Of a stretch of 64,000 bases of DNA, positions 1-64,000 are shown piece after piece. Numbering within the stretch: position 1 is the first letter of the stretch; every line of letters begins with the position of its first letter. The DNA is taken from positions 6,250 through 70,249 of the forward strand of contig JAFCGM010000002.1 of the NCBI GenBank assembly GCA_017608025.1. Reading direction: 5' to 3'. This DNA comes from Candidatus Pacearchaeota archaeon (GTDB lineage Archaea > Nanobdellota > Nanobdellia > UBA10117 > JABICX01). A model generated the notes under the pieces. It was given only the letters and a program-made list of their open reading frames with translations. It was not told the origin of the DNA and searched no databases. The translations under genes and the position numbers were made by a program.

Positions 1-15
1 CTGCTTATTAGTAAC

Positions 16-627
16 ATGACTAAATTGAGCATCTTCACAGATTTTGATAATGCTTTGGTTTCGAAGAATACGCCGATTCTGTTTAGTGAGAAATATTGTG
101 AAGAAAATCCCTTTAAGTTTGTTCATAGCATAATTATTCTTTTGTCAAAAAGGAAAAAACTGGGTGGAAAAGCTCTCAGCTTTTTAATGAATTCTGCTGG
201 GAAAAAGAAAAAAGAGTTGTGGTGCAGAGAAATTGCGCGCGGACTTAAGTTCAATGAAAAATGGCTTAAAAAATTCAAACAAATTGTTGGGAAAAAGAAG
301 ACAGATGAAGTTGAGATAATTATAATAACAAGAAATGAGGCAATTATTCCTGAACTTTTCATGAGGGACAAAGAAAATCTTGAAGTTCTGAGAAAAGCTT
401 CTGGAAGCAAATTTAAAAGCAATTACACTATAATTGGAAATAAAACTTTCAGAGAGCATGTGATTGAACATTTTGGGAAAATTAAGAATGTTAAGGGAAA
501 TCTCAATGAAATTAGAGACAAGGAAAAAATTATTCCAAACAGAGCATATTACTTTGGAGATGAAAAAGAAAAAAGCATTTTCAGAAAAAATCACAAACTT
601 AAAGAAATTAATTTTGTAGAGGTCTAG
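16..627 (+). CDS. HAD-superfamily hydrolase-like protein
   Basis: N-terminal FTDFDNAL resembles HAD motif I (DxDx[T/V]). C-terminal YFGDEKE resembles motif IV. Otherwise weak. Confidence 0.35.
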   Translation: MTKLSIFTDFDNALVSKNTPILFSEKYCEENPFKFVHSIIILLSKRKKLGGKALSFLMNSAGKKKKELWCREIARGLKFNEKWLKKFKQIVGKKKTDEVEIIIITRNEAIIPELFMRDKENLEVLRKASGSKFKSNYTIIGNKTFREHVIEHFGKIKNVKGNLNEIRDKEKIIPNRAYYFGDEKEKSIFRKNHKLKEINFVEV

Positions 628-686
628 CTGCCTTTTTCAAAAAAAGGCAAGGTGCTAAAAATTCTCGCTTCGCTCGAAAAAAGCAT
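626..686. repeat. Family-B hairpin element
   Basis: ctgcctttttcaaaaaaaggcaaggtgctaaaaattctcgcttcgctcgaaaaaagc. Related copies at 917-951, 12520-12568, 12618-12668 and 28832-28888 (reverse). Confidence 0.7.
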
Positions 687-1026
687 TTAGGAATACAAAC
701 AGTTTTTAGAGGAATTTGTAGTTAAAATCCTTCCAGGCTCGCTTGCCTGCAAAATCAGGCAGCACTTTAGTCGTATAGAGCTTCGCTGCATATAACTTTT
801 TTCTTTGGGCAAATTACTTTTTCTTTTTTAGAATGCGTAGCCGCCTTAGGCTCTGCCTTAATGGAGGTTCTTTTCCAAAGAAAGTCTAAAGAAAAGGCAA
901 AAGACCTTGAACTTGCTCTGCCTTTTTCAAAAAAAGGCAAGGTGCTAAAAAGCCATTTTGGAAAAAGCGCAAGCAGAAAAACAGGTTAATCTTGCTGAGC
1001 AGGAGTCTCTTCGCCAAAAGAACTAA

Positions 1027-1160
1027 TAGCCCCATCCGGATTTGAACCGGAGTCTCAGGCTTTCTTCGAAATCCTCCCAACCAGTTTAGTGGCTGGAAGA
1101 CCCTTTTTGAAAGGGATTTCCTCCAAAGGCCTGAATGATTGGCCGCTACACTATGGGGCT
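1027..1160 (-). tRNA. tRNA-Gln(TTG) with ~60-nt intron in anticodon loop
   Basis: Acceptor AGCCCCA/TGGGGCT. Anticodon stem CAGGC/GCCTG with loop CTTTGGA. T-arm TCCGG-TTCAAAT-CCGGA. Intron lies 3' of position 37. Confidence 0.65.
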
Positions 1161-1246
1161 GTTGTTTTTGGCTTGAGCTTCATTATTATAATCTAAGAAG
1201 CTATATATGTTGAACAATAAGAAATAAAAATCTTTTATAAAACTAA

Positions 1247-2101
1247 CTACTGGCTTAAATCCTGCTCAATAACAGAAAGTTTTTTTTGTAGTTGCTCTTT
1301 TTCATCAGTGAGTTTCTTTATTATAATTTCATTATTCAGGTCTTGAAGAATTCCTCCACATTCCTTGCATTCAAAGTTGTTCTCAAGTGCTTCTCGGTAA
1401 GTGTATTTAAGGTTACATTCTGCGCAGCTGAAAGAGTATTCAGACTCTTCCTTAAGAAGCTCTTCTCGTTTCTTTATTTCGTTTTTCACAGAGAGAATAT
1501 ATTTTTTTAGTATTTTCTCCTTGTCAATTGACCAATAGTAAATAAACCACCAGTTCTTTTTCTCGTCGCTCTTTTTTTCATAATCTGCAAAACCCCATTC
1601 TCTCAAAACATAAAGAAGCTTTCTTGCTCCATTGATTTTTATGTCCATTTTTTCTGCAATTTCATTTTCAGAAAGAACATCGTTTTTTTCCAGAAGAGAA
1701 ATTATTTTACTTAATTCTGGGGAAACATCATAATTCAGAAAATTAATAACTTCATTAATTGTAAATCTGTATTTCTTTTTTGGTTTTGGCTTTGGTTTTT
1801 GCTGAACTGTTTTTTCTGGTTTTTTAGCTGGTTTCTTTTTGGGTTTTGGAGATTTAAATTCTTTTTTTACTGCTGGTTTTTTTGGCTTAGGTTTTTGAGA
1901 AAGAGATTTTGTTTTTGAAGGTTTTTGAGAAGGAGCTTTGGATTTTTTTTGTTTTTGAAGGTTTTTGGTTTTTGAAGGTTTTTTTTGTTTTTTTGGCTTT
2001 TTTGAGGACTTTTTCAGCTTCGCTGGATTTGGCTTTTTAGGCTCTTCCATACCTACTAAAGCCCTTACAAATTTTTTTAATTTTGATTTTTTTCGCGCCA
2101 T
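1247..2101 (-). CDS. tfe: Transcription factor E (TFE/TFIIE-alpha) with ~110-aa Lys/Pro-rich N-terminal extension
   Basis: Winged-helix core followed by a C-terminal zinc ribbon CAECN...CKECGG. N-terminus is an H1-like KKPKK tail. Confidence 0.75.
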   Translation of the reverse strand: MARKKSKLKKFVRALVGMEEPKKPNPAKLKKSSKKPKKQKKPSKTKNLQKQKKSKAPSQKPSKTKSLSQKPKPKKPAVKKEFKSPKPKKKPAKKPEKTVQQKPKPKPKKKYRFTINEVINFLNYDVSPELSKIISLLEKNDVLSENEIAEKMDIKINGARKLLYVLREWGFADYEKKSDEKKNWWFIYYWSIDKEKILKKYILSVKNEIKKREELLKEESEYSFSCAECNLKYTYREALENNFECKECGGILQDLNNEIIIKKLTDEKEQLQKKLSVIEQDLSQ

Positions 2102-2162
2102 TTCAAAACAATAAGTTATTTCATAAGCATTCCAAGATAATAAATTTTTTTATATTATTGAA

Positions 2163-3365
2163 TTAACCTCCGATAAAGAACTGTATAAATGGTCCTGCAA
2201 TTGTTATTAAAAGCAAAGCCAAAGTTACGATTGAAACTGACTTGAAGATTTTCCTTGCTTTTTTCTCTTTAAGGAATTTTTTAAGAACTGCAAAAAACAT
2301 TCTTCCCCCGTCTGTCGGGCCAAGAGGAAGCAGGTTGAAAAGTCCTATTCCTATGTTTAAAATAATAATCCACTGAAACAAAACAAACAAATACCTTACA
2401 AAATACTCTCCAATGCTGTTTTTCAAGAAAGAGCGCATCTGTATCTGGCTTAAGAAAACACCTACATACGCTACTTCTGAATTTGTTGGGTTTTCCCCAG
2501 TTTCAACAGCATAAGCGCCTGAAGATGTTTTAATTAAAATTGTGTCTCCTGGTGAAATTTCAGACAGGACAGAATTAAAATCTTCTTTTGATTCAATTTG
2601 AATGTTGTTTATTGAGAAAATTTTATCATCTTGCTGAATTCCTGCAATATCTGCTGGCGCGCCTTCTTCAACAGACCAAACCACTGGGCTTTCTGACTGA
2701 ATGAAAAATGCTGATGCTCCAAAAATTACAGGATTAAATAACAACACTGCAATTAAAAGAGCAATTACTGCACCGCAAAAATTAGCAAAAGGCCCTGCTG
2801 CAAAAACCGAAAGCTTTTTTGAGAGCTTTTGCTTTTCAAGTGATTTTTCATCTGGCTCTACAAAAGCAAGAGGAAAAATAAGAAATATTCCAAGGCCTGT
2901 TGAAAGAAGTTTGAGCTGGTGCGCTCGGGCAACAATTCCGTGGCAACCTTCATGAATTACAATTACTATAAGCAATACTGGAATAAAATACTCAATTGGT
3001 ACAAACATGAAAAGAGGTGTATCTGCTGCAAATGGACCTGGTAAAACAAGCTTAACTGCTGATTCTGCAGCCAACGGATTTAAGAGAAAGCGAATAACAA
3101 GGAACACTAAGCAAAAAGATATAAAAGCCATTCCTAAAAATCCAACTCCAATTCCTGTGTATCCCCAGTATTTCCAGAAGCAGGACCTTGAAAGTCTGTC
3201 AATAAGTTTTATTCCTGCTTTTGTTCGATAAAGAAAAAGAATATATTCTCGTTGGATTTTCTTTCGGTTTTTATACAGCAAAAAGCCCACAATAGCATAG
3301 AAAAGTAAGAACAGAGTCCAACCAAAAGGATTTTTATTAAAAACAGAGATTAATACTTCAAGCAT
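2163..3365 (-). CDS. Site-2 protease (M50 family) with PDZ domain
   Basis: HEGCH (HExxH) and LPLGPTDGG (LDG) motifs. Multi-pass membrane protein. Confidence 0.8.
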   Translation of the reverse strand: MLEVLISVFNKNPFGWTLFLLFYAIVGFLLYKNRKKIQREYILFLYRTKAGIKLIDRLSRSCFWKYWGYTGIGVGFLGMAFISFCLVFLVIRFLLNPLAAESAVKLVLPGPFAADTPLFMFVPIEYFIPVLLIVIVIHEGCHGIVARAHQLKLLSTGLGIFLIFPLAFVEPDEKSLEKQKLSKKLSVFAAGPFANFCGAVIALLIAVLLFNPVIFGASAFFIQSESPVVWSVEEGAPADIAGIQQDDKIFSINNIQIESKEDFNSVLSEISPGDTILIKTSSGAYAVETGENPTNSEVAYVGVFLSQIQMRSFLKNSIGEYFVRYLFVLFQWIIILNIGIGLFNLLPLGPTDGGRMFFAVLKKFLKEKKARKIFKSVSIVTLALLLITIAGPFIQFFIGG

Positions 3366-3409
3366 AATAGTTAAAATAAACGCAATACTACTATAAAAAC
3401 CTTAACTTA

Positions 3410-3607
3410 TTATGCTTTTTTGAATTTTGTAAGCAAATCGATTTTATCAATATGGCTTAGAAAAACTGCTCTGCAGCAGTATCTTTTTATGTTCAATTCA
3501 TCAAGGACTTTTTTTGGAGCTTCTCCTTGCTCTATCCGTTTTTTGTATTCTTCCCACAAATGAGCTAAAGGTTTTCCGCAACTGAAACATCTTATTGGAA
3601 TTATCAT
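3410..3607 (-). CDS. rpoN: DNA-directed RNA polymerase subunit N (Rpb10)
   Basis: MIIPIRCFSCGK...RYCCR zinc-bundle signature. 65 aa. Confidence 0.85.
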   Translation of the reverse strand: MIIPIRCFSCGKPLAHLWEEYKKRIEQGEAPKKVLDELNIKRYCCRAVFLSHIDKIDLLTKFKKA

Positions 3608-3614
3608 TTTAACA

Positions 3615-4031
3615 TTACCTGTACGACTGCTGTCTTTTTCTTCTTGCTTTGGAGTGAGTCATTGGCTTTCTTACTTCCTTGTATCTTGTGTCTGCAACAA
3701 GCAAGGTTCTATCATAATCAATATATTTTTGCTTTAGCTCTTCTGAGCCAGTAAATTCAACAAGAGCTTTTGCAACTGAAAGGCGAATTGCATCTGTCTG
3801 GGACGAGATTCCGCCTCCAAAAACAGAGATGCTAATATCTATCTTTTTTGCACTATCTCCTGCAATTAAAATCGGTTCCTTTATTCTAAGCTGGTAAAGC
3901 TCATTTGAGTATCTTTCCAAAGGAATTTTGTTTATTTTTATTATTCCTTTTCCTTTTCTTGCTATAGCTCTTGCTACTGCTCTTTTTCTTTTTCCAGAAG
4001 TTTGAACTATTTTTTCCTTGTTCTTATTCAT
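3615..4031 (-). CDS. rps9: Ribosomal protein S9 (uS9)
   Basis: GGG...QTDAIRL...ARRKRQQSYR C-terminus. Start taken at MNKNKEK, overlapping the L13 stop. Confidence 0.85.
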   Translation of the reverse strand: MNKNKEKIVQTSGKRKRAVARAIARKGKGIIKINKIPLERYSNELYQLRIKEPILIAGDSAKKIDISISVFGGGISSQTDAIRLSVAKALVEFTGSEELKQKYIDYDRTLLVADTRYKEVRKPMTHSKARRKRQQSYR

Positions 4032-4452
4032 TGTACTTTGCTCCAAGTCTCTTTGAAATGTCCTCAACAGTAACTATCTTTGAGCGAGTGATTTTTTCCT
4101 TTGAAATCTCAGGGAAAGAAACCATTTCCGAGTTTTTAAGATTTTCTGGAACACCAATATGGCATTTTATTCTCTTGTACGCTTCCTGTCCTCTTTGCTT
4201 CTTAAAAGGAAGCATTGGCCTTATAACTCTTTTAACAAACCGGTCTGGCATTCTTGTTGTAAATGGACCATGAAAGGGATTTCTCTTTCGTTTCAAATCC
4301 AAATACTTGTGACAAACTTTGCTCTTTTCTCCAGTAAAAACAGCTTTTTCGCAATTCACAATTTCTATGTTTTCTCCTGCAAGAGCTAGCTTTGCAACTC
4401 TGGTTGCAAGCCTTCCTAAAATTAATCCTGTTGCGTCAATTACTTTTGCCAT
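4024..4452 (-). CDS. rpl13: Ribosomal protein L13 (uL13)
   Basis: MAKVIDATGLILGRLAT... conserved uL13 N-terminus. Confidence 0.85.
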   Translation of the reverse strand: MAKVIDATGLILGRLATRVAKLALAGENIEIVNCEKAVFTGEKSKVCHKYLDLKRKRNPFHGPFTTRMPDRFVKRVIRPMLPFKKQRGQEAYKRIKCHIGVPENLKNSEMVSFPEISKEKITRSKIVTVEDISKRLGAKYNE

Positions 4453-4811
4453 TAGCCAAATATCCTTATTTTATTTCCTTTTGGATTTGATTTTATTGCC
4501 TCTTCAATTGTCTGCACTTTTGAATTTGCTGATTTTATTTTTTTCAGAGCAGTTTCTGAAGCACTTATTGGTATAATTGTAACTTTCTTTTCAAGCTTTC
4601 CTCCACCAGCAAGAAGCTTTCCTAGAATAAGGAGAGTTTCTCCGTCTTTTGCAAAAGAATTTATTTTTGTGAAATTGACAATTCTCTGATTTTTTCTAGA
4701 CCTTTCAAGCTCTTCTGCAATCCTTTTCCAAATCGGAGCCTTGTTTTTTGCTGCCTGAGACTTAAGACTAGATATAAGATTCCTGGTCTGTTCTTTTGCG
4801 AGTGTTTTCAT
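4452..4811 (-). CDS. rpl18e: Ribosomal protein L18e (eL18)
   Basis: Family-typical sequence and position in the L18e-L13-S9-RpoN cluster. Confidence 0.75.
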   Translation of the reverse strand: MKTLAKEQTRNLISSLKSQAAKNKAPIWKRIAEELERSRKNQRIVNFTKINSFAKDGETLLILGKLLAGGGKLEKKVTIIPISASETALKKIKSANSKVQTIEEAIKSNPKGNKIRIFG

Positions 4812-4980
4812 TTTTTCTTGATTAATCTTCTTTTTTGAAAAGAAGATTATGCGGAGAGGAGGATTGTGTAACCCTGGGAATCCCCTTTCAAAAAGGGTCT
4901 TCCAACCTTCAAACGCATTGTGGATTGTTTTCTTGATTAATCTTCTTTTTTGAAAAGAAGATTATGCGGAGAGGAGGATT
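4812..4980. repeat. 53-bp direct repeat containing the tRNA-Leu 3' end and its downstream hairpin, flanking a 62-bp insert
   Basis: ttttcttgattaatcttcttttttgaaaagaagattatgcggagaggaggatt at 4812-4864 and 4928-4980. The insert carries the ccctttcaaaaagggtcttccaacc motif. Confidence 0.85.
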
Positions 4981-5048
4981 TGAACCCCCGTAGGCACTAA
5001 GCCATACGGTTCTTAGCCGTACCCGTTTGACCGCTCCGGCATCTCCGC
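4965..5048 (-). tRNA. tRNA-Leu (class II, long variable arm); anticodon reads AAG at standard positions
   Basis: Acceptor GCGGAGA/TCTCCGC+A. 3-bp D-stem. Anticodon stem TACGG/CCGTA with loop CTAAGAA. Variable arm TGGCTTAGTGCC. T-loop TTCAAAT. Confidence 0.7.
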
Positions 5049-5100
5049 GGAAACTTTTAGAAAAAGTTTCATCAAAAAGAAACTTCTTCATTAAAGAGTA

Positions 5101-5892
5101 TTATTTTAGTTTTGCGGAGTTTATTTCTTTTATAATTAATTCCTGGGATTTTTTCAGCAGCTCTTTTGGTGAAAGCTGACCCCAAGACTCTATCGTCATA
5201 ACAAACTCTGACTCACTGTCATTTACATTTATTCCGTCATACTTGTCTGCAACATACTTCACTTGCTCTGACGCAAGCTCTTCTTTAAGAAGTATTTCCT
5301 TATCAACTTCAAGTTTTCCAGAGTTTTCAATTATTACGCCGCTTGAGCATGCTTCAAGTATTTGTTTTTTGTTTTTTAATGCTTTTTTCTGGTCAATTTT
5401 TACTTCTGGCTTGTTAATGTAATATACAAGAGCTGGGCTCCATTTCATGTGCTCTTTCCCTTTTCCAAGAACTGCAACTGCTTCAAACACAATTTCCTGG
5501 TTTTTACCAAGCTTTGTAATGAGCATATTTGGATAAATTGGTTTTATTTTTGGGTCTGTTGTTTTTAAGTCCTTTGCATAGAATGTTCCTGGACCTTTTA
5601 AGGATGCAGACAATTTTACCTGGCATTTTGCACAGCCCTTTCCCTTGCATTTGCATGCTTCTGGCTGATTATATGTTATGATATCTGTTGACAATGGAAT
5701 AAGTCCAAGACGTTGAGCAATAATCTCATCATAAAGAGGTGATGTATTTTTTGTGAAATAAACATCTTCAATTGCCATTACTGGAACATTAAACATAATT
5801 GTTCTTCTAATGAAGTTCATTTCTGTGTGATTGGAATCTTCAAAAAGAAATTTAACTACATTGTCTTTTTCATCAATTATTTTATATTTCAT
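5101..5892 (-). CDS. rpoD: DNA-directed RNA polymerase subunit D (Rpb3-like) with Cys-rich cluster domain
   Basis: Rpb3/RpoA fold with a CKCKGKGCAKC cluster. Start taken at MKYKII. Sits in the conserved S13-S4-S11-RpoD order. Confidence 0.8.
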   Translation of the reverse strand: MKYKIIDEKDNVVKFLFEDSNHTEMNFIRRTIMFNVPVMAIEDVYFTKNTSPLYDEIIAQRLGLIPLSTDIITYNQPEACKCKGKGCAKCQVKLSASLKGPGTFYAKDLKTTDPKIKPIYPNMLITKLGKNQEIVFEAVAVLGKGKEHMKWSPALVYYINKPEVKIDQKKALKNKKQILEACSSGVIIENSGKLEVDKEILLKEELASEQVKYVADKYDGINVNDSESEFVMTIESWGQLSPKELLKKSQELIIKEINSAKLK

Positions 5893-5893
5893 T

Positions 5894-6286
5894 TTAAGGT
5901 CTCCTTCCCCGTCTTCCGCCTTTTTTTCTGCAACCGCCATGAGGAATTGGGGTAACATCTTCTATACTTCTTATTTTAAGGCCGGCTCTTGCAAGTGCTC
6001 TTATTGCGGGTTGTGCTCCAGGACCAGGGTATTTTGCTCCGTTTTGTCCGCCTTTTGCCCGAACCTTAACATGAACTTCTTTAATGCCTTTTTCAATGGC
6101 ATCCAAGGCAGCTCTTTTTGCGCAAAGCATTGCTGCTGTTGGACTTGGTTTAAGACGGTCTGACTTTACAACCTGACCGCCAGATGAAAGAGCAATTGTT
6201 TCAGAACCACTCAGATCTGTAATATGAATTATTGAATTATTATATGATGAGTAAATATGGGCTACGCCCATTTTCTGATTAGCCAT
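5894..6286 (-). CDS. rps11: Ribosomal protein S11 (uS11)
   Basis: [18 protein letters not shown]... and PHGGCR uS11 signature. Confidence 0.9.
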
Positions 6287-6821
6287 TTTTCACCTCTTTA
6301 TTTTCTGATTTGTTTACTGTTTTTTCAGTTATAATTTCCTTTAGCTTTGGGTTGAAATTTGCTGCAAACCTAACTGTATCTCCTTTTTTAACAAGATAGG
6401 ATGGAGCAGTTATTTTTTTTCCATTTACAGTGATTTTTCGATGAAGAATAAATTGTCTCGCTTGTCTTATTGAATTTGCAAGGCCCATTTTAAATATTTG
6501 TGTTTGAAGTCTTTTGTCAAGAATTGCTTTAAGTTCAAGTGCAAGAACATCGTCAATGTGAGACTCTGTTGGCAAAAGATTTAATGAACTTATTTTCTTA
6601 ATTAGTTTCTTTTCTTCTTCTGGACGGATTTCATCAGGAAGGGCAATAATTTTTCTTGCCTGCTGTTGCCAAGTTCTAAGCAAAGAAAGTGCTTTCCAAA
6701 TTTCTCTTTTGTTTGACAATCCAAACTCACGTATGAGCTTATTTTCTTCAATTATTCTCTTTGCTTCGTACGGATGTCCTGGTGTTGTGTATTTTCTCCG
6801 TAATATTTTTGGATCTCCCAT
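6279..6821 (-). CDS. rps4: Ribosomal protein S4 (uS4)
   Basis: S4 domain sequence typical of uS4. Confidence 0.9.
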
Positions 6822-6843
6822 TTTTTATCTCCTGTTTTTAAGT

Positions 6844-7326
6844 TTACTTTTTCTTGCTTACTCCAACAGTTTTTCCTTTTCCTCTTCCTGTGCCTCTGGT
6901 TCTTTGACCTCTTGCTTTTACTTTAAGGCCTTTGTCTCCGCGAGAATGCCTATATCCGCGAAAACTCTTTATTTTCTTTAAGAATTGAATATCAAATTTT
7001 TTAGTTAAATCAAGGTCTGAAGAAATAAGGTGTCTGTCTTTTCCTGTGTCCATATCCTTTCTCCGATTCAAAAGCCATTTTGGCAATTCCTGGTTTTCAA
7101 TTCCTCGAATTGTTTCTTCTATTTTTTTTATTTCCTCTGGAGTAAAATAACCGACTTTCCTTGACTTATCAATCTCCAGAATCTTGCAGACTGCATTAGA
7201 AATCATATAACCGCAACCCTTTATTTGAGCAATTGAATTGTAAATTGAAGAAGAACCCTTAATATCTCTATCCAAAATTCTAACTAGCTCCCTAAATTCT
7301 TCCTTGGGTTGAGTTTGTTCAGCCAT
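6844..7326 (-). CDS. rps13: Ribosomal protein S13 (uS13)
   Basis: DIKGSSSIYNSIAQIKGCG motif with a basic GRGKGKT C-terminus. Start taken at MAEQTQ. Confidence 0.85.
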   Translation of the reverse strand: MAEQTQPKEEFRELVRILDRDIKGSSSIYNSIAQIKGCGYMISNAVCKILEIDKSRKVGYFTPEEIKKIEETIRGIENQELPKWLLNRRKDMDTGKDRHLISSDLDLTKKFDIQFLKKIKSFRGYRHSRGDKGLKVKARGQRTRGTGRGKGKTVGVSKKK

Positions 7327-7374
7327 TTTCCAGTCCTTTTTATGAAGAAATGTAAGTATCTTCATTAAAGTTTT

Positions 7375-7430
7375 GTGCGAGGAAAAAGCTAGAACCTATT
7401 TTGGCACTAGTTCGCTTTTCAGCTCGCACC
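7375..7430 (-). promoter_or_regulatory. Long imperfect hairpin (~14 bp stem, 24-nt loop) in the leader of the S13-S4-S11-rpoD operon
   Basis: gtgcgag-gaaaaagc ... gcttttc-a-gctcgcac inverted repeat, 45 nt upstream of the S13 ATG. Confidence 0.4.
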
Positions 7431-7710
7431 TAATATTTTTTGTTAATGTGTTGTGTTTATAAAGGTTTCCTTATTTTTTTAGAAAAAGGCAGATTGCCAA
7501 AAATTTGCTCTCTGAGCAAAAATATTTTTTTGACAATTTATAGTGCACAATCGCCTGCTGAAAGCTATTGCTCAAATATATATTTTTTCGCTCCCTACAT
7601 TCTACGCAATTATTCTCATTTTTTCTTTTTGGGCAACTTATAGTGTTTTTTTCTTTAAAAAAGAAAAACCCGCGCTAAAAAGAAACTACTTTTCTAAAAA
7701 GAAATGGCAG

Positions 7711-7794
7711 CGCCAGCGGCAGGATTCGAACCTGCAAGTCCCGAAGGACACGAGGTCTCAAGCCTCGCGCAATACCAGGTTATGCGACACTGGC
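7711..7794 (-). tRNA. tRNA-Ser(TGA)
   Basis: Anticodon stem-loop CGAGG-CTTGAGA-CCTCG. Long variable arm. T-arm GCAGG-TTCGAAT-CCTGC. Acceptor GCCAGTG/CGCTGGC. Confidence 0.85.
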
Positions 7795-8036
7795 TTAAAT
7801 TTTCATAAAAAGATAAAAAGAAGTTGGTTTAAAAAAATTGCTATTCCTATTCTTTTGGTGGCAAGAGTATTGGAATTCCGTCTTTTACTCTGTAAGTGTG
7901 CTTGTTTTTGCAGGTTAGTATATTTTCTTTTTTGTTGTATTTAAGAGGAAGTTTATCAACTGGGCATGCAAGAATTTCCAAAAGCTTTTTATGGAGTTTT
8001 TTATCTGAAGTCATAGTATAATTTCCAATCTTTTAC

Positions 8037-8627
8037 TTATAAATTTTTAGATAATAAAACCTTATAACCGCTGCCGCGGTTTACGATTTCTGCATTGCCA
8101 AAGACTTCTTGCATTTTCTGTTTGTAGGATGCCGCACCGAGTTTGGTTTTGCAGACTAAATATAGTTTTCCATTTTTGCTTAGATGCTGTTTTGATTGTT
8201 CAATCCAGGAAAAGATTGTTTTCTTTCCTGCGTGTGTTGGCGGATTTGTTGCTATAATGTCGAACTTGCTGTTTTTGAGTTTTGAAAATCCGTCTGACTT
8301 AATAACATTGCATTTCATTTTGTTTAATTTGCAGTTTCTTCTGGCAAGTTTTAATGCGCGCTCATTTATATCTAACATTACAACACTGGGAATTGAAATT
8401 CTAGCGTAAATTCCAAGGAATCCATATCCGCAGCCAAGGTCGAGAAAAGATTCTGCTTGTGAAAAATCAATTGCTTCTGCTAAAAGCTGAGTGCCGCGAT
8501 CAAGCTTTCCATAAGCAAAAACTCCTGATGCAGTCTTAAACTTAAAATTAGTGTTTTTTATATTTATTATTATCTCTCTTTCTTTGTATTCTGACTTTGG
8601 CTTTTCGGTATAATAATGTTCTGTCAT
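8037..8627 (-). CDS. Class I SAM-dependent methyltransferase, small-domain (RsmC/RlmG-like) family
   Basis: LDLGCGYG SAM-binding motif I and NPPTH catalytic motif. Confidence 0.6.
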   Translation of the reverse strand: MTEHYYTEKPKSEYKEREIIINIKNTNFKFKTASGVFAYGKLDRGTQLLAEAIDFSQAESFLDLGCGYGFLGIYARISIPSVVMLDINERALKLARRNCKLNKMKCNVIKSDGFSKLKNSKFDIIATNPPTHAGKKTIFSWIEQSKQHLSKNGKLYLVCKTKLGAASYKQKMQEVFGNAEIVNRGSGYKVLLSKNL

Positions 8628-9571
8628 ATTAGCACTATTTTTGTTTTAATTGATAGCCCTCTCTTTGCTTTTAAGATTTCCTCTGAATTCATTTCTGCTT
8701 TTCCAACAACAAGAAGTTCATTGTCTTCAGACAGTACTGCTATATTTTCTCCTTTCTCAATTCTACTTTCCAAAGCAAGAATGCCGGGGGCAAAAACAGG
8801 TGAGCCGTTTTTAAGTCGAGATTTTATTGAAGAGTCTACCCAAATTTTCGGAAGGTGTGAAACAATTTTCTCTTTTTGTAAAATAATTTTTCTAAGTTCT
8901 GACTCTTTTTCTGTTTCAAGATATTTCTTGTAAATTGAAATTAATTTTTTGAATTTTATTGAATCCTTTAATTTAAAATTTGCAACCTGAATTCTATTTA
9001 AGGACTTCATGTGAGCTCCTGTTCCAAGCTTTTTTCCAATGTCGACGCAGAGTGTTCGGATGTATGTTCCTGCTTCACACCAAACACGGAAAATTGCATC
9101 TTTTTCCTTGAATTTCAGAAGATTTATTCCGTAAATTTCTCTTATTCTCCACTCTCTTTTTACTGCTGATTTTCTTGGAGGAAGTTGCTTTACTTTTCCT
9201 TCAAAAGATTTTAAAACATTAATTAGTTTTTTTCTTGAAACTTCTTTATGAATGTGCATTTCACAATCATAAACTTTGCCTGCTTTTGAAATGATTTCAG
9301 AAAGCTTTGTGGCTTTTACAAGAAGAATTGGAAGAACTCCAGAAACATTTGGATCAAGAGTTCCTGCATGACCAATGCGAGGAGTTTCAAGGGCATGAAC
9401 AAGCTTGTTGTCTATTTGCTTGCAGTAATATTTTTTGGGCTTGTCCAAATTAATCATCCCGCAATTGAAAAGTTCAGACAAAGAGTATTTTGGGAAATTT
9501 TTGCTAATTTTGAAATTGCTGTCTTTGTAAAGAACTTTACGATTTATTAATTCAAAAGGAAGGTTTTCCAT
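8624..9571 (-). CDS. cbf5: H/ACA RNP pseudouridine synthase Cbf5 (TruB family, PUA domain)
   Basis: GHAGTLDP catalytic motif with a C-terminal PUA-like region. Confidence 0.85.
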   Translation of the reverse strand: MENLPFELINRKVLYKDSNFKISKNFPKYSLSELFNCGMINLDKPKKYYCKQIDNKLVHALETPRIGHAGTLDPNVSGVLPILLVKATKLSEIISKAGKVYDCEMHIHKEVSRKKLINVLKSFEGKVKQLPPRKSAVKREWRIREIYGINLLKFKEKDAIFRVWCEAGTYIRTLCVDIGKKLGTGAHMKSLNRIQVANFKLKDSIKFKKLISIYKKYLETEKESELRKIILQKEKIVSHLPKIWVDSSIKSRLKNGSPVFAPGILALESRIEKGENIAVLSEDNELLVVGKAEMNSEEILKAKRGLSIKTKIVLI

Positions 9572-9603
9572 AATAAAAGATAAAAAAATAAGAATTAAAA
9601 AAA

Positions 9604-9948
9604 CTACTTTTTCTTCTTATCTTTCTTTTCCTTATTTTTTTCTAGACTTTGGTTTTTTCGCAGTTTTTTTGCTGAAGTTTTTGAAGTTTTCTTTTCCGCT
9701 GCCGCTTTTTTCAAAAGAGGCACTTTTATTCCTTCATTTTTCATTGCTTCTGCTACTTCTTCATGAGTTGCCTTGTTTTTTATTTTCAGAACTTTTGGCA
9801 AAAGCTGAAGGTGTTTTATGTTGCATTTTCTTCTCCTAGTGTTTCCATCAATTCTTACAAAATTATCATCAATTTTTTCAATAATAACGCACTCTCTTCC
9901 AGCATCTCTTCCTGCTATTTTAACGCATAGTCTTCCAATGTCTATCAT
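9604..9948 (-). CDS. rpl14e: Ribosomal protein L14e (eL14, KOW) with Lys-rich tail
   Basis: MIDIGRLCVKIAGRDAGRECVII KOW-type N-terminus. Confidence 0.7.
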   Translation of the reverse strand: MIDIGRLCVKIAGRDAGRECVIIEKIDDNFVRIDGNTRRRKCNIKHLQLLPKVLKIKNKATHEEVAEAMKNEGIKVPLLKKAAAEKKTSKTSAKKLRKNQSLEKNKEKKDKKKK

Positions 9949-10265
9949 ATTTTATCACTCTCCTTTTTTGCTGTCACATAATCTCTAAGTGACAAAGGGA
10001 CTTCTTCAGGGTGCAGAATTTTGAACTTGACTTTTGCCCTAAGAATCATAACTTTTCTAAAGCATTTTGTGCAAAGCTGGCCACCAAAAGGTCTTTCAGG
10101 CCGTCTCTGGCTTTTGCTTGCTCTTCTGATTTCTGAGTTTGTGCCTCTCTTCATTCCATGCAAAACTGCACCGCAAAGAGCGCATTTGTGTTTTGATGTT
10201 TTTTCTCTTCTCTTGTGTGTCGCCACACGTCTTCCAGGTGTTTTTCTTTTTATTTTTACTGCCAT
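9945..10265 (-). CDS. rpl34e: Ribosomal protein L34e (eL34)
   Basis: C4 zinc motif CALCG...CTKC with a basic N-terminus. Confidence 0.85.
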   Translation of the reverse strand: MAVKIKRKTPGRRVATHKRREKTSKHKCALCGAVLHGMKRGTNSEIRRASKSQRRPERPFGGQLCTKCFRKVMILRAKVKFKILHPEEVPLSLRDYVTAKKESDKI

Positions 10266-10360
10266 TTTATCCCTCCAAGAGCGGATAATTATAGCACAAA
10301 GAATTGATTTATAAAAGTATTGGTGGAAAATTTTAGATTATATTTTTAACAAACTGCTTT

Positions 10361-10729
10361 ATGCCATATGCAGTTGCTCATATTCTTTCAGCAGGAATTG
10401 CTGCTGACTTGATTCGGGAGTATATAATTAAGAAACATCACAAAAAATTCATAACACTTAGCACTATTCTTATTGCTGCTATTGCAAGCTTGGTTCCAGA
10501 CATTGATATTGTTGCAAAATCAATTTTAGGTTTTTTTGGTAAAAACTTTGCTTGGCTTTACCATGGAAGCATTACTCATACATTGTTTTTTGGTCTGCTT
10601 TCCATAAAATTTACCCAACTGTTCTTGCTTGAAAAAATGGGTTTATCTGCAGCTGCTTTTGACGCTGTTTTGCTTATTTCATGGCTTATCTATGAAATCA
10701 AAACAAGAAGATTAAGAGAATTTATTTAA
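10361..10729 (+). CDS. Hypothetical integral membrane protein
   Basis: Three to four predicted TM helices. No recognised motif. Confidence 0.35.
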   Translation: MPYAVAHILSAGIAADLIREYIIKKHHKKFITLSTILIAAIASLVPDIDIVAKSILGFFGKNFAWLYHGSITHTLFFGLLSIKFTQLFLLEKMGLSAAAFDAVLLISWLIYEIKTRRLREFI

Positions 10730-10808
10730 TTTGAAGTGAAAACCTTTTCAAAAGGACATTAATTTCTTTTGGCAACTTACCTTTTCTTTTCTAAAGAAAA
10801 GGCAGAGA

Positions 10809-11396
10809 TCATTTAAAATAAATTCGATTAATTACAATATCTTCAATCGGCCAGTCTAAATAATATCCCTTGCTTGTTGTAGTTGAATTCTCAATTTCAT
10901 CAACAACATCCATACCGTCAATTACTCTTCCAAAAACAGCGTAACCTGGATTTTCAGGAGATTGGTAATCTAAAAAAAGGTTGTCTGCAGTGTTTATGAA
11001 AAACTGGGATGTTGCAGAATTAGGATCATTTGTTCTTGCCATTGAAATTGTTCCTAGAACATTGCTTAAGCCATTGTTTGACTCAAGTTTAATTGGATCC
11101 TTTGTTTCTTTCTGTACTCCGTTTGGCGTAAAACCGCCCCCCTGAATCATAAATCCAGAAATGACTCTATGAAATATAAGTCCTTCATAAAACCCTGAAT
11201 TAACATACTCTTCAAAATTCTGCACAGTTATCGGCGCTTCTTTTGGATAAAGTTCAAGTTCAATATTGCCCTTTGTTGTTTCAATAACTGCAATCTTAGT
11301 GTCACTAGTCCTAAAAAGAATAACTAATGAAATAGCAAACAATAATACTAAAAACGCTACTGCAGAATAAGCTAAATATTTATCTATCTTTTTCAT
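10809..11396 (-). CDS. Cyclophilin-type peptidyl-prolyl cis-trans isomerase, membrane-anchored
   Basis: FHRVISGFMIQGGGF and SMARTNDPNSATSQFFI cyclophilin signatures. N-terminal TM helix. Confidence 0.85.
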   Translation of the reverse strand: MKKIDKYLAYSAVAFLVLLFAISLVILFRTSDTKIAVIETTKGNIELELYPKEAPITVQNFEEYVNSGFYEGLIFHRVISGFMIQGGGFTPNGVQKETKDPIKLESNNGLSNVLGTISMARTNDPNSATSQFFINTADNLFLDYQSPENPGYAVFGRVIDGMDVVDEIENSTTTSKGYYLDWPIEDIVINRIYFK

Positions 11397-12028
11397 TTTT
11401 TCTTATACAAGTAATATGAATAAAAGAACAAAAAGACAACTATGCAAATTATAGGAACAAGAACAATATATATTATCCATTGTGGAAAGAACAATCCACT
11501 AAGAAAAAGTCCTGCACAAATCTTAAAGAGAGTTGCTCCAAGTTCATGCGTCTTATTCCAAACAGTATCGCTTGATAAAGTCCATGGTGTTTTAATTCCA
11601 ATAAACCAATTTCTCTTTGCTTTTCCAAGAAGAACTCCAATAAACCAAAACAAGAAGGCCATTGCAGGAATCATAAGATATGACATATTCATCTCCAGTC
11701 CAAAATTTAACAAAATCGAAACCGCATGAATATATGCAAAGAAAACAATCAATACAATAATAAATGCATTATAGTAATTCATAAATTTCTTAACATTCCT
11801 TCGCAAAGGATCAATTTTTGGAAGTAAAATAAACAAACCGAGCATTACAGCAGAAATTATCGGCATCAAAAAAAGACCCCAAAACTTAGGCATATATCCA
11901 TTAACTTCTCCTTGAAAGTCCCAGTGACTTGCCATCTGTTCAGGCATATGCGGATAAAAATAAATTGAGAAAGCAATTGATACTAAAATAACTGCAAAAC
12001 ATACTCCTAATGTAACTTTTCGGTTCAT
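11393..12028 (-). CDS. Hypothetical polytopic membrane protein (SdpI/DUF1648-like)
   Basis: Multiple TM helices. Family assignment uncertain. Confidence 0.35.
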   Translation of the reverse strand: MNRKVTLGVCFAVILVSIAFSIYFYPHMPEQMASHWDFQGEVNGYMPKFWGLFLMPIISAVMLGLFILLPKIDPLRRNVKKFMNYYNAFIIVLIVFFAYIHAVSILLNFGLEMNMSYLMIPAMAFLFWFIGVLLGKAKRNWFIGIKTPWTLSSDTVWNKTHELGATLFKICAGLFLSGLFFPQWIIYIVLVPIICIVVFLFFYSYYLYKKK

Positions 12029-12029
12029 T

Positions 12030-12473
12030 CTAAACTACCTTCAAAAGTTTTCGAAGTACTGTTGAAAATACCAAAGAACTAATAATATATACACCAATCC
12101 AGCCCAATCCAGTTTCAAGGCTGCTTAAAGGAATATGAAATGAAAGCGGAATTACAACTGTTCCTTCAAATACAGTTCTAAGCCATGCAAAGATTGCGAA
12201 AAAAGGAATAATTGTTATGAGCATCGGCTTGAAAGACTCTTTCATGAGCTTCATATTCATGCTCATTGACTTTTTCTGAAGCTCTGCAGCTTTTTCTGGG
12301 TGAGCCTTCATCTGCTGCTGCATCTTCTTCATTTCAGATTTAAGCTCTTTCATTAAAGCTTGGTTTGTCAAAAATTTGTAGACCAAAGTTACTGCAAGAG
12401 AAAGAATTGCTGAGATTAACAAAATAGAAACCACGGGATTTTGCTGCAATATCAAAGCTAATGAATCGAACAT
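12030..12473 (-). CDS. DUF106-family membrane protein (archaeal YidC/Oxa1-like), directly downstream of secY
   Basis: Three TM helices with a coiled-coil loop. Conserved genomic position after secY in archaea. Confidence 0.55.
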   Translation of the reverse strand: MFDSLALILQQNPVVSILLISAILSLAVTLVYKFLTNQALMKELKSEMKKMQQQMKAHPEKAAELQKKSMSMNMKLMKESFKPMLITIIPFFAIFAWLRTVFEGTVVIPLSFHIPLSSLETGLGWIGVYIISSLVFSTVLRKLLKVV

Positions 12474-12514
12474 GTTCTATTTACTGACTTTTTTATATAT
12501 AATCTTTACCATTT

Positions 12515-12690
12515 TATCTTTTCAAAAAAGCTCCGCAAAATTCTCGCTTTGCTCGAAATTGAGAAAGATTAGTCTCGGTGCATGATTTTTTTGAGAGCAG
12601 TTTACTTGTCATGGAGCTTTTCAAAAAAGCTCCGCAAAATTCTCGCTTTGCTCGAAATTGAGAAAGATTAGTCTCGGTGCATGATTAAGC
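12515..12690. repeat. Two tandem ~97-bp units, each a family-B hairpin element plus a copy of the last 20-31 bp of secY
   Basis: ...gagcttttcaaaaaagctccgcaaaattctcgctttgctcgaaattgagaaag + attagtctcggtgcatgatttttttgagagcag. The genuine secY 3' end is at 12780-12812. Confidence 0.8.
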
Positions 12691-12779
12691 TTTTTTTAGA
12701 AAAAAGCTTGCAAAAAACAAAAAAATAGTTTTTCTTTGGGAAACTTACACTTTCTTTTTTCTAAAAAGAAAGGGGAGAG

Positions 12780-14171
12780 TTAGTCTCGGTGCATGATTTT
12801 TTTGAGAGCAGGATACATGTCAAATGCATGGTATTTTGCAATTTCCTCATAAAGCTTGTAAATAATCATAACTGTAAGTAAAATTCCTGTTCCACGACTC
12901 AATGCTCCGGAAATGTCTGCTAATGCTGCAAGGAAACCGACAAGCGCTCCACCCATTACAGTTAAAGCAGGAATGTATCTGTTGAGAATTGATTCAAGAA
13001 CGCGAGGGTCTCTCCTAAATCCTGGGATTTGCAATCCAGATGATAGAATTTGCTTTGCCTGAGCATCTGCGCCCATATTGGATGTCTTTACCCAAAGTAT
13101 TGAGAAGATAATTGCGCCAACAACCATAATTGAAATGTAAACCACTGTTTGCAGAATTATTTCTCCTGTTGCTGTGCCTGAAACAATTGAACGAATTATA
13201 TCTGGAGAATGAACCCATTTTACAATTCCAGAAGTTGGTGTTGAACCTTCAAAAGTTCCAAAAATCGGCATTCCTAAATTTTGGAAAAGTCTAGCAAGTA
13301 GCTGTATGTTTGCCAGCAAAGCAGCAATAAGAATAACGGGAATATTAGAACTGTAAATAAATCTTAATGGCCAGCGCATTCCATATCCGCGCACTCGGCC
13401 AAAAGAAAGTGGTATTTCAACTTTCATTGCCTGACCATAAACTGCAATTAAAAACACAACAATTGTCGCTACAATTGCTATTAAAGCAATTAATGCACCA
13501 AGAGAATCTCCCATTCCAAGGGCTTTGAAAATGTAAGGGATTTTTCCTGCAGGAATGTTTGGATTTGTTGGTGATGGCAAAGGATTAAATGCTGCAATGA
13601 AAATCTGTCGAGCAACTCCTCCTGCAATAAACAAGCTTACTCCTGATCCGAAACCCCATTTTTGAACAACCTCATCTAACAAAACTAAAAGGTAACCTCC
13701 AATAATTAGCTGTCCTACTAATCCGAGCTGAAGCCAAAGATACTGACTTGTTCCTGCAAGCTCTGCAGCAGGGGCGAGTCCACCCATAAAAACATAAATA
13801 ACAGCTTCTAAAATTATAAAGCCGATTGTGAAAACTTTTTGCATAGCCTGGAATTTCTTCTTTCCTTCCATAGTTGTAAGGTCTATATTTATTAATCCAG
13901 AACCAGCAAGAAGCTGAAGAATAATAGATGCTGTTACAATAGGACCAATACCTAAAGAAACTATTGAACCAAAACTTGCTCCAAGAATAATTGAAAGAGA
14001 TTCAAATTGAGAAAGAGCGTTTTGTCCAAGGCCTTGAAGAGGGATGTGAAGCAAAACAAAATAGAGTACTAAAACCCCTGCAGTCCATTTAAGCTTTGTT
14101 TTAAAACCAAGCTTTTTTGTCTTTGGGGAAACTATTTCAGGCAAAAATGAGTTTATTAGCTTCCAATTCAT
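12780..14171 (-). CDS. secY: Preprotein translocase subunit SecY
   Basis: 10-TM SecY/Sec61-alpha sequence. Last gene of the spc-like operon. Confidence 0.95.
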   Translation of the reverse strand: MNWKLINSFLPEIVSPKTKKLGFKTKLKWTAGVLVLYFVLLHIPLQGLGQNALSQFESLSIILGASFGSIVSLGIGPIVTASIILQLLAGSGLINIDLTTMEGKKKFQAMQKVFTIGFIILEAVIYVFMGGLAPAAELAGTSQYLWLQLGLVGQLIIGGYLLVLLDEVVQKWGFGSGVSLFIAGGVARQIFIAAFNPLPSPTNPNIPAGKIPYIFKALGMGDSLGALIALIAIVATIVVFLIAVYGQAMKVEIPLSFGRVRGYGMRWPLRFIYSSNIPVILIAALLANIQLLARLFQNLGMPIFGTFEGSTPTSGIVKWVHSPDIIRSIVSGTATGEIILQTVVYISIMVVGAIIFSILWVKTSNMGADAQAKQILSSGLQIPGFRRDPRVLESILNRYIPALTVMGGALVGFLAALADISGALSRGTGILLTVMIIYKLYEEIAKYHAFDMYPALKKIMHRD

Positions 14172-14617
14172 TGAGCATCCTCTTGATTAGTGTTTAATTT
14201 TCCTTTAAAGGATTCTATTTTTTTCCTAGCTTTTTCAGTAGCTCTGGAAACAGTAACTTCAACTTTTTCCTTGAAAAGCCCTGTTCCAAGCAACTTGTCA
14301 TAGCCAAGTTCTGTTAAATTAATTATAAATAAGTCCTTGTTCTTTTTTATTTTTTTGGCTGAAAGCCATTTTTCCAGATTTACAGCTAACTGCTCAAGAG
14401 TAATTGTTCTGATTTTTTTCTTTATGTGCGGATGCTTTTTTCTTTTTCGAAGAGTCTGTATTCCTTTAGCATGATAAGAAGTTAATTTCTGTTGTCCTCT
14501 TTTTCCTCTTCCAGCACGTCCTCTTCCACCTCTATTTCCTGCGCCTCGGTGTTTCTTTCCAGCGCCGTAGCCATGTGTTCTGCTTCCTCTTTTTTTAGCG
14601 GATTTCTTTTGCGCCAT
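14168..14617 (-). CDS. rpl15: Ribosomal protein L15 (uL15)
   Basis: GSRTHGYGAGKKHRGAGNRGGRG motif. Confidence 0.9.
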   Translation of the reverse strand: MAQKKSAKKRGSRTHGYGAGKKHRGAGNRGGRGRAGRGKRGQQKLTSYHAKGIQTLRKRKKHPHIKKKIRTITLEQLAVNLEKWLSAKKIKKNKDLFIINLTELGYDKLLGTGLFKEKVEVTVSRATEKARKKIESFKGKLNTNQEDAQ

Positions 14618-14618
14618 T

Positions 14619-15122
14619 TTATATCATTTTCCTCAGCAATTTGTTAATTTCAGAGCCTCGATATCCAAGTGCACCTCCAATTGAAAACGGCTTTTTTATT
14701 CCTGCTCTTTCAAATCCACCAATTGGTGGATGAAGTTTGAAAAAAGGTTTTATTATTTCAAAATCGCTTAGTTTTTTGTTAAGAGAAAATAAAGAGTCTG
14801 AAAGTTCCTTGAAAGAAAGCTTGTAATGGGTTTTCAAAATTTCAGAAGTTAAGGGTTTTCCACCTCTTATTTTTCCGCGCTTTTCAATAAGCAGCTGAAG
14901 TGTTTCATTGTCAATCTCTCCAAATGTGCAAAAATCCTGAATTTTCTTTATCATTCCCATGTTTGATTTAGTTGAATGAATTAAAGAGCAGCGGTTTTTC
15001 TTGTTAAGACGAAGCATTACCATAGTTTTTTCAATATTCTGATTAACATTAACATTTCCCCGCAATCTTATAACTGCGAAAAGTTTCTTTTCATGCTGTT
15101 TTTTTTGCTTTTTTTCTGCCAT
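14619..15122 (-). CDS. rpl30: Ribosomal protein L30 (uL30)
   Basis: FAVIRLRGNVNVN motif. Confidence 0.9.
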   Translation of the reverse strand: MAEKKQKKQHEKKLFAVIRLRGNVNVNQNIEKTMVMLRLNKKNRCSLIHSTKSNMGMIKKIQDFCTFGEIDNETLQLLIEKRGKIRGGKPLTSEILKTHYKLSFKELSDSLFSLNKKLSDFEIIKPFFKLHPPIGGFERAGIKKPFSIGGALGYRGSEINKLLRKMI

Positions 15123-15871
15123 TAGTTTGCTCCGAATTTAACTTTTGACTTGTTTTGAATGTGAATTTTTGTTCCGCTTTTGAAAGCTTTTGCTAAAGCA
15201 GAAATAAAGTTTATTTTCTGCCTTGTTTGGCCACTTGATTTTGACCATATGTCTTTTATTCCTGCAAGCTCAAGAACTTTCTTAATTTCCTTGTCTACAA
15301 CAAGGCCTGTTCCTTTTGGAGCTGGCTTTAGAGTTATACTTACACTTGATTCTTTTCCAGATATTTTGAAAGGAATTGAATGCGGCTCTCCGCAAGTGCA
15401 CCGCCATGAACCGCATCCCCTTAAAATCTGAATCATATTAAGCTTTGCTTTTCGAATTGCTTTTTCCTTAGCTGGAAGAGTTTCCTTTGCTTTGCCAATG
15501 CCAATACCTATATAGCCGTTTCGATTTCCAACAATAGCCATTACAGAAAAAATAGGTTTGTTTCCTTCACGTGTTTTCTTTTGGGTTTGCCGGAAAATTC
15601 TTCTTTTTCCGCCCCCAAATTTTCCTTTTGCCTGACCAATTAATATAAAATCAACTTCAAGATTTGGAATTAAAAAATCAACAATTTCTGGCTCCATTAC
15701 TTTTTTTCCAGAATTCAGAATTTGGGAAAAATCAGTAATCTTTTTTTCCTTTACTTGTCTTCCTAATTCTGTTTTAGGATTCCATGCTTCAAGCTCTGAA
15801 AATGTGTCTTCTCGTTCTTCTTTGAAGGTTTTTTTCCTTCTTTGATTGTCTTGATTTTTTTTGTATGCCAT
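15122..15871 (-). CDS. rps5: Ribosomal protein S5 (uS5)
   Basis: S5 dsRBD and C-terminal domain sequence. Confidence 0.9.
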   Translation of the reverse strand: MAYKKNQDNQRRKKTFKEEREDTFSELEAWNPKTELGRQVKEKKITDFSQILNSGKKVMEPEIVDFLIPNLEVDFILIGQAKGKFGGGKRRIFRQTQKKTREGNKPIFSVMAIVGNRNGYIGIGIGKAKETLPAKEKAIRKAKLNMIQILRGCGSWRCTCGEPHSIPFKISGKESSVSITLKPAPKGTGLVVDKEIKKVLELAGIKDIWSKSSGQTRQKINFISALAKAFKSGTKIHIQNKSKVKFGAN

Positions 15872-16380
15872 TATTTTACTTTCTCTGAATTTATTTTATT
15901 CTTAACAGAATCTATATCCTTTGATAAGTCTTTTCCTGAAACTTTTGACAAAAGCTCGTCTGAAGGAAAGATTTTTTGATCATAATTAAGGGTTAAGCTT
16001 CCAAAATCTGAAACTCCTTTTATGAAAGCAAAAAGCTTGTTTCCCTTAGTTAGTGTGTAAAGTCCAAAATCAATGACTGCTTCGTTTATTTTGTTTTTCT
16101 GAGCTTTTTTTGCCAAAAGATAACCTGTTAAGTATGCTGCAGGTCTGTTTTTTATATTATGCTTCCAGCCATATTTTATTAGTTCTGAAGATGTGCAATT
16201 CACTTTTGTTACATCTCCATTCCTGCTATAATTGATTATTTGAGCAATAAATCTCTGGTTTGTTTTCCGGACAACTAATCTTGGCTTGCCTGATTTAAGG
16301 ATATTGAACCTCTTTGCATAGTTTGTTTTATTTTGCCTTCTTCTCCTGAATTTAACTGAATATCTTGGTCCGTTTGCCAT
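15871..16380 (-). CDS. rpl18: Ribosomal protein L18 (uL18)
   Basis: Conserved uL18 N-terminus. Confidence 0.9.
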   Translation of the reverse strand: MANGPRYSVKFRRRRQNKTNYAKRFNILKSGKPRLVVRKTNQRFIAQIINYSRNGDVTKVNCTSSELIKYGWKHNIKNRPAAYLTGYLLAKKAQKNKINEAVIDFGLYTLTKGNKLFAFIKGVSDFGSLTLNYDQKIFPSDELLSKVSGKDLSKDIDSVKNKINSEKVK

Positions 16381-16381
16381 A

Positions 16382-16840
16382 TTACTTGTCTTGCTTTTTC
16401 AAAAGATTGTGCTGCCTTATATAAAGATTAAGGTGCTTCTTGCTTCTGAAAAATCCTCCTTTTATTTTCAAATAAAGTTCTCTGTAAGTATCTTTCTCAA
16501 GCTGGTCTTTATTTTTCAGGTTTTTTAAAACTTTTCTTTGACTTCTAACTTTGTTTATCCATTTTTCTTTTGGCGGGGTTCTTGCGCCTCTTTTCCCTTT
16601 CTTGCTTGCAATTCCTCTTTGCCTTCCTTTCTTTTTAGCAAGTGCTGTTGCTCTTGCCCTGTGCCTTGATGTCCCTTTTTTAGGAACTACTGTAATAATC
16701 TGTTCTTTTATTAAAGAGATTATATCACTTTTTGTTATTGCCTGCTTTACTTGCTCTCTTCCTTCTGGAGAAATCTTTACTCGGTTTTTACTTGTGTTTG
16801 CAACTTGAGAAGCAAGTTTCTTTTGGAGTTTTAGTTTCAT
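16382..16840 (-). CDS. rpl19e: Ribosomal protein L19e (eL19)
   Basis: MKLKLQKKLAS...TSRHRAR signature. Confidence 0.9.
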   Translation of the reverse strand: MKLKLQKKLASQVANTSKNRVKISPEGREQVKQAITKSDIISLIKEQIITVVPKKGTSRHRARATALAKKKGRQRGIASKKGKRGARTPPKEKWINKVRSQRKVLKNLKNKDQLEKDTYRELYLKIKGGFFRSKKHLNLYIRQHNLLKKQDK

Positions 16841-17619
16841 TTCTTATTATTCTCCTTTTTGCTATCTTGTGTTTTTGGTTTGTTTTTTGTTTCAGGCTTT
16901 TTTGATTCTGATTCTTTAGTTTGTTTGTTTTCTTTGTTAGGGGCGGTTTCTTTTGCTACAGTCCTTCTGCTGAAGGGACCCACAGCAGTGCTATCTTCGC
17001 CTGGCTCGATATCACTTTTATTTTCTTTGTTAGGGGCGGTTTCTTTTGCTGCTTTTTTTATTTTGGACAAAATCTCCTGCTTTTTCTTTTCATCAATTTT
17101 TTTCTTCTTTTTAATATCTGCAACTTCCTTGTCTTTTTTCTTCAGCTCTTCTTGTCTCTTTTTTTTCTTTTCTGCTTTTTCTTTTTTCTGCTTCTTTCTT
17201 TTTTCATAAGACTCTTTTATTTTCCTTATTTCAGAGTCAAGGTTTCTTATGTTTGAAAATGATATTTTTTTGCTTTTTGCTTTTTCGAGAATTTCAAGGC
17301 GTTTCTTGCTTCCTATTTTTGAAGACAAAATTGCGAAATTTTTCTCTGGATTGAAGTTTTTTAAATCATTGTGATTTTCAACTCTAAAAGGAGTTTTTCC
17401 TTCTTCATTTGCATGCCTTAGAATTGAAATTGTTTTGAATCCAATTGAAACCATCTTTGGTTTTCCTCGTCTTCTAAGCCTTAATTTTGACTGAACTCCG
17501 CGAGGCTTTCTCCACTTTGTTCCAAGCCGTTTTCTCCTGTGAGATTCCTGCCTTTTGAATTCTGGCATTTTCTTTTTTATTTTTTTCTTCTGCTTGGAAA
17601 GTTCTTTTAATGATTTCAT
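16837..17619 (-). CDS. rpl32e: Ribosomal protein L32e (eL32) with ~140-aa K/E-rich C-terminal tail carrying an in-frame repeat-element insertion
   Basis: eL32 core (RRKRLGTKWRKPRG...) followed by a low-complexity tail. Tail contains ...EDSTAVGPFSRRT... flanked by an exact 30-bp duplication. Confidence 0.85.
   Translation of the reverse strand: MKSLKELSKQKKKIKKKMPEFKRQESHRRKRLGTKWRKPRGVQSKLRLRRRGKPKMVSIGFKTISILRHANEEGKTPFRVENHNDLKNFNPEKNFAILSSKIGSKKRLEILEKAKSKKISFSNIRNLDSEIRKIKESYEKRKKQKKEKAEKKKKRQEELKKKDKEVADIKKKKKIDEKKKQEILSKIKKAAKETAPNKENKSDIEPGEDSTAVGPFSRRTVAKETAPNKENKQTKESESKKPETKNKPKTQDSKKENNKK
16958..17020 (-). repeat. Family-A short element (63 bp), in frame inside the eL32 tail
   Basis: gtccttCTGCTGaagggacccaCAGCAGtgctatcttcgcctggctcgatatcac, flanked by exact 30-bp direct repeats (16928-16957 / 17021-17050). 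Confidence 0.85.
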
Positions 17620-18149
17620 TGTATTTTCCTCTTATTCTTTTCAATCATATATATTCCATCCTGGAATATTCTTCTATCTTTTTTGCTCAGTCGAGTAAGA
17701 CTTTCAATTTTTGAAGCAAAATTTCCTGCTTTTTCAATTTCATGAGATTTAACTGTAATTATGTCTTTTTGGATTTCAATATTTATTCCTTGAGGAATAG
17801 TTATTTTTCTGATGTTTTTTGAGCCAATAAAATTTGAAACAGATAACTCATTTCCTTGAACTTTTACACTCATTGGAAAATGGCTTGAGCATACTTTAAG
17901 TTTGTATTCAAATTCCTCTTCAACACCCTTGAGCATGTTTTTTATATGTGAAGCAAATGTTCCAATAATTGCTTTGTTTTTTGCTGTTTTTTCAATAGGA
18001 AGTATTTTAATTTTGTTTTCCTGTTTTTTAATATGAATCCTTCGAATAGGATACGTCTTTTCAAGTGTTATTTTATCATTAGAAACAATTATTCTATTGC
18101 CTTCTATAGAAATGTTCTTGTCTTGCGGAATCTCTACTTCATCAATCAT
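17616..18149 (-). CDS. rpl6: Ribosomal protein L6 (uL6)
   Basis: Two-domain uL6 sequence. Confidence 0.9.
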   Translation of the reverse strand: MIDEVEIPQDKNISIEGNRIIVSNDKITLEKTYPIRRIHIKKQENKIKILPIEKTAKNKAIIGTFASHIKNMLKGVEEEFEYKLKVCSSHFPMSVKVQGNELSVSNFIGSKNIRKITIPQGINIEIQKDIITVKSHEIEKAGNFASKIESLTRLSKKDRRIFQDGIYMIEKNKRKIQ

Positions 18150-18150
18150 T

Positions 18151-18543
18151 TTAGTATACGTATGCTATAAGAACGCCTCCTGAATTTTCATCTTTTGCTT
18201 GAAAATGTGTTAAAAGACCTTTTGGAGTTGAAACAATAAGTCTTCCAAAATTAACTGCTGGTAGATATCTTGTCTCAAACTTCTCAAAATCATCAACACT
18301 AACTGAGAATCTTGGCTTTATGACTCCAATATTATTTATAGCATGGGACAATTCTATTTTCAAAACTCCGCCACGTGAATCTTTGTTAAACTTATAGTTT
18401 GAAATATATTTTTCCTTTTTGAGAATTTCGCAAATTTTTATAAGCAATTTTGAAGCTGGAGCTACTTCTATGTTCTTTTTTCCTGCTTTTTCAGCATTCT
18501 TTATTTTTGAAAGCGCGTTTGCAATTAAATCGTTTGATGACAT
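18151..18543 (-). CDS. rps8: Ribosomal protein S8 (uS8)
   Basis: MSSNDLIANALSKIKNAE... conserved uS8 sequence. Confidence 0.9.
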   Translation of the reverse strand: MSSNDLIANALSKIKNAEKAGKKNIEVAPASKLLIKICEILKKEKYISNYKFNKDSRGGVLKIELSHAINNIGVIKPRFSVSVDDFEKFETRYLPAVNFGRLIVSTPKGLLTHFQAKDENSGGVLIAYVY

Positions 18544-18546
18544 TTT

Positions 18547-18765
18547 TTACCTCAATTTTTTAAATCCTAATTCCTTTGCAACTTCTCTGAAACATCTTCT
18601 ACAAATGTTCAAATTGTATTTGCTTAAGTGACCTCTTTTTCCTCCGCACATTCTACATTTAGAAAGTGCTTGACCAAATTTTCGATTTTTAGGAGAGTTA
18701 TTTCTAAGAAACCTTTGTTTTTTCGTCTTTCCTGGAATTATTTTGTCTATGCCTATTTTTTTCAT
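18547..18765 (-). CDS. rps14: Ribosomal protein S14 (uS14, Zn-binding type)
   Basis: CRMCGGKRGHLSKYNLNICRRCFRE zinc motif. Confidence 0.8.
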   Translation of the reverse strand: MKKIGIDKIIPGKTKKQRFLRNNSPKNRKFGQALSKCRMCGGKRGHLSKYNLNICRRCFREVAKELGFKKLR

Positions 18766-19274
18766 TTAACTTCAACTCCCAACTCTTTTTTAGCAAAAGA
18801 TATTGAATCTTCTTTTAATATTTTATGCTTTTTAGAAATTTTTGATTTTATTTTTCTCTTTTTTATTCTAAATCCAGGTCTCTCAAGAGTAACGCAAACA
18901 TCTAGTCCTTTCATTCCAATGTCAACATCATACTTGAATCCTGGTATATCTATATATTCTGAAACTCCAAATGCAAAACCATTTTCATCAAAGCAGGACT
19001 CTGGAAGAGTGTTTTCCCTTGCTTGAAGGAGCTTCTTTAATACTTCTTCTGCTTCTTTTCCTCGCAAAGTAAGTTTTGCTCCAATAGGCATTCCTGGTCG
19101 TATATTAAAAGTTGGAACTCTTTTCTTAGCAAGGCATTGAATAGGTTTTTTGCTTGAAAACTTTGAAAGCAATTTTATTGCTTTTTTGCAGTTCTTTTCA
19201 TCATTGCCAGTTCCCATATTTAGAACTACTTTTTCAATTCTTATTTTGCGCATAGGGTTTTCTTTTTCTTCCAT
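18762..19274 (-). CDS. rpl5: Ribosomal protein L5 (uL5)
   Basis: uL5 sequence. Confidence 0.9.
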   Translation of the reverse strand: MEEKENPMRKIRIEKVVLNMGTGNDEKNCKKAIKLLSKFSSKKPIQCLAKKRVPTFNIRPGMPIGAKLTLRGKEAEEVLKKLLQARENTLPESCFDENGFAFGVSEYIDIPGFKYDVDIGMKGLDVCVTLERPGFRIKKRKIKSKISKKHKILKEDSISFAKKELGVEVK

Positions 19275-19275
19275 T

Positions 19276-19992
19276 TTAATTCAACTTTATTGCTGGCTTG
19301 TCTTTTCCAACAACAATAACATTTTTCAAATCAGCTTCAGATAAATTTCCTTTTTCATCTTTTGCTATGGCTATTTTTTGCTTTTTCAATATTCCTTTTT
19401 CAGTGATTTCTTCTAGTTTGGCAGTGCTACCTACTTTTTTTCCACCAAAAAAATACAGCAAGCTTCCTTTTTTAAGAGGAAGGGTTTCTTGCTCTTTTCT
19501 TTTTTCTGAATCATAAACAACTACGTCGCCTGTTTTGTAGTTTCCTTTGCTTACTAAAATGTTCCATCCATTCATGAAATTAAGCTGAATTTTTCCTTTT
19601 TTTATCTTTGACTTGTTTTCAATTCTAAGCAAAAGTATTTTTGCTTCTTTTTCTGGAATTTCTATGAACTTGAATTTTCGATTTTTTCCAATAACAACTC
19701 TGTAGTGCTTATTTATTTTTGGAAAAGAAATTACATCAAAAAGCCCTACTGGGAAATTTATTTCTTTTATTGAACGATTGTTAACAATAACTTCTTTATT
19801 GTAAATCAAATATTTAGCTCGTTTTCTTGAATCTGAAATTTTTAGGATTTCTGTTAAAATAACTGAAAGAGGCATTGAAGTTAATATGTTATGTGTTCCA
19901 GCAATAGGTTTTGCTATCCATTTTATTCCTTTCCTTTTTATTGGCCATGCTTTTGGTGCATTAAGCCTTGATAGATGTTGTTTCTTACTCAT
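19276..19992 (-). CDS. rps4e: Ribosomal protein S4e (eS4)
   Basis: MSKKQHLSRLNAPKAWPI... eS4 N-terminus. Confidence 0.9.
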   Translation of the reverse strand: MSKKQHLSRLNAPKAWPIKRKGIKWIAKPIAGTHNILTSMPLSVILTEILKISDSRKRAKYLIYNKEVIVNNRSIKEINFPVGLFDVISFPKINKHYRVVIGKNRKFKFIEIPEKEAKILLLRIENKSKIKKGKIQLNFMNGWNILVSKGNYKTGDVVVYDSEKRKEQETLPLKKGSLLYFFGGKKVGSTAKLEEITEKGILKKQKIAIAKDEKGNLSEADLKNVIVVGKDKPAIKLN

Positions 19993-20515
19993 TGTTTTTT
20001 CCTCCTTTTGAATCAGTTTTTACTGGCTTTATTGTTTTTGTTGATGATTTTTCAATTGCTTGCTTTCTTGTCCTTCCAGCGAAGGGACCCACGCTGGCGC
20101 TATCTTCGCCTTTGGCTCGATAGCTCTTAGATTGTGATGATTTTTCAATTGCTTGCTTTCTCTTCTTGTCAGATAAATCAATATCAATTATTTGAACATT
20201 TGAAGGAGATATTGGGTATTTAATTACTCGGCCTTCTTCTTTTTTGAATTCTGCTTTTCTGACAAAGATTTTGCTCTTTTTTAGAGACACTTTTTCAACT
20301 TCTCCAATCAATCCTTTGAATTGGCCTCTAAGGATTTTTACCTTGTCTTTAACTCGAATTGGAATGTTTCTTGTATTGTATTTTTTTCGCAAATCTTTTG
20401 AAAGTAAAGCAGACATAAACTTTCTTTTTACATGAAGCGGAGAATTGAATCGATATTTCCTCTGCTTTCTAGGCTGTTTGCTTGACTTCCATTTTTTAGA
20501 CCAAAGAGTTTTCAT
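19985..20515 (-). CDS. rpl24: Ribosomal protein L24 (uL24, KOW) with C-terminal tail carrying an in-frame repeat-element insertion
   Basis: KOW motif KVKILRGQFKG. Tail contains ...EDSASVGPFAGRT... flanked by an exact 27-bp duplication. Start taken at MKTLW. Confidence 0.85.
   Translation of the reverse strand: MKTLWSKKWKSSKQPRKQRKYRFNSPLHVKRKFMSALLSKDLRKKYNTRNIPIRVKDKVKILRGQFKGLIGEVEKVSLKKSKIFVRKAEFKKEEGRVIKYPISPSNVQIIDIDLSDKKRKQAIEKSSQSKSYRAKGEDSASVGPFAGRTRKQAIEKSSTKTIKPVKTDSKGGKNNE
20069..20134 (-). repeat. Family-A short element (66 bp), in frame inside the uL24 tail
   Basis: gtccttCCAGCGaagggacccaCGCTGGcgctatcttcgcctttggctcgatagc, flanked by exact 27-bp direct repeats (20042-20068 / 20135-20161). 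Confidence 0.85.
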
Positions 20516-20520
20516 TTTGA

Positions 20521-20925
20521 TTATAACATTATGCTTGCTGTTTTTGCCACCTGAGACCATCGATATGCAACTTCTTTTGCAATCGGACCTTTAATTAAAG
20601 TACCTTTTGGTGTTCCCAAACGAACATCACGCAAAACAATTCCTGCATTGTCCTCAAATTTAACTTTTGTTCCGTCAGGTCGGGAATATTCCTTTTTTTG
20701 CCGGACAATAACGACAGGAACAACTTGGTGCACCATGTCTGGCTTTCCTGCCTTAACAGCAACAGTAACCAAGTCAGAAACGCCTGCAGAAGCAAGCTTT
20801 CTTGTTCTTGTCTTATAACCGCGAACAGAGATTATCTGTCCAAGTCTTGCTCCTGAATTATCTGCTATGTTAATTACAGTTCCCAAAGGCATGCTTTTTG
20901 ATATTCTTGTTTTTACTGATTTCAT
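20521..20925 (-). CDS. rpl14: Ribosomal protein L14 (uL14)
   Basis: MKSVKTRISKSMPLGTVINIADNSGAR... uL14 sequence. Confidence 0.9.
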   Translation of the reverse strand: MKSVKTRISKSMPLGTVINIADNSGARLGQIISVRGYKTRTRKLASAGVSDLVTVAVKAGKPDMVHQVVPVVIVRQKKEYSRPDGTKVKFEDNAGIVLRDVRLGTPKGTLIKGPIAKEVAYRWSQVAKTASIML

Positions 20926-20936
20926 TTTTTGTCCTC

Positions 20937-21090
20937 TGTCCTTCTGCTGAAGGGACCCACAGCGGTCGTGTAAAGCTTTGCTTCACACAACGGTTTAACT
21001 CTAGTGACTGTCCTTCTGCTGAAGCCACTCATAGCAGTGCTATCTTCAGAAACAAAGTTTCCTTGATAACAGGTATTTAGCATTATAGGA
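20937..21090 (-). repeat. Two tandem family-A elements (A3a 20937-21008, A3b 21009-21090) inserted at the S17 stop / L14 start overlap
   Basis: Flanked by 26-bp direct repeats ttcattttttgtcctctgtccttctg (20921-20946 / 21091-21116) that each contain the ATGA overlap. Confidence 0.8.
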
Positions 21091-21091
21091 T

Positions 21092-21463
21092 TCATTTTTT
21101 GTCCTCTGTCCTTCTGTTTATTGAATCTATTTTTTCATATACAACAAATTTCTTTGTTTTGGAAATTGGCCTGCATTCTGCAATTTTAACTATATCTCCT
21201 TTTTTTGCATTGATATGTTCTGGAAGATGAGCTTTGACTTTTGAGCTTCTTTTTTCATATCTTTCATATTTTGGAATTTTAATGTGCCTTGACCACTTTA
21301 CTGTAACAGTTTTCATCATTTTGTCAGAAACAACTGTTCCTGTAAAGACTCTACCTCTCAGAGGTATGCTTATTTTTGGAGATTTATTATTTTTTTCCAA
21401 TTCATTCACCTTTTGCTTGGTTTTCTCGTGTTTTTTCATTTTTTTATTTTGAGCCGATCCCAT
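21092..21463 (-). CDS. rps17: Ribosomal protein S17 (uS17) with Lys-rich N-terminal extension
   Basis: uS17 OB-fold core. C-terminus ...NRRTEDKK. Confidence 0.85.
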
Positions 21464-21708
21464 GGTCTTTTTTCAATTTCTTCTCCATTTATTTCGACTT
21501 TTTCTTTTGATGGAAGAGTTATTTTAAGAGTTATGTTTTTTTTAAACAGTCTCTTAACTTTGTTTTTTGTTTTTATTTGAAGCGTATGATATGTTTCATT
21601 TACAATCTTGCCTTTTAATCCAAGATTGCACTTGTTTTTTGCCGCTGAAATTTCAGCATTAAGGCCAATTAGTTCGTGCCTTTGAATGTTTTGCTTTGTT
21701 ATTGGCAT
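21436..21708 (-). CDS. rnp1: RNase P protein component 1 (Rpp29/Pop4-like)
   Basis: Small Sm-like basic protein. Sits at the conserved archaeal position between SUI1/L29 and S17. Confidence 0.6.
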
Positions 21709-21709
21709 G

Positions 21710-22015
21710 TTATTTTATTTCAATGCTGTCTTCATTATATCCTAGCTGTATCAAGACTTCCTTTACACGATGCTTTTGGTTTCCTTGAAGTTCAATCACC
21801 TTGTCTTTTATGGTTCCACCGCAAGCAAGTTTTTGCTTTAGTTTTTTTGCAAGATCCTTTGCTTCTTTTTCTTCTGAAACTCCTTCAACAAGAGTTACAG
21901 GCTTTCCATATCTTCTTTGTGTAAGACGAATAGTTATTGTTGCTTGCTCTTTTGCAATTGTTTTGCACATGCAAAGATCTTTTGGAAGTCCGCAGACCGG
22001 ACATATGTCAGTCAT
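21710..22015 (-). CDS. Translation initiation factor SUI1 (aSUI1/eIF1)
   Basis: SUI1 domain ...TLVEGV...KLACGGT... with an N-terminal CPVCG...CMC zinc knuckle. Confidence 0.85.
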   Translation of the reverse strand: MTDICPVCGLPKDLCMCKTIAKEQATITIRLTQRRYGKPVTLVEGVSEEKEAKDLAKKLKQKLACGGTIKDKVIELQGNQKHRVKEVLIQLGYNEDSIEIK

Positions 22016-22221
22016 TATTTGTTTTTTACCTCCGTATTTTTTATGAACATTAACCTAGCAATAGTTTTTCGTATCTCACGAATTCTCCCGGCATTTTCCG
22101 GAGTTGCTCCAGCACTTATTTGGGAATTCAGCTTAAGTACTTCTTTTCGCAATTCCTCTATTTTTGAATCAATTTCCTTTGAACTCATTTTTCTTGCATC
22201 TTTTGCTCTGATTATTGCCAT
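22015..22221 (-). CDS. rpl29: Ribosomal protein L29 (uL29)
   Basis: MAIIRAKDARKMSSKEIDSKIEELRKEVLKL. The 14 upstream codons in the ORF track are the repeat element, not protein. Confidence 0.85.
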   Translation of the reverse strand: MAIIRAKDARKMSSKEIDSKIEELRKEVLKLNSQISAGATPENAGRIREIRKTIARLMFIKNTEVKNK

Positions 22222-22303
22222 TGTCCTTCTGCTGAAGGGACCCACAGCAGCTCTACCGAGCAAAGCTCGATAGCGCGAATGGATTCCTTAGTTTTTTTCC
22301 TCC
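22222..22303 (-). repeat. Family-A full-length element (A4) occupying the whole S3-L29 junction
   Basis: Minus-sense: GGAGGaaaaaaaCTAAGGAAtccatTCGCGCTATCgagctttgctcggtagagctgctGTGGGTCCCTTCagcaGAAGGACA then ATG. Its first 16 nt encode the S3 C-terminus and stop. Confidence 0.85.
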
Positions 22304-23124
22304 TTTTTAGATTTGGGTTTTGATTTTTTGGTTTTTTCTTCAGATTTCTTTTCTTCTTTTTTTGTTTCTGATATTTTTGCTGGTTTTGATTTTTCTTTCT
22401 CAACTTCCTTAGATTTTGCTGATTTTGCTGATTTTGCTGATTTTTCAGCTTGATTTTCAGCTTCTTTAGCAGAGATTTCCTCTTTTGAAATGAGGTTTCC
22501 TTTTTCATCTACCTCTTCAACATGAATTGTTTTGAACTTGACTTTGTCTGGAAGCGGAGTATTTGGAAGCATTATCTTAACTTTAATTCCAACTGCTCCG
22601 GACTTTGTATTTGCAACCATTGTTGCTGAATCAACAAGGTCTTGAGCTACATGTCCACATTTCTTCATATATCCATTATAAAATCTCCAAACCCGGGATC
22701 TCTGGCTTGGAACTTTTCCAGATATTTTTATTTCGCAACCCATTGCTCCTGCTTTCATTACATTTGAAAGGCTGTTATATGAAATAGGTTTAAATCTTCG
22801 GATTCCGAAATTTTCAAGTTTGAATAATATGTTTCTTGCAATTACTTTTGCATTTAAGTTAGGTTCCTGAATTTCACGAACTTCTATTTGAGGATTTTCA
22901 AGCTTAAAAGTATTTTTTAGTATTTTTGTTAGGTCTTTAATTGTTTCTCCGCCCCTTCCAATTATTAATCCAGGTTTTACTGCTTCAATAATTACTTTTT
23001 CTCCAAGAGGTGTTTTTTCAAAATAAATTCCTCCAATTCCTGCTCTGGAACTTATTCTGCTTTCTATTTTGTTCTTTATATACAATTCATTAATCTTGTT
23101 TTTAATAAATTCCCGCTCTATCAT
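22288..23124 (-). CDS. rps3: Ribosomal protein S3 (uS3) with K/E-rich C-terminal tail
   Basis: KH domain GRGGETIKDL. The last 5 codons and the stop lie inside repeat element A4. Confidence 0.9.
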   Translation of the reverse strand: MIEREFIKNKINELYIKNKIESRISSRAGIGGIYFEKTPLGEKVIIEAVKPGLIIGRGGETIKDLTKILKNTFKLENPQIEVREIQEPNLNAKVIARNILFKLENFGIRRFKPISYNSLSNVMKAGAMGCEIKISGKVPSQRSRVWRFYNGYMKKCGHVAQDLVDSATMVANTKSGAVGIKVKIMLPNTPLPDKVKFKTIHVEEVDEKGNLISKEEISAKEAENQAEKSAKSAKSAKSKEVEKEKSKPAKISETKKEEKKSEEKTKKSKPKSKKEEKN

Positions 23125-23606
23125 TTCTTAACCTCTTTTTTATTGGTTTTTTCTTCTTTCTTTTTTCCTGTTTTTGACTCAATCACAACTTCAAAATGTG
23201 CTATTTTCCTTTTTCTGCCTCTGTGCCTTCCATAGTGCCAAGAGGTTGGTCCTTTTTGCGCAGAAGCGTGAATTATAATAAGGTCTTTTTCATCAAATCC
23301 TTTTTCAAGTGCATTTGAAACTGCAGCATACACTACTTTTTTTATTTCATGCACTGTTTTGACAGGATATCTTCCTGTTGCTATTTTTCCTCTTCGATGA
23401 GGTATGCTTTTGTAAAACTTTTTGTAAGGCACAGGCATTTTCTTTTCAAGAATCCAGTCCAGCTCTCTTTTAACTCTCTTTATTTCTTTTCCTTTCAAAA
23501 AATTAGCAACTTCAATAGCCTTTTTTCTTGATATTGGCAAGTTAAGGCCTACTGCTCTAGCCATTCTTTCTTTGTTGAATTCCTGAAATACATAATTGTA
23601 TGCCAT
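23121..23606 (-). CDS. rpl22: Ribosomal protein L22 (uL22)
   Basis: uL22 sequence. Confidence 0.9.
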   Translation of the reverse strand: MAYNYVFQEFNKERMARAVGLNLPISRKKAIEVANFLKGKEIKRVKRELDWILEKKMPVPYKKFYKSIPHRRGKIATGRYPVKTVHEIKKVVYAAVSNALEKGFDEKDLIIIHASAQKGPTSWHYGRHRGRKRKIAHFEVVIESKTGKKKEEKTNKKEVKK

Positions 23607-23684
23607 TGTCTTTAAAGCAAAGGACTTGCGCGGGCTCTACCGAGCAAACTCGATAGCGCGAAAGTTCCTTAGTTTTTTGCCTCC
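23607..23684 (-). repeat. Family-A variant element (A5) between S19 and L22, abutting the L22 ATG
   Basis: GGAGGcaaaaaaCTAAGGAACTTTCGCGCTATCgagtttgctcggtagagcccgcgcaagtcctttgctttaaagaca then ATG. Confidence 0.75.
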
Positions 23685-23703
23685 TTTTTAAGATATTTCA
23701 TTT

Positions 23704-24099
23704 TTACTTTACACTTAATGCTTTGGAACCTTTTGTTGCTCCGATTCCTGGAGCTTTATGAGATACTTCTTTTCTTGTTCTTACAAATTCACCGATTCTG
23801 TGACCGGTTTTTTCTGCGTCAAGCTCCACTGTTAAGAACTCTTTTCCATTGTAAACAAGAAGCTTAACTCCAAACAAATCTGGAGTTATTATTAAATCTC
23901 GAACATGAGTTTTGATTGGCTTTGGATTACTTTGCTCTTTTCTTTTCTTGATTTTTTCAATTAATTTTTTCTGCTCAGGAGTATAGCCTCTTTTCAAAGA
24001 TCGCCTTGCTCTTGAATCAAGAAGCTGCATTATTTCCTGACGGGTTAACTTAACAAGTTCCTCTTCTGTTTTTCCTTTGAATTTGAATACTTTTGCCAT
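23704..24099 (-). CDS. rps19: Ribosomal protein S19 (uS19)
   Basis: ...GKEFLTVELDAEKTGHRIGEF... uS19 signature. Confidence 0.9.
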   Translation of the reverse strand: MAKVFKFKGKTEEELVKLTRQEIMQLLDSRARRSLKRGYTPEQKKLIEKIKKRKEQSNPKPIKTHVRDLIITPDLFGVKLLVYNGKEFLTVELDAEKTGHRIGEFVRTRKEVSHKAPGIGATKGSKALSVK

Positions 24100-24180
24100 T
24101 GTCCTTCTAACAAGTTCTTTGTTTGCTAGCCTCCATTATTATTTTTCTATTTATCATTTTTTTACTTGCCGCGTCCTGCT

Positions 24181-24240
24181 CCCTTTTCTTTAGAAAAGAA
24201 AAGGTAAGTTTCCAAAAGAAACTTTTTTGAGCATTGTTAT
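24181..24240. repeat. Family-E palindromic element inserted between L2 and S19 with ~30-bp target duplication
   Basis: cccttttctttagaaaagaaaaggtaagtttccaaaagaaac, flanked by tatcatttttttacttgccgcgtcctg at 24151-24177 and 24243-24269. Confidence 0.75.
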
Positions 24241-24251
24241 CTATCATTTTT

Positions 24252-24965
24252 TTACTTGCCGCGTCCTGATTTTTTAGCTGAAAGCATTCCAACTTTCTGT
24301 CCTGGTGAACGTCCTTTTCTTCTTACAGTTGTTGATGTAGGTCTGTGCCTTCTGTGCGTTCCACCGTGTGGGTGGTCAACTGCGTTCATTGCAACTCCTT
24401 TTACTTTTGAAACAAGCTTGTTTTTTGCTTTTCTTTTGTGGTATGAGTTTCCAGCCTTTATTAAAGGCTTGTTTTTAACTCCAACTCCTGCAACTACTCC
24501 AAGAGATGCATAGCATTCTGGATTTAGTTTTATTTGCCTTTTTGAAGGCATCTTAATTACAATATTTTTCTTTTCTTTTGCAACCAATATTCCAGAAGCT
24601 CCTGCTGCTCTCAAAAGCTTTCCATTTTGTCCTGGAACTTTTTCTATGTTGAAAACTCTTGCTCCGATAGGAATGTCTTTCAAAGCAATTGCATTTCCAA
24701 CTGAAGAGTCTTTTCCTCCATAAAAAACTGTTTGTCCAACTTTGATTCCCATTGGTGCTGGAAGCAAACACATTTGATCATCTTCATATTTTACTATCAT
24801 TAGTGGAGCTGAGTGTCCTACAGAGTTTACAATATCAATAACCTCCCCCTGAAGTATTTCTTTGGACTTAATTGGGTAACGAATTTCTCCAAAATAACGG
24901 TGGCTTGGAGACTTATATCTAGGTGAGCCTTTTCCTCTTCTTTGCGTAATAAGCCTTTTTCCCAT
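24252..24965 (-). CDS. rpl2: Ribosomal protein L2 (uL2)
   Basis: uL2 sequence with a GGTHRRHRP-type C-terminus. Start taken at MGKRLITQRRGKG. The 11 upstream codons in the ORF track are the repeat element. Confidence 0.9.
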   Translation of the reverse strand: MGKRLITQRRGKGSPRYKSPSHRYFGEIRYPIKSKEILQGEVIDIVNSVGHSAPLMIVKYEDDQMCLLPAPMGIKVGQTVFYGGKDSSVGNAIALKDIPIGARVFNIEKVPGQNGKLLRAAGASGILVAKEKKNIVIKMPSKRQIKLNPECYASLGVVAGVGVKNKPLIKAGNSYHKRKAKNKLVSKVKGVAMNAVDHPHGGTHRRHRPTSTTVRRKGRSPGQKVGMLSAKKSGRGK

Positions 24966-25074
24966 GTCCTTCTCGCGAAGGGACCCACTCAGCCGCAAAA
25001 TCGGCTGGCGCTTTCATCAGGCAGATGTTGGTCTGATGCCTGATAGCGCGAAAGTTCCTTAGTTTTTTGCCTCC
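24966..25074 (-). repeat. Family-A long element (A6, 109 bp) between L23 and L2, abutting the L2 ATG
   Basis: GGAGGcaaaaaaCTAAGGAACTTTCGCGCTATCaggcatcagaccaacatctgcctgatgaaagcgccagccgATTTTGcggctgagtGGGTCCCTTCgcgaGAAGGAC then ATG. Confidence 0.85.
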
Positions 25075-25099
25075 ATTATTTTTATCATTATTCTTCTCC

Positions 25100-25363
25100 T
25101 TATACTAATCCTAATTTTGAAGTTATGTCTGCTGCAGGTGTTTCTGCGCTTAATTTAATATATGCTTTTTTCTTGCCATTCATTGTTTTTTGTGTTCTAA
25201 CATTAAGGACTTTTATGTCAAAAGCCTTTTCTGCAGCCCATTTTATTGACCTTTTTGTTGCATTCTTGTCTACAATGAATATGAGGCAGTTTTCTGCTTC
25301 CATTTCCCTAACTGCTTTTTCTGTGCTTAATGGATATTTGATTATTAAATAAGGGTCATTCAT
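25100..25363 (-). CDS. rpl23: Ribosomal protein L23 (uL23)
   Basis: uL23 sequence. Confidence 0.9.
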   Translation of the reverse strand: MNDPYLIIKYPLSTEKAVREMEAENCLIFIVDKNATKRSIKWAAEKAFDIKVLNVRTQKTMNGKKKAYIKLSAETPAADITSKLGLV

Positions 25364-26172
25364 TTGAAAATCCTCCTTTCTTCAAGCTCTTTTATTGCGT
25401 TCTCACTCCATATTACAAGCCTTCCTGGAACTGCGCCCGGAGCAAGAAGCTCTGCATTCAAGTCAGAAACTGCTGAAATTTCAGTGCCGAGAATGTTTTT
25501 TGCTGACTTTTGAAGAGGGCATTTTTTTGAAACTACAAAAAGAGGACCTTTTTTTATTTTGTATTTTCTTCCTCTCATTGTTGATATTCCTGGTCTTATT
25601 TTTTTCTTAGAAGTTCTTTTTATTTCGCTTTCAAGTTTTATTTTGCTTAAAAAATTAAGCACATCCTTTGTTTTTGATAAAGACTCTATTTTTGATTCAA
25701 TAATAATTGGAAATTCATTTATCTCTGAAATTCTGTGATTTCTTTTTTCAACTAATTCTTTTCTTGCTGTTGCAGCAATTGCTGAGCAAATTGCAAGCTT
25801 TCTTTCTTTTTTGTTTATTTTTTGAGAGAAATTTTTTTCTGATTTTGGTGGAAATGCTTTTCTTCCTCCAACAGCATTTGCAACAAAAGCTCCTGCCCAT
25901 CCAAACCTGCTTCCGCGATGCCACATTATCTTTCTTTTTATTCTTGAAATTCCATAACCATAGGTTGTTCTATACTTTCTTCTTCTTTTTGGTGTTGCCT
26001 CTCCTTGCTTTGTTCCTGCAAGAGGGTCTGCTCCATATTTTTGCCTTGAATTGCTCTGAATTGAAAGAACTGCTCTTTTTATAAGCTCAGGTCTAATTTC
26101 TTCTGAAAATTGAATAGGTAATTCTATCTGCGATTTTTTCTGGCCTGTGATTGAATAAACTGATGCTTTCAT
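25360..26172 (-). CDS. rpl4: Ribosomal protein L4 (uL4)
   Basis: uL4 sequence. Confidence 0.9.
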   Translation of the reverse strand: MKASVYSITGQKKSQIELPIQFSEEIRPELIKRAVLSIQSNSRQKYGADPLAGTKQGEATPKRRRKYRTTYGYGISRIKRKIMWHRGSRFGWAGAFVANAVGGRKAFPPKSEKNFSQKINKKERKLAICSAIAATARKELVEKRNHRISEINEFPIIIESKIESLSKTKDVLNFLSKIKLESEIKRTSKKKIRPGISTMRGRKYKIKKGPLFVVSKKCPLQKSAKNILGTEISAVSDLNAELLAPGAVPGRLVIWSENAIKELEERRIFK

Positions 26173-26173
26173 T

Positions 26174-27172
26174 TTAATTTCCCTGCTGACTCCTTAAATT
26201 AATTGAAAGAAGCTCTGGTGCTTCTATGCTTTTTTTATGAGCTCGTTTAGGAGTTGTTAATCTTATTTGCCTTTTCTTTGGTCCGGGAATTGAACCTGAC
26301 AAAAGAATATATTTTCCAGATATTTTTCCATAATTAATTATTCCTCCAGAAGGAGTTATTTTATTTTCAGATTCAGATGAAATTCTAAGAATTTTCTTGT
26401 TGTGCTCTGTTCGAGTGTGATATCCTGTTTGTCCTGGATGAGCAACCCTCCATGTTTTTGCATCCCAATTTCCAAGTGTTCCAATTCTTCTTCTTCCTTT
26501 TTCTGCTTTGTGAGACTTGAGCTTCACATGGAATCTTTTAACAACGCCCTGAAGTCCTTTTCCAGTTGTTACAGCGTGAACATCAACAAATTCGCCTTCT
26601 TTGAAAACCTTTGAAATATCAATTTCAGTTCCAAGAATTTCCTTTGCATAATTAAACTTTTCAGAAACATTATTTCCGCCAATTGCTATTTCCATTAAAT
26701 CTGGTTTTTTCTTCAACTTTATTTTTTCAGGTTTTGTATACGCAAGAACGCGGATGTCGGAAAATTCAGAAATTTTATCTTCAATTTGTTTGATTTTTTG
26801 CTGTTCAGTTTTCTTTTTCGGAAGCTTTAGCTTTCGCTTAAGTTCAATGTCAATTGAATCAGCCCAAACTTCAAAGCAAGGTTTCAAGCCATAACTATCT
26901 TTTTTGTAAGCTCTTATTGCAAGAACTTTCATTTCAGGGACTTCAACAATTGTTACTGGCCTTCTTATTTCTTCTCCTTTTCTTGAAGATTTTTTTGCAG
27001 ATTCAACATATAAAACATGAGTCATTCCTGCTTTGTATCCAGTAAAACTGAGAAGCTTTGCAGTCTTACCAAAATTCCAGTTTCTTACCCGAGGATAAAT
27101 CCTTCTAGCTCTTTTCCGATGCCAAAATTGAAGGCTTCCTCTTCTTGGTCTCTTTCTTTTAATATGACCCAT
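26174..27172 (-). CDS. rpl3: Ribosomal protein L3 (uL3)
   Basis: uL3 sequence. First gene of the operon. Confidence 0.9.
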   Translation of the reverse strand: MGHIKRKRPRRGSLQFWHRKRARRIYPRVRNWNFGKTAKLLSFTGYKAGMTHVLYVESAKKSSRKGEEIRRPVTIVEVPEMKVLAIRAYKKDSYGLKPCFEVWADSIDIELKRKLKLPKKKTEQQKIKQIEDKISEFSDIRVLAYTKPEKIKLKKKPDLMEIAIGGNNVSEKFNYAKEILGTEIDISKVFKEGEFVDVHAVTTGKGLQGVVKRFHVKLKSHKAEKGRRRIGTLGNWDAKTWRVAHPGQTGYHTRTEHNKKILRISSESENKITPSGGIINYGKISGKYILLSGSIPGPKKRQIRLTTPKRAHKKSIEAPELLSINLRSQQGN

Positions 27173-27376
27173 TGTTCACTTCTGTTAGTTTTTATGAGTA
27201 TTATGTGTTGTTTTTAAAGTTTGTTGTTTGCAAACTTTTCGTCAAAATCTAATTACTACGACGGCAGAAATATCATCTGTTACAGGGGTAGAATATAAGA
27301 AAAATAAAGTGTTTATAAATATTTTGTTTTTTTTCCGCGAACGCTTTTTTCAAAAGGGTTTATATAAATGTTTGAT

Positions 27377-27922
27377 TTAAAATAGTTCATCAGCACGTTT
27401 CCGTACTTTTTTATCTATGTTTCTAGTTGATAATATAATATTCTCAAGATTTTGTTTTAAATCAACAAATTGCCTATCTTTAATTCCTTTATTTTCTAAA
27501 ACACGTTTATATAAATTAAAAACACGATTAAGATTTACAAAATGCTTTCCTTTTGAATATATAACATTACTTTGATTTACAATAAATGGAAAGTCAAAAG
27601 TTCTTCCTGTTTTTCCAAGTTTATCTGTAGCTTCTGAATAAGCCTCATTAATATTCCAAATAAGTGCACGCATTGCACCTATATCCAAAACAAAATAATT
27701 AATTTCACCTGTCTGAAGATCTACAGCCTTAGCGACACCAGATAATTCATACATAAAATCAATACTTCCTGGAAGATCTCTATTTTTTAAATAATGCTTA
27801 TATTCATCAAGAAATTCTTCTTTTGTACAGCTTACAGCATGTTTTAGTTTAAAATTAAATAACGGGTCTTTTGTAAGACAATTCCACAAATCATGATTAT
27901 CTTCCCAACTTTTAGCTTCCAT
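27377..27922 (-). CDS. Hypothetical protein (orphan, inside an AT-rich gap)
   Basis: 181-aa ORF with no recognised motif. Flanked by very AT-rich spacers between the L3 operon start and tfs. Confidence 0.35.
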   Translation of the reverse strand: MEAKSWEDNHDLWNCLTKDPLFNFKLKHAVSCTKEEFLDEYKHYLKNRDLPGSIDFMYELSGVAKAVDLQTGEINYFVLDIGAMRALIWNINEAYSEATDKLGKTGRTFDFPFIVNQSNVIYSKGKHFVNLNRVFNLYKRVLENKGIKDRQFVDLKQNLENIILSTRNIDKKVRKRADELF

Positions 27923-28096
27923 TTATATACTATAATATATAAATAAATTATAATTTTTATTTAAAAAAGTTACTATTTAGGAGTAACACTGCTTTTTCTT
28001 TTGCAAAGAAAAGGTAAATCGATAAAAGAAGCAAATTATTCTTTTTTCAGAAATAGTTTTCTCTAATTTTCAGCCAGCGCTTTTTCTAAAGAAAAA

Positions 28097-28396
28097 TTAT
28101 TCGTATTCCCGCCATGTGTGCTTGCACTTTACGCATCTGAAGAAAGTTGTTTCAGGTTCATCTGAAGCGCGTGTTTGCTGGGTCCACCAAAAAGCTGTTT
28201 CATATCCGCATTTTGGGCATTCTTGTTTTGTTGTTGGAAGTGTTGCTTCTTCTTTTTCAAAAACGCCTTTTCCTTCTTGGCTTTCAGAAATTTTTTCTGT
28301 TAATTTTATGTCTCCTTTTTTGGAAAAACCGCATTCACAGACCAGTTTTCCGTTGTTAGGCACTAAAATACTCCCGCATTTTGGACAGATTTGCAT
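28097..28396 (-). CDS. tfs: Transcription factor S / RNAP subunit M (TFIIS-type zinc ribbon)
   Basis: N-terminal CPKCG...C zinc ribbon. C-terminal CPKCG...AFWWTQQTRASDEPETTFFRCVKCKHTWREY TFIIS signature. Confidence 0.85.
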   Translation of the reverse strand: MQICPKCGSILVPNNGKLVCECGFSKKGDIKLTEKISESQEGKGVFEKEEATLPTTKQECPKCGYETAFWWTQQTRASDEPETTFFRCVKCKHTWREYE

Positions 28397-28562
28397 GGTT
28401 TTCCTAAAAAGCCTATTCTAATTTAAAAGTGTTTCTATAGAAAAAAATAGAACACTAACTATAATATGTAAAAAAAGTAAGTATCACAAATTGTCAAATC
28501 CATAATTATATCTGCTACAGGATTTATTTTACTTTAAAAAGTGTTTGTATTCCCAAAGCTTT

Positions 28563-28656
28563 CTTAGAAAGAAAGCTTGCAAAGAACAACATTTTTCTTA
28601 GAAAGAAAGCTTGCAAAGAACAACATTTTTCTTAGAAAGAAAGCTTGCAAAAAATT
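28563..28656. repeat. Tandem repeat, 34-bp unit x ~2.8, each unit a palindrome (gctttctt-aga-aagaaagc)
   Basis: cttagaaagaaagcttgcaaagaacaacattttt repeated head-to-tail. Confidence 0.85.
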
Positions 28657-28661
28657 GAAAT

Positions 28662-28714
28662 TTTAGAAAAAGCGGCTAGGACTACATCTAAGGCGGCTAC
28701 GCCTTCTGCGGAAA
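28662..28714 (-). ncRNA. Candidate small RNA or conserved intergenic element, family D copy 1
   Basis: Near-identical 53-bp copy of 32318-32370: tttagaaaaagcggctaggactRcRtctaaggcggctacgccttctgcggaaa. Minus-sense would end in T5. Confidence 0.3.
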
Positions 28715-28889
28715 AATAGCTCTTTTTCTTTTCGAGAACATTTTCTTTTTCAAAAGAAAAGGTTCAAGCGAGCCCGGAGGGATTCGATTACCTCGGCAAA
28801 CCCTTTAAAAAAGTGTTTGCATTCCCAAATGTTTTTTTCGAGCGAAGCGAGACTTTTTAGCAACTTGCCTTTTTTTGAAAAAGGCAGAG

Positions 28890-29052
28890 CGAGCCCGGAG
28901 GGATTCGAACCCTCGATCTACAGCTAACTCCAGCACATTAAAGTCTTTTAGCTTATCTTTGCAGGCATCGCATTTTGTTTGCCTGCTCAAAGCGCCAGCC
29001 AATTTTGCGGCTGTAGGAGGCTGTCGCCCTATCCAGACTAGGCTACGGGCCC
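28890..29052 (-). tRNA. tRNA-Arg(CCT) with 88-nt intron at 37/38; the intron carries a family-A repeat module
   Basis: Acceptor GGGCCCG/CGGGCTC. Anticodon stem ACAGC/GCTGT with loop CTCCTA^A. T-arm GAGGG-TTCGAAT-CCCTC. Intron contains CAGCCG-CAAAAT-TGGCTG plus a long stem. Confidence 0.65.
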
Positions 29053-29585
29053 AGTTAAAGAAAACTGCAATATCTTAATAAAACTTGCCAATTCACTACC
29101 GAAATTCTTTAATCTATGTGTTTCTATAAAATTAACATGAAAAACAAACATAGATTAATTGCTTTCTTTTTAGTACTTGTTTTTGTAGTAAGCTTCTTGT
29201 TTTTTGGAAGGATTTTCAGCATAATAGATTCTCTTTCTGATTTAACAGGCGCGGAAATTCTAAAGACTCCAGAAGAAAAGTCAGAAGAATACTCATCTGT
29301 CTGCGAGCAGAAAGACTTTTCAAAAAATTATCGCGACTGTATTTACTGGGAACAGGAAGGGGAAAAACAAGATTCTCTTTCAAAGCTTTCAGACGAAGCA
29401 GTGGAATCTTTTTGCAAAGAGCTATTTAGAATTTACAAAACTTGCGAATAGAAACATTTTTAACTGATATTTTGGGTTTAACTCATATCAGATTTGCTCT
29501 GAGCTAACTTTCGACTGTTGAACAGCAGCGGGATGTCTTTGCCAGCGCTTTTCTGAAAAGAGATATGCATCATGATCTAATGCTC

Positions 29586-29678
29586 CTTCTCGTGAAGGGA
29601 GTTACATGCGGCTGCAAAATCAGCCGGCACTTTCATCAGGCAACAAAGTACGATGCCTGATTGTGATTCACGAACACA
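29586..29678 (-). repeat. Family-A structured repeat element (copy A7), directly 5' of tRNA-Gly
   Basis: tccttctcgtgaaggga...gcggctg-CAAAAT-cagccg...ttcacgaa. Flanked by a duplicated ~20-bp tRNA-Gly 5' segment (29565-29585 / 29680-29700). Confidence 0.7.
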
Positions 29679-29681
29679 TAT

Positions 29682-29753
29682 GCACCGATGATCTAATGGC
29701 TATGATTCGAGCCTTCCAAGCTCGCTGTCTGGGTTCGATTCCCAGTCGGTGCA
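29682..29753 (+). tRNA. tRNA-Gly(TCC)
   Basis: Acceptor GCACCGA/TCGGTGC+A. Anticodon stem-loop CGAGC-CTTCCAA-GCTCG. T-arm CTGGG-TTCGATT-CCCAG. T6 terminator follows. Confidence 0.85.
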
Positions 29754-30221
29754 TTTTTTGTGATTTCAAAAATCAGCAAAATTCATTAGAAAAAATTTCA
29801 TTAAAAAAGCAGTAGCGCCTGAGAAGATTTGAACAGAACCCCTTTAAAAAAGGGTCTTCCAACCCCAAAAACTGATTGAAGCTAAAAAAGCAAGATTAAA
29901 AAGTGTGATTTTGTTTTTTCTTAATCTAAAACTGAGTTCATTATCTTTTCAAGTTGTAAAATCATGACTGGGTTGAGGTCCTTCTTCAATGTATAGTCTT
30001 ATCATTTCATCTTGTGATTTTTTAATTAAATTAAAGAGTTTATTATTTTTCTCATAGATATTATTTTGTTTTAATTCTATAAACGAATGTGTTATATAAA
30101 GTTTAAAAAGTTAATTAAATTATATAAAAAAGAATCTTTTTAAAATATCTAAACAATACTTGCATTCCAAATATTGTTTTTCTTTGGGCAACTTGCACTT
30201 TCTTTTTCTAAAAGAAAGGGC

Positions 30222-30340
30222 AGCGCCTGGGGAGATTTGAACTCCCGACATCTTGCTTTCTCGTTTTTTCTGTTAATATTTTTGCGCGAAGCAGAAACGA
30301 GTTACGAGGCAAGCGCTCTACCAGACTGAGCTACAGACGC
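30222..30340 (-). tRNA. tRNA-Thr(CGT) with ~46-nt intron
   Basis: Acceptor GCGTCTG/CAGGCGC. D-arm GCTC-AGTCTGGTA-GAGC. Anticodon stem CTTGC/GCAAG with loop CTCGTAA. T-arm GGGAG-TTCAAAT-CTCCC. Confidence 0.75.
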
Positions 30341-30432
30341 AAGGTTGTATAAAAAACTTAAGCAAAATACTTTTTTTAATTGTATGGTTTTCAAAACAAA
30401 CAAATATAAGGTTTTAATTTTAGAATTTATTT

Positions 30433-30969
30433 ATGGACAATCTTCTGGATGATATATTTGAAAAAAGGGAAGAAGAGCAACGACAGGAAGCTAAAAAGTA
30501 TGTTGAACTTGTTCATCAAGCAAGAAAGGAAATTGATTTGGCAGACCATCTTTTTAATGTTACTTACAACGCAATCAAAGACTTGAAAATGCTTGCTGCA
30601 ATTGAAGACCACATAATAAAATCAAGTTTCTGTGCTTTGAACTCTCTTTTGGAGTATCTTCGCCAAAAACATAAGATTGAAGCATTTTCAACAAACAAAT
30701 CTGTAATGGTTGACTTGTTTGAGAGAAAAGTTATTGGTAAGTATAATTCTTTTGAGCTTAATGACATTCATTTTCTGAACAGACTAATTGACCTTGAGCA
30801 TTACATGAAAAACAGCACACTAAGATTCAAAAGAGGGACTTCTTATGTTCTTGCTTTGCCAGATTATTCAATAAAATCACTTAACTCAGATATTGTAAAA
30901 AACCATTTGTCTGTATCCAATGACTTTGTTTCTCGAGTAGAAAAAGAGTTAAATAATAATGAAGATTAA
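30433..30969 (+). CDS. Hypothetical protein
   Basis: 178-aa ORF with no recognised motif. Confidence 0.35.
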   Translation: MDNLLDDIFEKREEEQRQEAKKYVELVHQARKEIDLADHLFNVTYNAIKDLKMLAAIEDHIIKSSFCALNSLLEYLRQKHKIEAFSTNKSVMVDLFERKVIGKYNSFELNDIHFLNRLIDLEHYMKNSTLRFKRGTSYVLALPDYSIKSLNSDIVKNHLSVSNDFVSRVEKELNNNED

Positions 30970-30995
30970 TTGATATTAATGCTTTTGGGGTTAAA

Positions 30996-31373
30996 ATGGA
31001 TAAATTTGAAGAAATTGAAAAAAAAATATCTTTTGCAGAGTTTTTAATTGGAAGAGGTTCAAAAGAATATTCTGTTGGTGCAATAAAGCATGTTATTTCT
31101 GCTGCGCAGATTCTTGTACAGCAAATAACAAGCTTGAATGAATACGATGCAAAAAGCCCGCAAATTGCAAAATCATCTCTTAAAAAATTCAAAGAAGATG
31201 AAATAAAAGATTTTTCTAAATTCTACCAGAAACTTCTTACAAAAGAAGAAAAATCTCATATTACTCCTCAAGAAGTTGAAGAAGACATACAGAAACTTAA
31301 GAAATTTACTGAGATAGCTAAAAGAATGAAAGGAAATAATGAAAAAAGGCACAATTTTTTTCGGGAAGTTTAA
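30996..31373 (+). CDS. Hypothetical protein
   Basis: 125-aa, alpha-helical, K/E-rich. Co-oriented with the 30433 ORF. Confidence 0.35.
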   Translation: MDKFEEIEKKISFAEFLIGRGSKEYSVGAIKHVISAAQILVQQITSLNEYDAKSPQIAKSSLKKFKEDEIKDFSKFYQKLLTKEEKSHITPQEVEEDIQKLKKFTEIAKRMKGNNEKRHNFFREV

Positions 31374-32096
31374 TTATCCTACGTAGCTCAAATCTTTACT
31401 CTTTTTTGCAAGGTCTTTTTTTCCTCTAAGTCCTTCTTTTAAAATCGCCTTGATTTTTGTTTCTGTTTCTTCTGCTTTTTTCAAAAGAGGCCGTACATCA
31501 ATTTTTAAAGCTAAATAGTTGTTCAGAACTTTTACAATTTCTGCTGCTGCTCTGCTGTCTGGAAGCTTTGATGTTGTTTCTGCAAAGATGTAAGTTAAGG
31601 GCAGTTTTTTTGGAGCTCTTAGCATTAAAGAACCTGTAACTCCTAAAACAGCGCCTTCCTTAAGTTCAGAGTAACCTAATTTTTTCAGCTTTTTCTCAAT
31701 TGCTTCTTTGTTTGAGTGGTAGAATGGGCTGCTGATTTTTTTCTTTGTAAATGGAGCATTAACTCCTTCTATACTTATTACTTCTTTTGCCTTTACTTTT
31801 TTTGAAAATTGAATAATTGTATCTGCAATTTTCCATTCTAAACCATTAACATCTGTAATTGCGTGAAGCAAAATAAGATTGTTTTTATTGTCATAAAAAA
31901 TTTCAAAAGGTCTTCTTAATTCTCCCTTGTGAATTGTAGCAATTGGAGCAAGCTTATCTGAAACAATTTTTCCAATTGGCTTTGCTTTCAAATTTTCAAT
32001 AAGATATTCCATAGCTATTGTGCTAACATATCCAAGACCAGGAAAACCTTCAATTATAATTGGATTTTTTGGAATTTTTTCAAGAGAAACTTCCAT
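31374..32096 (-). CDS. PAC2-family protein (proteasome-assembly-chaperone-like)
   Basis: IIIEGFPGLGYVSTIAMEYL N-terminal signature of the PAC2/COG1938 family. Start taken at MEVSLE. Confidence 0.5.
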   Translation of the reverse strand: MEVSLEKIPKNPIIIEGFPGLGYVSTIAMEYLIENLKAKPIGKIVSDKLAPIATIHKGELRRPFEIFYDNKNNLILLHAITDVNGLEWKIADTIIQFSKKVKAKEVISIEGVNAPFTKKKISSPFYHSNKEAIEKKLKKLGYSELKEGAVLGVTGSLMLRAPKKLPLTYIFAETTSKLPDSRAAAEIVKVLNNYLALKIDVRPLLKKAEETETKIKAILKEGLRGKKDLAKKSKDLSYVG

Positions 32097-32206
32097 TGTA
32101 TTATAAAAATATATATAATGGTTTATATAATTTGTTGAAAAAATTTCTAAAAGTTTCATCAAAAATAAAAGGAAATATTTATAAATCGCATATTTTACTT
32201 AGATTT

Positions 32207-32316
32207 TAGCGGTCATAGCCCAGGGGTTCACCTGTTCCCATTTCGAACACAGAAGTTAAGCCCTGGTACGTTCCCGGTTGTACTGCATTTATGTGGGAAT
32301 CCGGGAAAGCTGCTAC
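32207..32316 (+). rRNA. rrf: 5S rRNA (stand-alone, not linked to 16S/23S in this window)
   Basis: GCGGTCATAGCCCAGGGGTTCACCTGTTCCCATTTCGAACACAGAAGTTAAGCCC... with terminal helix I pairing, followed by T6. Confidence 0.8.
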
Positions 32317-32317
32317 T

Positions 32318-32370
32318 TTTTTAGAAAAAGCGGCTAGGACTGCGTCTAAGGCGGCTACGCCTTCTGCGGA
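32318..32370 (-). ncRNA. Candidate small RNA or conserved element, family D copy 2
   Basis: Second copy of the family-D 53-mer, directly after the 5S terminator. Followed by the palindrome gaaacttttggaaaaagtttc also found at the tRNA-Leu 5' flank. Confidence 0.3.
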
Positions 32371-32459
32371 AACTTTTGGAAAAAGTTTCATCAAAAACAG
32401 AATCATATTTTTACATTATCTCTTTTCCATATTGATTTTAGTTAAGATTCTTTAGTGCA

Positions 32460-32540
32460 GTCCTTTTAGCTAAGAGACCCACGCTGGCGACAAACATTGG
32501 TTATGAAAAGTCGCATAAGCTCTTAAATTATTTCTTTTTC
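32460..32540 (-). repeat. Degenerate family-A element flanked by diverged ~30-bp direct repeats
   Basis: gtccttttagctaagagacccacgctggcg... between attgattttagttaagattctttagtgca and atgttaattttaactaagactctttggtgca. Confidence 0.5.
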
Positions 32541-32645
32541 ATGTTAATTTTAACTAAGACTCTTTGGTGCATTTTTTGAATAAATGCTTTTTTGTCATCC
32601 ATTTCAGAAGCTTCATAATAAAACAAAAATAAAAATTAAATTTGT

Positions 32646-32990
32646 TTGATACGGGTTCAAAAACTTTATATTAAATTACAGAAAAGGAAAAAAATGGATA
32701 TTAACACTTTCGGATATGCAGCAGTTATGTATTTTTCCGAAGACCAAGAAAATGTTTTTTTTGAAACATCAAAAGGTTATTTAATAAGCCAGGAAAATTC
32801 TCTTTCATCAAGACTTTTGAGGCAGAGCCTGTTGAAGCCAAAATCAAAGCAAGTAAAATTTGAATTTAATGGGAGCACTATTAAGATTTATATTGATTCT
32901 GGTTTTGGAAATCCAAAAGAAATTATTTTTCGAGATGTAAGTAGGGATCACAAAATGGATGAAGGTTCCTTATTTATGCGCGCAGCATAA
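32646..32990 (+). CDS. Hypothetical protein (probable start at MDINTF, nt 32694)
   Basis: No recognised motif. Confidence 0.3.
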   Translation: MIRVQKLYIKLQKRKKMDINTFGYAAVMYFSEDQENVFFETSKGYLISQENSLSSRLLRQSLLKPKSKQVKFEFNGSTIKIYIDSGFGNPKEIIFRDVSRDHKMDEGSLFMRAA

Positions 32991-34303
32991 TGGAAGATTT
33001 AGTTATAAAAAACGCAAAGATTTTAACTATGAATAAAAATTCTGATATTCTGAATAATTCGTGGATTTCTGTTAAAGGAAATTTAATTTCTGGAATTGGA
33101 AACATGGAAGCACCAAAAGCAAAAAAAATGATTGACTGTAATGGCAAACTTGTTATGCCAGGATTAATCAATGTTCATACTCATGCTTCTATGAACTTGC
33201 TGAGAGGAGTTGCAGATGACTTGCCTCTGCAAGAGTGGCTTTTTAATCATATTTTTCCAATTGAAAACAAATTCATTAACAAAGAGTTTGTTTATTGGGG
33301 GACTAAGCTAGCAATTGCAGAAATGCTTTTGTCAGGAACAACAACTTTTGTTGATATGTATTTTGAAAAAAACGAAGCTGCAAGAGCATGTGAAGATTCT
33401 GGAATTCGAGGGATTATTTCCTGGGCAGCACTTAATTTGCCAACAAAAGAAAATCCAGACAAAATAGCAAAAAAAAGTGAGGACTTCATAAATAAATGGA
33501 AAAAAAGTTCTCTTGTTATTCCTGCTGTTGGACCTCATTCAGTTTACACCTGCTCTGAAAAACTTCTCAAAAAAATGAAAGAAGTTTCAGACAAGCATAG
33601 TTGCATTTACCACATTCATGTCTCAGAAACTGAGAAAGAGAACAAAGAACATTTTAAGAAACATAAAAAATCACCAATCAAATATCTAAATGATTTGAAT
33701 ATTTTGTCTGAAAAAACTCTTGCTGCTCATTGTGTTCATCTTGACAAAAAAGATATTGAAATTATAAAAAACAAAAATGTTCGAGTTGCATATAATCCAG
33801 AAAGCAATGCAAAACTTGCTTCAGGCATTGCACCAGTAAGAGTACTGCTAGAAAATGGAGTTACAGTTGGAATTGGAACTGACGGAGTTGCAAGCAACAA
33901 CAACCTCAATCTGTTTGAGGAAATGAAATTTGCAAGCTTAATTCAAAAAGCCAATGAAATGGATGCAACAGTTTTACCTGCAAAAAAAATTGTGGAAATG
34001 GCTACAATTGACGGAGCAAAATGCCTTGGTCTGGAAAAAGAGATTGGCTCTATTGAAAAAGGAAAAAAAGCTGACTTAATTGTTTTAGATACAAAAAAAC
34101 CACATATGTTTCCAGAGTATAACACTTATTCAAATATAGTTTATTCTGCAAACGGAAGTGAAGTTGAAATAGTAATTGTTAATGGAAAAGTCCTTGTTGA
34201 AAATCAGAAGATAATTTCTTTTGATTTAAATGAAGTTATGAAGAAATGCAGAGATATTGTTGAAAAAATAAGAAAATTCAAAGAAGCTTCAAGTCAGAAA
34301 TAA
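32990..34303 (+). CDS. Amidohydrolase-family deaminase (MTA/SAH deaminase MtaD-like, COG0402)
   Basis: Metal-binding HTH at the start of GLINVHTHASM, internal HIHVSE, and a C-terminal GTDG-type aspartate motif. Confidence 0.7.
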   Translation: MEDLVIKNAKILTMNKNSDILNNSWISVKGNLISGIGNMEAPKAKKMIDCNGKLVMPGLINVHTHASMNLLRGVADDLPLQEWLFNHIFPIENKFINKEFVYWGTKLAIAEMLLSGTTTFVDMYFEKNEAARACEDSGIRGIISWAALNLPTKENPDKIAKKSEDFINKWKKSSLVIPAVGPHSVYTCSEKLLKKMKEVSDKHSCIYHIHVSETEKENKEHFKKHKKSPIKYLNDLNILSEKTLAAHCVHLDKKDIEIIKNKNVRVAYNPESNAKLASGIAPVRVLLENGVTVGIGTDGVASNNNLNLFEEMKFASLIQKANEMDATVLPAKKIVEMATIDGAKCLGLEKEIGSIEKGKKADLIVLDTKKPHMFPEYNTYSNIVYSANGSEVEIVIVNGKVLVENQKIISFDLNEVMKKCRDIVEKIRKFKEASSQK

Positions 34304-34679
34304 TTTCATCAATTTTTTCTTCTTTGTCTGGGCCAATTGCTAAAGCAGTATATGTTCCTGAATTTATTTGAGTTTTTCCTGCGTCCTGAATTACTGCAGT
34401 AATTAAATTACTGTCTTCTGCTTTTTGCTTGTATTTAAATAATTCAGATTTTGATGCAACTTTCAAGACAATTTTTTTCATTCCCTGATTTCGCCAATGT
34501 TTCACTGAGAAAGGGTCTGATTTTAAAACAGCTTCAACAGATGCATGGCTTGCTTGGGAAGCAATTTTTCCCTTTTTCATTTTCAAATCAGTTCTAATAA
34601 GAATTGCTTGCTTATATTCTTTTGATCTCATTTTCTTTTTCAGAGTTTTTATTATTCCCACAACAACTAAAATTAACAT
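34278..34679 (-). CDS. pth2: Peptidyl-tRNA hydrolase, archaeal type (PTH2)
   Basis: ...KQAILIRTDLKM...QASHASVEAV...TAVIQDAGKTQI... PTH2 signature. Confidence 0.85.
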   Translation of the reverse strand: MLILVVVGIIKTLKKKMRSKEYKQAILIRTDLKMKKGKIASQASHASVEAVLKSDPFSVKHWRNQGMKKIVLKVASKSELFKYKQKAEDSNLITAVIQDAGKTQINSGTYTALAIGPDKEEKIDEIISDLKLL

Positions 34680-34709
34680 TTAGAATTTAAAAAGATAATG
34701 TGTTTAGCT

Positions 34710-35894
34710 TCATTCATACTTTAAAGCGTCAGTGGGTTTCAGTTTGGCTGCTTTATATGCTGGCAGTGCTCCAGATGCTGCTCCGACAATTGCTGCAAAT
34801 AATATGCTTGTAATTATAATAGTTGGATTTATATAAACATTAAAATGAAATGGAAATGAAGAAGAAAATACTTCCATTGACTTTGCAAGAAGAGTTCCAA
34901 GAAAAGCTCCGATTGCTCCTCCGAGAAGGCCGAAAATTGCTGATTCAATCAGGAAAATCATCATAATATCTTTTCTTCCAGCGCCGATTGCCTTCATTAT
35001 TCCTATTTCTTTTGTTCTTTCAAGAACTGCAGTATACATTGTGTTCATTATTCCTATGCTTCCAACAAGGAGAGATATTGCAGCAACACCAACAAGAACA
35101 AAATTGATTATTCCCAGAATTGAATTTACTTGCTCAAGAATGTCTGCAGAAGTCATTACAATTAAGTCATCATCATTTCTTGCTCTTTTAATTTTTAGTT
35201 CAGCCTTATCTGCAACAGTCTCCACATCAAGCCCACTTCTTACTAATGCAGATATTGCGGCAATTTCATCTTTGCCTGAAATTTCAATTAGGTCGTCGTC
35301 AGAAACATAAACCTGCATATCGTCCTGAGAGCTTCCAATTTCCTCGAGAATTCCCACAACAACATATTTTTCTCCGTTTAAGTAAACTCTATTTTTAACA
35401 TGAATATCTTCATCAAAAATTTCATGAGCAACCAAATGTCCAAGCACTACTGATCTAGAATCCCCTTTTTCAATCCAGTGCCCATCGATTAATTCAAGCC
35501 CCATTTTCTTCAAAAGGTCAGGGTTACTAAGTTCAAAAGAGGCTGCTGTAACATATGCTTCATTGTCGTGAAATTCAATTTTTGCAGAAGTTACTCTTGT
35601 AGGTATTATTTCTTCAATTTCAGGCATTGACTGCAGGGTGCTTACATCTTTTTCAGTTATTATTTCTCCTCCAAAATTCATTGAACTCATCATGTTCTTT
35701 GGAGTTATAAAAATCATATTTGTGCCAAAGGATTCAAACTGCTCTTCAATTGATTGAGAAAGGGACTGGCTTAAGGTGAGAAGAGAAGTTATAGCAGCAA
35801 TTCCAATAATAATTCCAATAACAGTAAGCCAGCTGCGAAGCTTTCTATGTGAAATGCTTCTCAAAGCTAACCAGACATATTCAAGTATTTGCAT
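34710..35894 (-). CDS. ABC transporter permease, FtsX/MacB-like
   Basis: N-terminal TM helix, large extracytoplasmic domain, C-terminal 3-TM FtsX fold. Confidence 0.8.
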   Translation of the reverse strand: MQILEYVWLALRSISHRKLRSWLTVIGIIIGIAAITSLLTLSQSLSQSIEEQFESFGTNMIFITPKNMMSSMNFGGEIITEKDVSTLQSMPEIEEIIPTRVTSAKIEFHDNEAYVTAASFELSNPDLLKKMGLELIDGHWIEKGDSRSVVLGHLVAHEIFDEDIHVKNRVYLNGEKYVVVGILEEIGSSQDDMQVYVSDDDLIEISGKDEIAAISALVRSGLDVETVADKAELKIKRARNDDDLIVMTSADILEQVNSILGIINFVLVGVAAISLLVGSIGIMNTMYTAVLERTKEIGIMKAIGAGRKDIMMIFLIESAIFGLLGGAIGAFLGTLLAKSMEVFSSSFPFHFNVYINPTIIITSILFAAIVGAASGALPAYKAAKLKPTDALKYE

Positions 35895-36842
35895 TTATTT
35901 TTTCAGCATTTTCTTTTTTCTTATTCTTCTATAAATGAAGAATCCTGTTACTGCAATTACTGCAAACAAAAAATATATTCCATATGGCGCTGGTTTTTGG
36001 GCTAAACCATATTTGTATAGGTCTTTCTGAGAATACACGCGAATATCTATTGTCTGCTCATCCATGTAACTTCTACTGTTTGCATCAGTATATTCAAGTG
36101 TAAATGGAAGAGTTATTATTTTAGTTTCAGGATTTTTTGAATCTGATTTAAAATAAATGTCAAAAACTGCAGTTTCAAAATCATCTGACTCAAGTTCGCC
36201 AACATAAACTTCGTGCGGTGAAAGAACAATGTATTCATCTGTTTCATCAAGTGTTATTGTCAGGTATTTTGTATTTAGTGAGCCTTTATTTACAATGTTT
36301 GTTGTAATTCTTGATTTCTTGTTAAATGATACAGAATCCAAATCTTCAATTCCCACATCAACCCTTGGCTCTCCACCAGTTTTCACTGTTATTGTCACAG
36401 ATGTTTTTTTCATTTCTTTTTCACATTCGCTGTCGCTACATGAAATAAATTCAAGAGAATAATCTCCTGCTTTTGTGTTCTCATTTACAAAAAGCCTGTA
36501 ATCAAGAAGCTTATTCGAATTTGTTCCGATGATTCCTGTGCTTTTTATTGAATCTTCTCCCGGAACAAGGGAAAACGGATATTCTGGATTTACTTTTATG
36601 TATGCATTATCCAATTGCTCATTTCCAATATTCTGGACAGATATCCAAACGCGCAGAGTGTTGTCTGGCTCAGCAGGAACTGGGTCGTAGTCCTTAAGCA
36701 CAACCTTAACATCTGCATTTTCAGCTACAAGGGCCATTGCCGCAAACGGAACTATTACTAAAATTGTAAAAAGTGCGAAAAGCACTTTAATTGCTTTTTT
36801 CATTTTCAACTCTCCCATCTTTAAGATAAAACACTTTCTCAT
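35895..36842 (-). CDS. Exported protein with C-terminal membrane anchor (ABC-transporter-associated)
   Basis: Signal-like N-terminus, beta-rich body, C-terminal TM helix plus RRIRKKK. Co-transcribed with the permease and ATPase. Confidence 0.4.
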   Translation of the reverse strand: MRKCFILKMGELKMKKAIKVLFALFTILVIVPFAAMALVAENADVKVVLKDYDPVPAEPDNTLRVWISVQNIGNEQLDNAYIKVNPEYPFSLVPGEDSIKSTGIIGTNSNKLLDYRLFVNENTKAGDYSLEFISCSDSECEKEMKKTSVTITVKTGGEPRVDVGIEDLDSVSFNKKSRITTNIVNKGSLNTKYLTITLDETDEYIVLSPHEVYVGELESDDFETAVFDIYFKSDSKNPETKIITLPFTLEYTDANSRSYMDEQTIDIRVYSQKDLYKYGLAQKPAPYGIYFLFAVIAVTGFFIYRRIRKKKMLKK

Positions 36843-39009
36843 CTCGAGCTAATTTTTCGAAACGAGAATCGTGAGTTACGATTATTAATGTCTTATTTTT
36901 GTTTTTCCACAAATCAATTAAAATCTTCACAATCTTTTTTCCTGTTTTTGAATCAAGATTTCCTGTTGGCTCATCAGCAAGAATTATTTCTGGATCGTTT
37001 GCAAGAGAGCGGGCAATTGCAACTCTTTGTTGCTCTCCGCCAGACATTTCAGAAGGAAGATGATTTTTTCTGTGCTCAAGGCCAACTATATCCAAAAGCT
37101 CTGATGCTCTTTTAATTCGCTCTTCTTTAGATATATTCTGAAAGACCATTGTAAGAGCAACATTTTCAATTGCAGTAAGGCTTTGAATCAAGTTGAATTT
37201 CTGAAATACAAATCCTATTTTGCTTCCACGAATTTGTGCAAGCTCTGACTCTTCAAGAGAGGAAATGTCTTTTCCATTAAGATATATTTTGCCTTTTGTT
37301 GGAACATCAAGGCATCCAATCATGTTCATTGCTGTAGAATTATGAACAATAAACTCATTTGCTATAAAATTATCTGCACCAGGAACAGTTATGTCATAAA
37401 CTGTTGTCTTTTTATTTATTTTTTTGACTGCAATAACCTTATCCCAAAAAATATCTGAGTCGATTAACGCAGAAAGTTTATCTGTATTGATTTTGTTTTC
37501 TGAAAGAAGATTATTAATCAATTTTAATTTATTCACTGAAGGATTAATTCTTTTAGACTCATATGGATTAAGAACTTTATGAATTCTTCTTGATACTTTT
37601 ACTTTAGACTCTCTTCTAACTTTCTGTAATAATTCTCCACAAGGAATTACATCTACATTCGTATTCTCTTTGTTTTTTAAGTGGCTAAGAAGCCTTTTTT
37701 TCTTATCTGATGAAATAAAGCCAATGTGCTTCTCATACAATTTAAGATTGTTCAATCCAGAAATAGATAATAAATAATAAAATCTATTTGTTTTTTTATT
37801 AAATTTTTTGGGGAGTCTAGAAACAATTCCATACCTCAGAAGCAAATAATTTAATTGAGTGATAAGGTCTTTGCTTGCAAGAGTTATTGCTACTTCTTTT
37901 TTGTTTTTTGAAACATAACCATCACAATCAAACAATGCCCTAATAAAAGCAGCAATTTCTTTGTTAGAACATCTAAAAACAAATTCCGGCAGTTTTATTT
38001 TTCTTGATTTAAGATTTAGAGGAAAATTAAATATTTTATTGAAAAAAATAAGTAAGACCTTATTATTAACAGCTAATCTTGTATCCATAAATTTTTTTGC
38101 ATCAACTTCAAAAATTCGATTTACTAAATAAGAAAATCTCTCATTTATTTTTGGGTCTAAATTTGTAAATTTTATTCCATCCTTATCTAAATTTCCATCT
38201 CCTGCAATAAAGCCATATAGCTCCATTAAATCTTTAGAAATCTTTTTCGGCATTCTTACTTTATTGTGCGAACCTGCAGGAGTTATATAAAAATTACACT
38301 TATATTCAGAAATATCTGTACCACAGTAATCCATAATTTTCTTAAAATTCTCCAATGAAATATTATTATTATGTTTCCAAGCATCATAACTAAAGTAATT
38401 AAATTTCAGTTTCTTGCATAATTCCTTTCCAGAAATCTTTGAATTTTTGAGAAGTTTTCGGATTAATTTGCTTGAATCAAAGAGATATAATCTTTTGTTT
38501 GCACTTGCAAGTTTTAGCAAATCAATTTCTTGTTTTTTTGGTTTTGTATTTATTTTTCTTGCTGTGGCAACAAAAATTCCTTTTTTAAGATTTGTTGCGC
38601 GAATTTCACTGAAGCCATTAGAATCTAAAGTGAAAAAGGGATGTTCTGGAGTACTTACTATTTTTTTGCCTGAAGAAGTTGTAATTTCATAAATCTGATT
38701 CGCTTCTCGTTTATAAAAATCAGAGACTCTGAAAGGTTTAATTTTATTGGATTTTCTATCTAATGCAAGAACTTTATATTTCTTATATTTTCTTTCAAAA
38801 TCTTTTAGATTTATTAAAGAGCCATCTTCCAAAAACAATTTAGTGTCTCCAGTAAGGCATTTTCCACTGCCTGATGGGCCCATTATAACAACAAAATCTC
38901 CTTGATTTACTTTAAGGCTTAGGCCTCGGAGTGCTGGAACTTCCACTGCACCCATTTTATAAATCTTCCAAGCATCTTTGATTTTAATAAGTGTTTTTGA
39001 GGAAGTCAT
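36787..39009 (-). CDS. ABC transporter ATP-binding protein (MacB/LolD-type) interrupted by a 507-aa intein
   Basis: Extein N-part ends GPSGSGK, then intein CLTGDTK...IVHN, then extein resumes [16 protein letters not shown]-like SGGEQQR, Walker B ILADEPT and H-loop all present. Confidence 0.85.
37339..38859 (-). other. Intein with LAGLIDADG homing-endonuclease domain, inserted in the Walker A P-loop (GSGK^ST)
   Basis: Block A Cys1 (CLTGDTKL), LAGLIDADG pair [11 protein letters not shown] / [12 protein letters not shown], terminal HN followed by +1 Ser. Confidence 0.8.
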
Positions 39010-39315
39010 TGCAAGATATTATATTAATTATCGAATATATATTTATTGTCTGTTCGAAACATTTATATATTACAGAATACACTTTTAACTACTTAAAAAT
39101 GGTAATTGGAAACATCATTGTTTATAATTTAAGCAATGGATATGGGCTGAATTTCTCTAGCATGTTTGAAGGAGACTGCAATATGATAAACAATGGGCAG
39201 TGCTTTCATGGAGAAGTTTCTGAAAGATATATTGAAAAGGAATTTTCAAAAATAAATTCATATCATTTCGCAGATAAAGGTTAATTTTTTATTAACTCAT
39301 TTATATTGTTTTTCA

Positions 39316-40692
39316 ATGCTAGGCAAACTTTCTCTAATCGGATTAATTGTTGCTATTTGTGGATTTGCACTAATGTATTTAAGGCTTTTTCCGCAATTTT
39401 CTATTATTATTGCACTAATTGGTGGTGGGATTGCTGTTTTTTCTGTTGTTGCATGGATAATAAAGCACAATTCTCAAAAGATAGATGTGGACTTTAAAGA
39501 CAGTATGTTAAGCAAAACATTTGAAACCGAAGAAAAAGGATTAAAAAGAATTTTCAAGTGGGCTGCAAGAGATCGAGGAAATTTAAGAATTCTTTCAAAA
39601 GAAAGCAGAAGCATTGGTGATGATTTGTCTAGCGCTTCAAAGGAAGTGGAAAAAGAAAAGCAGGATGCTTTGGAAAAAATTGAAGAAATAAAAGAAATTG
39701 ATGCTAAAATTAATGAAATTAATAATAAAATAAAAAGTGCTGCTGAAAATGGATTTGAAGGAAATGCTGTTAAATCTCTTCAGGAAGAAAAAGAAAAATT
39801 ATTGGAGAAAAGAAAAAATCTTGCTAGAGCATATGAAAAAGAAGTTAGTGAATTTAAAGAAGCAAAGGAAGAACGCCTTGAGAAAGTCAAAGAAATTTTA
39901 AAAAAACTACAGCAATTCAGGCAAAAAATAAATACATTTGAAACAAAATTTGATATTCATTCAAAAAAAATTGTTAGTCTTGGAAATAAATTTTTGGGCA
40001 TAAATTCAGAAAAAAGTGCTGAAGATTTGAAAAAAGAAATATCAAAAAAATTGAGGCAAGAGCAAGAAGATGCTATTTCCCAATTAAAAAACTCTCGCGG
40101 AATTAAAAAATTTCTAAAAGACAAAAACATATCAAAACTGTCTGACCTTGCTACCTTGAATATTGGCAGGGTTAATGATGATTTTGAAAACATAGGAATA
40201 AAAGCAAAAAATATTGTGGAAAATTCAAAAAAATATTTTGAAATAATTCATCCGCAAGCTGAACAATTTTCAAAAAATGCTGTTATTTTTTCAAAAGCTC
40301 TTGACAAACAAAAAGAAAGAATTGTTGATGTTGAAAATCTCTGTGAAGAAATTGTAAAAAATCCGCAGATGGCAACTGAAGAAAATTTTCAGAAAATAAC
40401 AAAAGGAATGGATATAATTGGAAACTCTTTGAAAGTTCTGAGCAAAAGGGAAAAAATCCAAGTAAAACTTATTGGCCAAATTCTTCGCCTTAATAAAGAA
40501 ATGGGGGCTACGTTTGATGAAGATTTTTCAAATTTAAAAAAATATCTAAATGATATTGTAAAAGTTAGTGAAAAAACTATTATGAGAGCTATTGCTAAAA
40601 AGGATATTAAAGAAGGTGCAATTGATTCAAAAAGTCCGAGAGATAATTTAGATGTTAAAAAAGCAATTGATGAAGGTCTTGAAATAACTTAA
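39316..40692 (+). CDS. Membrane-anchored coiled-coil protein
   Basis: Two N-terminal TM helices, then ~400 aa of K/E-rich heptad-like sequence. Confidence 0.4.
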   Translation: MLGKLSLIGLIVAICGFALMYLRLFPQFSIIIALIGGGIAVFSVVAWIIKHNSQKIDVDFKDSMLSKTFETEEKGLKRIFKWAARDRGNLRILSKESRSIGDDLSSASKEVEKEKQDALEKIEEIKEIDAKINEINNKIKSAAENGFEGNAVKSLQEEKEKLLEKRKNLARAYEKEVSEFKEAKEERLEKVKEILKKLQQFRQKINTFETKFDIHSKKIVSLGNKFLGINSEKSAEDLKKEISKKLRQEQEDAISQLKNSRGIKKFLKDKNISKLSDLATLNIGRVNDDFENIGIKAKNIVENSKKYFEIIHPQAEQFSKNAVIFSKALDKQKERIVDVENLCEEIVKNPQMATEENFQKITKGMDIIGNSLKVLSKREKIQVKLIGQILRLNKEMGATFDEDFSNLKKYLNDIVKVSEKTIMRAIAKKDIKEGAIDSKSPRDNLDVKKAIDEGLEIT

Positions 40693-41663
40693 TCAAACTT
40701 CATAATTCTGTCTTTGAAGTCTTTTTTAATTAACAAACAAACTCTGCTGCGTGGGTGCTCGTCAATTATTTTCCAATTAAGTTTTTTTGCAAGTTTTTTT
40801 GAAAATTCCTGAATATCTTTGTGATATGGCATTGCTTCTTTTGGCATTCTTTTTCTTGATGCCCCCACCCACATATAAGCCTTGATTTCAACCATTGTTT
40901 TTTCATCATTTTCTGCTGCTTTTTTAATCAAGTCGGCATAATCTTTTATGTGAGAATCATTAAATCCTTTCATTAAGGTGATTCTAAGAACTTTTCTGCA
41001 ATTAAGTTCTGGCAAAAGTTTTAGGGTTTCTTGGATTTTTTCCCAGGAATCCTTAATCAAAGGAATATTTATTTTTTTGTGCTCCTCTTTTCTCGGAGTG
41101 TCTATTGAAACATAAAGCTGTGTTGGGAGGGCATTTTCTTTTTTCAGTTTTTTGAGCATTTCTGGAACTGAACCGTTTGTTACAAGGAATGTTGTTTTTC
41201 CACGAGAATGAATTTCCTTTATTAACTCTGGAAGTTTTTTATAGAGCGTTGGTTCTCCTGTTAAAGAAATTGCAAAATGCATTGGCTCTTGGGCTTGCTT
41301 GAATTTTTTCTGATCTACATCAGCATTTCCTCCGAAACCAGAGAGTTTTCTTCTCTGGGCTATGATGCAGGCATCAATTATTTCTTTTGGTGAATCAACA
41401 TCAGAAGGCATTGAAATTCCCTGATTAAGTTCGTGGGCGCGCCAGCAGTATCTGCACTTGAAATTGCAGTAGCCGGTTGCAGGAGACATCTGGCAGCAAA
41501 GGTGGCTTCTTATTCCGTAAAACTGCTGCTTGTAACAAACTCCCTGCCCCAAAAGAGACTTTTTACACCATGAACAAATTTCAACAGAAGTGTGCGCTCC
41601 AACTACTTCATAATGCATATTTTCCAATGAATCTTTTAGTTTCTTATCCATCGATTTCATCAT
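40689..41663 (-). CDS. taw1: Radical-SAM tRNA wyosine-biosynthesis enzyme Taw1/TYW1
   Basis: CNFKCRYCWR radical-SAM cluster motif plus an N-terminal ...VGAHTSVEICSWCKKSL...CYK..FYGI.SH.C segment, the auxiliary-cluster region typical of TYW1. Confidence 0.7.
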   Translation of the reverse strand: MMKSMDKKLKDSLENMHYEVVGAHTSVEICSWCKKSLLGQGVCYKQQFYGIRSHLCCQMSPATGYCNFKCRYCWRAHELNQGISMPSDVDSPKEIIDACIIAQRRKLSGFGGNADVDQKKFKQAQEPMHFAISLTGEPTLYKKLPELIKEIHSRGKTTFLVTNGSVPEMLKKLKKENALPTQLYVSIDTPRKEEHKKINIPLIKDSWEKIQETLKLLPELNCRKVLRITLMKGFNDSHIKDYADLIKKAAENDEKTMVEIKAYMWVGASRKRMPKEAMPYHKDIQEFSKKLAKKLNWKIIDEHPRSRVCLLIKKDFKDRIMKFD

Positions 41664-41910
41664 CTATAGTCTGATAAGATTTAGAATATTTTTTACCATT
41701 AACGTCAAGGCATTTCCATACATAATATAAAATTAAAGAACCTGTAAGAGTTAATCCTACATTTGCAGCAACAGTAAGTGGTACTGAATCTCCATATTCA
41801 AGAGTTCCATTCTTTACATAATTAATTGCTTCAACAGAAATTGGAAGTAAACTTGAAACTGCTAAATGTGGAAGGTATTGTTTTAAACCCATAATAATTT
41901 TTCTAACCAA
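41644..41910 (-). CDS. Small membrane protein
   Basis: Two TM helices. Confidence 0.3.
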   Translation of the reverse strand: MVRKIIMGLKQYLPHLAVSSLLPISVEAINYVKNGTLEYGDSVPLTVAANVGLTLTGSLILYYVWKCLDVNGKKYSKSYQTIDDEIDG

Positions 41911-41950
41911 AAAAACCTTTTAAAGCTATTGGTTAAAGCGGCTTTGACGA

Positions 41951-42937
41951 TTAAAACGCCTGTTTATAGTCAGGAGCGTCTCTTGGCGAAAAATCAATCT
42001 CAATATCAAAAGAAAAAATAGCTTTCACCAAAATACAAATATTATAAACCAAACATTTCAAATACAATTCATTTACTTGAGATTCAAAGTTCTTAAAATA
42101 TAATTTAGCACCAAACTTACGCTTTAATGCACTGAAGCTTGCTTCTACATTAGACCTTTTGTGATAGTGCTTATAGAATTTACTTCTATTCTTACGGAAC
42201 AGTTCCAATGAAGTTTTCCAAACACCGCTTTTTCTCTTCATTCCACAATTACTTCTGAAAGGAATATATGGAACGCCACCATAATGATGAACCGTCTCTA
42301 AATTATGCCTAGAAGAATATGCTTTATCTCCTAATACTTCATCAATCTTGAAATTCTCAGCAGTTCTTGAAACTAACTTATCAAATTCAGGAGAATCATG
42401 ACATTCACCTGTAGTAATTTCAAGAGAAGTAATTACATTCGTAAAAATCCCACACATTGCATGACATTTAACAAATTTATGCCTGTCATTATATCCGACT
42501 CTTGAATCAAACCATCTCTCATAACTATTAGTTGAGAATCCAGTCGAATCAACTGCAAACCTAGTCTCCAAGTATTTCAAAGGCATAGCAGACATCATAA
42601 GTAAATAATTCAATGTTGGGGTCAAAGATTTTCTTCTCATGTAGTCCGTAACAGAAGAATGATGTGGGACTTTTTTAATATATCCCATATCTTTGAGAAA
42701 CCATAATTGAGATGTAAGTGTTCTTGAAGGCATCCCAAAATATAACTTCATAGCTAGGCAGAAGATTACATCCTTTTGATTGTGCATTGGACGACCTTTT
42801 TTCTTTATTGGTTCCGATACAGTTTCATCCAATAGATTTCTGAGGATTTCAACAAAGAGTCTACCTTCCTTAGTTTGCGCTTTATTGTAGGAAGTCCAGT
42901 CTCTATCTTTTGTGAATTCTTTAATTTTTGATTGCAT
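41951..42937 (-). mobile_element. IS5/IS4-superfamily DDE transposase gene (IS ends not resolved)
   Basis: DDE_Tnp_1-like blocks FAVDSTGF, LGDKAYSS, EASFSALKRKFG. Confidence 0.7.
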
Positions 42938-42959
42938 TTTTCTTTAATTTCCATTTTTG

Positions 42960-43090
42960 ATATATAGACTTTATTAGTCTAATATCTCATTATTATTAGT
43001 CTTTATAAATATTTCGAAAATGTTACTATCTTAGACTAATAACTTTTAGACTAACGAAACATTAATATATGTTTAATTAGACTATTATAT
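42960..43090. repeat. Iteron-like array of TAGACTAAT / ATTAGTCTA motifs, with palindrome tagactttattagtcta
   Basis: At least 5 copies in 130 bp, directly upstream of two small regulatory-type genes. Confidence 0.5.
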
Positions 43091-43306
43091 ATGAACGAAA
43101 AGATTCCTAAAAACGTGTTAAAGGAACTAGAATTTAAGGTTGACAAGAAGCCAATTAGGATTGCTGGAAAAATCATCGCAGAAGCTCATCAAGTTTCAAT
43201 TCGGCTTCCAAAAGAGATTAAAGCTGAATTGGATTTGTCTCAAGGTTCTCATCCTTGCGAGATTGAACTTATTGATAATAAAACATTGAAGGTGCATATA
43301 AAATGA
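43091..43306 (+). CDS. Small hypothetical protein (possible AbrB/SpoVT-like DNA binder)
   Basis: 71 aa. Its stop overlaps the next ORF's start (ATGA). Confidence 0.3.
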   Translation: MNEKIPKNVLKELEFKVDKKPIRIAGKIIAEAHQVSIRLPKEIKAELDLSQGSHPCEIELIDNKTLKVHIK

Positions 43307-43506
43307 AACCAAATTTAAAACCTATTGGAAATAAAGTACTTAGGGTTGTTGTTAATAGACGGACATTTATCAGTACAAAAGAAGTTGCTGAAAAGTCGGG
43401 CGTTTCTTGGAATACTGCTCTAACTTACTTGAGGAAGTTTTACAATAAAGGTTGGTTGTCTAAGAAGTCTGTTGGGAATCGGACTTATTGGAAGGCTAGA
43501 GTGTAA
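43303..43506 (+). CDS. Small winged-helix DNA-binding protein
   Basis: ...FISTKEVAEKSGVSWNTALTYLRKF... helix-turn-helix pattern. Confidence 0.45.
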   Translation: MKPNLKPIGNKVLRVVVNRRTFISTKEVAEKSGVSWNTALTYLRKFYNKGWLSKKSVGNRTYWKARV

Positions 43507-43534
43507 AAAAAAGAAAAATATGACTGAATAAAAT

Positions 43535-43840
43535 TTATTCATATTCAGGCAATTTTCCCAAGTTATCCTCAGCAGTATTATTTCTATCAGTTCTTATGAA
43601 TTTAATATTTCCAATAGTAACAATACCTACATCTTCTCCGTTTTTCCATTTATTATTCTTAAGTGTTGCCGTAACAAATGTTTTTCCGCTTTCAATTAAT
43701 TCAACAACTTTCTCTCTTTTTATTCTTCGTTCATTTGAGAGTTTCTCTCCAGTATCATCTCTAACTTTAACTTCGAGAATATGTCGTTTTTCATCTCTAA
43801 ATTTTACGCCTACGATTGCATAATCCGCCCATTTATCCAT
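43535..43840 (-). CDS. DUF3892-like small protein
   Basis: ...ADYAIVGVKF...ILEVKV... pattern. Low confidence. Confidence 0.3.
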   Translation of the reverse strand: MDKWADYAIVGVKFRDEKRHILEVKVRDDTGEKLSNERRIKREKVVELIESGKTFVTATLKNNKWKNGEDVGIVTIGNIKFIRTDRNNTAEDNLGKLPEYE

Positions 43841-43920
43841 TTAAATCACTATACATCTATTCTTATATCTATTTATAAAAGATTATAGCATTTAAAGTAT
43901 ACTTACTTAAACAGACAAAT

Positions 43921-44358
43921 TTAGAATGTTGTCTTACTTAAATCAATATCTTCTTCTTTTGGATAATATCTTTTTATTTCTTTAAATAACGCATTCAAAT
44001 CATGTAGATAATCACTAACTTCATTAGAAGTAAAATTTGCTTCATAAAAATTTTGATGTAATCCCTTCATATTCCGAATATATTTTCTTAGATATTCTTT
44101 TTTAATTTCTTTCACAAATTCATACATATAATCTATTACTTCTTTATGTTCAGTTAAGCGAATATTACGTGTAATTGCTAATGCTTTTAACGCTAATACG
44201 AAAGAACCCCAGAAAAATTCTGATGCTTTTTCAGGTCTGGTCTCTAGAAATTTAATACCATTCTCATAATATAAATCACTTTTATCTTTATAATGTATAA
44301 AATTTAGTAGTGCTTCACTACTCAATTTTGAGGAAGTTTCCATCTTTATCAAATACAA
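43921..44358 (-). CDS. Hypothetical protein
   Basis: 145-aa ORF with no motif. Confidence 0.3.
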   Translation of the reverse strand: MYLIKMETSSKLSSEALLNFIHYKDKSDLYYENGIKFLETRPEKASEFFWGSFVLALKALAITRNIRLTEHKEVIDYMYEFVKEIKKEYLRKYIRNMKGLHQNFYEANFTSNEVSDYLHDLNALFKEIKRYYPKEEDIDLSKTTF

Positions 44359-44636
44359 TTATCTTGAGTTTCTCTTCAACAATTCCAATATCAACTGATA
44401 CCCTCCAATTTTTATTTCCATTTGGAGGAGCTAATTTAACAACTTTGACCCAGCTATATCCTAATTTCTTTAATCGTTCGATTGCCTTATCCGCAATTAT
44501 TTCTGATGTTACTGTCATAATAAACACCTCTTTGGAACTTTTTATCATAAGAAAGATATTTAAGGATTATGATATTCAAAAGTGACCAAAAAGTTGACTT
44601 CCATACTATTATCTAAACAAATCAAGTATAAAAAGA

Positions 44637-45245
44637 TTATTCACAAACCTCTTCAGTCCTGAACTTTGTAACAGGTCGTGTTTTCTCAACATCTCTGTAT
44701 CGAATTACATTCTCACAGACTTGCTTTGTAGGGATTTCTTCAACATCAAAGTCAGTATAAACCTCTTCAGTAGGAATGTTCTTTACATATTCCCACATAA
44801 AAGTCTGTTCGTCTTCTGGTTCGATGTAATGTCTACGAATTCCACCATCAACTTCTCCACTCATGCCTTGGAAAGTCATTCTGAAAGCCCATCGTCCACC
44901 TTCATCATCCATATTTTTTAGGATAAATGTATAAATATTTTTATCTTTGACGCATTCCCATTCCTTGCAGTCTCTAGTCCAAAAACTTTCTTCAATACAG
45001 TTCTGTTCAATACATACAGTTTCCATATTTACTCCCTGAATAACCTTTGATTTTAAATTAACCGTCTCACATTCTTTGCTTGTGTAAGGTTCGCTTTCGG
45101 TGTAGGTTTCATTAAATTCATACGCTATTTGAACCTCACGACATTCAGGTACAATCGGAAGTGAAACCGTTTGCCCACCCGTAAGACAACCACTAAACAG
45201 AACGATTGTTAAGATTGAGAATATGACAATAAGTGCGGATTTCAT
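44637..45245 (-). CDS. Cys-rich secreted lipoprotein
   Basis: Signal peptide with a lipobox-like LFSGC, plus many Cys/Glu residues. Confidence 0.45.
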   Translation of the reverse strand: MKSALIVIFSILTIVLFSGCLTGGQTVSLPIVPECREVQIAYEFNETYTESEPYTSKECETVNLKSKVIQGVNMETVCIEQNCIEESFWTRDCKEWECVKDKNIYTFILKNMDDEGGRWAFRMTFQGMSGEVDGGIRRHYIEPEDEQTFMWEYVKNIPTEEVYTDFDVEEIPTKQVCENVIRYRDVEKTRPVTKFRTEEVCE

Positions 45246-45624
45246 ATAATTAATGTTTATGTATATTTATTTAAAGTTTATTATAGTTGAATATTTTGGG
45301 AAAGTATTCTTTATTTGATAAAAGAGTTTATTTTTTATAAAATTACTGAGAAAGGGAAGACTGTTCTTGAATTAATTTAGAAATTTATTAATTATTTAAG
45401 TATAACTAAAAGGATTGTAGCTATCGCTAAGCCCCATGTAGCAAAAACAAGCCATTTAGTCCACTTAAACATTTTATATTGAAGATATAAACTATGTAAT
45501 TCTTTTTCATGGTTATCTGCATGTCCATAAAAATTATACGGTTTTTTTCTAAGACTCATTACACCTTCATAGAATTCTTTCATAAATCTAAGAAATCCTT
45601 TATCAAGCGTTCCTTTATCTTCCA

Positions 45625-46104
45625 TCATACAGCACCAATCTTATCAAAATCAATATCTCTTTTTTTAGTTAAGTCTTCAGGAATCCGATATTCTTCCCAT
45701 CTCACTTTTTTCTTTTGTATGGCTTCTTTTAAATTCTGTTCAATCGGAGACAACCATGATTTTCCACTTTTTATTTCAACAAAAACAACTTCTTCAATTT
45801 CTTTCTTATCCATACCTTTGAATACAATTAAGTCGATTGGCTTTCCTACAAATCTACATTCAGTAGGTAAATGCTTAAAATCTGGAAGGAATGGTGCTAA
45901 TTGCTCGGAAAATTGACCTCCGAGAACTGCTCTTGACTTTAGAATTGCATCTTTTCTTTGGTTTGGAAGTTCAGATTCCCAGTATATATCTCGTTTGAAA
46001 GCTCCACTTTTCTGTCCGAAGTTGTATGCTGCGATGATACCAATTAGGAACAATGCGATTACTATTATAATTATGAATTCCATTAAAAACAAGTAGCTAC
46101 GCAA
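45625..46104 (-). CDS. Membrane-anchored PD-(D/E)xK nuclease-fold protein
   Basis: N-terminal TM helix. IDLIVF...VVFVEIKSGKS fits the D...ExK motif. Confidence 0.4.
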   Translation of the reverse strand: MRSYLFLMEFIIIIVIALFLIGIIAAYNFGQKSGAFKRDIYWESELPNQRKDAILKSRAVLGGQFSEQLAPFLPDFKHLPTECRFVGKPIDLIVFKGMDKKEIEEVVFVEIKSGKSWLSPIEQNLKEAIQKKKVRWEEYRIPEDLTKKRDIDFDKIGAV

Positions 46105-46155
46105 ACGTTAAAAGTCTTTATTTTTCGCCAAGAGCAAGTTAGTTTGTATTATTCG

Positions 46156-46860
46156 TCAAAGCTGGTTAAAGCATCTCTTGAAGTTCTTTTCGATCTGTTC
46201 CTCAACATCTTCTGGGGAGAACTTCTTTATTCTGGCAATCTCCCTAATTACTTTTTTTATGCTTGTTTTTGGGTTGTCTGTTATATACGGGAAATCTGTT
46301 TCTGTTAAGATTCGCGAAAGAGGAACTATTTCAACTAGCTTCTTAACTTCTGGATACTTGAAGATGAAAGTGTTGATTGAAAAGTAGAATTTAGACTTTA
46401 TGTCTTCAATTAATTCTGGGTTTCCTGTGTATGAATGAATTACTGCCTTTCCATTATAATTTTTAAGCATTTTTGCAACTACTCCTTCTGCCTGCCTGCA
46501 GTGTATAATCACTGGCTTGTTTATCTGCTTTGCAAGCTTCAGAATTTCGCTGAAGTATTTTTTGTGCACAGGCCTTTCTGTTTTTGATGAATATTTATAG
46601 TCAAGCCCTACTTCGCCGACTGCGACTATTTTGTTTTTTTTATTTTTTATTTCTTCAAACTCGGCATAAATTTCCTTTTCAAGATATTCGGAAAATCTTG
46701 TTGGATGGAAACCGATTGCTGCAAAAACATTTTCATATTTTTCAGAAAATTTTAGAACTTCTTTATTTGACTCTGGGTCAAGACCGTTTACTATTACAGG
46801 AATGTTCTTGTATTTTTTAAAATCTTTTTCTTTTGCATGTGAATGTGCGTCGTATAGCAT
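46156..46860 (-). CDS. tatD: TatD-family deoxyribonuclease/hydrolase
   Basis: MLYDAHSHA..., HCRQAEG, VIHSYTG and TETDFPYI TatD motifs. The upstream extension in the ORF track is repeat-derived. Confidence 0.8.
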   Translation of the reverse strand: MLYDAHSHAKEKDFKKYKNIPVIVNGLDPESNKEVLKFSEKYENVFAAIGFHPTRFSEYLEKEIYAEFEEIKNKKNKIVAVGEVGLDYKYSSKTERPVHKKYFSEILKLAKQINKPVIIHCRQAEGVVAKMLKNYNGKAVIHSYTGNPELIEDIKSKFYFSINTFIFKYPEVKKLVEIVPLSRILTETDFPYITDNPKTSIKKVIREIARIKKFSPEDVEEQIEKNFKRCFNQL

Positions 46861-46914
46861 TACACAATAACCTCGATTATTACTCTTATTAATGAGTAAT
46901 GTATGTACCAGTCC

Positions 46915-46980
46915 TTCTAGCCAAGGGACACAAGCTGGTCGTGTACAGCAGAGCTGCACACAACTTAAACCTTAATCTCA
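46915..46980 (-). repeat. Family-A short element (66 bp) flanked by 39-bp direct repeats
   Basis: ttctagccaagggacacaagctggtcgtgtacagcagagctgcacacaac... between attattactcttRttaatgagtaatgtatgtaccagtcc copies at 46876 and 46981. Confidence 0.7.
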
Positions 46981-47019
46981 ATTATTACTCTTGTTAATGA
47001 GTAATGTATGTACCAGTCC

Positions 47020-47078
47020 GTTTCGCCCGGACTGTGCGAAAGCGCATTGCTTCGCAATGCACTATACTTTTATTTCAG
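47020..47078. repeat. Family-C structured element (copy 1), nested next to the family-A copy
   Basis: gtccg-tttcgcc-cggac hairpin plus gcgcattgc-ttc-gcaatgcac hairpin. 96 bp between flanking repeat copies. Confidence 0.65.
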
Positions 47079-47832
47079 TTATTACTCTTGTTAATGAATG
47101 ATGTACATACCATTCAAACTCATTTATTACATTATATTTTGATAGGTCTAATTTAAGGGTTTTGGGTCGAATGAAAATTATCTTGTGATTTTTCTTCACG
47201 ATTTTATGTGCTTCTTCTAAAAAAGAGTTGTAAAGAGTTTTTATTTTTTTGCCGGCGAGAGTCGAGCTTTTTCCATATGGAGGATCGCAAACAATTGCTT
47301 CAATTTTATCAGAGAACAATGAAGATATGTTTGTAGCATCTCCAATAATCACCTGCCAATCTTTTCCTTCCCTTATGTTATATTTATCAGAATAAAATCT
47401 AAGATTGGTTTTGGAAGCTTGTGCAGCTTTCCATTTAATATCTATTCCTATTCCTTTAATTCCAAGAATAGCACTTTCCAAAATAATAGAACCTGTTCCG
47501 CAAAAGGGATCTACAATTTGATTCTTAGCTTCAGACAAGTTAATTAAAAGACGGGCAAGCTTTGGTTTTAGTGCTGTTGGATGAAATGCTGGCTTTTTCT
47601 GAGGTTCTCGGTCCAGAAACTGACCAGATTTTCTTTCCCATATGCAATAATCATTTAAGTAAGCTTTTTTTATTCCTGCGCTTTTTACACACAAATCAAT
47701 TATTTTCTTAGAAGGAATTTTTTTGCTGAAAAATACATAATTTTCTTTTAATTTAGAATTAACATTAAAAAGGATATCAACCTCCCGCTTAAATGCGGAC
47801 AGGTTTTCTCCAGAAATTCTCAGCTTAATCAT
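47062..47832 (-). CDS. tRNA (guanine-N2)-methyltransferase, Trm11/Trm-G10-like
   Basis: DPFCGTGS (motif I) and DPPYG (motif IV). Confidence 0.6.
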   Translation of the reverse strand: MIKLRISGENLSAFKREVDILFNVNSKLKENYVFFSKKIPSKKIIDLCVKSAGIKKAYLNDYCIWERKSGQFLDREPQKKPAFHPTALKPKLARLLINLSEAKNQIVDPFCGTGSIILESAILGIKGIGIDIKWKAAQASKTNLRFYSDKYNIREGKDWQVIIGDATNISSLFSDKIEAIVCDPPYGKSSTLAGKKIKTLYNSFLEEAHKIVKKNHKIIFIRPKTLKLDLSKYNVINEFEWYVHHSLTRVITEIKV

Positions 47833-48044
47833 TTATTTTCTTTTCTTTAAGAGCATCTTTTCGATTTTCTTGTCAAGTGAAATACCTTTTTCTACAAGGT
47901 GCTCAATTTTGCTGTCCATTTTGGAAAGTTTTCTATCCATAAGGACAATGTATCTAAGGCTCCACACTATTCCAAGAAGTAATCCTAAAATTGCTCCATT
48001 TAAAATTAGGTCACCAACACCAATAGCCATAATTTACCTCCAGA

Positions 48045-48440
48045 TTATTCTGCTTCCTCTTCCAAAGACTCTTTTTCCTTTTCTCTGTAAACAGAAGCAA
48101 AAGATGGAGTTGCTACTAAAAAATTCTCTCCAAATCCTGCGATGTCTCCGTCATTTGCTTCCAGAGTCTTCTTTAGCTTTTCAATTGCCCTTTTCAAAGC
48201 AAGTCTATCTTTCTCTCTCAGAGGAGCAATATTTATCAAAGCAATTGTATATCCTTCACGTATTGCATGAATTATATCTTTGACATCTTCAAATTTTTCA
48301 AGTTTGAAAGGTCGTACGTTTATTTTTGCTTTGGATTGTTTAACATTAGCCTCAAGCTCAACATATTCATCGCCAAGCTCTATCTCTTTGTCTTTCTTGA
48401 AAAGACTTGAAATATTTCCAAAAATCTTTGATTTATCCAT
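48045..48440 (-). CDS. sepF: Cell-division protein SepF homologue
   Basis: ...DVKDIIHAIREGYTIALINIAPLREKDRLALKRAIEKL...GDIAGFGENFLVATP SepF/DUF552 pattern. Confidence 0.6.
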   Translation of the reverse strand: MDKSKIFGNISSLFKKDKEIELGDEYVELEANVKQSKAKINVRPFKLEKFEDVKDIIHAIREGYTIALINIAPLREKDRLALKRAIEKLKKTLEANDGDIAGFGENFLVATPSFASVYREKEKESLEEEAE

Positions 48441-48506
48441 CTAAATCACCTTTAACTAATTGTTTAATGATTTTGTTTTAATAAAAGGTTTTTGCTTGCT
48501 GAGTAA

Positions 48507-48761
48507 TTATTTATTCAAGTCCTCAAGCAAGAAGGCTAAATTGTAAATTTGAGTTCTGACCAGGGGCGACAAGTTTGGGTCCTGGCTTAATTCATCTGTT
48601 TTCTGAATTGCAGAATCAATCTTTACACCAAGCTCAATTTCTTCATTGTCAAAAGAAGCTTTTATTATCTTAAGGCTTTCCTTTACGTTTCGAGGGACTG
48701 AGCAGTCTTCACATAACTCGTTTATTAGTTCCAGCACTTCTGAGATGTCTGCATCATCCAT
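48507..48761 (-). CDS. Small acidic hypothetical protein (UPF0147-like)
   Basis: 84 aa, alpha-helical. Confidence 0.3.
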   Translation of the reverse strand: MDDADISEVLELINELCEDCSVPRNVKESLKIIKASFDNEEIELGVKIDSAIQKTDELSQDPNLSPLVRTQIYNLAFLLEDLNK

Positions 48762-48770
48762 TTTAACTCC

Positions 48771-49130
48771 TTATTTTAGAGACTTCATTAGTTCTGCTTG
48801 TATTTTTTCAAGCTCCTCTTTTGTGGAATTCTCTTCTTTTTCAATATTTTTTATTCTAGAATCTAATTCATCTTTTCTATGATTTAACTCTTTCTGAATT
48901 TCATCGCGTGTTCTTTTAAGCATTAGCTGACCAGAAATCTTGTAAACAGTTTTGTCAGAAGGTCGAAGCTCATTTAAAGCATTTTCAATTTCAAGTTTTT
49001 CTGTTTGAATTTCCTGAATTTGCGAAGAAAGTGTTTGCATCTTTTGCTGAAGAACTTGAAGCTGCATGAATTTATGCTGCAATTCCTGTTGCTTTTTTTC
49101 ATCTTTTTTCTGCTCTTTTTGTTTTGCCAT
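48771..49130 (-). CDS. pfdB: Prefoldin beta subunit
   Basis: Coiled-coil/beta-hairpin/coiled-coil layout. Q-rich heptads. Confidence 0.65.
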   Translation of the reverse strand: MAKQKEQKKDEKKQQELQHKFMQLQVLQQKMQTLSSQIQEIQTEKLEIENALNELRPSDKTVYKISGQLMLKRTRDEIQKELNHRKDELDSRIKNIEKEENSTKEELEKIQAELMKSLK

Positions 49131-49368
49131 TTTTATTTATCTCTTTCCATATCTTTTCAACAATGGAAATTTGAGTAGTTATGGAAGACATTACTGCCCG
49201 AAAAGCAGTAGCGTCTTTAGCTTTGACATTTATTGTCACTGAGTTTCCAAGCTTTTTCAAAGTGTATTTTGCTCGGGAAGTTTTGAAATCCTTTTCTGGC
49301 TCGAGAATCTGTCGTATGCCTTTGATAAGCTCAGAGCTATCTTTTATTTTTATTTTGGCTTCAAACAT
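49099..49368 (-). CDS. Pcc1-like KEOPS subunit (tentative)
   Basis: ~85-aa alpha/beta protein ...VKAKDATAFRAVMSSI... Sits at the position commonly next to pfdB. Confidence 0.4.
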   Translation of the reverse strand: MFEAKIKIKDSSELIKGIRQILEPEKDFKTSRAKYTLKKLGNSVTINVKAKDATAFRAVMSSITTQISIVEKIWKEINKNGKTKRAEKR

Positions 49369-49374
49369 TATTAT

Positions 49375-49512
49375 TTAACGTGCCTTAACTTTTTTAAGCA
49401 CTGGCGGTCTAGATTTTACAAGTATTCTTGAACCGCAATATGGACAAATAATTCTTCTTCTAATGCTTTTGGGATCAATTTCTTTTCCGCACTCAAAACA
49501 TTTATATGCCAT
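49375..49512 (-). CDS. rpoP: DNA-directed RNA polymerase subunit P (Rpb12), 45 aa, missed by the ORF track (<60 aa)
   Basis: Minus-strand translation MAYKCFECGKEIDPKSIRRRIICPYCGSRILVKSRPPVLKKVKAR*, a C4 zinc ribbon. Confidence 0.8.
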   Translation of the reverse strand: MAYKCFECGKEIDPKSIRRRIICPYCGSRILVKSRPPVLKKVKAR

Positions 49513-49526
49513 TTTAACTTTGAATA

Positions 49527-49748
49527 TTAAACCTTAATTTCAGGAGAATATGCTTTTGCTGCGAATTTTGAATTACAGCTTTTGCAATACCAAATTCCTG
49601 CTGAAATTCTTTTTACAGACTTTTTAAAGCAAAAAGGGCATTTCTGCTTTTTCTTTAGAATAGATTCTATTTTCAAAACTCGTTTTTTTATTCCAAAACC
49701 ATATCTTGCGCCAAATCTTCCCGTAGAACCTAAAGTTTTAAGAGCCAT
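49527..49748 (-). CDS. rpl37ae: Ribosomal protein L37ae (eL43)
   Basis: GRFGARYG...CPFC...CKSC zinc ribbon. Confidence 0.9.
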   Translation of the reverse strand: MALKTLGSTGRFGARYGFGIKKRVLKIESILKKKQKCPFCFKKSVKRISAGIWYCKSCNSKFAAKAYSPEIKV

Positions 49749-49873
49749 TTTTTCTCCTTATTTTCAATTACTTTTAAAGAGTATTTAAAAGCTTTTCTCT
49801 CCCTTTTCTTTAGAAAAGAAAAGGTAAGTTTCCAAAAGAAAACAATTTTAACTCTTACCAATAATTTATTTCC

Positions 49874-50566
49874 ATGAAAACTTTGTTTGTTCCTGTTTAT
49901 TCAGAAAAAGAAATTTCAGATTTGCTGGAAAAATCTTTGAAAAAACTGAAAAGCAATAAATCTGTAGCAATATTCACAACAATCCAGCACATAAAAAAAT
50001 TGAAAGAAGCTGAAGAATTTTACAAAAAAAATGGGTTTAATACTGAAGTTTTGAAATCCATTAAAAAATCTAGCCAGGGAATAAAAGCAAAAGAAAAAGG
50101 CCTGGTTCTTGGGTGTGATGCAAGCGGAGCAGGAAAAGCAAAATCAGAAATTATTATTTACATTGGATCTGGAAACTTTCATCCAGCAGGAATTTTTCTT
50201 AATTCTGGAAAAAAAGTTCTGCAATTAAATCCTGAAACAAAAGAAATTGGATTTTTTGATGAAAAGGAAATTCAGAAATTCCTTGCAAAAAAAGCAGCAA
50301 GAATGCAAAAACTAAAAGATGCAAAAAAAGTCGGAATTTGGATATCAACCAAACCCGGCCAGTTCAATGAAAATCTGGCAAGACAAATTAAAAAAAAGCT
50401 TGAAAAGCAGGAAAAGAAAGTTTTTGTTTTTGTCTCTGATATGTTATCTGCTGAAGAAATGCTAAATTTTCGGGATATTGAAGTATGGGTAAATACTGCG
50501 TGTCCGAGGATTGTTGAGGATCAAGAAAAGTTTCCAAAAACGATTGTAAATGCTGAAGAGATATAA
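49874..50566 (+). CDS. dph2: Diphthamide synthesis protein Dph2-like (short form)
   Basis: Three-subdomain repeats with conserved Cys (LVLGCDASG, NTACPR). Confidence 0.6.
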   Translation: MKTLFVPVYSEKEISDLLEKSLKKLKSNKSVAIFTTIQHIKKLKEAEEFYKKNGFNTEVLKSIKKSSQGIKAKEKGLVLGCDASGAGKAKSEIIIYIGSGNFHPAGIFLNSGKKVLQLNPETKEIGFFDEKEIQKFLAKKAARMQKLKDAKKVGIWISTKPGQFNENLARQIKKKLEKQEKKVFVFVSDMLSAEEMLNFRDIEVWVNTACPRIVEDQEKFPKTIVNAEEI

Positions 50567-50606
50567 TCGCAATACTTATAAACCCATTAAAACAAGAAAT
50601 AGTAAA

Positions 50607-50864
50607 ATGGCATTTAACCCTGTTGTTGAAGAGTTATCTAAGAATGAACTTAAAGTTATTTTCAAGAACATTGACAATGGATTCTGCAATCTTTTAAAAA
50701 AGAAACTGTGGTCTTACAAAGAAACAACTTCAACAGGTTTTCGAGTTACTCATTCTGAAGTTGGTGTTGTTGAATTTTTTCTAAAAACAAAAGGAAAAGA
50801 TGCAAAAAAAGTCTGGAACCAGGCAATCTCTGACCTTTCAAAAGATTTTTCAAAAATTAAATGA
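50607..50864 (+). CDS. rpoL: DNA-directed RNA polymerase subunit L (Rpb11)
   Basis: ...KVIFKNIDNGFCNLLKKKL...GFRVTHSEVG...LKTKG... RpoL pattern. Start taken at MAFNPV. Confidence 0.7.
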   Translation: MAFNPVVEELSKNELKVIFKNIDNGFCNLLKKKLWSYKETTSTGFRVTHSEVGVVEFFLKTKGKDAKKVWNQAISDLSKDFSKIK

Positions 50865-51415
50865 AACTTTCTGAAAAGCAAAAAAAAGAAATTCTAACTG
50901 TTGCAAGAAAAGTAATAGCTTCTGAATTCAAGAAAAATGAGAGTCTCGAAATTTCTTCTTCACTAAGAGAAGTTATTTCAAAGATTGGTGGAATTTATGT
51001 TACATTGAAAAAAAATAACAAACTCCGAGGAAGAAGCGGAAGTGCTGAACAGGAAATTTTAGGAAAGTCTCTTATTGAGCATTCAAAGAAAGCTGCTTTT
51101 GAAGACCAAAGATTCAATCCAGTTCAAAAGGACGAACTTGATGAAATTAAAATTGAGCTTGTAATAATTTCAGAACTTGAAGCTGTTTCTGGAGAAGATG
51201 CTGTTGAAAAAATCAATATTGGTAAAACTGGAATTATATTAAAAAGTGGTGCTTATTCTTCTGTTATTTTACCAAATGAAGCAAAAGAAAAAAATTGGGA
51301 CAAGAAAGAGCTTCTTGAACAGGCCTGCATAAAAGCTGGTTTGCTTCCAGATGCTTGGCTAGATGTTACAACCACAATATATTTATTTCATGGAGAAGTA
51401 ATTTCAGAAGAATGA
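50861..51415 (+). CDS. AMMECR1-domain protein
   Basis: Full-length AMMECR1 fold (...GGIYVTLKK...LRGRSGS...CIKAGL...). Confidence 0.8.
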   Translation: MKLSEKQKKEILTVARKVIASEFKKNESLEISSSLREVISKIGGIYVTLKKNNKLRGRSGSAEQEILGKSLIEHSKKAAFEDQRFNPVQKDELDEIKIELVIISELEAVSGEDAVEKINIGKTGIILKSGAYSSVILPNEAKEKNWDKKELLEQACIKAGLLPDAWLDVTTTIYLFHGEVISEE

Positions 51416-51999
51416 AGCTTAGCACGGAAATAGGTTCTGAAAAAATAAAGAGCATTCTGAAGAGAATTTGGAAATTTCTTATTTATGACCAGTCAATATG
51501 GTCTTATCTTGCTGATGCTGTAATTATAATTATAGTGGGAAAATTTATTATTCTTCCTGTTCTTGGTCTCTTTTTAGGTACTCCGTTACCTGTTGTTGGC
51601 GTGACAAGCTCTTCAATGGACCATTATGGAAAAGATTTTGATTCTTGGTGGGAAGAAAATCGAGATTGGTACTTAGAAAGAAACATAAACAAAGAGGAAT
51701 TTGAGAATTTTGATTTTAACAATGGTTTTAAAAAAGGCTCTGGGCTAGTTTTAGTTGGGGTAGATAAAAAAGAACTATGTGTTGGTGATGTTATTGTTTT
51801 TTCGTCTCCAAAAGGCCCAATAATTCATCGCATTATTTCAAAAGAACCGCTGCAAACAAAAGGGGATGCAAATTCTGGGCAATTGGCTTTTGAAAAGGAA
51901 ATTTCAGAAGAAAGAATTGAAGGAAAGGCTGTTGTTTGGATTCCATTGGTTGGATGGCCAACAGCAATTGTTGAAGATATTAAAGGAATTGCAAAATGA
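51409..51999 (+). CDS. Signal peptidase I (archaeal Sec11-type)
   Basis: TM anchor, catalytic Ser box VVGVTSSSM, GDVIVF, HRII, KGDANSG. Confidence 0.75.
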   Translation, partial: RMKLSTEIGSEKIKSILKRIWKFLIYDQSIWSYLADAVIIIIVGKFIILPVLGLFLGTPLPVVGVTSSSMDHYGKDFDSWWEENRDWYLERNINKEEFENFDFNNGFKKGSGLVLVGVDKKELCVGDVIVFSSPKGPIIHRIISKEPLQTKGDANSGQLAFEKEISEERIEGKAVVWIPLVGWPTAIVEDIKGIAK

Positions 52000-52328
52000 A
52001 ATCTGGAAAAAAAATTGCAAAAGAAAGAATTAACATTCTTTTTCGAGAAGCTGAAAAAATTTTTAATGAAAATCCTGCTCTTTCAAAAAGATATGTTTTT
52101 ATTGCAAGAAAAATCGCTATGAAAAGCAATATAAAACTAAGTTCTGAGCAGAAAAGAAAAGTATGCAAAAAGTGCAGGGCTTTTCTTTTTCCTGGAAAAA
52201 ACTGTATTGTTCGAACAAATTCAAAAACAAAATCTGTTGAATATCTTTGCAAGGATTGTGGAAATAAAAATCGATACGGATATTCTAAAGAAAAAAGTTC
52301 TTTGAGAAGGCGCTCGCTGAAAGAATAA
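51996..52328 (+). CDS. rnp4: RNase P protein subunit Rpp21 (Rpr2)
   Basis: CKKCRAFLFPGKNCIVR...CKDCG zinc ribbon with a basic N-terminus. Confidence 0.8.
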   Translation: MKSGKKIAKERINILFREAEKIFNENPALSKRYVFIARKIAMKSNIKLSSEQKRKVCKKCRAFLFPGKNCIVRTNSKTKSVEYLCKDCGNKNRYGYSKEKSSLRRRSLKE

Positions 52329-52505
52329 CTTTAAATCTGCTGGCTTTTCTTTTAGAAAAAGAAAACCTAAGTTGCCAAAAGAAAACTAATTAATTCTGAA
52401 AGAATAACTTTAAATCTGCTGGCTTTTCTTTTAGAAAAAGAAAACCTAAGTTGCCAAAAGAAAACTAATTAATTCTGAAAGAATAACTTTAAATCTAGTG
52501 AGTGT
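52316..52505. repeat. 85-bp direct repeat x2.2 that begins inside the Rpp21 stop region; each unit contains a family-E element
   Basis: gaaagaataactttaaatctgctggcttttcttttagaaaaagaaaacctaagttgccaaaagaaaactaattaattct x2, plus a third 20-bp partial. Confidence 0.85.
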
Positions 52506-52517
52506 TTAAAATATTTA

Positions 52518-52787
52518 ATGAAAAGAGAATTAATTCCGGCAATTCAAATTGGCTTGACTTTAGCTATTTTTTGGAGTTTAGTTTTCTTTTTTTCAACAAT
52601 CCTACATATACTTACTGGATATCCTGGTGCTGGATTCCTAAATGTTTTCAAAAGCATATATCTTGGTTACAACATATCCTGGGGCGGTGCAGTTGTTGGT
52701 CTAATTTGGGCTTTTATTGACGGCTTCTTGGTTGGATACATTTTTGTAAGAATTTATGAAATAATTGGAAAAAAGATAAATCCTTAA
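52518..52787 (+). CDS. Small membrane protein
   Basis: Three TM helices. Confidence 0.35.
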   Translation: MKRELIPAIQIGLTLAIFWSLVFFFSTILHILTGYPGAGFLNVFKSIYLGYNISWGGAVVGLIWAFIDGFLVGYIFVRIYEIIGKKINP

Positions 52788-52805
52788 AAACTTCAAAGCA
52801 GAGCT

Positions 52806-52862
52806 GTCCGTCTCGCCCGGACTGTGCGGAAGCGCACATACGCTAACGCGTAGTGCACTGTA
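52806..52862. repeat. Family-C structured element (copy 2)
   Basis: gtccgtctcgcccggactgtgcggaagcgcacatacgctaacgcgtagtgcactgta. Same hairpin positions as copy 1, with compensatory changes. Confidence 0.65.
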
Positions 52863-53546
52863 TTATAAGTAGTGTTTTTCTTGATTGGAAGAAGAATAAG
52901 CTATTTCTCCGAATTCGCAATACTGGCAGGTTGCGTCCATGGAAATCCAATTCTGAGTTTCCTTGTACTTCGCTCTTGCTTCTGGAATTTCTGCTTGGAC
53001 ATAAACATGGCCTGGAACAAAAACCAATCGCGTTCTAATTCCAATTGCTTCAAGAAGAGTTGAAAGAAGTACTGATGCGTCGTCGCAATCTCCACCCTGA
53101 TTTACAAGAGACTCTTTTGCTGTTTTTATGTATTCAAATGCTTTTGGATCTGAGATATAATTAAAATTCTGCTTTACAAAGTAAAAGATTGCTTTTGCCT
53201 GGCAAGTTTTGCTTCCTGATGGGCAATTTGATTCTGACACAATTCTGTCTGCAATTCCTTTTATCTCTGAATCCACAATAATATATTCTTTGTAATTTGA
53301 GGAATTAATTCTTGAGTATTTCATATTTGAATAAACAACATCCTTGATTTTAGGAATGTTTTGCGGGGACGGGTCAAGAGGGATTATGTAATATGAAACA
53401 AGAGACACTAAAAAAACAAAAATTAGGAATCCTGCAATAATGTATTTGAATCCAGATTTCTTAAATTTTGTCCAAGTATCTTCTATTTCATCTTCTGCAT
53501 CTTCAGCAAAATCCTCAATATCCTCCCAGAAATTGTCTTTTTTCAT
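52863..53546 (-). CDS. Transglutaminase-like cysteine-protease-fold membrane protein
   Basis: GGDCDDASVLLSTLLEAIGI...GH Cys-His core. N-terminal TM helix. Confidence 0.65.
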   Translation of the reverse strand: MKKDNFWEDIEDFAEDAEDEIEDTWTKFKKSGFKYIIAGFLIFVFLVSLVSYYIIPLDPSPQNIPKIKDVVYSNMKYSRINSSNYKEYIIVDSEIKGIADRIVSESNCPSGSKTCQAKAIFYFVKQNFNYISDPKAFEYIKTAKESLVNQGGDCDDASVLLSTLLEAIGIRTRLVFVPGHVYVQAEIPEARAKYKETQNWISMDATCQYCEFGEIAYSSSNQEKHYL

Positions 53547-53755
53547 ATTATTTTTATTAATTTGGTTGAAGAGCTTAGTCCGCGAATTATTTCAACCTTG
53601 CAGTTTAATTGCTTTTCAAGGAATTTTATCAAATGCTGGTTGGCTTTTCCCTGAATGGGCTTTGCTTTTATAGCAATTCTAATGAAACCCTTTTCTTTTT
53701 CCAAAATTTCGTCTTTTTTTGCATTTGCTTTTACTTTTACTTTAATTATTTCCAT
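53543..53755 (-). CDS. DUF167/YggU-family protein
   Basis: MEIIKVKVKANAKKDEI...IRIAIKAKPIQGKANQHLIKFL pattern. Confidence 0.6.
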   Translation of the reverse strand: MEIIKVKVKANAKKDEILEKEKGFIRIAIKAKPIQGKANQHLIKFLEKQLNCKVEIIRGLSSSTKLIKII

Positions 53756-54278
53756 TTGACCAAATTTCCTCAAAATATGCGTTGTACTTCTCAGCAATTG
53801 TTCTTGATTTTATTAAAATATTTGCCTCATTATTTCTGTTAAGAGAGTAATAACGCCAGTTTGAAGAGCCGAGTATTGTTGTTTCTGAATCAATAATTAT
53901 CAGCTTTGCATGAGTTGTCTGGGCGGTGCCGTCATACTTGACTGAAATATTGTTCTTTCTTAAATATTTAACTGCTTTTTCAATCTCTTCTGGATATTCG
54001 TCAAAGATTACTTTCACATCAATGCCACAGGATTTTGCAGAAGCAAGAGCTTCTAGAATTTGATTTGCTGAAGAGTCTGGATAAGAATTATAGTATGTGG
54101 CAGAGAACATTGCAACATAAATAGACTCATCTGCCTTGTTTATTTCATTTAGAAGTGCAGGAACATAATCTCGGTTATTTATAACTTGTATTTCTGTAGA
54201 GGTTTGGTAGAAAATAAAAAAAACAAGCGGGAGGGAAAGCAATAAAGCAATTAAGATTATGTGTTTGTTTTTCATCAT
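53742..54278 (-). CDS. Secreted PLD-superfamily (HKD) nuclease/phosphodiesterase
   Basis: HAKLIIIDSETTILGSSNW (HxK(x)4D(x)6GSxN) with a signal peptide. The ATGATG start abuts a family-A element. Confidence 0.75.
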   Translation of the reverse strand: MMKNKHIILIALLLSLPLVFFIFYQTSTEIQVINNRDYVPALLNEINKADESIYVAMFSATYYNSYPDSSANQILEALASAKSCGIDVKVIFDEYPEEIEKAVKYLRKNNISVKYDGTAQTTHAKLIIIDSETTILGSSNWRYYSLNRNNEANILIKSRTIAEKYNAYFEEIWSNGNN

Positions 54279-54395
54279 CTGTCCTTCTGCTGAAGCCATC
54301 CACAGAGCCCTTTTGGAAAAAGCGCTCGCGGAAAACGGCAAATGCGGTCGTGTAAAGCTTTGCTTCACACACGGTTTAATTCTGGTTTTAGTCCT
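54279..54395 (-). repeat. Family-A element (copy A9) filling the thrS-PLD intergenic region
   Basis: ctgtccttctgctgaagccatccacag...gcggtcgtgtaaagctttgcttcacacacgg... The gtgtaaagc/gcttcacac hairpin is shared with A3a. Confidence 0.7.
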
Positions 54396-54412
54396 TATTC
54401 TAAAGATATTGC

Positions 54413-56119
54413 TTATTTCTTTTTTTCTACTTCAGTTTGGACTTGCTTAATAAAGTCTTTTGGACTTACTCCGAACTTTGGCTTTGTGCCATGCTTTCGA
54501 ACTGCAAGAGTTTTTGCTTTGAGCTCTTTTTCTCCAACTACAATTATGTAAGGAATTTTCTCAATTTCAGCATCTCTTATTCTTGACTGAACAGTTTCAT
54601 CTCTGAAATCTTCTTTAATTCTGATATTATATTTACGTAGCTCTTTTGCGATTTTTTGTGCATAAGGTATAAGCTTTTCATTCATGTTGATGATTACTGC
54701 CTGAGTTGGAGCAAGCCAAAGCGGAAATGCACCTTCTGTCTGCTCAATCAAAATTCCGAGGAATCTTTCCATGGAACCGAAAACAGTTCTATGTAGCATA
54801 ACAATTCTGTGCTTTTTGTTATCTTTTCCAATATAATTCATGTCAAATCTTTCTGGAAAATTGAAGTCGAGCTGAATTGTTCCAAGCTGCCAATATCTTC
54901 CTAATTTGTCTTTTGCATGGAAGTCGAGTTTTGGGCCATAGAAAGCACCATCTCCTTTATTGACTTTATACTTCATTTTTGTTTTCTTTAGAACTTTTTC
55001 AAGAGTGTATTCTGCTTTTTTCCAAATTGCATCTGAGCCAATGTATTTTTTGGGTTTTGTTGAAAATTCTATTTTCACATTTGTCAATCCAAAGATTTTG
55101 TAGATTTCTTTAATTAGATTAACTAATTTAATTATTTCATCCACTACTTGGTCTTCTCTGCAAAAAATATGCGCGTCGTCTTGAGTTGCAGCGCGAACTC
55201 TGAACAGACCTGAGAGATTTCCTGAGAGCTCGTTTCTGTATATTGTTCCAAATTCTGCAAATCTCAATGGCAAATCGCGATAGCTTCGTGGTTGAGAATT
55301 GTAAATATAAACATGGCCTGGGCAGTTCATTGGCTTTATTCCGTAAACCTGGTCGTCAACTTCAGAAAAGAACATTTCTTCGCGGTATTTCTCATAGTGG
55401 CCTGATTTTTTCCACAATTCGATTTTGTAAATATGGGGAGTGTAAACTAAATCATATCCTTTTTCCAGTAACTTGTTTTTCATGAATTCCTCTATTTTGT
55501 AGCGGACAAATCCTAGTTTTGGGTGAAACAAAGGAAGTCCTGGACCAAGGTCTTCATGGAAACTGAACAAATCAAGCTTTGAATTTATTTTACGATGATC
55601 GTTTTTTGGAAGCTTTTTTTCCACATACGCTTTTACTTGTTTTTTCTGCTTTTTTGCTGACTCATCTGTTTTAAGCAAAGGAAGAGATTCTGCATTTCCA
55701 AACCGAATTTCGCGGCTGAGCTCTGCGAGAGGGTGGCCTTTTACATGAATGTCAAACTCCTTATACCAGCCAAATGGTGCTTTTTTAACTTGCTTGAAGG
55801 ATTTTTTCAGATTTTTTTCAATTGAATTTATTAAATTATCTGCAGTTGTTGGAGAACTGGGAATTGTGGTTAAATGAACATATGGGTATAGCATTATGTT
55901 TTCAGCTTTTACTTGTTTTGACATTTTCTTTATTTCATCTACTGCTTGCTTAGTGATTTTTTCCATATAATCTTCATCGCCTTTTTCAGCAGATGCAAAA
56001 ACAGTTATACATTCCTTCATTTCCTGCTTAGAATTTTTCTTTACGTTTTCAGCGTCTTTAATTGCCTTTCTTCTTGCAATAACTTCTATGCTTTTTGAAT
56101 GTAGCATTAATAATTTCAT
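54413..56119 (-). CDS. thrS: Threonyl-tRNA synthetase
   Basis: Class-II motifs and ThrRS catalytic core with a C-terminal anticodon-binding domain. Start taken at MKLLML. The upstream 14 codons are repeat element A8. Confidence 0.9.
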   Translation of the reverse strand: MKLLMLHSKSIEVIARRKAIKDAENVKKNSKQEMKECITVFASAEKGDEDYMEKITKQAVDEIKKMSKQVKAENIMLYPYVHLTTIPSSPTTADNLINSIEKNLKKSFKQVKKAPFGWYKEFDIHVKGHPLAELSREIRFGNAESLPLLKTDESAKKQKKQVKAYVEKKLPKNDHRKINSKLDLFSFHEDLGPGLPLFHPKLGFVRYKIEEFMKNKLLEKGYDLVYTPHIYKIELWKKSGHYEKYREEMFFSEVDDQVYGIKPMNCPGHVYIYNSQPRSYRDLPLRFAEFGTIYRNELSGNLSGLFRVRAATQDDAHIFCREDQVVDEIIKLVNLIKEIYKIFGLTNVKIEFSTKPKKYIGSDAIWKKAEYTLEKVLKKTKMKYKVNKGDGAFYGPKLDFHAKDKLGRYWQLGTIQLDFNFPERFDMNYIGKDNKKHRIVMLHRTVFGSMERFLGILIEQTEGAFPLWLAPTQAVIINMNEKLIPYAQKIAKELRKYNIRIKEDFRDETVQSRIRDAEIEKIPYIIVVGEKELKAKTLAVRKHGTKPKFGVSPKDFIKQVQTEVEKKK

Positions 56120-56193
56120 TGTCCTTCTAGTGACGGGACCCACGCTGGCTTTACTGAACAAGCTTGATAGCGCGAAAGTTCCTTATGTCCTCC
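56120..56193 (-). repeat. Family-A element (copy A8), forming the thrS 5' leader
   Basis: Minus-sense: GGAGGacataaggaacTTTCGCGCTATCaagcttgttcagtaaagccagcGTGGGTCCCgtcactaGAAGGACA then ATG. A TTTATA box abuts its 5' end at 56194-56200. Confidence 0.75.
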
Positions 56194-56364
56194 TATAAAT
56201 TGTTTAGAAATACGGCTATTTAAATTATTCTCCGTTGCCCTCAATAAAATTAATGGGCGACAAAAGCGCCAGCTGATTTCGCGGCTGTGTGGGGCACTCA
56301 CCGTTAATAGCCATAAAATTCTTTATTGAAGAAGATTTAAAAGGTTTGTTGTAAAAAGCAGATT

Positions 56365-57648
56365 ATGGCTAAGATTAAAATCATAACTTATGGGTGTTCT
56401 GCAAATCAGGCAGATTCTGAAGCAATGGCTTTTTTTCTGGAAAAAAAAGGTCATGAACTTGTTGATGAGAATCAAGATTTAACCATACTAAATACTTGCA
56501 CTGTAAAAAGCCCTACTGAAAACAAAATTTTAAAGAAAATCAAAGAGCTGGATGAAAAAGGAGAAAAAATAATTGTTTCTGGTTGCATTCCGCAAGCTGA
56601 AAAGGATTATGCAGAAACAAAGCTTAAAAAATTTTCAATTGTAGGTGTTTTTGACATAGACAGAATTGCTGAGGCAGTTGAAAAAACCCTTGGTAATAAA
56701 AGAGTAGTGTTTTTATCAGGAACTGCTGAGAATAAGCGAAACTTAGAGAGAAAAAGAAGATGCTCTTTAATTGAAATTCTTCCAATTTCAGAGGGGTGTT
56801 TGGGAAATTGCGCATACTGCAAAACAAAGCAAGCTAGAGGAAATCTAGTTTCATTTAATTTAACTTATCTAGTTAAGCAAGCAAGGAAAGCAATTAAATC
56901 TGGGGCAAAAGAAATTTGGATTACTTCGCAAGATACTGGTTGCTATGGGTATGATATTGGAGAAACTTTGCCGAAGTTGATTGAAAAGATAACTAAAATT
57001 AAAGGAGATTTTAGAATTCGAATTGGAATGATGAATCCAAATTTTGCAAAAAAAATTTTACCTGAATTGATTAAAGTTTTGAAAAACAAAAAAGTTTTCA
57101 AGTTTATTCATATTCCAGTTCAGTCTGGTAACAACAGAATTTTGAAAAAAATGAATAGAAATTATTTTGTTGAAAATTTTAAAGAGATTATAACTCAGCT
57201 TCGAAAGAAAATTCCTGAAATAAGCATCGCTACCGATGTAATTTTGGGATTTCCAGGAGAAACTAAAGAAAGTTTTATGGAAACAGTTGAATTAATAAAC
57301 TGGCTTAAGCCAGATGTTTTGAATATCAGCAGATATTGGGAACGGCCTGGAACAGAATCTGCAAAAATGAGTAAGAAACTTCATACTAGAGAAACAAAAG
57401 AGTTGTCTCGGCAAATGTCTAGTCTTTTCAAGAAAATTGCTTTTGAAAAAAACAAAAAGCAAATTGGAAAAGAGTATTTTGTTTTTGTCGATGAAATTGG
57501 CAAGAAGGGGAGCTTTATTTCCAGAAATGATTTTTACAAACCTATTGTAATAAAATCAAATAAAGATTTGCTTGGAAACAGAATCAAAGTCAAAATAACA
57601 AAAGCTAAGTCAGAGTATCTTATATCTGAGAAGGTTTTGGGAAAATAA
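56365..57648 (+). CDS. MiaB-like tRNA methylthiotransferase (e-MtaB/CDKAL1-type)
   Basis: UPF0004 domain Cys triad, radical-SAM CLGNCAYC, TRAM domain. Confidence 0.85.
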   Translation: MAKIKIITYGCSANQADSEAMAFFLEKKGHELVDENQDLTILNTCTVKSPTENKILKKIKELDEKGEKIIVSGCIPQAEKDYAETKLKKFSIVGVFDIDRIAEAVEKTLGNKRVVFLSGTAENKRNLERKRRCSLIEILPISEGCLGNCAYCKTKQARGNLVSFNLTYLVKQARKAIKSGAKEIWITSQDTGCYGYDIGETLPKLIEKITKIKGDFRIRIGMMNPNFAKKILPELIKVLKNKKVFKFIHIPVQSGNNRILKKMNRNYFVENFKEIITQLRKKIPEISIATDVILGFPGETKESFMETVELINWLKPDVLNISRYWERPGTESAKMSKKLHTRETKELSRQMSSLFKKIAFEKNKKQIGKEYFVFVDEIGKKGSFISRNDFYKPIVIKSNKDLLGNRIKVKITKAKSEYLISEKVLGK

Positions 57649-57708
57649 CAAAAGCTAAGTCTAAATGTTTGATTTCATAATAAAAAAGAAAAAAATAAAA
57701 GAGAGATT

Positions 57709-58017
57709 TTACCTCCGTCTTCGTCTTTTTAGGTGTTCGATACCTCTTTTCTTTACAACAGCTTTGTTTATTTTGTTTGGCATCCAGTCTGGTGCATTTG
57801 ATGGTGCACTAACTTGCTTTCTTGAGCCAACAAAAATGTGAACTCTGTCTCTTCCTCTCTCTCTAAGTCTAATGTCCTTGAATCCACGAGTTGCTGCTTT
57901 CAAAGCTGCTTGTCTTGGTTGTCTTCCTGTAAAGACGTGGTTTGTGTCTTTTCCTCTTTTATCTTGTAAAACAAAATATCTTACGTTTCCGCTACTTCTT
58001 CGTCTCATGAAGTTCAC
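57709..58017 (-). CDS. Chromosomal protein MC1
   Basis: ...RYFVLQDKRGKDTNHVFTGRQPRQAALKAATRG...IRLRERGRDRVHIFVG...APSNAPDWMPNKINKAVVKK matches MC1 along its length. Confidence 0.8.
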   Translation of the reverse strand: MNFMRRRSSGNVRYFVLQDKRGKDTNHVFTGRQPRQAALKAATRGFKDIRLRERGRDRVHIFVGSRKQVSAPSNAPDWMPNKINKAVVKKRGIEHLKRRRRR

Positions 58018-58168
58018 CTATTAAATAAGAAGACAGACTAGTATATAAAGTGTTCGATTGCGGAGCACGATTTTTGGCAAAAACGACAAACTTCTTAGTA
58101 GTAAAAATTAGCTAAAAAACAGACTGCGGAGCTAGAATAAGTTATCACTGTTGAAAAAAATAAAAAAA

Positions 58169-58597
58169 TTATTTGAGACTGAAGATTTTCACGTCGCCAA
58201 ATAATGGAATTTTCCATAGTTTTCCCTTGAGTGCCTGTATTAGTGCTATTATTGAAATAATTCCGAGCACTAGAAGCAGAATCCATGCAACAAACAAAGT
58301 AATAGCTCCTATGAAAAAAGCAGGTGCTAAAAGTATGTTCAGAATCCAGGTTGCTAGAATAATTATTACTTCCAGAAGGAAAATGTTAATTCCCTGTTCT
58401 AAATGAAATTTAACAAACCGGTTTCTCTTTCTAACACCAACAAAAGGTATTAAAACAAGAACGCTTAAGTAGGAGAAAACAGCTGTTAGTAATTCTTCTC
58501 CATCCAATCTTTTGGAAGCAACTTTCTTTCTTGAAGAAGCTCTTTTTGTTGCTCTTATTTTTCTAGTTGTTCTTTTTGCTACTTTTCTTTTAGCCAT
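58169..58597 (-). CDS. DUF4870-like membrane protein with Arg/Lys-rich N-terminus
   Basis: Three TM helices and ...FVKFHLEQGINIF... motif. Confidence 0.45.
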   Translation of the reverse strand: MAKRKVAKRTTRKIRATKRASSRKKVASKRLDGEELLTAVFSYLSVLVLIPFVGVRKRNRFVKFHLEQGINIFLLEVIIILATWILNILLAPAFFIGAITLFVAWILLLVLGIISIIALIQALKGKLWKIPLFGDVKIFSLK

Positions 58598-58663
58598 TAT
58601 TAATGCCTCTACATAAATATAAGATGTTAAAAAATATAAAAGTAACGGAAATTAAAAAGCCTG

Positions 58664-59413
58664 CTACTGGTTTTCAATTCGCGGAGCCAGAATAAAGGAC
58701 ATGCTTAGCTTATCAAGAGCTTTGAAGTCAATTCTCAAAGGATAATCTTGGCTGAATTTAATAGTTGCAGTATCAGAAATTGTTGAGGCTTTTGCTATTT
58801 TCTTTAAATATTCTATTGAGTATATTGATTTTGATTCTTCTTTTACATTCAAATTTACAAGAACATCTTTGCTTTCTTTGTTTATATTAATTTCAACTTT
58901 GCTGCTCTTTTCCCCAGCCATTAATTTTATTTCATCTTTTGTTGCATGAAAAGTTAAGGCATCACCAACAACGCTTGCATCTTCAATATAATCCTTAAAC
59001 TCATTTGCATCTATTTCAATTTCTGCATTGAAATTAAGAGATGGTATATTCTTTTCACCGCCTTCTTTTTCAAGAAGAGGGATTTTAAATTTTTTTGAAG
59101 TTTTTCCAGAAAAAGAAATTAGCAATGCGCTTTCATCTGTTGAAAAGGAAATTGAATCTCCTGTTTTTGCTCTTTTCAAAGCCATTTTAAGTGTTTCAAC
59201 ATTCACTGTAATTTCTTCTTCACTTTCAACTTTGTATTCTGTAAATGCTGAAGGCAAGATATTCAGAATTACCATTGAAATATTTGCAGGGTCCATTGCA
59301 ACCAGCTTAAAGCCGTCTTTTGTGATTTTGAAAGTTGCTTCTGCAATAAAATCAGATATTACATTTGTTGCATTTGAGAAAAATTTAGCATCATCTAGTT
59401 TAAGACTAAACAT
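58664..59413 (-). CDS. pcn: DNA polymerase sliding clamp PCNA
   Basis: Two-domain PCNA fold, 249 aa, typical N-terminus MFSLKLDDAKFF. Confidence 0.9.
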   Translation of the reverse strand: MFSLKLDDAKFFSNATNVISDFIAEATFKITKDGFKLVAMDPANISMVILNILPSAFTEYKVESEEEITVNVETLKMALKRAKTGDSISFSTDESALLISFSGKTSKKFKIPLLEKEGGEKNIPSLNFNAEIEIDANEFKDYIEDASVVGDALTFHATKDEIKLMAGEKSSKVEININKESKDVLVNLNVKEESKSIYSIEYLKKIAKASTISDTATIKFSQDYPLRIDFKALDKLSMSFILAPRIENQ

Positions 59414-59720
59414 ATTATCACCTATAAGTTATAGAACTGAAACTTAGTATTTAATAATTTTGTAAGTAAAGAAAATAATGTTTTACTAAACAAAAGCCCT
59501 TTTTAGAAAAAGCTGTTGTGGAAAGATGAAAAATTAAACAAAAGGAATCCAGGAGGGGATATTCGCCTCTGACGCTGCTTTAGCAATCATTGGTGCAACA
59601 ACAACAATTGTTATGATTATTGCTATAATTATTGCAGTTACAAAACCAATTGCAATTCCCTTAAAGAAACTGCCATAGTCAACTATCATATTAAGAATAA
59701 GAAATATATTCTATATAAAA

Positions 59721-60053
59721 CTATTGCTCAAGAAAAACCTTATTGTAAAGCTCAACATCAATGTCTGAAAAGTCCTGAACAATTTCTGCCTGAAGCTCAA
59801 TGTCATCTCCTTCTCCCCAAATTTTTCCAATAACTCTAACAATACTTCCTGTTCCTATCTTCTTATACTGCTCTTCATCTTTCATTAAAGCATTTATTTT
59901 TCCTGTGCCGTCATCAAGAAGAATTGAGAACACTGCGTCTTCTTTTCCAAGGACAGTGCCTAGAACTGCTATTCTGTCCATGTCTTTGTTTATGTCTGAA
60001 ATCTTAACATTTTTTGCTGGTGCTCTTTTCTGGAACTTTTTTTCTTCTGGCAT
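59721..60053 (-). CDS. OB-fold nucleic-acid-binding protein
   Basis: ...RIAVLGTVLGKEDAVFSILLDDGTGKINAL... OB-fold-like pattern. Confidence 0.35.
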   Translation of the reverse strand: MPEEKKFQKRAPAKNVKISDINKDMDRIAVLGTVLGKEDAVFSILLDDGTGKINALMKDEEQYKKIGTGSIVRVIGKIWGEGDDIELQAEIVQDFSDIDVELYNKVFLEQ

Positions 60054-60149
60054 GTACTATCCTAAAACTCTCAGTTAAAAAAACTTTGTTTACTTCAGAA
60101 GAGTGCTTTATTAAGGTACTAGCTAACTTTTCCTTTTGGAAAGAAAAAG

Positions 60150-61604
60150 TTAACCTTTTACAACAACAAAAGGAATTAATCGAGCTACTTTTTTCGCAAT
60201 TCCTGTTTCATGCATAACTTTTATTACTTCCTCAACATCCTTGTACGCTTGCGGTGCTTCCTCAAGCAGTCCTTTTTTGTCGTGGCTGAGTACAATTATG
60301 TTTTTGGATTTCAACTCTGCTGTTAATGACTGGGAGTTTATTTTTCTTTTTGCTGCGTTGCGAGAGAGAATGCGGCCAGCTCCGTGGCATGCTGAGCCAA
60401 ATGTTTCATCCATTGCTTTTTGAGTTCCCTTAAGAATGTAAGAAGCAGTTCCCATTGTTCCTCCAATTAAAACAGGTTGTCCGATTTCTCTGTATTTTTC
60501 TGGAATTTCAGTTCTGCCCGGTCCAAAAGCGCGAGTTGAGCCTTTTCGATGGACAAGAATTTTTTTGGTTTTTCCATTTATAGTGTGCTCTTCAATTTTG
60601 GCAGTGTTGTGCGCAACTTCATAAAGAGTTTTTATTTTTTCAGGCTTTAAATTGAAAGCTTGTGCAAGAGTTTTGCGTGCAAGATGAGCAATAACCTGCC
60701 GGTTTGCAAATGCGCAATTTATTCCGGCCTTAACTGCAGAGAAATACTTTTTCCCTTCTGGAGAATTTATTGGAGCACAAACCAACTCCTTGTCTGGAAT
60801 TTTGATTTTGTATTTTCTAACTGCTTTTGCAAGGTCTTTTGTGTAATCCATTCCAATTTGATGCCCCAGGGCTCGGGAGCCGCAGTGAAAAGAAATTAGC
60901 ACCTGATTTTCCTTAATTCCATAGGCTTGTGCTGCTTTTTTATCAAAAATTTTATCAACCACTTGCAGTTCAATATAGTGATTTCCAGAACCAAGAGTTC
61001 CTGTTTGGGAAAACTGGCGCTGCTTTGCTCGCTGGGAAACTGCTTTTGGGTCTGCTCCTGAGATTTTGCCGTTTTCCTCAATAAATTCAAGGTCTTGTTT
61101 TATTCCATAACCTTTTTTTATTGCAAATTCAGCACCTTCAACAAGAAGATTATCAATTTCATTTAAAGAAAGCTTAATTTTTCCTCCAACACCCAAGCCT
61201 GCAGGAATATTGTCATAAAGCAGTTTGGCAATTTCCTTTTCTCGGCCATTAAAATCAGATTTTTTAAGAGGTGTTGCCATTGTGCGAACGCCGCAATTTA
61301 TGTCAAAACCAATGCCACCCATTACAATTACGCCTTTTTCCAAGTCAAATGCTGCTACTCCGCCAATTGGAAATCCATAACCCACATGAATATCTGGATT
61401 TGCAATTACTGGCTTTTCAACTCCAGGCAGTTTTGCTATGTTCTTTAATTGCTGAAGAGAGTTCCATTCTGAATTTTCACTATTTAGCAAGCTCTTGATT
61501 TTCCTGCTAGCGTAAATCCTAGCTGGAACTGCCATTTTCTCTTCCTGGAACTCCCAGACATGTTTTCTTATTTGTTTCATCTTTCCACATCTTTGGTTTT
61601 TCAT
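60150..61604 (-). CDS. rtcB: RNA-splicing ligase RtcB (tRNA ligase)
   Basis: GYGFPIGGVAAFD, DINCGVR, HCGSRALGH, HNTAK and GTM motifs. Confidence 0.9.
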   Translation of the reverse strand: MKNQRCGKMKQIRKHVWEFQEEKMAVPARIYASRKIKSLLNSENSEWNSLQQLKNIAKLPGVEKPVIANPDIHVGYGFPIGGVAAFDLEKGVIVMGGIGFDINCGVRTMATPLKKSDFNGREKEIAKLLYDNIPAGLGVGGKIKLSLNEIDNLLVEGAEFAIKKGYGIKQDLEFIEENGKISGADPKAVSQRAKQRQFSQTGTLGSGNHYIELQVVDKIFDKKAAQAYGIKENQVLISFHCGSRALGHQIGMDYTKDLAKAVRKYKIKIPDKELVCAPINSPEGKKYFSAVKAGINCAFANRQVIAHLARKTLAQAFNLKPEKIKTLYEVAHNTAKIEEHTINGKTKKILVHRKGSTRAFGPGRTEIPEKYREIGQPVLIGGTMGTASYILKGTQKAMDETFGSACHGAGRILSRNAAKRKINSQSLTAELKSKNIIVLSHDKKGLLEEAPQAYKDVEEVIKVMHETGIAKKVARLIPFVVVKG

Positions 61605-61671
61605 CTCTTCTCACATAATTGTCAAGTGACAGCGAGATGTTTTTTTGCTAGTTTTTTCTGAAAAAAAGCTG

Positions 61672-62079
61672 TTATACATCAACAATTGTTCTTGCAATAA
61701 ATTTGTTTGCTTTTTTAATTACACTAAGCTGCGAATATGTTGCTGCTTTTACTTCGGTTTTTAGTTCTGTTTTTTTTGAGATTTTTTCGCCATATGCAGT
61801 TGCATGCAGTTTGCTTTTTTCTATTCTGACTTTGAATTTTGAAAACATTATTCTTTTCAAAGAAGACAAAGAAAGGAGTTCATTTAAAAATTCAACAAAA
61901 AGCTCTTCAGTGTTTTCTGCTGAAACAGAAAAAGAAACCTGATTTTTTAGTTTTACTTTTGAAATATCTACCATAATTTCAAACATTGCCTTTGCTGCTT
62001 CTTCAAATGCTGTTGAAAGAGTTGAACCTGTTCCTTGTATTCCAATATCTGCCAGATGCTCAAAATGCTTATATGCCAT
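61672..62079 (-). CDS. Archease (RtcB activator)
   Basis: MAYKHFEHLADIGIQG... archease N-terminus. Confidence 0.85.
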   Translation of the reverse strand: MAYKHFEHLADIGIQGTGSTLSTAFEEAAKAMFEIMVDISKVKLKNQVSFSVSAENTEELFVEFLNELLSLSSLKRIMFSKFKVRIEKSKLHATAYGEKISKKTELKTEVKAATYSQLSVIKKANKFIARTIVDV

Positions 62080-63199
62080 TTTTACCTGCCTTTTCCATGT
62101 AGAGAAGAACTCTTTGCTTGAATTTAAGCCAGTCCTGCTTTTTTACTGTTGCTCCTGCTGCTGGAGCATGGCCGCCTGCTGCAGAGCCTTCAAGACCTTT
62201 TGTTGCATATTCTAGTAGCTTGCTGACTTTAACTGCGCGCTTTGATTTTCCTGCTTCCTGATTTCTTGCAGAAATTTTTATGTCTCCATACTGATTTGCT
62301 GGGCTAAAAACAAGAACAACTTTTTTCGGAAATTTCCTTATACTGAGTTTGTTTACAAGAGGGCTTTTTATTCGGAACCTGCTGTTTATTTCAACAAACA
62401 TAATATTCAAATCTGGAAAATCTTCTGTAAATTTTTCATAATTTTTGTAATAAAAATTTATTTCATCTTCAACTTTTTTGGAGAGCTTATTTAATTTAGA
62501 ATTAATGATTTCATCAAGATTTTCTGCAGTGTAAAGTGTTTCAAATGCAAGCTGAAGCTTTGGAGGGTTTGCTGCATCTGCTGCAGACAATATTGAAACT
62601 GCTCTTCCGATTTTTGTTTTGAAAATATCGTTCTGCCATTTTATTCCCTGTTTTTTCATTTCCTGACGAACAAATGATTTGAATGTTTGTAAATTGTTGT
62701 CTGCAATTATTCCCAATGAAGCAATCCACTTGAATTCTGAAATATCTTGAATTTCAGAGAAAAGGTCGTAAATCATTTTTGCTGCACAGTATTGGGAGCC
62801 TTCTTCTTTTGGCTTAAGCATTGGTGCCTTAATTAAGGTTGTTTTTTTAGAATTTACATTATGATAAAATTCATGATGGTCAACAATCAAAATGTCTGCG
62901 AATTTTTCAGCGTCTTTTATTTGCTCTGGAATTTGGTCAAAGGCCTGGTCAGTTACAATTATTTTTGTAACTTTCCGCTCTTTGAAATACTCTAATGTTT
63001 CTTCTGTAAAGCAGGAACGGGTGTGTTGGAACTGAAGGATTTGCGGAGTTATTTTTTTGATTTTTTCTAAGCACTTGTAAACCAAAACTCCTGAAGATAT
63101 TCCATCCACATCAATGTCAGGCATTACTGCAATTACATCTTTTTCTGAAATTAAATTAATGAATTTTTTAAATCGAGAGATAGCTTGCTTTTTTGCCAT
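62069..63199 (-). CDS. DHH-family phosphoesterase (RecJ/Cdc45/GAN-like)
   Basis: DIDVDGISSG, DHH (IVDHH) and a DHHA1-like C-terminus (GGHAPAAG). Confidence 0.7.
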   Translation of the reverse strand: MAKKQAISRFKKFINLISEKDVIAVMPDIDVDGISSGVLVYKCLEKIKKITPQILQFQHTRSCFTEETLEYFKERKVTKIIVTDQAFDQIPEQIKDAEKFADILIVDHHEFYHNVNSKKTTLIKAPMLKPKEEGSQYCAAKMIYDLFSEIQDISEFKWIASLGIIADNNLQTFKSFVRQEMKKQGIKWQNDIFKTKIGRAVSILSAADAANPPKLQLAFETLYTAENLDEIINSKLNKLSKKVEDEINFYYKNYEKFTEDFPDLNIMFVEINSRFRIKSPLVNKLSIRKFPKKVVLVFSPANQYGDIKISARNQEAGKSKRAVKVSKLLEYATKGLEGSAAGGHAPAAGATVKKQDWLKFKQRVLLYMEKAGKNGI

Positions 63200-63331
63200 A
63201 AAATAATTAAAACAAGAACAAATATAATTCTATTGATTGCTTTTCATTATTATATAGTAAGCTTCATAGCACATATTAAAAAGAGCGTATGCATCCATGA
63301 AATAAAGCAAGAGCTAACAAAATAAAATTGT

Positions 63332-63979
63332 TTAATTCAGAGAGTTTCGCGCTTTCTTAAGTCCTTTTTCATCATTTACCGGTATCCAGTTTTCAGCAGG
63401 AATTTCAATTGAATACAAAAGGTTTTTTTCAGCTAAAACTGGAGCAACAACTTCTTCATATTCAACAGGTATTTTTTCCATGTCAATTAAGTTTTCAAAA
63501 TAAGAATATGCTTCTGGTTCAAAAATAAACATTCCAGTGTTGAGTGAAACATTTAAGTAAGGTTTTTCTTCAAAATAAAAAACAAAATTGCTCTCTGACT
63601 TTTTAACAACTCCGTAATCGCATTTCATCTTGTCTGTTACAATTACTGAAGAAATGCATCCTTTTTCCTTTCCAGCAAGATGCTCAGCTACAAACTGGTG
63701 AGGATTTCTTTTAAGGAACAAGTCATCTGGAAAAACAATTAAGCAAGGTCTTTCCTTGTCAATCAAACCCATTTTCAGCGCATTTTTCATTGCTCCACCC
63801 TTTCCAAGTCTTTGAGATTCTATGAAAAATTTTGCATTTGGAGCAAGAGATTTTTGATTTACAAAATTTTGGATTTTTTCTCCGCCCTTTCCAAGAAGAA
63901 ATACAAAGTCTTGAAAACCTTCTTCTTTGAATGGCTCTAAACAATATTCAAGAAGAGTTTTGTTATTTATGTTAATCAA
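63332..63979 (-). CDS. Sugar-phosphate nucleotidyltransferase (N-terminus beyond window end)
   Basis: NTP_transferase fold fragments (...LLGKGGE..., ...VFPDDLF...). Confidence 0.5.
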   Translation of the reverse strand: MININNKTLLEYCLEPFKEEGFQDFVFLLGKGGEKIQNFVNQKSLAPNAKFFIESQRLGKGGAMKNALKMGLIDKERPCLIVFPDDLFLKRNPHQFVAEHLAGKEKGCISSVIVTDKMKCDYGVVKKSESNFVFYFEEKPYLNVSLNTGMFIFEPEAYSYFENLIDMEKIPVEYEEVVAPVLAEKNLLYSIEIPAENWIPVNDEKGLKKARNSLN

Positions 63980-64000
63980 AGCTTTTGGAAGTTCTCCTGT

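Follow-up and report, generated by a model that had tools for sequence, protein, structure and literature searches.

The L2-S19 junction

The focal repeat lies within a run of ribosomal-protein genes, at the junction of the L2 and S19 genes, in the 64 kb stretch of DNA analysed here (referred to as the window), which comes from a small uncultured archaeon of the Woesearchaeota. At this junction a 63-nt inserted unit, containing a core of a repeat termed family E, is flanked by two copies of a 27-nt sequence (Table 1). One copy is continuous with the working L2 gene, and the other, adjoining the tail end of the core, reproduces the last five L2 codons, the stop codon and nine further nucleotides. 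A flanking repeat had been claimed here in the original prediction, and a perfect 27-nt direct repeat is indeed present, although both coordinates had been off by one, in opposite directions. The focal insertion is not present at the L2-S19 junction of the relatives L001 and L123/L124.

Table 1. Coordinates of the focal insertion, family E copies and related three-tract modules in the window
Feature	Position	Strand	Remarks
Focal inserted unit (63 nt)	24179-24241	-	20-nt variable 5' extension (24241-24222), then E core
Focal core, tract X	24221-24214	-	TTTCTTTT
Focal core, linker	24213-24203	-	GGAAACTTACC
Focal core, tract Y	24202-24195	-	TTTTCTTT
Focal core, loop	24194-24192	-
Focal core, tract P	24191-24184	-	AAAGAAAA
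Focal core, tail	24183-24179	-	GGGAG
Distal copy of the 27-nt target duplication	24152-24178		Adjoins tail end of E core
27-nt copy continuous with working L2 gene	24242-24268		L2 stop codon 24252-24254
Truncated E copy	799-831	+	X, linker and Y kept; purine arm P missing; 17.5 bits
Full E copy	7621-7668	+	Downstream of minus-strand tRNA-Ser
Degenerate end fragment	7669-7710	+	Terminus AAAAAGAAATGGCAG, straight after tRNA-Ser discriminator base
E copy	10760-10805	+	Between convergent YdjM-like gene (+) and PPIase (-); tail 3 nt from PPIase stop
E copy	12728-12777	+	Tail 2 nt from secY stop codon
E copy	27987-28034	-	Diverged linker ATCGATTTAC; between TFS and next gene
Short E variant	28855-28890	+	GCAACTTGCC linker, 8-bp hairpin, GGCAGA tail
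E copy	30176-30223	+	Tail overlaps last 2 nt of intron-containing tRNA-Thr(cgt)
E copy	49799-49844	-	Between divergent L37ae and Dph2 genes
Two identical 57-nt insertions	52339-52474	-	Stacked after Rpp21; E cores 52340-52387 and 52419-52466
Plain A/T-rich hairpin, non-member	60115-60160		After RtcB stop codon
Second three-tract family, two copies	4813-4849, 4928-4964	+	TTTTCTT-GATTAATC-TTCTTTT-TTG-AAAAGAA; within 4813-4980
Third three-tract module	28725-28760	+	Linker CGAGAACA; purine end 6 nt from outer tRNA-Arg-end copy

Family E in the window

The window holds 10 family E copies and one short variant of a repeat of approximately 45-60 bp. The sequence GGCAACTTAC, allowing at most one mismatch, occurs nine times where 2.5 occurrences are expected (none of 100 shuffles reached nine), and the palindrome pattern occurs 11 times against an expectation of 1.4. 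A search of the window with a family profile returned nine strong matches (27.8-47.4 bits) together with the truncated copy. Two copies share 43 identical nucleotides (49799-49841 and 24179-24221). No Rfam family covers E, and a literature search for the linker sequence returned unrelated primers only.

The family is real, but two of the sites listed in the original prediction are not full members: that after RtcB lacks both the GGCAAC linker and an upstream tract, and the supposed second full copy at tRNA-Ser is the degenerate end fragment, the full copy there being 7621-7668. The copies had also been assigned to gene 3' ends, a placement that does not hold for the one separating the divergently transcribed L37ae and Dph2 genes or for that at 24179-24224 within the L2-S19 run. 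The short variant abuts the 3' end of an intron-containing tRNA-Arg, and the copy following TFS forms the 3' part of an insertion of approximately 96 nt that the relative L123 does not have.

Three tracts with triplex potential

Family E follows the layout 5'-X-GGGCAACTTACA-Y-loop-P-GGGCAG-3', with a conserved linker of 11-12 nt; GCAACTTAC, formerly taken for a separate box, is the linker of this three-tract motif. Y, a pyrimidine tract, pairs with the purine tract P in a Watson-Crick hairpin that is perfect over 8-16 bp in almost all of the 31 copies parsed, and the loop between them is not conserved. X, the pyrimidine tract on the 5' side, is complementary to P in parallel orientation, and the lengths of X, Y and P co-vary. 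X is exactly parallel-complementary to the whole of P in 24 of the 31 copies (7-16 nt, 20 distinct P types), a number of exact fits not reached in any of 10,000 permutations that reassigned X between copies. When the parallel fit was compared with an antiparallel or direct-repeat fit at shifts of up to 3 nt, it was preferred in 16 copies to none, with 15 uninformative ties; the clearest asymmetric copy, L099, pairs X TTTCTCTTTTTCTTTT with P AAAGAGAAAAAGAAAA at 16 of 16 positions. Perfect three-tract motifs with at least seven triads number 12 in the window, compared to 0.03 per dinucleotide shuffle and to three in 1.3 Mb covering 80 other Woesearchaeota loci.

Three consecutive homopurine or homopyrimidine blocks with short spacers thus lie on one strand, as in intrastrand triplex motifs, and the third block is related to the duplex's purine strand as a mirror repeat, in the (reverse-)Hoogsteen sense, rather than as a direct or inverted repeat. 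Given this parallel complementarity to P, X could form T.A-T and C+.G-C triples in the major groove, and one E strand could in this way fold into an intrastrand triple helix. Against this, the tracts are nearly mirror-symmetric, so that in half of the copies X is equally well described as a direct repeat of Y or as forming an alternative hairpin with P. The guanosines that follow X match those that follow P by identity and not by complementarity, which a simple pyrimidine-motif triplex leaves unexplained.

Target duplications and insertion polarity

Nine insertions retain duplications of 16-32 nt, each of the terminal segment of a gene and all with one shared polarity. The intact duplications measure 27, 22 (twice), 19, 21 and 16 nt in the window, and 31 nt (L105), 21 nt (L107) and 20 nt (L095) elsewhere. 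Every duplication-bearing insertion begins with a target copy, followed by a variable stretch, the core with its GGGCAG terminus and a second target copy; the P-GGGCAG terminus is precise, and the opposite one consists of a variable stretch of donor sequence. A precise 3' end, a variable 5' end and a target duplication of variable length are traits of retroposon-type insertion. Following Rpp21 a perfect 79-nt unit is present in 2.3 repeats, a copy number that a short-read assembler could miscount given the perfect tandem arrangement, with target copies at 52317-52338, 52396-52417 and 52475-52496; the duplication proposed here originally is confirmed, at 22 nt rather than 20. The secY end occurs in three copies (12569-12587, 12668-12686 and 12780-12798), the latter two flanking an E copy, and the last 21 nt of tRNA-Arg are duplicated (28767-28787 and 28888-28908). 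In the L105 insertion the last codons and the stop codon of the gene have been displaced.

Junction microhomology is 2-4 nt at some junctions and zero at others; being weak or absent, it is uninformative and lends template switching no direct support. A stop of reverse transcriptase at a modified T-loop base was considered as the determinant of duplication length and rejected, as it fits tRNA-Leu (start at position 58) but not tRNA-Arg (55).

Movement of E as a classical MITE, by a DNA transposase whose gene would lie elsewhere in the genome, would account for a multi-copy, non-coding, intergenic repeat with direct-repeat flanks, and a DDE transposase gene is present in the window (41951-42937), the sole recombinase among the window ORFs scanned against Pfam. 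Terminal inverted repeats are nevertheless absent, the ends reading TTTTCTTTGGG... (TTTTCTTTGGGCAAC... in a 36-copy alignment) and ...GGGCAG. Duplications of 16, 19, 20, 21, 22, 27 and 31 nt are at odds with the fixed, short stagger of a transposase, as are one precise and one variable end and the identical behaviour of families with unrelated linkers, and this origin is considered very improbable. The more specific case of a MITE belonging to the insertion sequence in the window was rejected, as the ends of that insertion sequence are unrelated to E.

Directly repeated tRNA 3' ends, here of 21 and 16 nt, are likewise a hallmark of integrase att sites, and integration into archaeal tRNA genes, with a link to tRNA disruption, has been documented (PMC3293823). 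That the duplicated gene ends are leftover att sites of integrase-type, tRNA-targeting elements, and E a remnant of one of these, is hardly credible: the L2, Rpp21 and secY ends, a 5S rRNA end and a gene start all bear this arrangement, and what is repeated is in each case sequence of the target itself. Insert lengths are a mere 57-170 nt, and the Pfam scan of window ORFs yielded no integrase.

Positions at tRNA ends, introns and gene boundaries

The P-GGGCAG end of E lies approximately 0-2 nt from tRNA 3' or 5' ends, from the 5' splice site of tRNA introns, from a 5S rRNA end, or from stop or start codons, although adjacency to stop codons may only mirror the very short spacers of this genome. 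At tRNA 3' ends the junction falls directly after the discriminator base, and at canonical introns the 5' splice site corresponds to position 37/38. Among 27 distinct metagenome copies, seven abut tRNA 3' ends, three abut tRNA 5' ends, five begin canonical introns (Thr twice, Glu, Ser and Leu) and one follows 5S rRNA. At tRNA and 5S rRNA genes the P-GGGCAG end of these copies always points toward the gene. The original prediction did not include the threefold secY end, the short variant at tRNA-Arg, the second family at tRNA-Leu, the targeting of tRNA boundaries or the fact that all duplications share one polarity.

The copies at position 37/38 were located with ARAGORN in L094 (Thr and Glu), L093 (Thr), L086 (Ser) and L115 (Leu), four of them being confirmed by Rfam. 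In these related contigs the exons of the E-bearing genes form a normal tRNA with the intron at the canonical position. Within the intron E is confined to the 5' portion and the 3' portion is tRNA-specific, and on folding the anticodon stem is paired with E as an internal hairpin. Intron copies share a single orientation, opposite to that of copies just upstream of tRNA 5' ends. Within the window no tRNA carries an intronic E, the introns of tRNA-Thr and tRNA-Arg included.

Archaeal transcription is established to terminate at U-tracts. E could be a boundary element under host selection, a two-way oligo-T terminator or an insulator of strongly expressed genes (tRNA, 5S rRNA and ribosomal-protein genes), with the duplications as by-products of replication slippage at a structured sequence. 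T-rich tracts come first on both of its strands, and T3-T5 runs broken by C occur on each. One copy is placed between convergent genes, others follow the PPIase and secY stops by 0-3 nt or come directly after tRNA discriminator bases, and similar sites are taken by modules that differ in their linkers, as a convergent function predicts. Five independent copies are however located inside canonical tRNA introns and at least three in tRNA 5' leaders, both of which need read-through, and the window copies in a divergent promoter region and in the L2-S19 run depart from the placement of a terminator alone. Matching gene ends in relatives manage without E, its T runs are a mere 3-5 long, and neither the conserved linker nor the mirror tract would serve a terminator. 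Selection as a terminator is considered unlikely as the explanation of the family. Because T-rich tracts lead both strands, some pausing or partial termination of transcription is also probable at copies that adjoin gene ends, which would aid their tolerance there and would not be the purpose for which the element is designed; given its presence inside tRNA introns and leaders, terminator-hairpin activity appears secondary at best.

A 3' end that is released by RNase P and protected by a triplex has its model in MALAT1/mascRNA. A U.A-U triple helix in the X-to-P transcript of E might similarly shield a 3' end ...P-GGGCAG, for instance on a tRNA leader released by RNase P, with genomic spread being secondary. 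For three E copies and one module of a different family, just 0-2 nt separate the end of the element from a downstream tRNA 5' end, where RNase P would leave exactly that 3' end. According to the portion of PMC4666352 drawn on here, the sole order of this kind reported to form in RNA starts with a Hoogsteen tract, continues with a pyrimidine tract and closes with a purine tract, and this is the tract order of E. Most copies are, however, oriented with the opposite strand in the transcript of the neighbouring gene, and a purine-type triplex is described as impossible in RNA in the same portion of that paper. The T-tracts of X and Y might moreover halt the polymerase before P is reached, and a primary function as RNA is judged quite improbable.

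Two other assignments were rejected. As a promoter E would be expected at a constant spacing, but the distance from its conserved parts to the tRNA 5' end shifts with stem length and the loop is unconserved; as a C/D-box or H/ACA guide RNA it lacks the boxes, on inspection by eye.

Related modules with other linkers

Modules with the same three tracts and unrelated linkers were also present in the window. In the second family the purine end of each copy abuts one copy of the last 16 nt of tRNA-Leu (4850-4865 and 4965-4980), and the third module sits beside the duplicated end of tRNA-Arg. That modules with unrelated linkers behave alike favours structure over a sequence-specific enzyme.

Distribution and recency

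Empty sites matching E insertions were found in the two closest relatives, at the L2-S19 junction and secY end in L001 and at L2-S19 and the TFS end in L123/L124. E was not found in the nearest relatives, and was nearly absent from the 1.3 Mb of other Woesearchaeota. It is conserved in distant metagenome archaeal contigs of 27-48% GC, the proteins of which are just 37-54% identical to those of the window. Insertion of E was recent. The original claim that E proliferates and duplicates its target is borne out by the 43-nt identical copies, the intact flanking duplications and the four empty sites. No copy was found in the viral contigs, plasmids and phages searched, so a mobile carrier was not identified, and the Pfam scan of window ORFs returned no reverse transcriptase.

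A model for copying and insertion

On balance, the sequence evidence suggests that family E is probably a small, non-coding, structure-driven copy-and-insert element, in which the conserved feature would be the structure and not a coding or terminator function. A polymerase copying a donor E, either a DNA polymerase or a reverse transcriptase, would be ejected when the nascent strand finishes P and snaps into a triplex. The ejected polymerase would then restart on another template at or near an end, re-copying a short stretch and so producing the duplication. More tentatively, three-tract modules in general might represent an unrecognised class of archaeal mobile element that spreads without a transposase, with folding of the nascent strand ejecting, at a precise point, either the polymerase or a reverse transcriptase engaged on processed leader, trailer or intron RNA. 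Synthesis would restart at another abundant RNA or gene end, and insertion at position 37/38 would create or enlarge tRNA introns. If true, this transposase-free, triplex-based spread would provide a concrete mechanism for the transposition of tRNA introns.

With one short sequence in introns, leaders, trailers and protein-gene ends, E may bear on the spread of archaeal tRNA introns, and as fresh insertions keep their target duplications the process is open to step-by-step study. Intrastrand triplex repeats, so far bacterial and without a known function, would be extended to archaea, where they bring a measurable behaviour in the form of one precise terminus, polarity and gene-end targeting. 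For annotation, three-tract modules make pseudo-copies of gene ends and can rewrite C-termini.

Comparison with known repeats and introns

Like SINE/LINE-like target-primed retroposition, insertion of E yields one precise end, a variable other end and duplications of variable length; unlike SINEs and LINEs, E has no poly(A) tail and the duplicated segment is always a gene terminus. No reverse transcriptase is known to work by target-primed retroposition in archaea. MITEs and REP/BIME elements are likewise small, non-coding, interspersed hairpin repeats that often form intergenic mosaics, but E differs from these in having no terminal inverted repeats or fixed short target duplication and in possessing a third, mirror-image tract. 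No partner transposase or REP-associated transposase was seen for it in the window. RNA triple helices formed by an ENE and an A-rich tract, as in MALAT1, PAN RNA and plant and fungal transposon RNAs, consist of a Hoogsteen U-tract, a Watson-Crick U-tract and an A-rich 3' tract. E shares this order, and a few copies would obtain their 3' end from RNase P at a tRNA, but it is archaeal, has no flanking clamp stems, and most of its copies are oriented against an RNA triplex.

The nearest counterparts in kind are the bacterial intrastrand triplex motifs, namely PIT elements, BoxC and TMECO (Hoyne et al. 2000; Holder et al. 2015, PMC4666352). From the parts of these accounts used here, they and E are short, multi-copy intergenic repeats with three purine/pyrimidine blocks, short spacers and stems more conserved than loops, found in both orientations with no associated transposase and tied to local genome rearrangement. 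In the scheme of PMC4666352, as far as it is drawn on here, the X-to-P strand of E corresponds to a class IV pyrimidine motif and its complement to a class II purine motif. E showed no homology to the BoxC/TMECO consensus and is of the same kind without belonging to that family: TMECO, as presented in the same part of the source, is G/C-rich (CCCTCNCCC...GGGNGAGGG...GGGNGAGGG) and proteobacterial, whereas E is A/T-rich and archaeal, and no common sequence links them. In that part, TMECO in E. coli has no specific spacing to neighbouring ORFs, and neither a tRNA association nor target duplications are described (PMC4666352); E is set apart from it by its conserved 11-12-nt linker, its one precise terminus and its long gene-end duplications.

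Transposed tRNA introns of the Thermoproteales have near-identical sequences across different tRNA genes (Fujishima et al. 2010, as cited in PMC4090602), from which intron gain by copying was concluded in the portion of PMC4090602 considered here; this 2014 review described the mechanism of archaeal tRNA intron gain and movement as unknown. The Thermoproteales comparison, to the extent covered there, concerns intron sequences only, whereas E is found also in 3' trailers, in 5' leaders and at the ends of 5S rRNA and protein genes, with duplications and a polarity.

The E element and its three tracts

Family E, a 45–60-nt non-coding repeat, was put forward in the original prediction with about 10 copies in the window. 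The family is real, with corrections: GGCAACTTAC, allowing at most one mismatch, occurs nine times in the window against 2.5 expected, and the palindrome pattern 11 times against 1.4 expected. A window scan with a profile made from E copies gave nine strong matches and one truncated copy. Two of the proposed copies fell away, 60115–60160 being a plain hairpin only and 7669–7710, at tRNA-Ser, a degenerate fragment rather than a second full copy.

The alignment combined the window copies with about 27 distinct ones found in metagenome contigs of no assigned taxonomy, which are the source of all copies beyond the window. The consensus is 5'-X-GGGCAACTTACA-Y-loop-P-GGGCAG-3'. The pyrimidine tract Y and purine tract P form a perfect hairpin of 8–16 bp, in which C-G pairs are exchanged for T-A and the two arms vary in length together. 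Upstream lies the pyrimidine tract X, which is neither a direct nor an inverted repeat of these arms: it mirrors Y and, equivalently, is complementary to P in parallel orientation, and it lengthens and shortens along with both. Of 31 parsed copies, 24 have an X that fits P exactly over its full length (7–16 nt, 20 distinct P types), a count reached in none of 10,000 permutations, the copies not being phylogenetically independent. With shifts allowed, the parallel fit exceeded the antiparallel in 16 copies and was worse in none, and the 15 ties were mostly symmetric tracts. The parallel direction is settled by asymmetric copies such as that of metagenome contig L099 (TTTCTCTTTTTCTTTT versus AAAGAGAAAAAGAAAA). 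Perfect three-tract motifs number 12 in the window, versus 0.03 per shuffle and three in 1.3 Mb of other Woesearchaeota.

We know of no copying process that produces mirror repeats, and the known reason for such repeats is Hoogsteen pairing. As X mirrors Y, the sequence suggests that the X-to-P strand could adopt an intrastrand triplex of the pyrimidine motif, in which GCAACTTAC would link the Hoogsteen and Watson-Crick pyrimidine strands. The G runs after X and after P are identical, and a simple triplex gives no account of them.

Insertion of E at gene termini

The window (GC ~33%, low) was placed within Woesearchaeota (DPANN) by a secY search and carries a ribosomal-protein/secY cluster, 5S rRNA, five tRNAs (two with long introns), Rpp21, RtcB and ThrRS. 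The best species representative, L001 (secY 82% identical), is syntenic with window 7688–24632; an L2 search put the source contig at 109 kb and identified a closer relative, L123/L124 (L2 identity 80%). The L2–S19 spacer is 2 nt in L001, 12 nt in L123/L124 and 152 nt in the window, where it includes E and a duplicate. A ~96-nt block ending in the E copy at 27987–28034 is missing from L123, and no E lies downstream of secY in L001. In a profile search E was essentially missing from 80 related loci, and also from L123. Within the window, copies 24179–24221 and 49799–49841 are identical, and the E sequence, including its linker, is conserved across contigs of 27–48% GC whose proteins are only 37–54% identical to those of the window. 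Being patchy in relatives yet conserved in distant contigs, E has a distribution that suits a spreading element.

The P-GGGCAG end of E is a precise terminus. In metagenome copies it lies 0–2 nt from tRNA 3' ends (seven copies), tRNA 5' ends (three copies) and one 5S rRNA 3' end, and because the same end always faces the gene, copies upstream and downstream of a tRNA are oppositely oriented. Five further metagenome copies start canonical 37/38 introns (tRNA-Thr twice, Glu, Ser and Leu), the remaining intron sequence being particular to each tRNA. The tRNA-Thr(cgt) intron of contig L093, for example, is 86 nt and starts with E, versus 45 nt without E in its window counterpart. Rfam confirmed the 5S rRNA and most tRNAs next to E, including four of the five that bear introns. 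Modules with unrelated linkers land like E, one within a tRNA-Ser(cga) intron and one 2 nt upstream of tRNA-Val. In the window, E comes after the discriminator base at tRNA-Thr and tRNA-Arg, and at tRNA-Ser in the form of a fragment; at three protein genes, PPIase, secY and Rpp21, it comes after the stop codon.

Duplications of 16–32 nt accompany nine insertions: L2, Rpp21 (twice), secY, tRNA-Arg and tRNA-Leu in the window, and those of metagenome contigs L105, L107 and L095. In all nine, what is duplicated is the terminal segment of a gene: its 5' end in L095 and its 3' end in the other eight. Without exception the parts are arranged as [copy][variable donor stretch of 10–170 nt][core][copy], with the GGGCAG end of the core touching the second copy. 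At L2 the predicted 27-nt direct repeat is exact, although it lies at 24152–24178 and 24242–24268 rather than 24151–24177 and 24243–24269; it includes the L2 stop codon and bounds a 63-nt insert. The duplication predicted at the Rpp21 end is likewise present, at 22 nt instead of 20. There, a perfect tandem repeat (79-nt unit, 2.3 copies) consists of two identical 57-nt inserts and three 22-nt target copies; tandem copy numbers, this one included, are assembly-dependent. Insertions are stacked at single termini at Rpp21, tRNA-Arg and tRNA-Leu. Absent from the original prediction were three occurrences of the secY end, a short E variant at 28855–28890 adjoining tRNA-Arg, with a duplication of the final 21 nt of that tRNA, and, at the 3' terminus of tRNA-Leu, a second family accompanied by a 16-nt duplication. 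In L105 (1011–1167) an insertion with a 31-nt duplication lies just ahead of a protein-gene stop codon, which is displaced, and the working copy gains four insert-encoded terminal codons (GDNR).

Other features of the window

In gene direction, the ~80-nt family reads ...AAGGAACTTTCGCGCTATCGAGC-loop-GCTCGGTAGAGC, then a hairpin CTGCTG-TGGGTCCCTT-CAGCAG, then AAGGACA. A start codon follows immediately in several copies (L2, ThrRS and two ribosomal-protein genes); others lie inside called ORFs. The family had no match in Rfam; it may act as a leader or in processing. The plain-hairpin family reads GGAAACTTTT-loop-AAAAGTTTC, then ATCAAAAA; in the window one copy adjoins the tRNA-Leu 5' end and one lies ~45 nt past 5S rRNA.

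Coordinates of further repeats and of intron-bearing tRNAs
Feature	Position	Strand	Remarks
~80-nt repeat family	16959–16989, 20068–20098, 20936–20966, 21007–21047, 22221–22306, 23652–23687, 24964–25077, 32458–32488, 46909–46939, 54278–54318, 56119–56201	minus	second repeat family
Plain-hairpin family	5044–5078, 29773–29807, 32131–32165, 32363–32397		
Plain-hairpin family, L107	9106–9225		several, together with E, between two copies of the 5S rRNA end
tRNA-Arg(cct)	28890–29052	minus	88-nt intron, without E
tRNA-Thr(cgt)	30222–30340	minus	45-nt intron, without E

Downstream of secY (12518–12686) lies a perfect 70-nt repeat with 99-nt spacing, each copy consisting of a hairpin module (GGAGCTTTTTTGAAAAGCTCC) and a duplicate of the secY end. 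Because these repeats join another module kind to secY-end duplicates, at least two module kinds are stacked there. A perfect 34-nt unit (TTTCTTAGAAAGAAAGCTTGCAAAGAACAACATT) is repeated 2.7 times at 28560–28651, with a related single copy at 12691–12724. Window 10323–11535 (~1.2 kb; a YdjM-like gene, an E copy and the PPIase gene) is without counterpart in syntenic L001 (12761–12921, ~160 nt). An ABC-type ATPase gene (36787–39009, minus strand) is split by an intein with a LAGLIDADG homing-endonuclease domain. The Dph2-like ORF at 49874–50566 encodes only 230 aa, matches its Pfam profile from position 64 on and may lack its N-terminal part; an E copy precedes its start codon by ~30 nt.

Possible mechanism and function

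A transposase-driven MITE is a poor fit to the one precise and one variable end, the varying duplication length and the lack of inverted termini. The DDE insertion sequence of the window was rejected as the mover, being unrelated to E. Its transposase gene (Pfam DDE_Tnp_1) lies at 41951–42937 (minus strand), near candidate imperfect 20-nt inverted repeats (41841–41860 and 43192–43211) that are also unrelated to E. The asymmetric ends and varying duplication length do agree with a polar copy-choice process. In the proposed scheme, once P is completed, the new strand would fold and leave its template; synthesis would then restart elsewhere, copying a short stretch again. Either a replicative polymerase or a reverse transcriptase might do this; processed leaders, trailers and introns, the templates in the second case, would naturally bear exactly the precise terminus of E. 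The terminator hairpin suggested originally is unlikely as a sole role because E sits within introns and leaders; partial two-way pausing is plausible.

Comparison with known systems

Searches of Rfam and the literature returned no family or paper matching E. Its nearest biological parallel is intron transposition in Thermoproteales, the mechanism of which is called unknown in the available part of a review (PMC4090602). The closest described kind of element is the bacterial intrastrand triplex repeat (PIT/BoxC/TMECO), which is, in the portion of PMC4666352 available, a multi-copy element found between genes, with no known function and a link to rearrangement. The architecture is common to both, whereas sequence, host domain and base composition differ. 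In the same portion, TMECO of E. coli is reported at no specific distance from neighbouring ORFs, and neither tRNA association nor target duplications are described; E, in contrast, has both.

What the first reader, a model, noticed from the sequence alone, without database searches (positions are those of the whole stretch)
28540..28920. Repeat-dense spacer next to tRNA-Arg: 34-bp palindromic tandem repeat x3, a duplicated tRNA-Arg 3' end, and family B, D and E copies
28563-28656 holds 2.8 units of cttagaaagaaagcttgcaaagaacaacattttt. agcgagcccggagggattcga, which is the tRNA-Arg 3' acceptor/T-arm, occurs at 28768-28788 as well as in the gene (28893-28913). aaagtgtttgYattcccaaa occurs at 28541 and 28807. 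Five repeat families meet within 400 bp, next to a tRNA whose intron carries the A modules. This region is a good candidate hotspot or origin for the element system.
Basis: seen in the sequence. Interest (0 to 1): 0.55.

Follow-up and report, generated by a model that had tools for sequence, protein, structure and literature searches.

The report
Hairpin-repeat pile-up beside tRNA-Arg
The 490-bp gap between a tRNA-Arg gene and the next gene of a small DPANN (Woesearchaeota-like) archaeon holds short hairpin-forming repeat modules plus a leftover copy of the tRNA's tail; these are most likely scars of small insertions and local duplications, not a working gene and not the source of the repeats.

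Summary
The region is the 493-bp spacer between tRNA-Arg(CCU) (28890-29052, minus strand, 88-nt canonical intron) and the TFS gene.

Read on the minus strand it contains, in order:
- a T/A-tract hairpin with an AAGTTGCT box
- an 'E-family' hairpin module
- an orphan copy of the tRNA's T-loop-to-3' end
- a second T/A hairpin
- a 54-nt copy of the 5S rRNA 3' flank
- a perfect 34-bp x2.7 hairpin array
- a second E module

The tRNA-tail copy is not a one-off. tRNA-Leu and tRNA-Thr in the window, and tRNA-Leu in a related genome (79% L3 identity), carry the same arrangement: tRNA, then a 60-390 nt insert ending in an E module, then an orphan 3' end. The same 'flank-insert-flank' pattern recurs at protein-gene ends. 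Relatives show empty sites there.

Best reading: non-coding insertion and duplication scars built from terminator-like hairpin modules, with the copies kept alike by gene conversion. 'Hotspot' is supported: the spacer has the most repeat-covered bases in the window and sits at a synteny breakpoint. 'Origin of the system' is not supported. The insertion mechanism is unknown.

The parts
28890..29052 (-). tRNA-Arg(CCU) gene. An 88-nt intron (about 28926-29013) sits at the canonical 37/38 position. The intron contains the two-hairpin 'module H' (about 28960-29013).
   Evidence: Rfam RF00005, 49.3 bits; ARAGORN -i. Helix-bulge-helix-bulge (BHB) motif read from the sequence (CUCC/GGAG helix flanked by 3-nt bulges). 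Intron homologues at 24990-25023, 29611-29659 and 56263-56288 score 53/47/37 against a null maximum of 30. Compensatory pair changes in module H.
28888..28908 (-). Copy 1 of the 21-nt repeat: T-loop 3' part, T-stem 3' strand, acceptor 3' strand, discriminator and 2 trailer nt of the functional tRNA-Arg.
   Evidence: Exact match.
28853..28887 (-). T/A-tract hairpin CTGCCTTTTTCAAAAAAAGGCAG followed by the box AAGTTGCTAAAAAG. It is a terminator-like module abutting the tRNA 3' end and forms the left end of the 100-nt insert.
   Evidence: Folds at -9.9 kcal/mol, z = -2.3. Copies at 628-661 and 918-951. About 12 hairpin+AAGTTGCC modules in the window, mostly just downstream of genes.
28838..28852 (-). 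TCTCGCTTCGCTCGA box, which travels with the hairpin module.
   Evidence: Family D11: 649-679, 12528-12558, 12627-12657. Part of the 80-nt, 92.5% match to 628-707. No stable fold on its own.
28791..28832 (-). E-family module copy 1: CATTTGGGAAT + hairpin GCAAACAC-TTTTTTAAA-GGGTTTGC. It is the right end of the insert and lies directly upstream of the orphan tRNA tail.
   Evidence: Covariance model R1, 50.3 bits, E = 3e-8. Alignments A3 and A4. Inverted repeat I9. Fold -8.0 kcal/mol, z = -1.5, so weak.
28767..28795 (-). Orphan tRNA-Arg 3' fragment. 28767-28787 is identical to the gene. 28788-28795 is a degraded T-stem and T-loop 5' side (CGAGGTAA versus CGAGGGT).
   Evidence: (score 38 versus null maximum 22).
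28736..28765 (-). Second T/A-tract hairpin GAACCTTTTCTTTTGAAAAAGAAAATGTTC. It is probably the tRNA's original trailer/terminator, displaced by the insert.
   Evidence: Inverted repeat I3, 14-nt arms, 93% complementary. Fold -9.1 kcal/mol, z = -4.05. Its role as the original trailer is inferred by analogy with tRNA-Leu in L035/L038.
28661..28714 (+). 54-nt block that is 96% identical to the sequence immediately 3' of the 5S rRNA gene (32319-32372), in the same orientation.
   Evidence: (D18). No significant fold on either strand. Absent after the 5S gene in relative L011.
28556..28656 (+). Perfect tandem array, 34 bp x 2.7-2.8. Each unit is an X-type hairpin (AAGCTTTCTTagaAAGAAAGCTT) plus the tail GCAAAGAACAACATTTTT.
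   Evidence: TRF score 184. Unit folds at -10.4 kcal/mol, z = -2.5. Homologous single units at 12691-12724 and in the tRNA-Leu insert of L035 (agctttcttcaaaagaaagctagcaaagaac).
28519..28560 (-). E-family module copy 2. It is degenerate: the 3' stem is lost and no recognisable tRNA tail follows.
   Evidence: R1, 35.8 bits, E = 5e-5.
28097..28428 (-). TFS/RpoM-like gene (28097-28396) and its BRE/TATA-like promoter GAAACACTTTTAAAT (about 28421-28435). This is the downstream boundary of the spacer.
   Evidence: ORF. The ortholog in L011 has Pfam Zn_ribbon_TFIIS and a TATA-like box at the same distance from its ATG.

Best explanation
The spacer is a non-coding pile-up of short hairpin-centred repeat modules that are common in this lineage's intergenic DNA. 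The 'duplicated tRNA-Arg 3' end' is the flanking duplication of one such insertion.

Specifically, a 100-nt cassette sits between two copies of the tRNA's T-loop-to-3' end. Its left end is a T/A-tract hairpin with the AAGTTGCT and TCTCGCTTCGCTCGA boxes. Its right end is an E-family hairpin module. The upstream copy completes the working tRNA. The downstream copy is an orphan, followed by what was probably the tRNA's original trailer hairpin.

Further downstream the spacer gained a copy of the 5S rRNA 3' flank, a recently expanded 34-bp hairpin array and a second, decayed E module.

The T/A-tract hairpins probably act as oligo-T terminators or insulators for the densely packed RNA and protein genes, effective in both directions. 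This function is inferred. The orphan tRNA tail itself probably has no function and is kept identical to the gene by gene conversion over 121 bp. This too is inferred.

Shown: the anatomy, its recurrence at three tRNAs and several protein-gene ends, empty sites in relatives, and presence at tRNA-Leu in a related genome.

Not shown: the insertion mechanism. Candidates are site-specific recombination at the T-loop, or replication/repair template switching that copies a module from elsewhere and re-copies the flank.
For: 1. The same architecture occurs three times in the window. tRNA-Leu, tRNA-Arg and tRNA-Thr each have a significant downstream copy of their own T-loop-to-3' end, at +91..115, +102..121 and +388..408. 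Alignment scores are 36/38/32 against shuffle maxima of 23/22/20. Each copy is immediately preceded by an E-family module (A3; R1).

2. The ortholog comparison at RpoD-tRNA-Leu-L18e supports an insertion at the tRNA 3' end.
- L035 (same MAG as the 79%-identity L3 relative) has the E module plus an orphan tRNA-Leu tail.
- That orphan is followed by the trailer (CTTTCTCTTTTT..GAGAACCTGCACTAAG) that directly follows tRNA-Leu in L038.
- L037 and L038 lack the orphan.
- The orphan matches each species' own tRNA at position 65 (C in the window, T in L035). The window orphan keeps the ancestral A on the 5' side of the T-stem. This pattern fits gene conversion starting in the T-loop.

3. The flank-insert-flank pattern is general. 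There are 18 exact local direct repeats of at least 18 nt, against 0.04 expected. They include the L2 3' end (27-31 nt), the L32e and L24 tails, and the SecY 3' end. In L011 and L012 the L23/L2 gap is 9 and 1 nt and the L2/S19 gap is 12 nt (L011) and 2 nt (L012). In the window these gaps are about 100 and 150 nt.

4. About 230 nt of the spacer, including a diverged Arg-like tail, is repeated at 628-870.

5. T/A-tract palindromes with stem >=9 and loop <=4 number 22 in intergenic DNA and 9 in coding DNA, although intergenic DNA is 18% of the window. They abut the 3' end of 4 of 6 tRNAs and of the 5S gene. Five or six consecutive T residues terminate archaeal RNA polymerase (PMC2253867; PMC8716108).

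6. In tRNA introns the E module is antisense, so no T5 run is present in the tRNA sense.
Against: No enzyme or mechanism is known to me that gives flanking duplications of 19-70 nt.

Insert plus duplication clusters oddly at 90-121 nt in 9 of 16 cases.

The E module always lies next to the T-loop, which hints at sequence-specific recombination rather than random template switching.

Presence of the module-plus-orphan unit at tRNA-Leu in a genome whose L3 is only 79% identical could instead mean the unit is functional.

Hairpin covariation in the E family is weak (68.7% of cells paired).

No orthologous tRNA-Arg(CCU) locus was available, so the insertion at this particular site is inferred by analogy.

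Termination at the hairpins is untested.
Confidence: 0.55

Rival explanations
1. These are classical att-site scars. A tyrosine-integrase element (virus or plasmid) that recombines in the tRNA T-loop integrated into tRNA-Arg, and related elements into tRNA-Leu and tRNA-Thr. The two tRNA-tail copies are attL and attR. The element body was later deleted, leaving only its arms: the T/A hairpin side as P' and the E module side as P.
For: Identity starts in the T-loop and runs to or beyond the 3' end, with an imperfect T-stem mimic on the element side. This is the geometry of T-loop-type att sites (own knowledge: Williams 2002). tRNA fragments flanking integrated elements are common in archaea (PMC9897764; PMC3293823). 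Two haloarchaeal loci found by chance (L015, L019) have an orphan tRNA-Arg(CCG) tail about 95 nt downstream. In L035 the orphan keeps the ancestral trailer while the tRNA has a new one.
Against: The 'element' is 62-385 nt with no ORF at all three tRNAs. Three independent near-total deletions that each keep both arms are improbable. No integrase was seen among the ORFs tested; the only mobile-element gene found is a DDE transposase at 41951-42937. The modules have no match in viral contigs, phage records or plasmid records. The same flank-insert-flank pattern occurs at protein-gene ends and inside Lys-rich tails, which are not att sites.
Confidence: 0.2
2. The E module is a mobile BRE/TATA-type promoter. 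Module plus orphan plus T-run is then a tiny transcription unit producing a 20-35 nt RNA identical to the tRNA 3' end and trailer, or the module acts as a promoter for the downstream gene. The tRNA-tail copy would be functional, for example as a decoy or guide, or as a 3' piece for trans-splicing.
For: The module core (C/G)AAACAC-TTTTT(T)AAA closely resembles the TFS promoter GAAACACTTTTAAAT, which sits at the right distance for a leaderless mRNA and has a counterpart in L011. The loop TTTTTGAAAGGG and its 16-19 nt distance to the orphan are similar between the window and L035. A T-run follows the orphan within 5-12 nt at Arg, Leu, Thr and L035-Leu. The orphan tracks the species-specific tRNA sequence.
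Against: The predicted start would fall inside the orphan, giving very short RNAs. In L038 the homologous module lies 12 nt from the L18e ATG, too close to be its TATA box. The window copy at 672-772 has no T-run after its tail, and copy 2 at 28519-28560 has no tail. A complete tRNA-Arg exists and no orphan 5' half was found in the window. The orphan starts in the T-loop, not at a known split position. No upstream sequence can pair with the orphan's acceptor strand to make a minihelix (read from the sequence). Gene conversion explains the co-variation.
Confidence: 0.1
3. The repeats are assembly artefacts of a metagenome-assembled genome: collapsed or chimeric repeats, or strain variants stitched in tandem.
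For: Several repeats are 100% identical at short range (53, 70, 101 and 58 nt). The source is a MAG contig. Tandem copy number (2.7 units) cannot be verified from one assembly.
Against: An independent assembly from another project (L035, GCA_964558255.1) has the same tRNA-Leu/insert/orphan structure with diverged sequence. Many flanking repeats are already diverged at 93-97%. The orphan tRNA-Arg T-arm differs from the gene by substitutions and an indel just outside the 21-mer.
Confidence: 0.03
4. The region is a replication origin, or the founding locus from which the repeat families spread.
For: It is AT-rich and repeat-dense. GC skew changes sign near 28-30 kb. It has the highest absolute repeat load in the window.
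Against: The skew change coincides with the switch in gene strand, and sign changes recur at 34, 38, 42 and 50 kb. There is no orc1/cdc6-like gene next to it; the neighbours are TFS, tRNAs and a 111-aa ORF. The 34-bp units are contiguous hairpins, not spaced origin-recognition boxes. Nothing marks the copies here as older: the tRNA-Leu locus architecture is also found in L035, whereas this spacer lies at a rearrangement breakpoint.
Confidence: 0.03

Closest known systems
tRNA-gene fragments (attL/attR direct repeats) left by integrative viruses and plasmids in archaea, e.g. Thermococcales genomic islands and the Caldiarchaeum tRNA-Thr locus (PMC9897764, PMC3293823)
   Same: An intact tRNA plus an orphan copy of its 3' part in direct orientation. 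Identity begins inside the tRNA (T-loop) and extends past the 3' end. The orphan keeps the ancestral downstream flank (L035 versus L038).
   Different: Known cases enclose 9-23 kb (or 1.8 kb) elements with a recombinase gene and about 44-bp repeats. Here the enclosed DNA is 62-385 nt with no gene. The same short cassette family sits at three different tRNAs. An identical flank-insert-flank pattern is seen at protein-gene ends.
Small intergenic palindromic repeat families of bacteria (REP/BIME, Correia/MITE-like elements, Rickettsia palindromic elements; from my own knowledge)
   Same: Short (30-100 nt) hairpin-forming modules, many copies, mostly intergenic and often at gene 3' ends. They combine in mosaics, are occasionally inserted in frame into coding tails (L24, L32e), and are plausibly co-opted as terminators.
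   Different: There are no terminal inverted repeats and no fixed short target duplication. The flanking duplications are long and variable (19-70 nt). No RAYT- or IS200-type gene was seen. The host is a DPANN archaeon, and modules also sit inside tRNA introns.
tRNA intron transposition in Thermoproteales (Fujishima et al. 2010, as reviewed in PMC4090602)
   Same: Near-identical sequence blocks are shared between introns of different tRNAs and other loci. The window's tRNA-Arg(CCU) and L026's tRNA-Arg(UCU) have almost identical exons but unrelated introns at the same position.
   Different: There the similar sequences are intron to intron. Here the intron modules (H and E) also occur outside tRNAs: in an r-protein operon spacer, in tRNA flanks and upstream of a tRNA. 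In some copies they are on the opposite strand.
Archaeal oligo-T transcription terminators (PMC2253867, PMC8716108)
   Same: T5-T6 tracts placed right after tRNA, 5S and protein genes. The palindromic form gives a T-tract on both strands.
   Different: Termination in archaea needs only the T-tract. Here the tracts are embedded in conserved hairpins with conserved tail boxes (AAGTTGCC-AAAAGAAA, GCAAAGAAC, ATCAAAAA) that are clearly copies of one another, not just convergent signals.

Membership tests
Integrated mobile element at a tRNA gene (att duplication) | Direct repeat made of the 3' part of the tRNA, with an intact tRNA at one end | tested here: met
   21-nt exact repeat, intact tRNA-Arg upstream.
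Integrated mobile element at a tRNA gene (att duplication) | Element body with an integrase/recombinase and cargo genes between the repeats | tested here: not met
   100 nt lie between the repeats and hold no genuine coding ORF. The same holds at tRNA-Leu (62 nt) and tRNA-Thr (about 385 nt).
Integrated mobile element at a tRNA gene (att duplication) | A matching attP on a free virus or plasmid, or an integrase elsewhere in the genome | tested here: inconclusive
   No hit in viral contigs, phage or plasmid collections. No integrase among the 10 ORFs scanned. Only 64 kb of the genome was available.
MITE / IS-derived miniature element | Terminal inverted repeats and a short target-site duplication of fixed length | tested here: not met
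   The insert ends (CTGCC... / ...GGTAA) are not inverted repeats. Flanking duplications vary from 19 to 70 nt between sites.
Split or permuted tRNA (3' half gene) | The fragment begins at a known split/intron position and is needed to complete a tRNA | tested here: not met
   The fragment begins in the T-loop. A complete tRNA-Arg(CCU) lies 121 nt upstream. No orphan 5' half is in the window.
Split or permuted tRNA (3' half gene) | Leader complementary to the trailer of a 5' half elsewhere in the genome | not testable with these tools
   The rest of the genome was not available.
Archaeal oligo-T terminator | A run of at least 5 T on the sense strand just downstream of the gene | tested here: met
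   CTGCCTTTTTC follows tRNA-Arg directly and CCTTTTCTTTT follows the orphan. Such hairpins are enriched at gene 3' ends.
Archaeal oligo-T terminator | Transcripts actually end there | not testable with these tools
   No RNA data.
CRISPR array | Repeats separated by unique spacers of similar length | tested here: not met
   The 34-bp units are contiguous, so the period equals the unit length.
Archaeal replication origin | Origin-recognition boxes flanking an AT-rich stretch, next to orc1/cdc6 | tested here: not met
   The neighbours are TFS, tRNAs and small ORFs. The skew change tracks gene strand.
Known RNA families (Rfam) | A match to any curated model in the spacer | tested here: not met
   Permissive E-value scan of 27500-33000: only tRNAs, 5S and chance-level hits.

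The most novel reading that the evidence does not exclude
The E, H, T/A-hairpin and X modules would be one undescribed system of miniature, gene-less insertion cassettes in Woesearchaeota-like archaea. On this reading they insert at the T-loop/3' end (and 5' end) of tRNA genes and at other gene termini with long target duplications, with insert plus duplication of about 90-120 nt. The same cassettes would seed or remodel tRNA introns, giving a visible DNA-level route for archaeal tRNA-intron gain and for the birth of tRNA fragments.
Probability: 0.2. Interest if true: 0.65.

Novelty: new variant of a known kind. Interest (0 to 1): 0.42.

Why it matters
Taken alone, the spacer is mostly genomic scar tissue. 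It does show three things.

1. Orphan tRNA 3' fragments can arise and persist with only about 100 nt of gene-less DNA between them and the tRNA. They should therefore not be read automatically as prophage borders or as split-tRNA halves when DPANN genomes are annotated.

2. A reduced archaeal genome carries a lineage-wide vocabulary of terminator-like hairpin cassettes. These move between tRNA flanks, tRNA introns and ribosomal-protein operon spacers.

3. Intron sequence blocks are shared with non-tRNA loci. This bears on the open question of how archaeal tRNA introns are gained (mechanism 'still unknown', PMC4090602).

If the insertion process is enzymatic, it would be a new kind of small mobile element. 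If it is replication- or repair-based, it documents an unusual mutational signature in DPANN archaea.

Tried and rejected
- Rfam at gathering and permissive thresholds: nothing in the spacer beyond the tRNAs and 5S.
- Bacterial-type promoter/terminator scan: uninformative for an archaeon.
- The 54-nt 5S-flank block as a structured sRNA: no fold signal on either strand.
- Pseudoknot/peptide reading of the 'GTGGGTCCCTTC..GAAGGAC' element: the first stem is complementary in only some copies, and the reading frame relative to the downstream ATG varies. Not pursued further.
- Simple tandem duplication as the source of the flank-insert-flank pattern: rejected. The sequence after the second flank copy never resembles the insert, and relatives lack the insert altogether.
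- Inversion by recombination between the two 54-nt blocks: rejected. They are direct repeats, not inverted.
- Searches for the modules in viral contigs (4 patterns), phage records and plasmid records: no hit.
- Search for an orthologous tRNA-Arg(CCU) locus: none found. The 21-mer scan of metagenomes returned only other intact tRNAs. In the closest relative the TFS upstream region holds 5S, not tRNA-Arg.
- Attempts to extend beyond the window through exact-protein look-ups failed.
- A covariance model of the E family found only two additional weak copies in relatives, L038 and L014.
Full report
CONTEXT

The window is 33% GC. It carries an archaeal ribosomal-protein operon (L3-L4-L23-L2-S19...) on the minus strand, a TFS/RpoM-like gene, a 5S rRNA gene and six tRNA genes.

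The best L3 matches among species-representative genomes are Woesearchaeota MAGs at only 57% identity. Closer relatives exist only as short contigs in the protein collection:
- L011, L035 and L039, all from MAG GCA_964558255.1: 79% (L3), 70% (RpoD) and 80% (PAC2) identity.
- L013, L037 and L040: about 67-76%.
- L012 and L038: about 64-69%.

The finding lies in the 493-bp spacer (28397-28889) between the 3' end of tRNA-Arg(CCU) and the start of TFS (28097-28396). Both genes are on the minus strand. tRNA-Arg spans 28890-29052 and has an 88-nt intron at the canonical position with a textbook bulge-helix-bulge motif.

OBSERVATION

- The 34-bp unit is exact at 28563 and 28597 with a partial third copy. 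TRF gives 2.7 copies, 100% identity, score 184.
- The 21-mer AGCGAGCCCGGAGGGATTCGA occurs at 28767-28787 and 28888-28908.
- AAAGTGTTTGYATTCCCAAA occurs at 28538 and 28810, with a third copy at 686-705 on the other strand.
- Self-BLAST adds three matches: 28808-28887 = 628-707 (92.5%, inverted), 28853-28890 = 915-952 (97%), and 28661-28714 = 32319-32372 (96%). The last is the sequence immediately after the 5S gene.
- The spacer has the most repeat-covered bases of any intergenic region in the window (249 nt, 51%). Three shorter spacers are proportionally denser.

ANATOMY, READ IN THE SENSE OF THE tRNA (MINUS STRAND; CALL 10)

1. tRNA-Arg ends ...TCGAATCCCTCCGGGCTCG, followed by the trailer nucleotides CT.
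2. Hairpin CTGCCTTTTTCAAAAAAAGGCAG, followed by the boxes AAGTTGCTAAAAAG and TCTCGCTTCGCTCGA.
3. CATTTGGGAAT plus the hairpin GCAAACAC-TTTTTTAAA-GGGTTTGC. I call this the E-family module.
4. A degraded T-stem/T-loop (CGAGGTAA).
5. The exact 21-nt copy of the tRNA tail.
6. A second strong T/A-tract hairpin (28736-28765; z = -4.05).
7. The 54-nt 5S-flank copy.
8. The 34-bp hairpin array.
9. A second, degenerate E module (28519-28560).
10. The TFS promoter.

The structure is therefore flank (A) - 100-nt insert (B) - flank (A). A is the T-loop-to-3' end of the tRNA.

THE tRNA-TAIL COPY IS ONE INSTANCE OF A RECURRING ARCHITECTURE

I allowed introns in ARAGORN and aligned each tRNA's last 26-30 nt to its downstream 700 nt.
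- tRNA-Leu, tRNA-Arg and tRNA-Thr each have a significant orphan copy, at +91..115, +102..121 and +388..408. Scores are 36/38/32 against shuffle maxima of 23/22/20.
- tRNA-Ser, tRNA-Gly and tRNA-Gln have none. Neither do about 30 tRNAs in unrelated loci.
- The exceptions among the other loci are L035 tRNA-Leu and two GC-rich haloarchaeal tRNA-Arg(CCG) loci picked up by chance (L015, L019).

In all four DPANN cases the orphan is directly preceded by an E-family module (alignments A3 and A4). A covariance model (R1) recovers the eight training copies. It adds weak hits in the tRNA-Leu/L18e spacer of L038 and inside a multi-intron tRNA of L014. Hairpin covariation within the family is weak (68.7% of cells paired).

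ORTHOLOG COMPARISON

In L035 the order is as follows. tRNA-Leu is followed by an X-type hairpin (agctttcttcaaaagaaagctagcaaagaac, the same family as the 34-bp unit of this finding). Then comes an E module, then AGGGGTTAAACAATCCTCTTCTCCGCAC (a T-arm with a 2-nt loop insertion plus the acceptor 3' strand). Last is the trailer CTTTCTCTTTTTCCAAAAGAGAACCTGCACTAAG.

In L038 that trailer directly follows the tRNA itself. L037 and L038 have no orphan. So about 110 nt (hairpins plus a second copy of the tRNA tail) lie at the 3' end of tRNA-Leu in both the window lineage and L035, most simply inherited from their common ancestor, though repeated insertion of related cassettes at the same site is not excluded.

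The orphan carries each species' own T-stem base at position 65 (C or T). The window orphan retains the ancestral A on the 5' side of the T-stem. In the window the identity extends for 53 nt into the trailer. This is the pattern expected from gene conversion, or re-recombination, that starts in the T-loop. It removes the need to invoke selection on the orphan.

No orthologous tRNA-Arg(CCU) locus could be obtained, so for the finding's own site the insertion is inferred by analogy.

THE FLANK-INSERT-FLANK PATTERN IS GENOME-WIDE

The window has 18 exact local direct repeats of at least 18 nt at spacings of 20-400 nt. Block shuffles give 0.04. They flank copies of modules found elsewhere.

| Site | Flank length | Period | Insert |
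|---|---|---|---|
| L2 3' end | 27-31 nt | 90 | T/A hairpin + AAGTTTCC module, identical to 49799-49841 |
| L32e Lys-rich tail | about 30 nt | 93 | 'GTGGGTCCCTTC..GAAGGAC' element |
| L24 Lys-rich tail | about 30 nt | 93 | 'GTGGGTCCCTTC..GAAGGAC' element |
| SecY 3' end | 19-70 nt | nested | nested duplications |
| tRNA-Gly 5' end | exact 11-mer, about 18 nt overall | - | module H |

Relatives give empty sites:
- L23/L2 gaps of 9 nt (L011) and 1 nt (L012), against about 100 nt in the window.
- L2/S19 gaps of 12 nt (L011) and 2 nt (L012), against about 150 nt in the window.

Insert plus duplication falls between 90 and 121 nt in 9 of 16 cases, although the flank varies from 19 to 70 nt. I cannot explain this.

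WHAT THE MODULES PROBABLY DO

T/A-tract palindromes with stem >=9 and loop <=4 are 22 intergenic against 9 coding, although intergenic DNA is 18% of the window. They abut the 3' ends of four of six tRNAs and of the 5S gene.

Archaeal RNA polymerase terminates at runs of five or six T (PMC2253867; PMC8716108). A palindrome offers such a run on both strands. When the E module sits inside tRNA introns (tRNA-Gln here, tRNA-Arg(UCU) in L026), it is antisense, so the tRNA sense strand has no T5 run.

I therefore infer a terminator/insulator role for the hairpins. I take the conserved tail boxes as marks of common descent rather than independent signals. This function is inferred, not shown.

LINK TO tRNA INTRONS

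The tRNA-Arg intron contains a two-hairpin block (module H) with three significant copies elsewhere:
- inside the L23/L2 spacer, on the strand antisense to the operon;
- 22 nt upstream of tRNA-Gly;
- at 56263-56288.

Four base pairs show compensatory changes among the four copies.

The tRNA-Gln intron shares the E module with the tRNA-Leu insert and the tRNA-Thr orphan region.

The window's tRNA-Arg(CCU) and L026's tRNA-Arg(UCU) have virtually identical exons but unrelated introns at the same position. Intron 'transposition' is known from Thermoproteales with an unknown mechanism (PMC4090602). Here the shared blocks also occur outside tRNAs.

SYNTENY

In GCA_964558255.1 the contigs L039 and L011 abut at the 5S gene. 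They give the order tRNA-Thr...PAC2 (one strand) | 5S - 141-aa ORF - TFS - ... - L3 (other strand).

In the window the RNA-gene block (tRNA-Arg, tRNA-Gly, tRNA-Thr, PAC2, 5S) is inverted relative to TFS-L3. The two 54-nt blocks lie at its two edges as direct repeats. The spacer is thus a rearrangement breakpoint. That fits 'hotspot' but argues against its being an ancient source locus.

MECHANISM AND RIVALS

What is shown is duplicative insertion of gene-less cassettes with long flank duplications, followed by homogenisation.

The classical integrase (att) model explains the T-loop start of identity and the ancestral trailer on the orphan. However:
- It requires three near-complete deletions that each leave only 62-385 nt.
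- It does not cover the protein-gene sites.
- It finds no integrase in the ORFs tested and no viral, plasmid or phage counterpart.

A replication/repair template-switch model explains the variable flank lengths and the unrelated inserts. It does not explain the constant E-module/T-loop adjacency.

A functional reading treats the E module as a BRE/TATA promoter driving a tRNA-tail sRNA. Its support is the resemblance to the TFS promoter and the presence of the unit at tRNA-Leu in both the window and L035. Against it, the transcripts would be tiny, some copies lack the T-run or the tail, and gene conversion suffices to explain the co-variation.

Mis-assembly is unlikely given the independent L035 assembly and the diverged repeat copies. 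A replication origin is not supported.

VERDICT

It is best read as scar tissue made of terminator-like hairpin cassettes plus a gene-converted tRNA-tail duplicate. It is not a founder locus and probably not a functional RNA.

The wider cassette system is not described in anything I could find. Its features are insertion with long flank duplications, sharing of blocks with tRNA introns, and an insert-plus-duplication length of about 100 nt. It deserves a genome-wide survey. The local finding itself is of moderate interest.

Noticed in passing
window 16961-16982, 20070-20091, 20938-20959, 21010-21031, 22223-22244, 24966-24987, 32460-32481, 46911-46932, 54281-54302, 56121-56142 (all minus strand): A conserved element TGGGTCCCTTC-NNNN-RAAGGAC occurs in 10 copies against 0.06 expected. 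It is preceded by a variable hairpin and ends 1-16 nt before start codons (L2, the ORF starting at about 22250, and others), or lies inside the Lys-rich tails of L32e and L24. All copies are co-oriented with the genes. It is absent from the orthologous L23/L2 junction of relatives and from all 42 fetched loci. It could be an intercistronic RNA element or a mobile cassette. Its first stem is complementary in only some copies.
   Followed up: partly
window 1027-1160 (-): An intron-containing tRNA, read by me as tRNA-Gln(UUG) with an intron of about 60 nt. It was missed by Rfam at gathering score and by default ARAGORN. ARAGORN -i calls it 'tRNA-Stop(tta)'. Its intron carries the E module in antisense.
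   Followed up: partly
window 29566-29584 versus 29681-29698: An orphan copy of the 5' end of tRNA-Gly (exact 11-mer ATGATCTAATG, about 15 of 18 nt overall) lies about 115 nt upstream of the gene, with module H in between. This is a flank-insert-flank structure at a tRNA 5' end.
   Followed up: partly
window-wide: Insert plus flanking duplication clusters at 90-121 nt in 9 of 16 local direct-repeat pairs, although the flank length varies from 19 to 70 nt and the inserts are unrelated. No mechanism is known to me.
   Followed up: no
window 16837-17619 (L32e) and 19985-20560 (L24): Both ORFs run on through long Lys-rich tails to the next gene. Each contains an in-frame, stop-free 93-nt insertion (element plus flank duplication). 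The tails may be real extensions or stop-poor A-rich spacers.
   Followed up: no
window 52317-52496; 12518-12822; 46860-47124: Other perfect or nested local duplications. There is a 79-nt x2.3 array carrying the T/A hairpin + AAGTTGCC module. The SecY 3' end is copied three times. There is a roughly 100-nt x3 repeat upstream of a TatD-like gene.
   Followed up: no
window 28661-28714 and 32319-32372; L011 1-60; L039 1-60: Two 54-nt direct repeats bracket the 3.66-kb RNA-gene block (tRNA-Arg, tRNA-Gly, tRNA-Thr, PAC2, 5S). This block is inverted relative to TFS-L3 when compared with MAG GCA_964558255.1.
   Followed up: partly
L015 1163-1360; L019 5619-5810 (haloarchaeal metagenome contigs, 71-73% GC): tRNA-Arg(CCG) is followed about 95 nt downstream by an orphan T-arm-to-3'-end copy in two different genomes. 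The short geometry is the same as in the DPANN loci.
   Followed up: no
L014 480-720 (Ga0164318_10035995): Directly after a tRNA-Arg(UCG) lies what looks like a tRNA broken by two or more introns that contain T/A-tract palindromes. There is a weak R1 hit at 675-719.
   Followed up: no
window 41951-42937 (-), 43303-44358: A DDE_Tnp_1 transposase is the only mobile-element gene seen. Next to it are small HTH, DUF3892 and PaREP1 ORFs, so this may be a small mobile or variable island.
   Followed up: no

Follow-up and report, generated by a model that had tools for sequence, protein, structure and literature searches.

A probable insertion of a small structured repeat element, with target duplication, at the start of an archaeal tRNA-Gly gene

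We analysed a stretch of 64,000 nt of archaeal DNA (the window), which carries a ribosomal-protein operon of archaeal type, genes for the RNase P protein p29, an RtcB ligase and an archaeal-type ThrRS, and six tRNA genes, three of which contain long introns. The G+C content is 33%, and the sequence is rich in short repeats. Among named homologues, those nearest to the L2 protein come from Woesearchaeota and Nanoarchaeia MAGs and therefore place the host, as judged by this protein, among the DPANN archaea. Half of the tRNA genes (three of six) were overlooked by ARAGORN; elements of the repeat family described here, which we call the hairpin-B family, break tRNA and gene prediction. The features that matter for the argument are collected in Table 1.

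Table 1. Positions of the tRNA-Gly locus, of the hairpin-B copies and of other features in the window
Feature	Position	Strand	Details
Upstream copy of the target (X-left), read as a relic	29563..29583	+	ATATGCATCATGATCTAATGC; decayed, corresponds to 4 nt of 5' flank and tRNA-Gly nt 1-19
Downstream intact copy of the target (X-right)	29678..29700	+	ATAT and tRNA-Gly nt 1-19
tRNA-Gly(UCC), intact, intronless	29682..29753	+	Rfam RF00005, 61.1 bits, full-length; ARAGORN 29681-29754, anticodon TCC
Probable inserted element, 94 nt (Gly copy)	29584..29677	+	covariance model R1 46.0 bits, E 3e-15
Hairpin A	29585-29598	+	CCTTC-TCGT-GAAGG
Family core of the Gly copy	29605-29637	+	upstream of tRNA-Gly; contains hairpin B, then GCACTTT; R1 46.0 bits
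Hairpin B	29609-29626	+	CGGCTG-CAAAAT-CAGCCG
Hairpin C	29635-29661	+	ATCAGGCA...TGCCTGAT; in MFE and centroid folds
Copy-specific tail, last 16 nt	29662-29677	+	differs from other copies
Long-form copy (hairpins A, B, C) beside rpl2	24966..25062	+	core 24986-25018; rpl23-rpl2 spacer, antisense to operon; R1 47.9 bits
tRNA-Arg(CCU) intron copy	28926..29014	-	core 28985-29017; R1 46.0 bits
Further copy, core	740-772	+	hairpin B variant GCCTG/CAGGC; R1 40.2 bits; about 255 nt from the tRNA-Gln 3' end
Further copy, core	56259..56291	-	upstream of thrS; R1 43.9 bits
tRNA-Arg(CCU), intron-bearing	28890-29052	-	Rfam tRNA match
tRNA-Thr(CGU), intron-bearing	30222-30340		Rfam tRNA match
tRNA-Gln(UUG), intron-bearing	1027-1160	-	Rfam tRNA match
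Perfect 26-bp repeats including the rpl2 stop codon	24242-24267, 24152-24177		flank the 64-nt insert in the rpl2-rps19 spacer
Perfect 20-bp repeats at the tRNA-Arg 3' end	28768-28787, 28889-28908		flank an insert of about 101 bp
Diverged copy of the tRNA-Thr 3' end	29796-29834		matches 30204-30242
RNase P protein p29	21436-21708
DDE_Tnp_1 transposase	41951-42937

The tRNA-Gly(UCC) gene is a complete, uninterrupted 72-nt gene whose 5' end occurs twice. An earlier, sequence-only reading of this DNA had proposed that a diverged copy of the tRNA-Gly 5' end lies upstream of the gene, and on alignment the upstream segment proved to be related to the tRNA start. The two copies, offset by 115 nt, read ATATGCA-TC-ATGATCTAATG-C (X-left) and ATATGCA-CCG-ATGATCTAATG-GC (X-right), and they pair as ATATGCA[T]C-ATGATCTAATG against ATATGCA[C]CGATGATCTAATG, that is, as a 7-mer followed by an 11-mer. 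Over 21 columns there is one substitution and one 1-nt gap, with a further 1-nt gap (G19) before the last common C. When the 250 nt upstream were aligned locally with tRNA positions -4 to +21, the score was 30, a value reached by none of 20,000 shuffles and by none of 1,015 other 250-nt segments of the window, taken on both strands, among which the best score was 22. A chance match might be entertained in a sequence this AT-rich and this full of short repeats, but these scores and the fact that the repeat borders a recognised member of a repeat family exactly leave it a negligible probability. The borders of the earlier reading shifted by no more than 1-2 nt: the repeat begins with ATAT, 2 nt before the stated start, and X-left ends at 29583 instead of 29584. 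An element does lie between the copies, though it measures 94 nt and not 93, and the intact gene does follow closely, with the mature tRNA starting 4 nt and not 3 nt past the element, which is located outside the mature tRNA.

Compared with the tRNA, X-left carries one substitution and two 1-nt deletions, and its acceptor strand is cut to 6 nt. Since at most five of the seven acceptor pairs can form, X-left reads as a relic that would be unusable as a tRNA 5' end. Neither copy of the tRNA-Gly start is preceded at a distance of about 25 nt by a recognisable TATA box.

The 94 nt between the copies are strongly structured. Their predicted fold has a free energy of -33.9 kcal/mol (z = -4.45), and none of 200 shuffles was equally stable. 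The hallmark of the family is a CRGCYG-CRAAAU-CRGCYG hairpin (hairpin B) followed by GCRCUUU and then by a second hairpin. The Gly copy conforms to the core consensus, ACR-GCYGC-RAAAU-YRGCYG-GCRCUUU with a 6-bp covarying stem, and it shares the variable second hairpin right behind GCRCUUU with about 50 members. Ahead of hairpin B it has a 25-nt 5' extension, made up of hairpin A and a linker, and its start is not the splice-site nucleotide at which the short-form copies begin. No terminal inverted repeats were found in the element; the 5' end is conserved, the 3' end is poorly defined, and the tails differ between copies. Rfam 15, applied at the gathering threshold to the whole window, gave nothing significant over any of the five element copies, and at E <= 10 over positions 28000-33000 it gave no significant match over the element, the only hit being a chance-level isrK (E 8.4) inside the Gly copy. 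On 16 related loci it likewise returned no family for the element.

Several other identities were tried and rejected. A C/D-box sRNA is suggested by the box-like ATGATCT upstream and CTGA at 29657-29660, but the boxes are not conserved in other copies. For a minus-strand hammerhead ribozyme (CUGAUGA...GAAA) the helices are misplaced and there is no Rfam match, and for a K-turn at GCRC-UUU-GA the partner strand lacks GA. A CRISPR mini-array does not fit because the conserved part is single and the flanks repeat instead, and a template/variable repeat pair of a DGR does not fit because the repeat differences are not adenine-specific (L007; L numbers designate loci of the family).

Fifty-six sequences went into a core covariance model (R1), which recovered exactly five copies in the window at 40-48 bits and nothing further above 10 bits; the relatives within the window had first been found by BLAST and pattern search. 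The Gly copy is identical to the copy beside rpl2 at 62 of 74 positions (~84%), with the homology beginning at the first base after X-left, and to the tRNA-Arg intron at 40 of 49.

The copy beside rpl2 allowed the filled and the empty state of a site to be compared. Its 5' end adjoins the rpl2 start codon (complement CAT at 24963-24965), and the rpl23-rpl2 spacer, which measures 134 nt here with the element, measures 9, 1, 1 and 1 nt in the relatives L132, L134, L136 and L137. The 9-nt spacer belongs to the closest relative, GCA_964558255.1, whose L2 is 80% identical, and the 1-nt spacers to three others (68-70%). Judged from these spacers, the empty site in four relatives appears to be direct evidence that the rpl2 copy was inserted. 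At an empty site the tRNA-Gly target would be expected as a single copy of ATATGCACCGATGATCTAATGGC. An exact 40-mer of tRNA-Gly had no match in the metagenome collection searched for the empty site, no homologues of the ORF upstream of tRNA-Gly were found in a search for the locus in relatives, and the contig of the closest relative (L061) stops short of the locus.

Other lineage-specific inserts in the same region also carry long flanking repeats that include gene termini, as the sequence-only reading had noticed for many insertions in the window. The rpl2-rps19 spacer measures 152 nt, against 2-12 nt in relatives, and contains a 64-nt hairpin insert; the 26-bp repeats on either side of it are perfect and take in the rpl2 stop codon. 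At the tRNA-Arg 3' end, a perfect 20-bp repeat surrounds an insert of ~101 bp that belongs to another repeat family, and the 3' end of tRNA-Thr is present in a second, diverged copy. Long duplications in the host genome are therefore not restricted to one element sequence.

The family also occurs as tRNA introns. In other archaea, copies at position 37/38 of tRNA genes include L005, L008, L009, L012, L040 and L042, one copy lies in a D-loop (L021), and others lie in T-loops (L026, L033, L045). All of these copies are in sense orientation and lack flanking repeats, and therefore they must be spliced out. In the window, the Rfam match of tRNA-Arg(CCU) carries a 90-nt insertion after the anticodon. 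The predicted fold of pre-tRNA-Arg(CCU) has the anticodon stem, a 4-bp helix CUCC/GGAG and, at the 3' side, a 3-nt UUA bulge; at the 5' side hairpin B comes directly after U36-A37 and opens at the first intron nucleotide. As modelled, the junctions of this copy would have a bulge-helix-bulge-like geometry, unlike those of the Gly copy, and hairpin B would occupy the place of the intron-side helix of the motif. In this model the intron of tRNA-Arg begins with the C that opens hairpin B, and most copies flanked by duplications begin with that same C. The tails of the latter showed no match to the 3' parts of the intron copies compared.

These intron copies raise the question of whether X-left could be functional, as a real 5' exon from which the element and the downstream nt 1-19 are spliced as a D-loop intron, or whether the element could be a leader processed by the splicing endonuclease. 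The neighbouring tRNA-Arg(CCU) intron and the D-loop copy L021 belong to the same family, the Gly element is in sense orientation, and RtcB is encoded in the window. If X-left served as the exon, however, the tRNA would have to be built with one acceptor nucleotide lost, a C-to-U change, no more than five of seven acceptor pairs and G19 missing, while a complete 72-nt tRNA of 61 bits stands directly downstream. In the predicted fold of 29555-29760 no bulge-helix-bulge pairing was found between the junctions of the Gly locus, and it is hairpin A, not hairpin B, that sits at the junction. We regard a functional upstream copy as very improbable.

Beyond the window, the core was found about 100 times in public archaeal MAGs of DPANN, Thermoplasmata, Altiarchaeales and Methanosarcinales. 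A scan of GTDB, with one genome per species, for the core pattern GCYGCRAAATYRGCYGGCRCTTT (estimated at about one chance match) yielded 60 loci, 52 of them labelled archaeal, and several genomes held 3-7 copies. The archaeal labels comprise Iainarchaeota, Woesearchaeota, Nanoarchaeota, Nanohaloarchaea, Undinarchaeota, Altiarchaeales, Thermoplasmata and Methanosarcinales. A further 69 loci came from JGI and ENA metagenomes. On contigs labelled bacterial the element is at best putative, and four loci (L018, L046, L104, L105) have lower R1 scores and look like chance or unrelated matches. Among 56 members, 99.4% of the stem cells of hairpin B are paired and 49 cells are changed on both sides; none of 500 shuffles gave covariation as high, and controls with a slid register collapse. 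The search pattern allowed stem mismatches, so that pairing was not imposed. The two-sided changes consist mainly of four interchangeable versions of the stem (CAGCCG/CGGCUG, CGGCUG/CAGCCG, CAGCUG/CAGCUG and CGGCCG/CGGCCG). What is conserved in hairpin B is therefore the structure, together with the loop. We found no description of the element in the literature, literal sequence strings included, and 'undescribed' is provisional in that most subscription journals were outside the search.

Of 94 distinct copies, 31 lie between direct repeats of the target; at control positions taken from the same loci the count was 2 of 395. In this test the left 200 nt were compared with the right 320 nt, and a score of at least 34 was required with the left member ending no more than 12 nt from the core. 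The left repeat ends most often 2 nt before the core, and therefore the element would start, in most duplication-flanked copies, with the C of CR-GCYGC. The shortest repeats measure 17 bp, the lower limit of detection, and the longest 134 bp; many are perfect, among them L028 (29 bp), L015/L090 (20 bp), L054 (23 bp) and L102 (39 bp). Between loci the flanking repeats are unrelated in sequence, and very often they contain the terminus of a tRNA or protein gene; more than 30 different sites have been duplicated, including protein-gene starts, tRNA 3' ends and intergenic DNA. Unequal recombination has occurred at element loci in the arrays L118 and L013.

Two further readings of the tRNA-Gly locus can be weighed against these figures. 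One holds that slippage produced a tandem duplication of the tRNA 5' region and that the element later landed between the copies by chance. Short tandem duplications are common and the arrays just mentioned recombine, but the element fills the interval between the copies exactly, its homology to the rpl2 copy sets in with the base that follows X-left, and the same arrangement recurs in a third of family members as opposed to 0.5% of control positions; two separate events are barely credible. The other reading takes the locus for the remnant of an integrative plasmid or virus at a tRNA-Gly att site, with the repeats as attL and attR and a later deletion down to 94 bp. The repeat length of ~21-23 bp falls in the range of att cores. 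Recombinase-encoding elements are documented in archaeal tRNA genes, where they leave a 5' fragment (Sugahara et al. 2012, PMC3293823). Set against this is the family as a whole, in which an element of ~60-100 nt is flanked by unrelated duplicated targets of 17-134 bp at more than 30 sites, and in which perfect repeats surround equally small copies (L053, L028, L015, L054), which shows that the small form itself inserts. The locus holds no integrase remnant, only 94 nt homologous to a non-coding repeat family, and the core pattern had no match in the IMG/VR viral contigs. We consider an att remnant highly unlikely.

The closest analogues of the Gly locus are independent insertions in other archaea in which the duplicated part of a tRNA runs from nt -1 to -4 up to +16 to +21 (L053/L087, L063, L013, L004/L125, L081). 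At L053/L087/L089 (Altiarchaeales), AAGGGCTCGTGGGGTAGCTC is present twice as a perfect 20-bp repeat covering tRNA positions -3 to +17. The tRNA 5' part is duplicated as a perfect 21-bp repeat at L063, is present three times with two element copies between at L013 (Woesearchaeota), and is repeated over 17 bp and 19 bp around an antisense element at L004/L125 and L081. At L025, L093 and L118 the duplicated part extends from the T-loop to the 3' end and trailer of the tRNA. In Thermoplasmata (L007, L017, L050, L055) the repeat consists of the first 13-20 codons of a protein gene, and a short ORF that begins at the old start codon continues across the element. Its stop, in three of these four loci, is an ATGA or GTGA overlapping the restored start, with a GGAGG in the element tail. 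Despite the variable lengths, the upstream edge of the duplication lies 0-4 nt from the tRNA 5' end or start codon in at least 10 of about 18 readable cases. This regularity could reflect selection for spacing to signals in the tail, such as the TATA-like box of L013 or the GGAGG of Thermoplasmata, or, alternatively, integration could be tied to transcription starts. A TATA-like box stands at the expected distance in L013, and not in L053/L063, L004 or the Gly locus.

The earlier reading had suggested that an element was inserted with duplication of about 20 bp of the tRNA 5' part. This is supported by homology to the family, by the flanking duplications found across it, by the tRNA analogues elsewhere and by the empty sites of the sister copy. 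We give a probability of roughly 0.8 to the reading that the 94-nt segment is an inserted element with a target duplication at tRNA-Gly, a figure that does not extend to the route of integration. A non-autonomous, structured mobile element, widespread in archaea, would have landed at the position of tRNA-Gly(UCC) that encodes the D-loop, and 23 bp of target would have been duplicated, namely 4 nt of 5' flank and tRNA nt 1-19. The D-loop is encoded about 20 nt in from the gene's 5' end, which is why the duplication would have rebuilt a complete gene downstream: the downstream copy stayed joined to the gene body and gave the intact tRNA-Gly, and the upstream copy was presumably left to decay. 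As there is no TATA-like box about 25 nt before either copy, transcription of tRNA-Gly probably starts further upstream and runs through relic and element, after which RNase P, whose p29 subunit is encoded in the window, would cut at +1 and remove both with the leader; the insertion would then be without cost. The Gly insertion is probably an old event, since its two repeats differ in three places and the element is ~84% identical to the rpl2 copy. More generally, a sense-oriented landing in a tRNA loop would lead to removal as an intron, with hairpin B beside the 5' splice site, and a landing near a gene terminus would be accompanied by a duplication of 17-134 bp that recreates the terminus.

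The duplication itself would arise from two far-apart nicks on opposite strands followed by fill-in. Because the duplications span 17-134 bp, a transposase with a fixed stagger is unfit, and because the targets are many and unrelated, so is site-specific recombination. We weakly prefer nick-primed copying of element RNA or of a single strand, resembling retroposition, although we hold it at somewhat below even odds. Three observations favour this route: the element has one precise end, which falls on the splice-site nucleotide; its tails vary; and its duplications have lengths like those of target-primed insertions. On the other side, we know of no reverse transcriptase here, and the long-form copies in the host genome, the Gly copy included, start upstream of hairpin B. 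A DNA transposition system that makes widely spaced nicks is a serious contender, if also a minority view. No transposase, integrase or reverse transcriptase tied to the element was found in the window, and the sole transposase there, of the DDE_Tnp_1 type, has no recognisable ends or link to the element. It is unlikely that the element integrated at the replication fork, as a hairpin-protected primer or flap that escapes FEN1 and is ligated. A broader proposal, which we consider doubtful, is that the hairpin-B element is an undescribed archaeal mobile element that moves as an RNA or single strand resembling an excised intron into nicked DNA, by a process akin to retroposition or to a replication flap, and that it would make duplications of 17-134 bp, give rise to new introns in tRNA loops, where its first hairpin would supply the intron-side helix of the splice motif, and recreate gene ends within ~20-130 bp. 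If this were true, the element would be the long-sought agent of non-canonical intron gain in archaeal tRNA genes and the first SINE-like element in prokaryotes.

The hairpin-B family is apparently an uncatalogued, widely distributed archaeal element that occurs both as an intron and as an insertion with long duplications. Its nearest counterpart as an intron is found in Thermoproteales, for which the part of the literature consulted describes closely similar introns in different tRNA genes, at canonical as well as non-canonical sites (Fujishima et al. 2010, as summarised in PMC4090602), and the same summary states the mechanism of their transposition as unknown (PMC4090602). Like these introns, copies of the hairpin-B family lie at different sites in many tRNAs: position 37/38, the D-loop and the T-loop. 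Unlike them, the family is found in DPANN, Thermoplasmata, Altiarchaeales and Methanosarcinales, and it occurs also outside tRNA bodies, in both orientations and near protein genes, with target duplications of 17-134 bp; for the Thermoproteales introns we found no report of copies outside tRNAs with long target duplications. The gain of introns at many positions of archaeal tRNA genes still awaits an explanation, and the family may show how such introns spread. Here one and the same sequence turns up as an intron in each of the three tRNA loops, as fresh insertions between perfect duplications, and as an insertion whose site is empty in relatives. The combination therefore makes the question of intron gain testable, through junctions, duplication lengths, orientation, population polymorphism and a search for the partner enzyme by phyletic correlation.

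As a disrupted tRNA gene, the Gly locus resembles the tRNA-Thr of Caldiarchaeum, which was disrupted when a 1.8-kb element with a recombinase gene inserted and left a 5' fragment behind (Sugahara et al. 2012, PMC3293823). In both cases a partial 5' copy of the tRNA lies upstream of the intact gene with foreign DNA between. The Caldiarchaeum element, however, has a recombinase gene and a fixed target, whereas the hairpin-B element of 94 nt is geneless, uses many targets and makes duplications of variable length. Integrases of the SSV and pNOB8 types belong with the recombinase-encoding tRNA-gene integration in this comparison.

In its insertion pattern the family is closer to the target-primed retroposition of eukaryotic SINEs and LINEs, with which it shares long and variable duplications, one precise end, a non-autonomous and RNA-like character and either orientation. 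Unlike them, it has no identified reverse transcriptase partner, A-tail or internal promoter, so that the analogy holds at the level of pattern only; to our knowledge, target-primed retroposition of the SINE/LINE type is not established in archaea. Target duplications far above the usual 2-9 bp are also made by insertion sequences of the IS1202 and IS1634 types and by casposons, which are autonomous and have inverted termini. Their duplications fall into classes (14-15 bp for casposons, about 24-29 bp for the IS1202 group), IS1634 being an exception to such narrow classes. The hairpin-B element differs in having neither such a gene nor such termini, and in duplications that range over 17-134 bp.

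MITEs possess terminal inverted repeats, and their transposase produces short duplications of one set length. The hairpin-B family has, instead, one well-defined end, no inverted termini and duplications of 17-134 bp. It is nevertheless like MITEs, Correia elements and the palindromic elements of Rickettsia in being small, structured, non-coding, multicopy and tolerated in transcription units. Very compact DPANN genomes would tolerate such mobile DNA in that the long duplication rebuilds the interrupted gene terminus. Like the small bacterial repeats that bring expression signals with them, finally, the family has tails with a TATA-like box at L013 and tails with GGAGG in Thermoplasmata, and in some cases the element tail appears to supply the TATA box or Shine-Dalgarno sequence.

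Duplicated gene ends in the window also flank inserts other than the hairpin-B element, the structured repeat of which one copy lies upstream of tRNA-Gly(UCC). Between the two copies of the rpl2 end lies a 64-nt hairpin insert that is not related to the hairpin-B family, and the rpl2-rps19 spacer measures 152 nt here versus 2-12 nt in relatives. The insert at the tRNA-Arg 3' end belongs to another repeat family, consisting of TTGCATTCC... and the hairpin GCCTTTTTCAAAAAAAGGC.

The upstream regions of rpl22, rpl2 and thrS share, in mRNA sense, the motif GGAGGC-AAAAAAC-TAAGGAACTTTCGCGCTATC, which therefore places a Shine-Dalgarno-like GGAGG 40-100 nt from the start codon. This motif may be the distal end of the long-form hairpin-B element, the version that carries an additional hairpin A on its 5' side.

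Further repeats and genes of the window are listed in the table, together with tandem arrays from other genomes and metagenomes. One copy of the 54-nt repeat starts immediately 3' of the 5S rRNA gene (32205-32318). In the surroundings of the transposase ORF, inverted ends were not recognisable and no target duplication was seen. ARAGORN, run on the window, detected none of the three intron-bearing tRNA genes (0/3); tRNA-Gln(UUG) was detected at 45.3 bits by focused search only, the Rfam run on the whole window having given no match to this gene.

Features in the window and tandem arrays at other element-bearing loci (locus coordinates for the arrays)
Feature	Position	Strand	Remark
Perfect 26-bp direct repeat AGGACGCGGCAAGTAAAAAAATGATA	24152-24177, 24242-24267	-	Holds rpl2 final codons and stop codon
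Perfect 20-bp duplication, tRNA-Arg 3' end	28768-28787, 28889-28908		Flanks ~101-bp insert
Further copies, repeat family of tRNA-Arg-side insert	630-712 (reverse complement), 30151-30215
tRNA-Thr 3' end, diverged copy pair	29796-29834, 30204-30242		Copy ~370 bp away from gene
GGAGGC-AAAAAAC-TAAGGAACTTTCGCGCTATC motif	23653-23690, 25041-25075, 56160-56195
Shorter form of motif	24110-24150		Upstream of rps19
Three tandem 34-nt repeats (TTTCTTAGAAAGAAAGCTTGCAAAGAACAACATT)	28560-28661
54-nt repeated sequence	28661-28714, 32319-32372		96% identity, 3.6 kb apart
tRNA-Arg(CCU)	28890-29052	-	Intron ~89 nt
tRNA-Thr(CGU)	30222-30340	-	Intron ~47 nt
tRNA-Gln(UUG)	1027-1160	-	Intron ~62 nt
DDE_Tnp_1 (IS4/IS5-type) transposase ORF	41951-42937	-	328 aa
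ABC-type ATPase	36787-39009	-	Split by intein with LAGLIDADG endonuclease domain
tRNA-splicing ligase RtcB	60150-61604	-
Element-target tandem array, L031 (= L107)	1290-1430	-
Element-target tandem array, L013
Element-target tandem array, L118

In the L031 array, 75 nt comprising hairpin C and the target are identical between two units, while hairpin B differs at 7 positions, with compensatory changes. This pattern suggests replacement of hairpin B by itself or, alternatively, a second insertion that led to the duplication of a portion of the first element. Two high-scoring copies of the hairpin-B element (L011/L096 and L014/L129), with flanking repeats of 43 and 73 bp, lie on contig Ga0070741_10000047, which is 427 kb long with 71% G+C and carries the label Proteobacteria MAG.

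In three loci on Thermoplasmata MAG contigs (L007, L017 and L055), the displaced original start codon opens a short ORF that continues through the element in the same frame, encoding the peptide (S/G)RKIG(W/R)RF. The restored gene's start codon, ATG or GTG, overlaps the TGA at which this ORF stops (ATGA/GTGA), an arrangement that looks like translational coupling.
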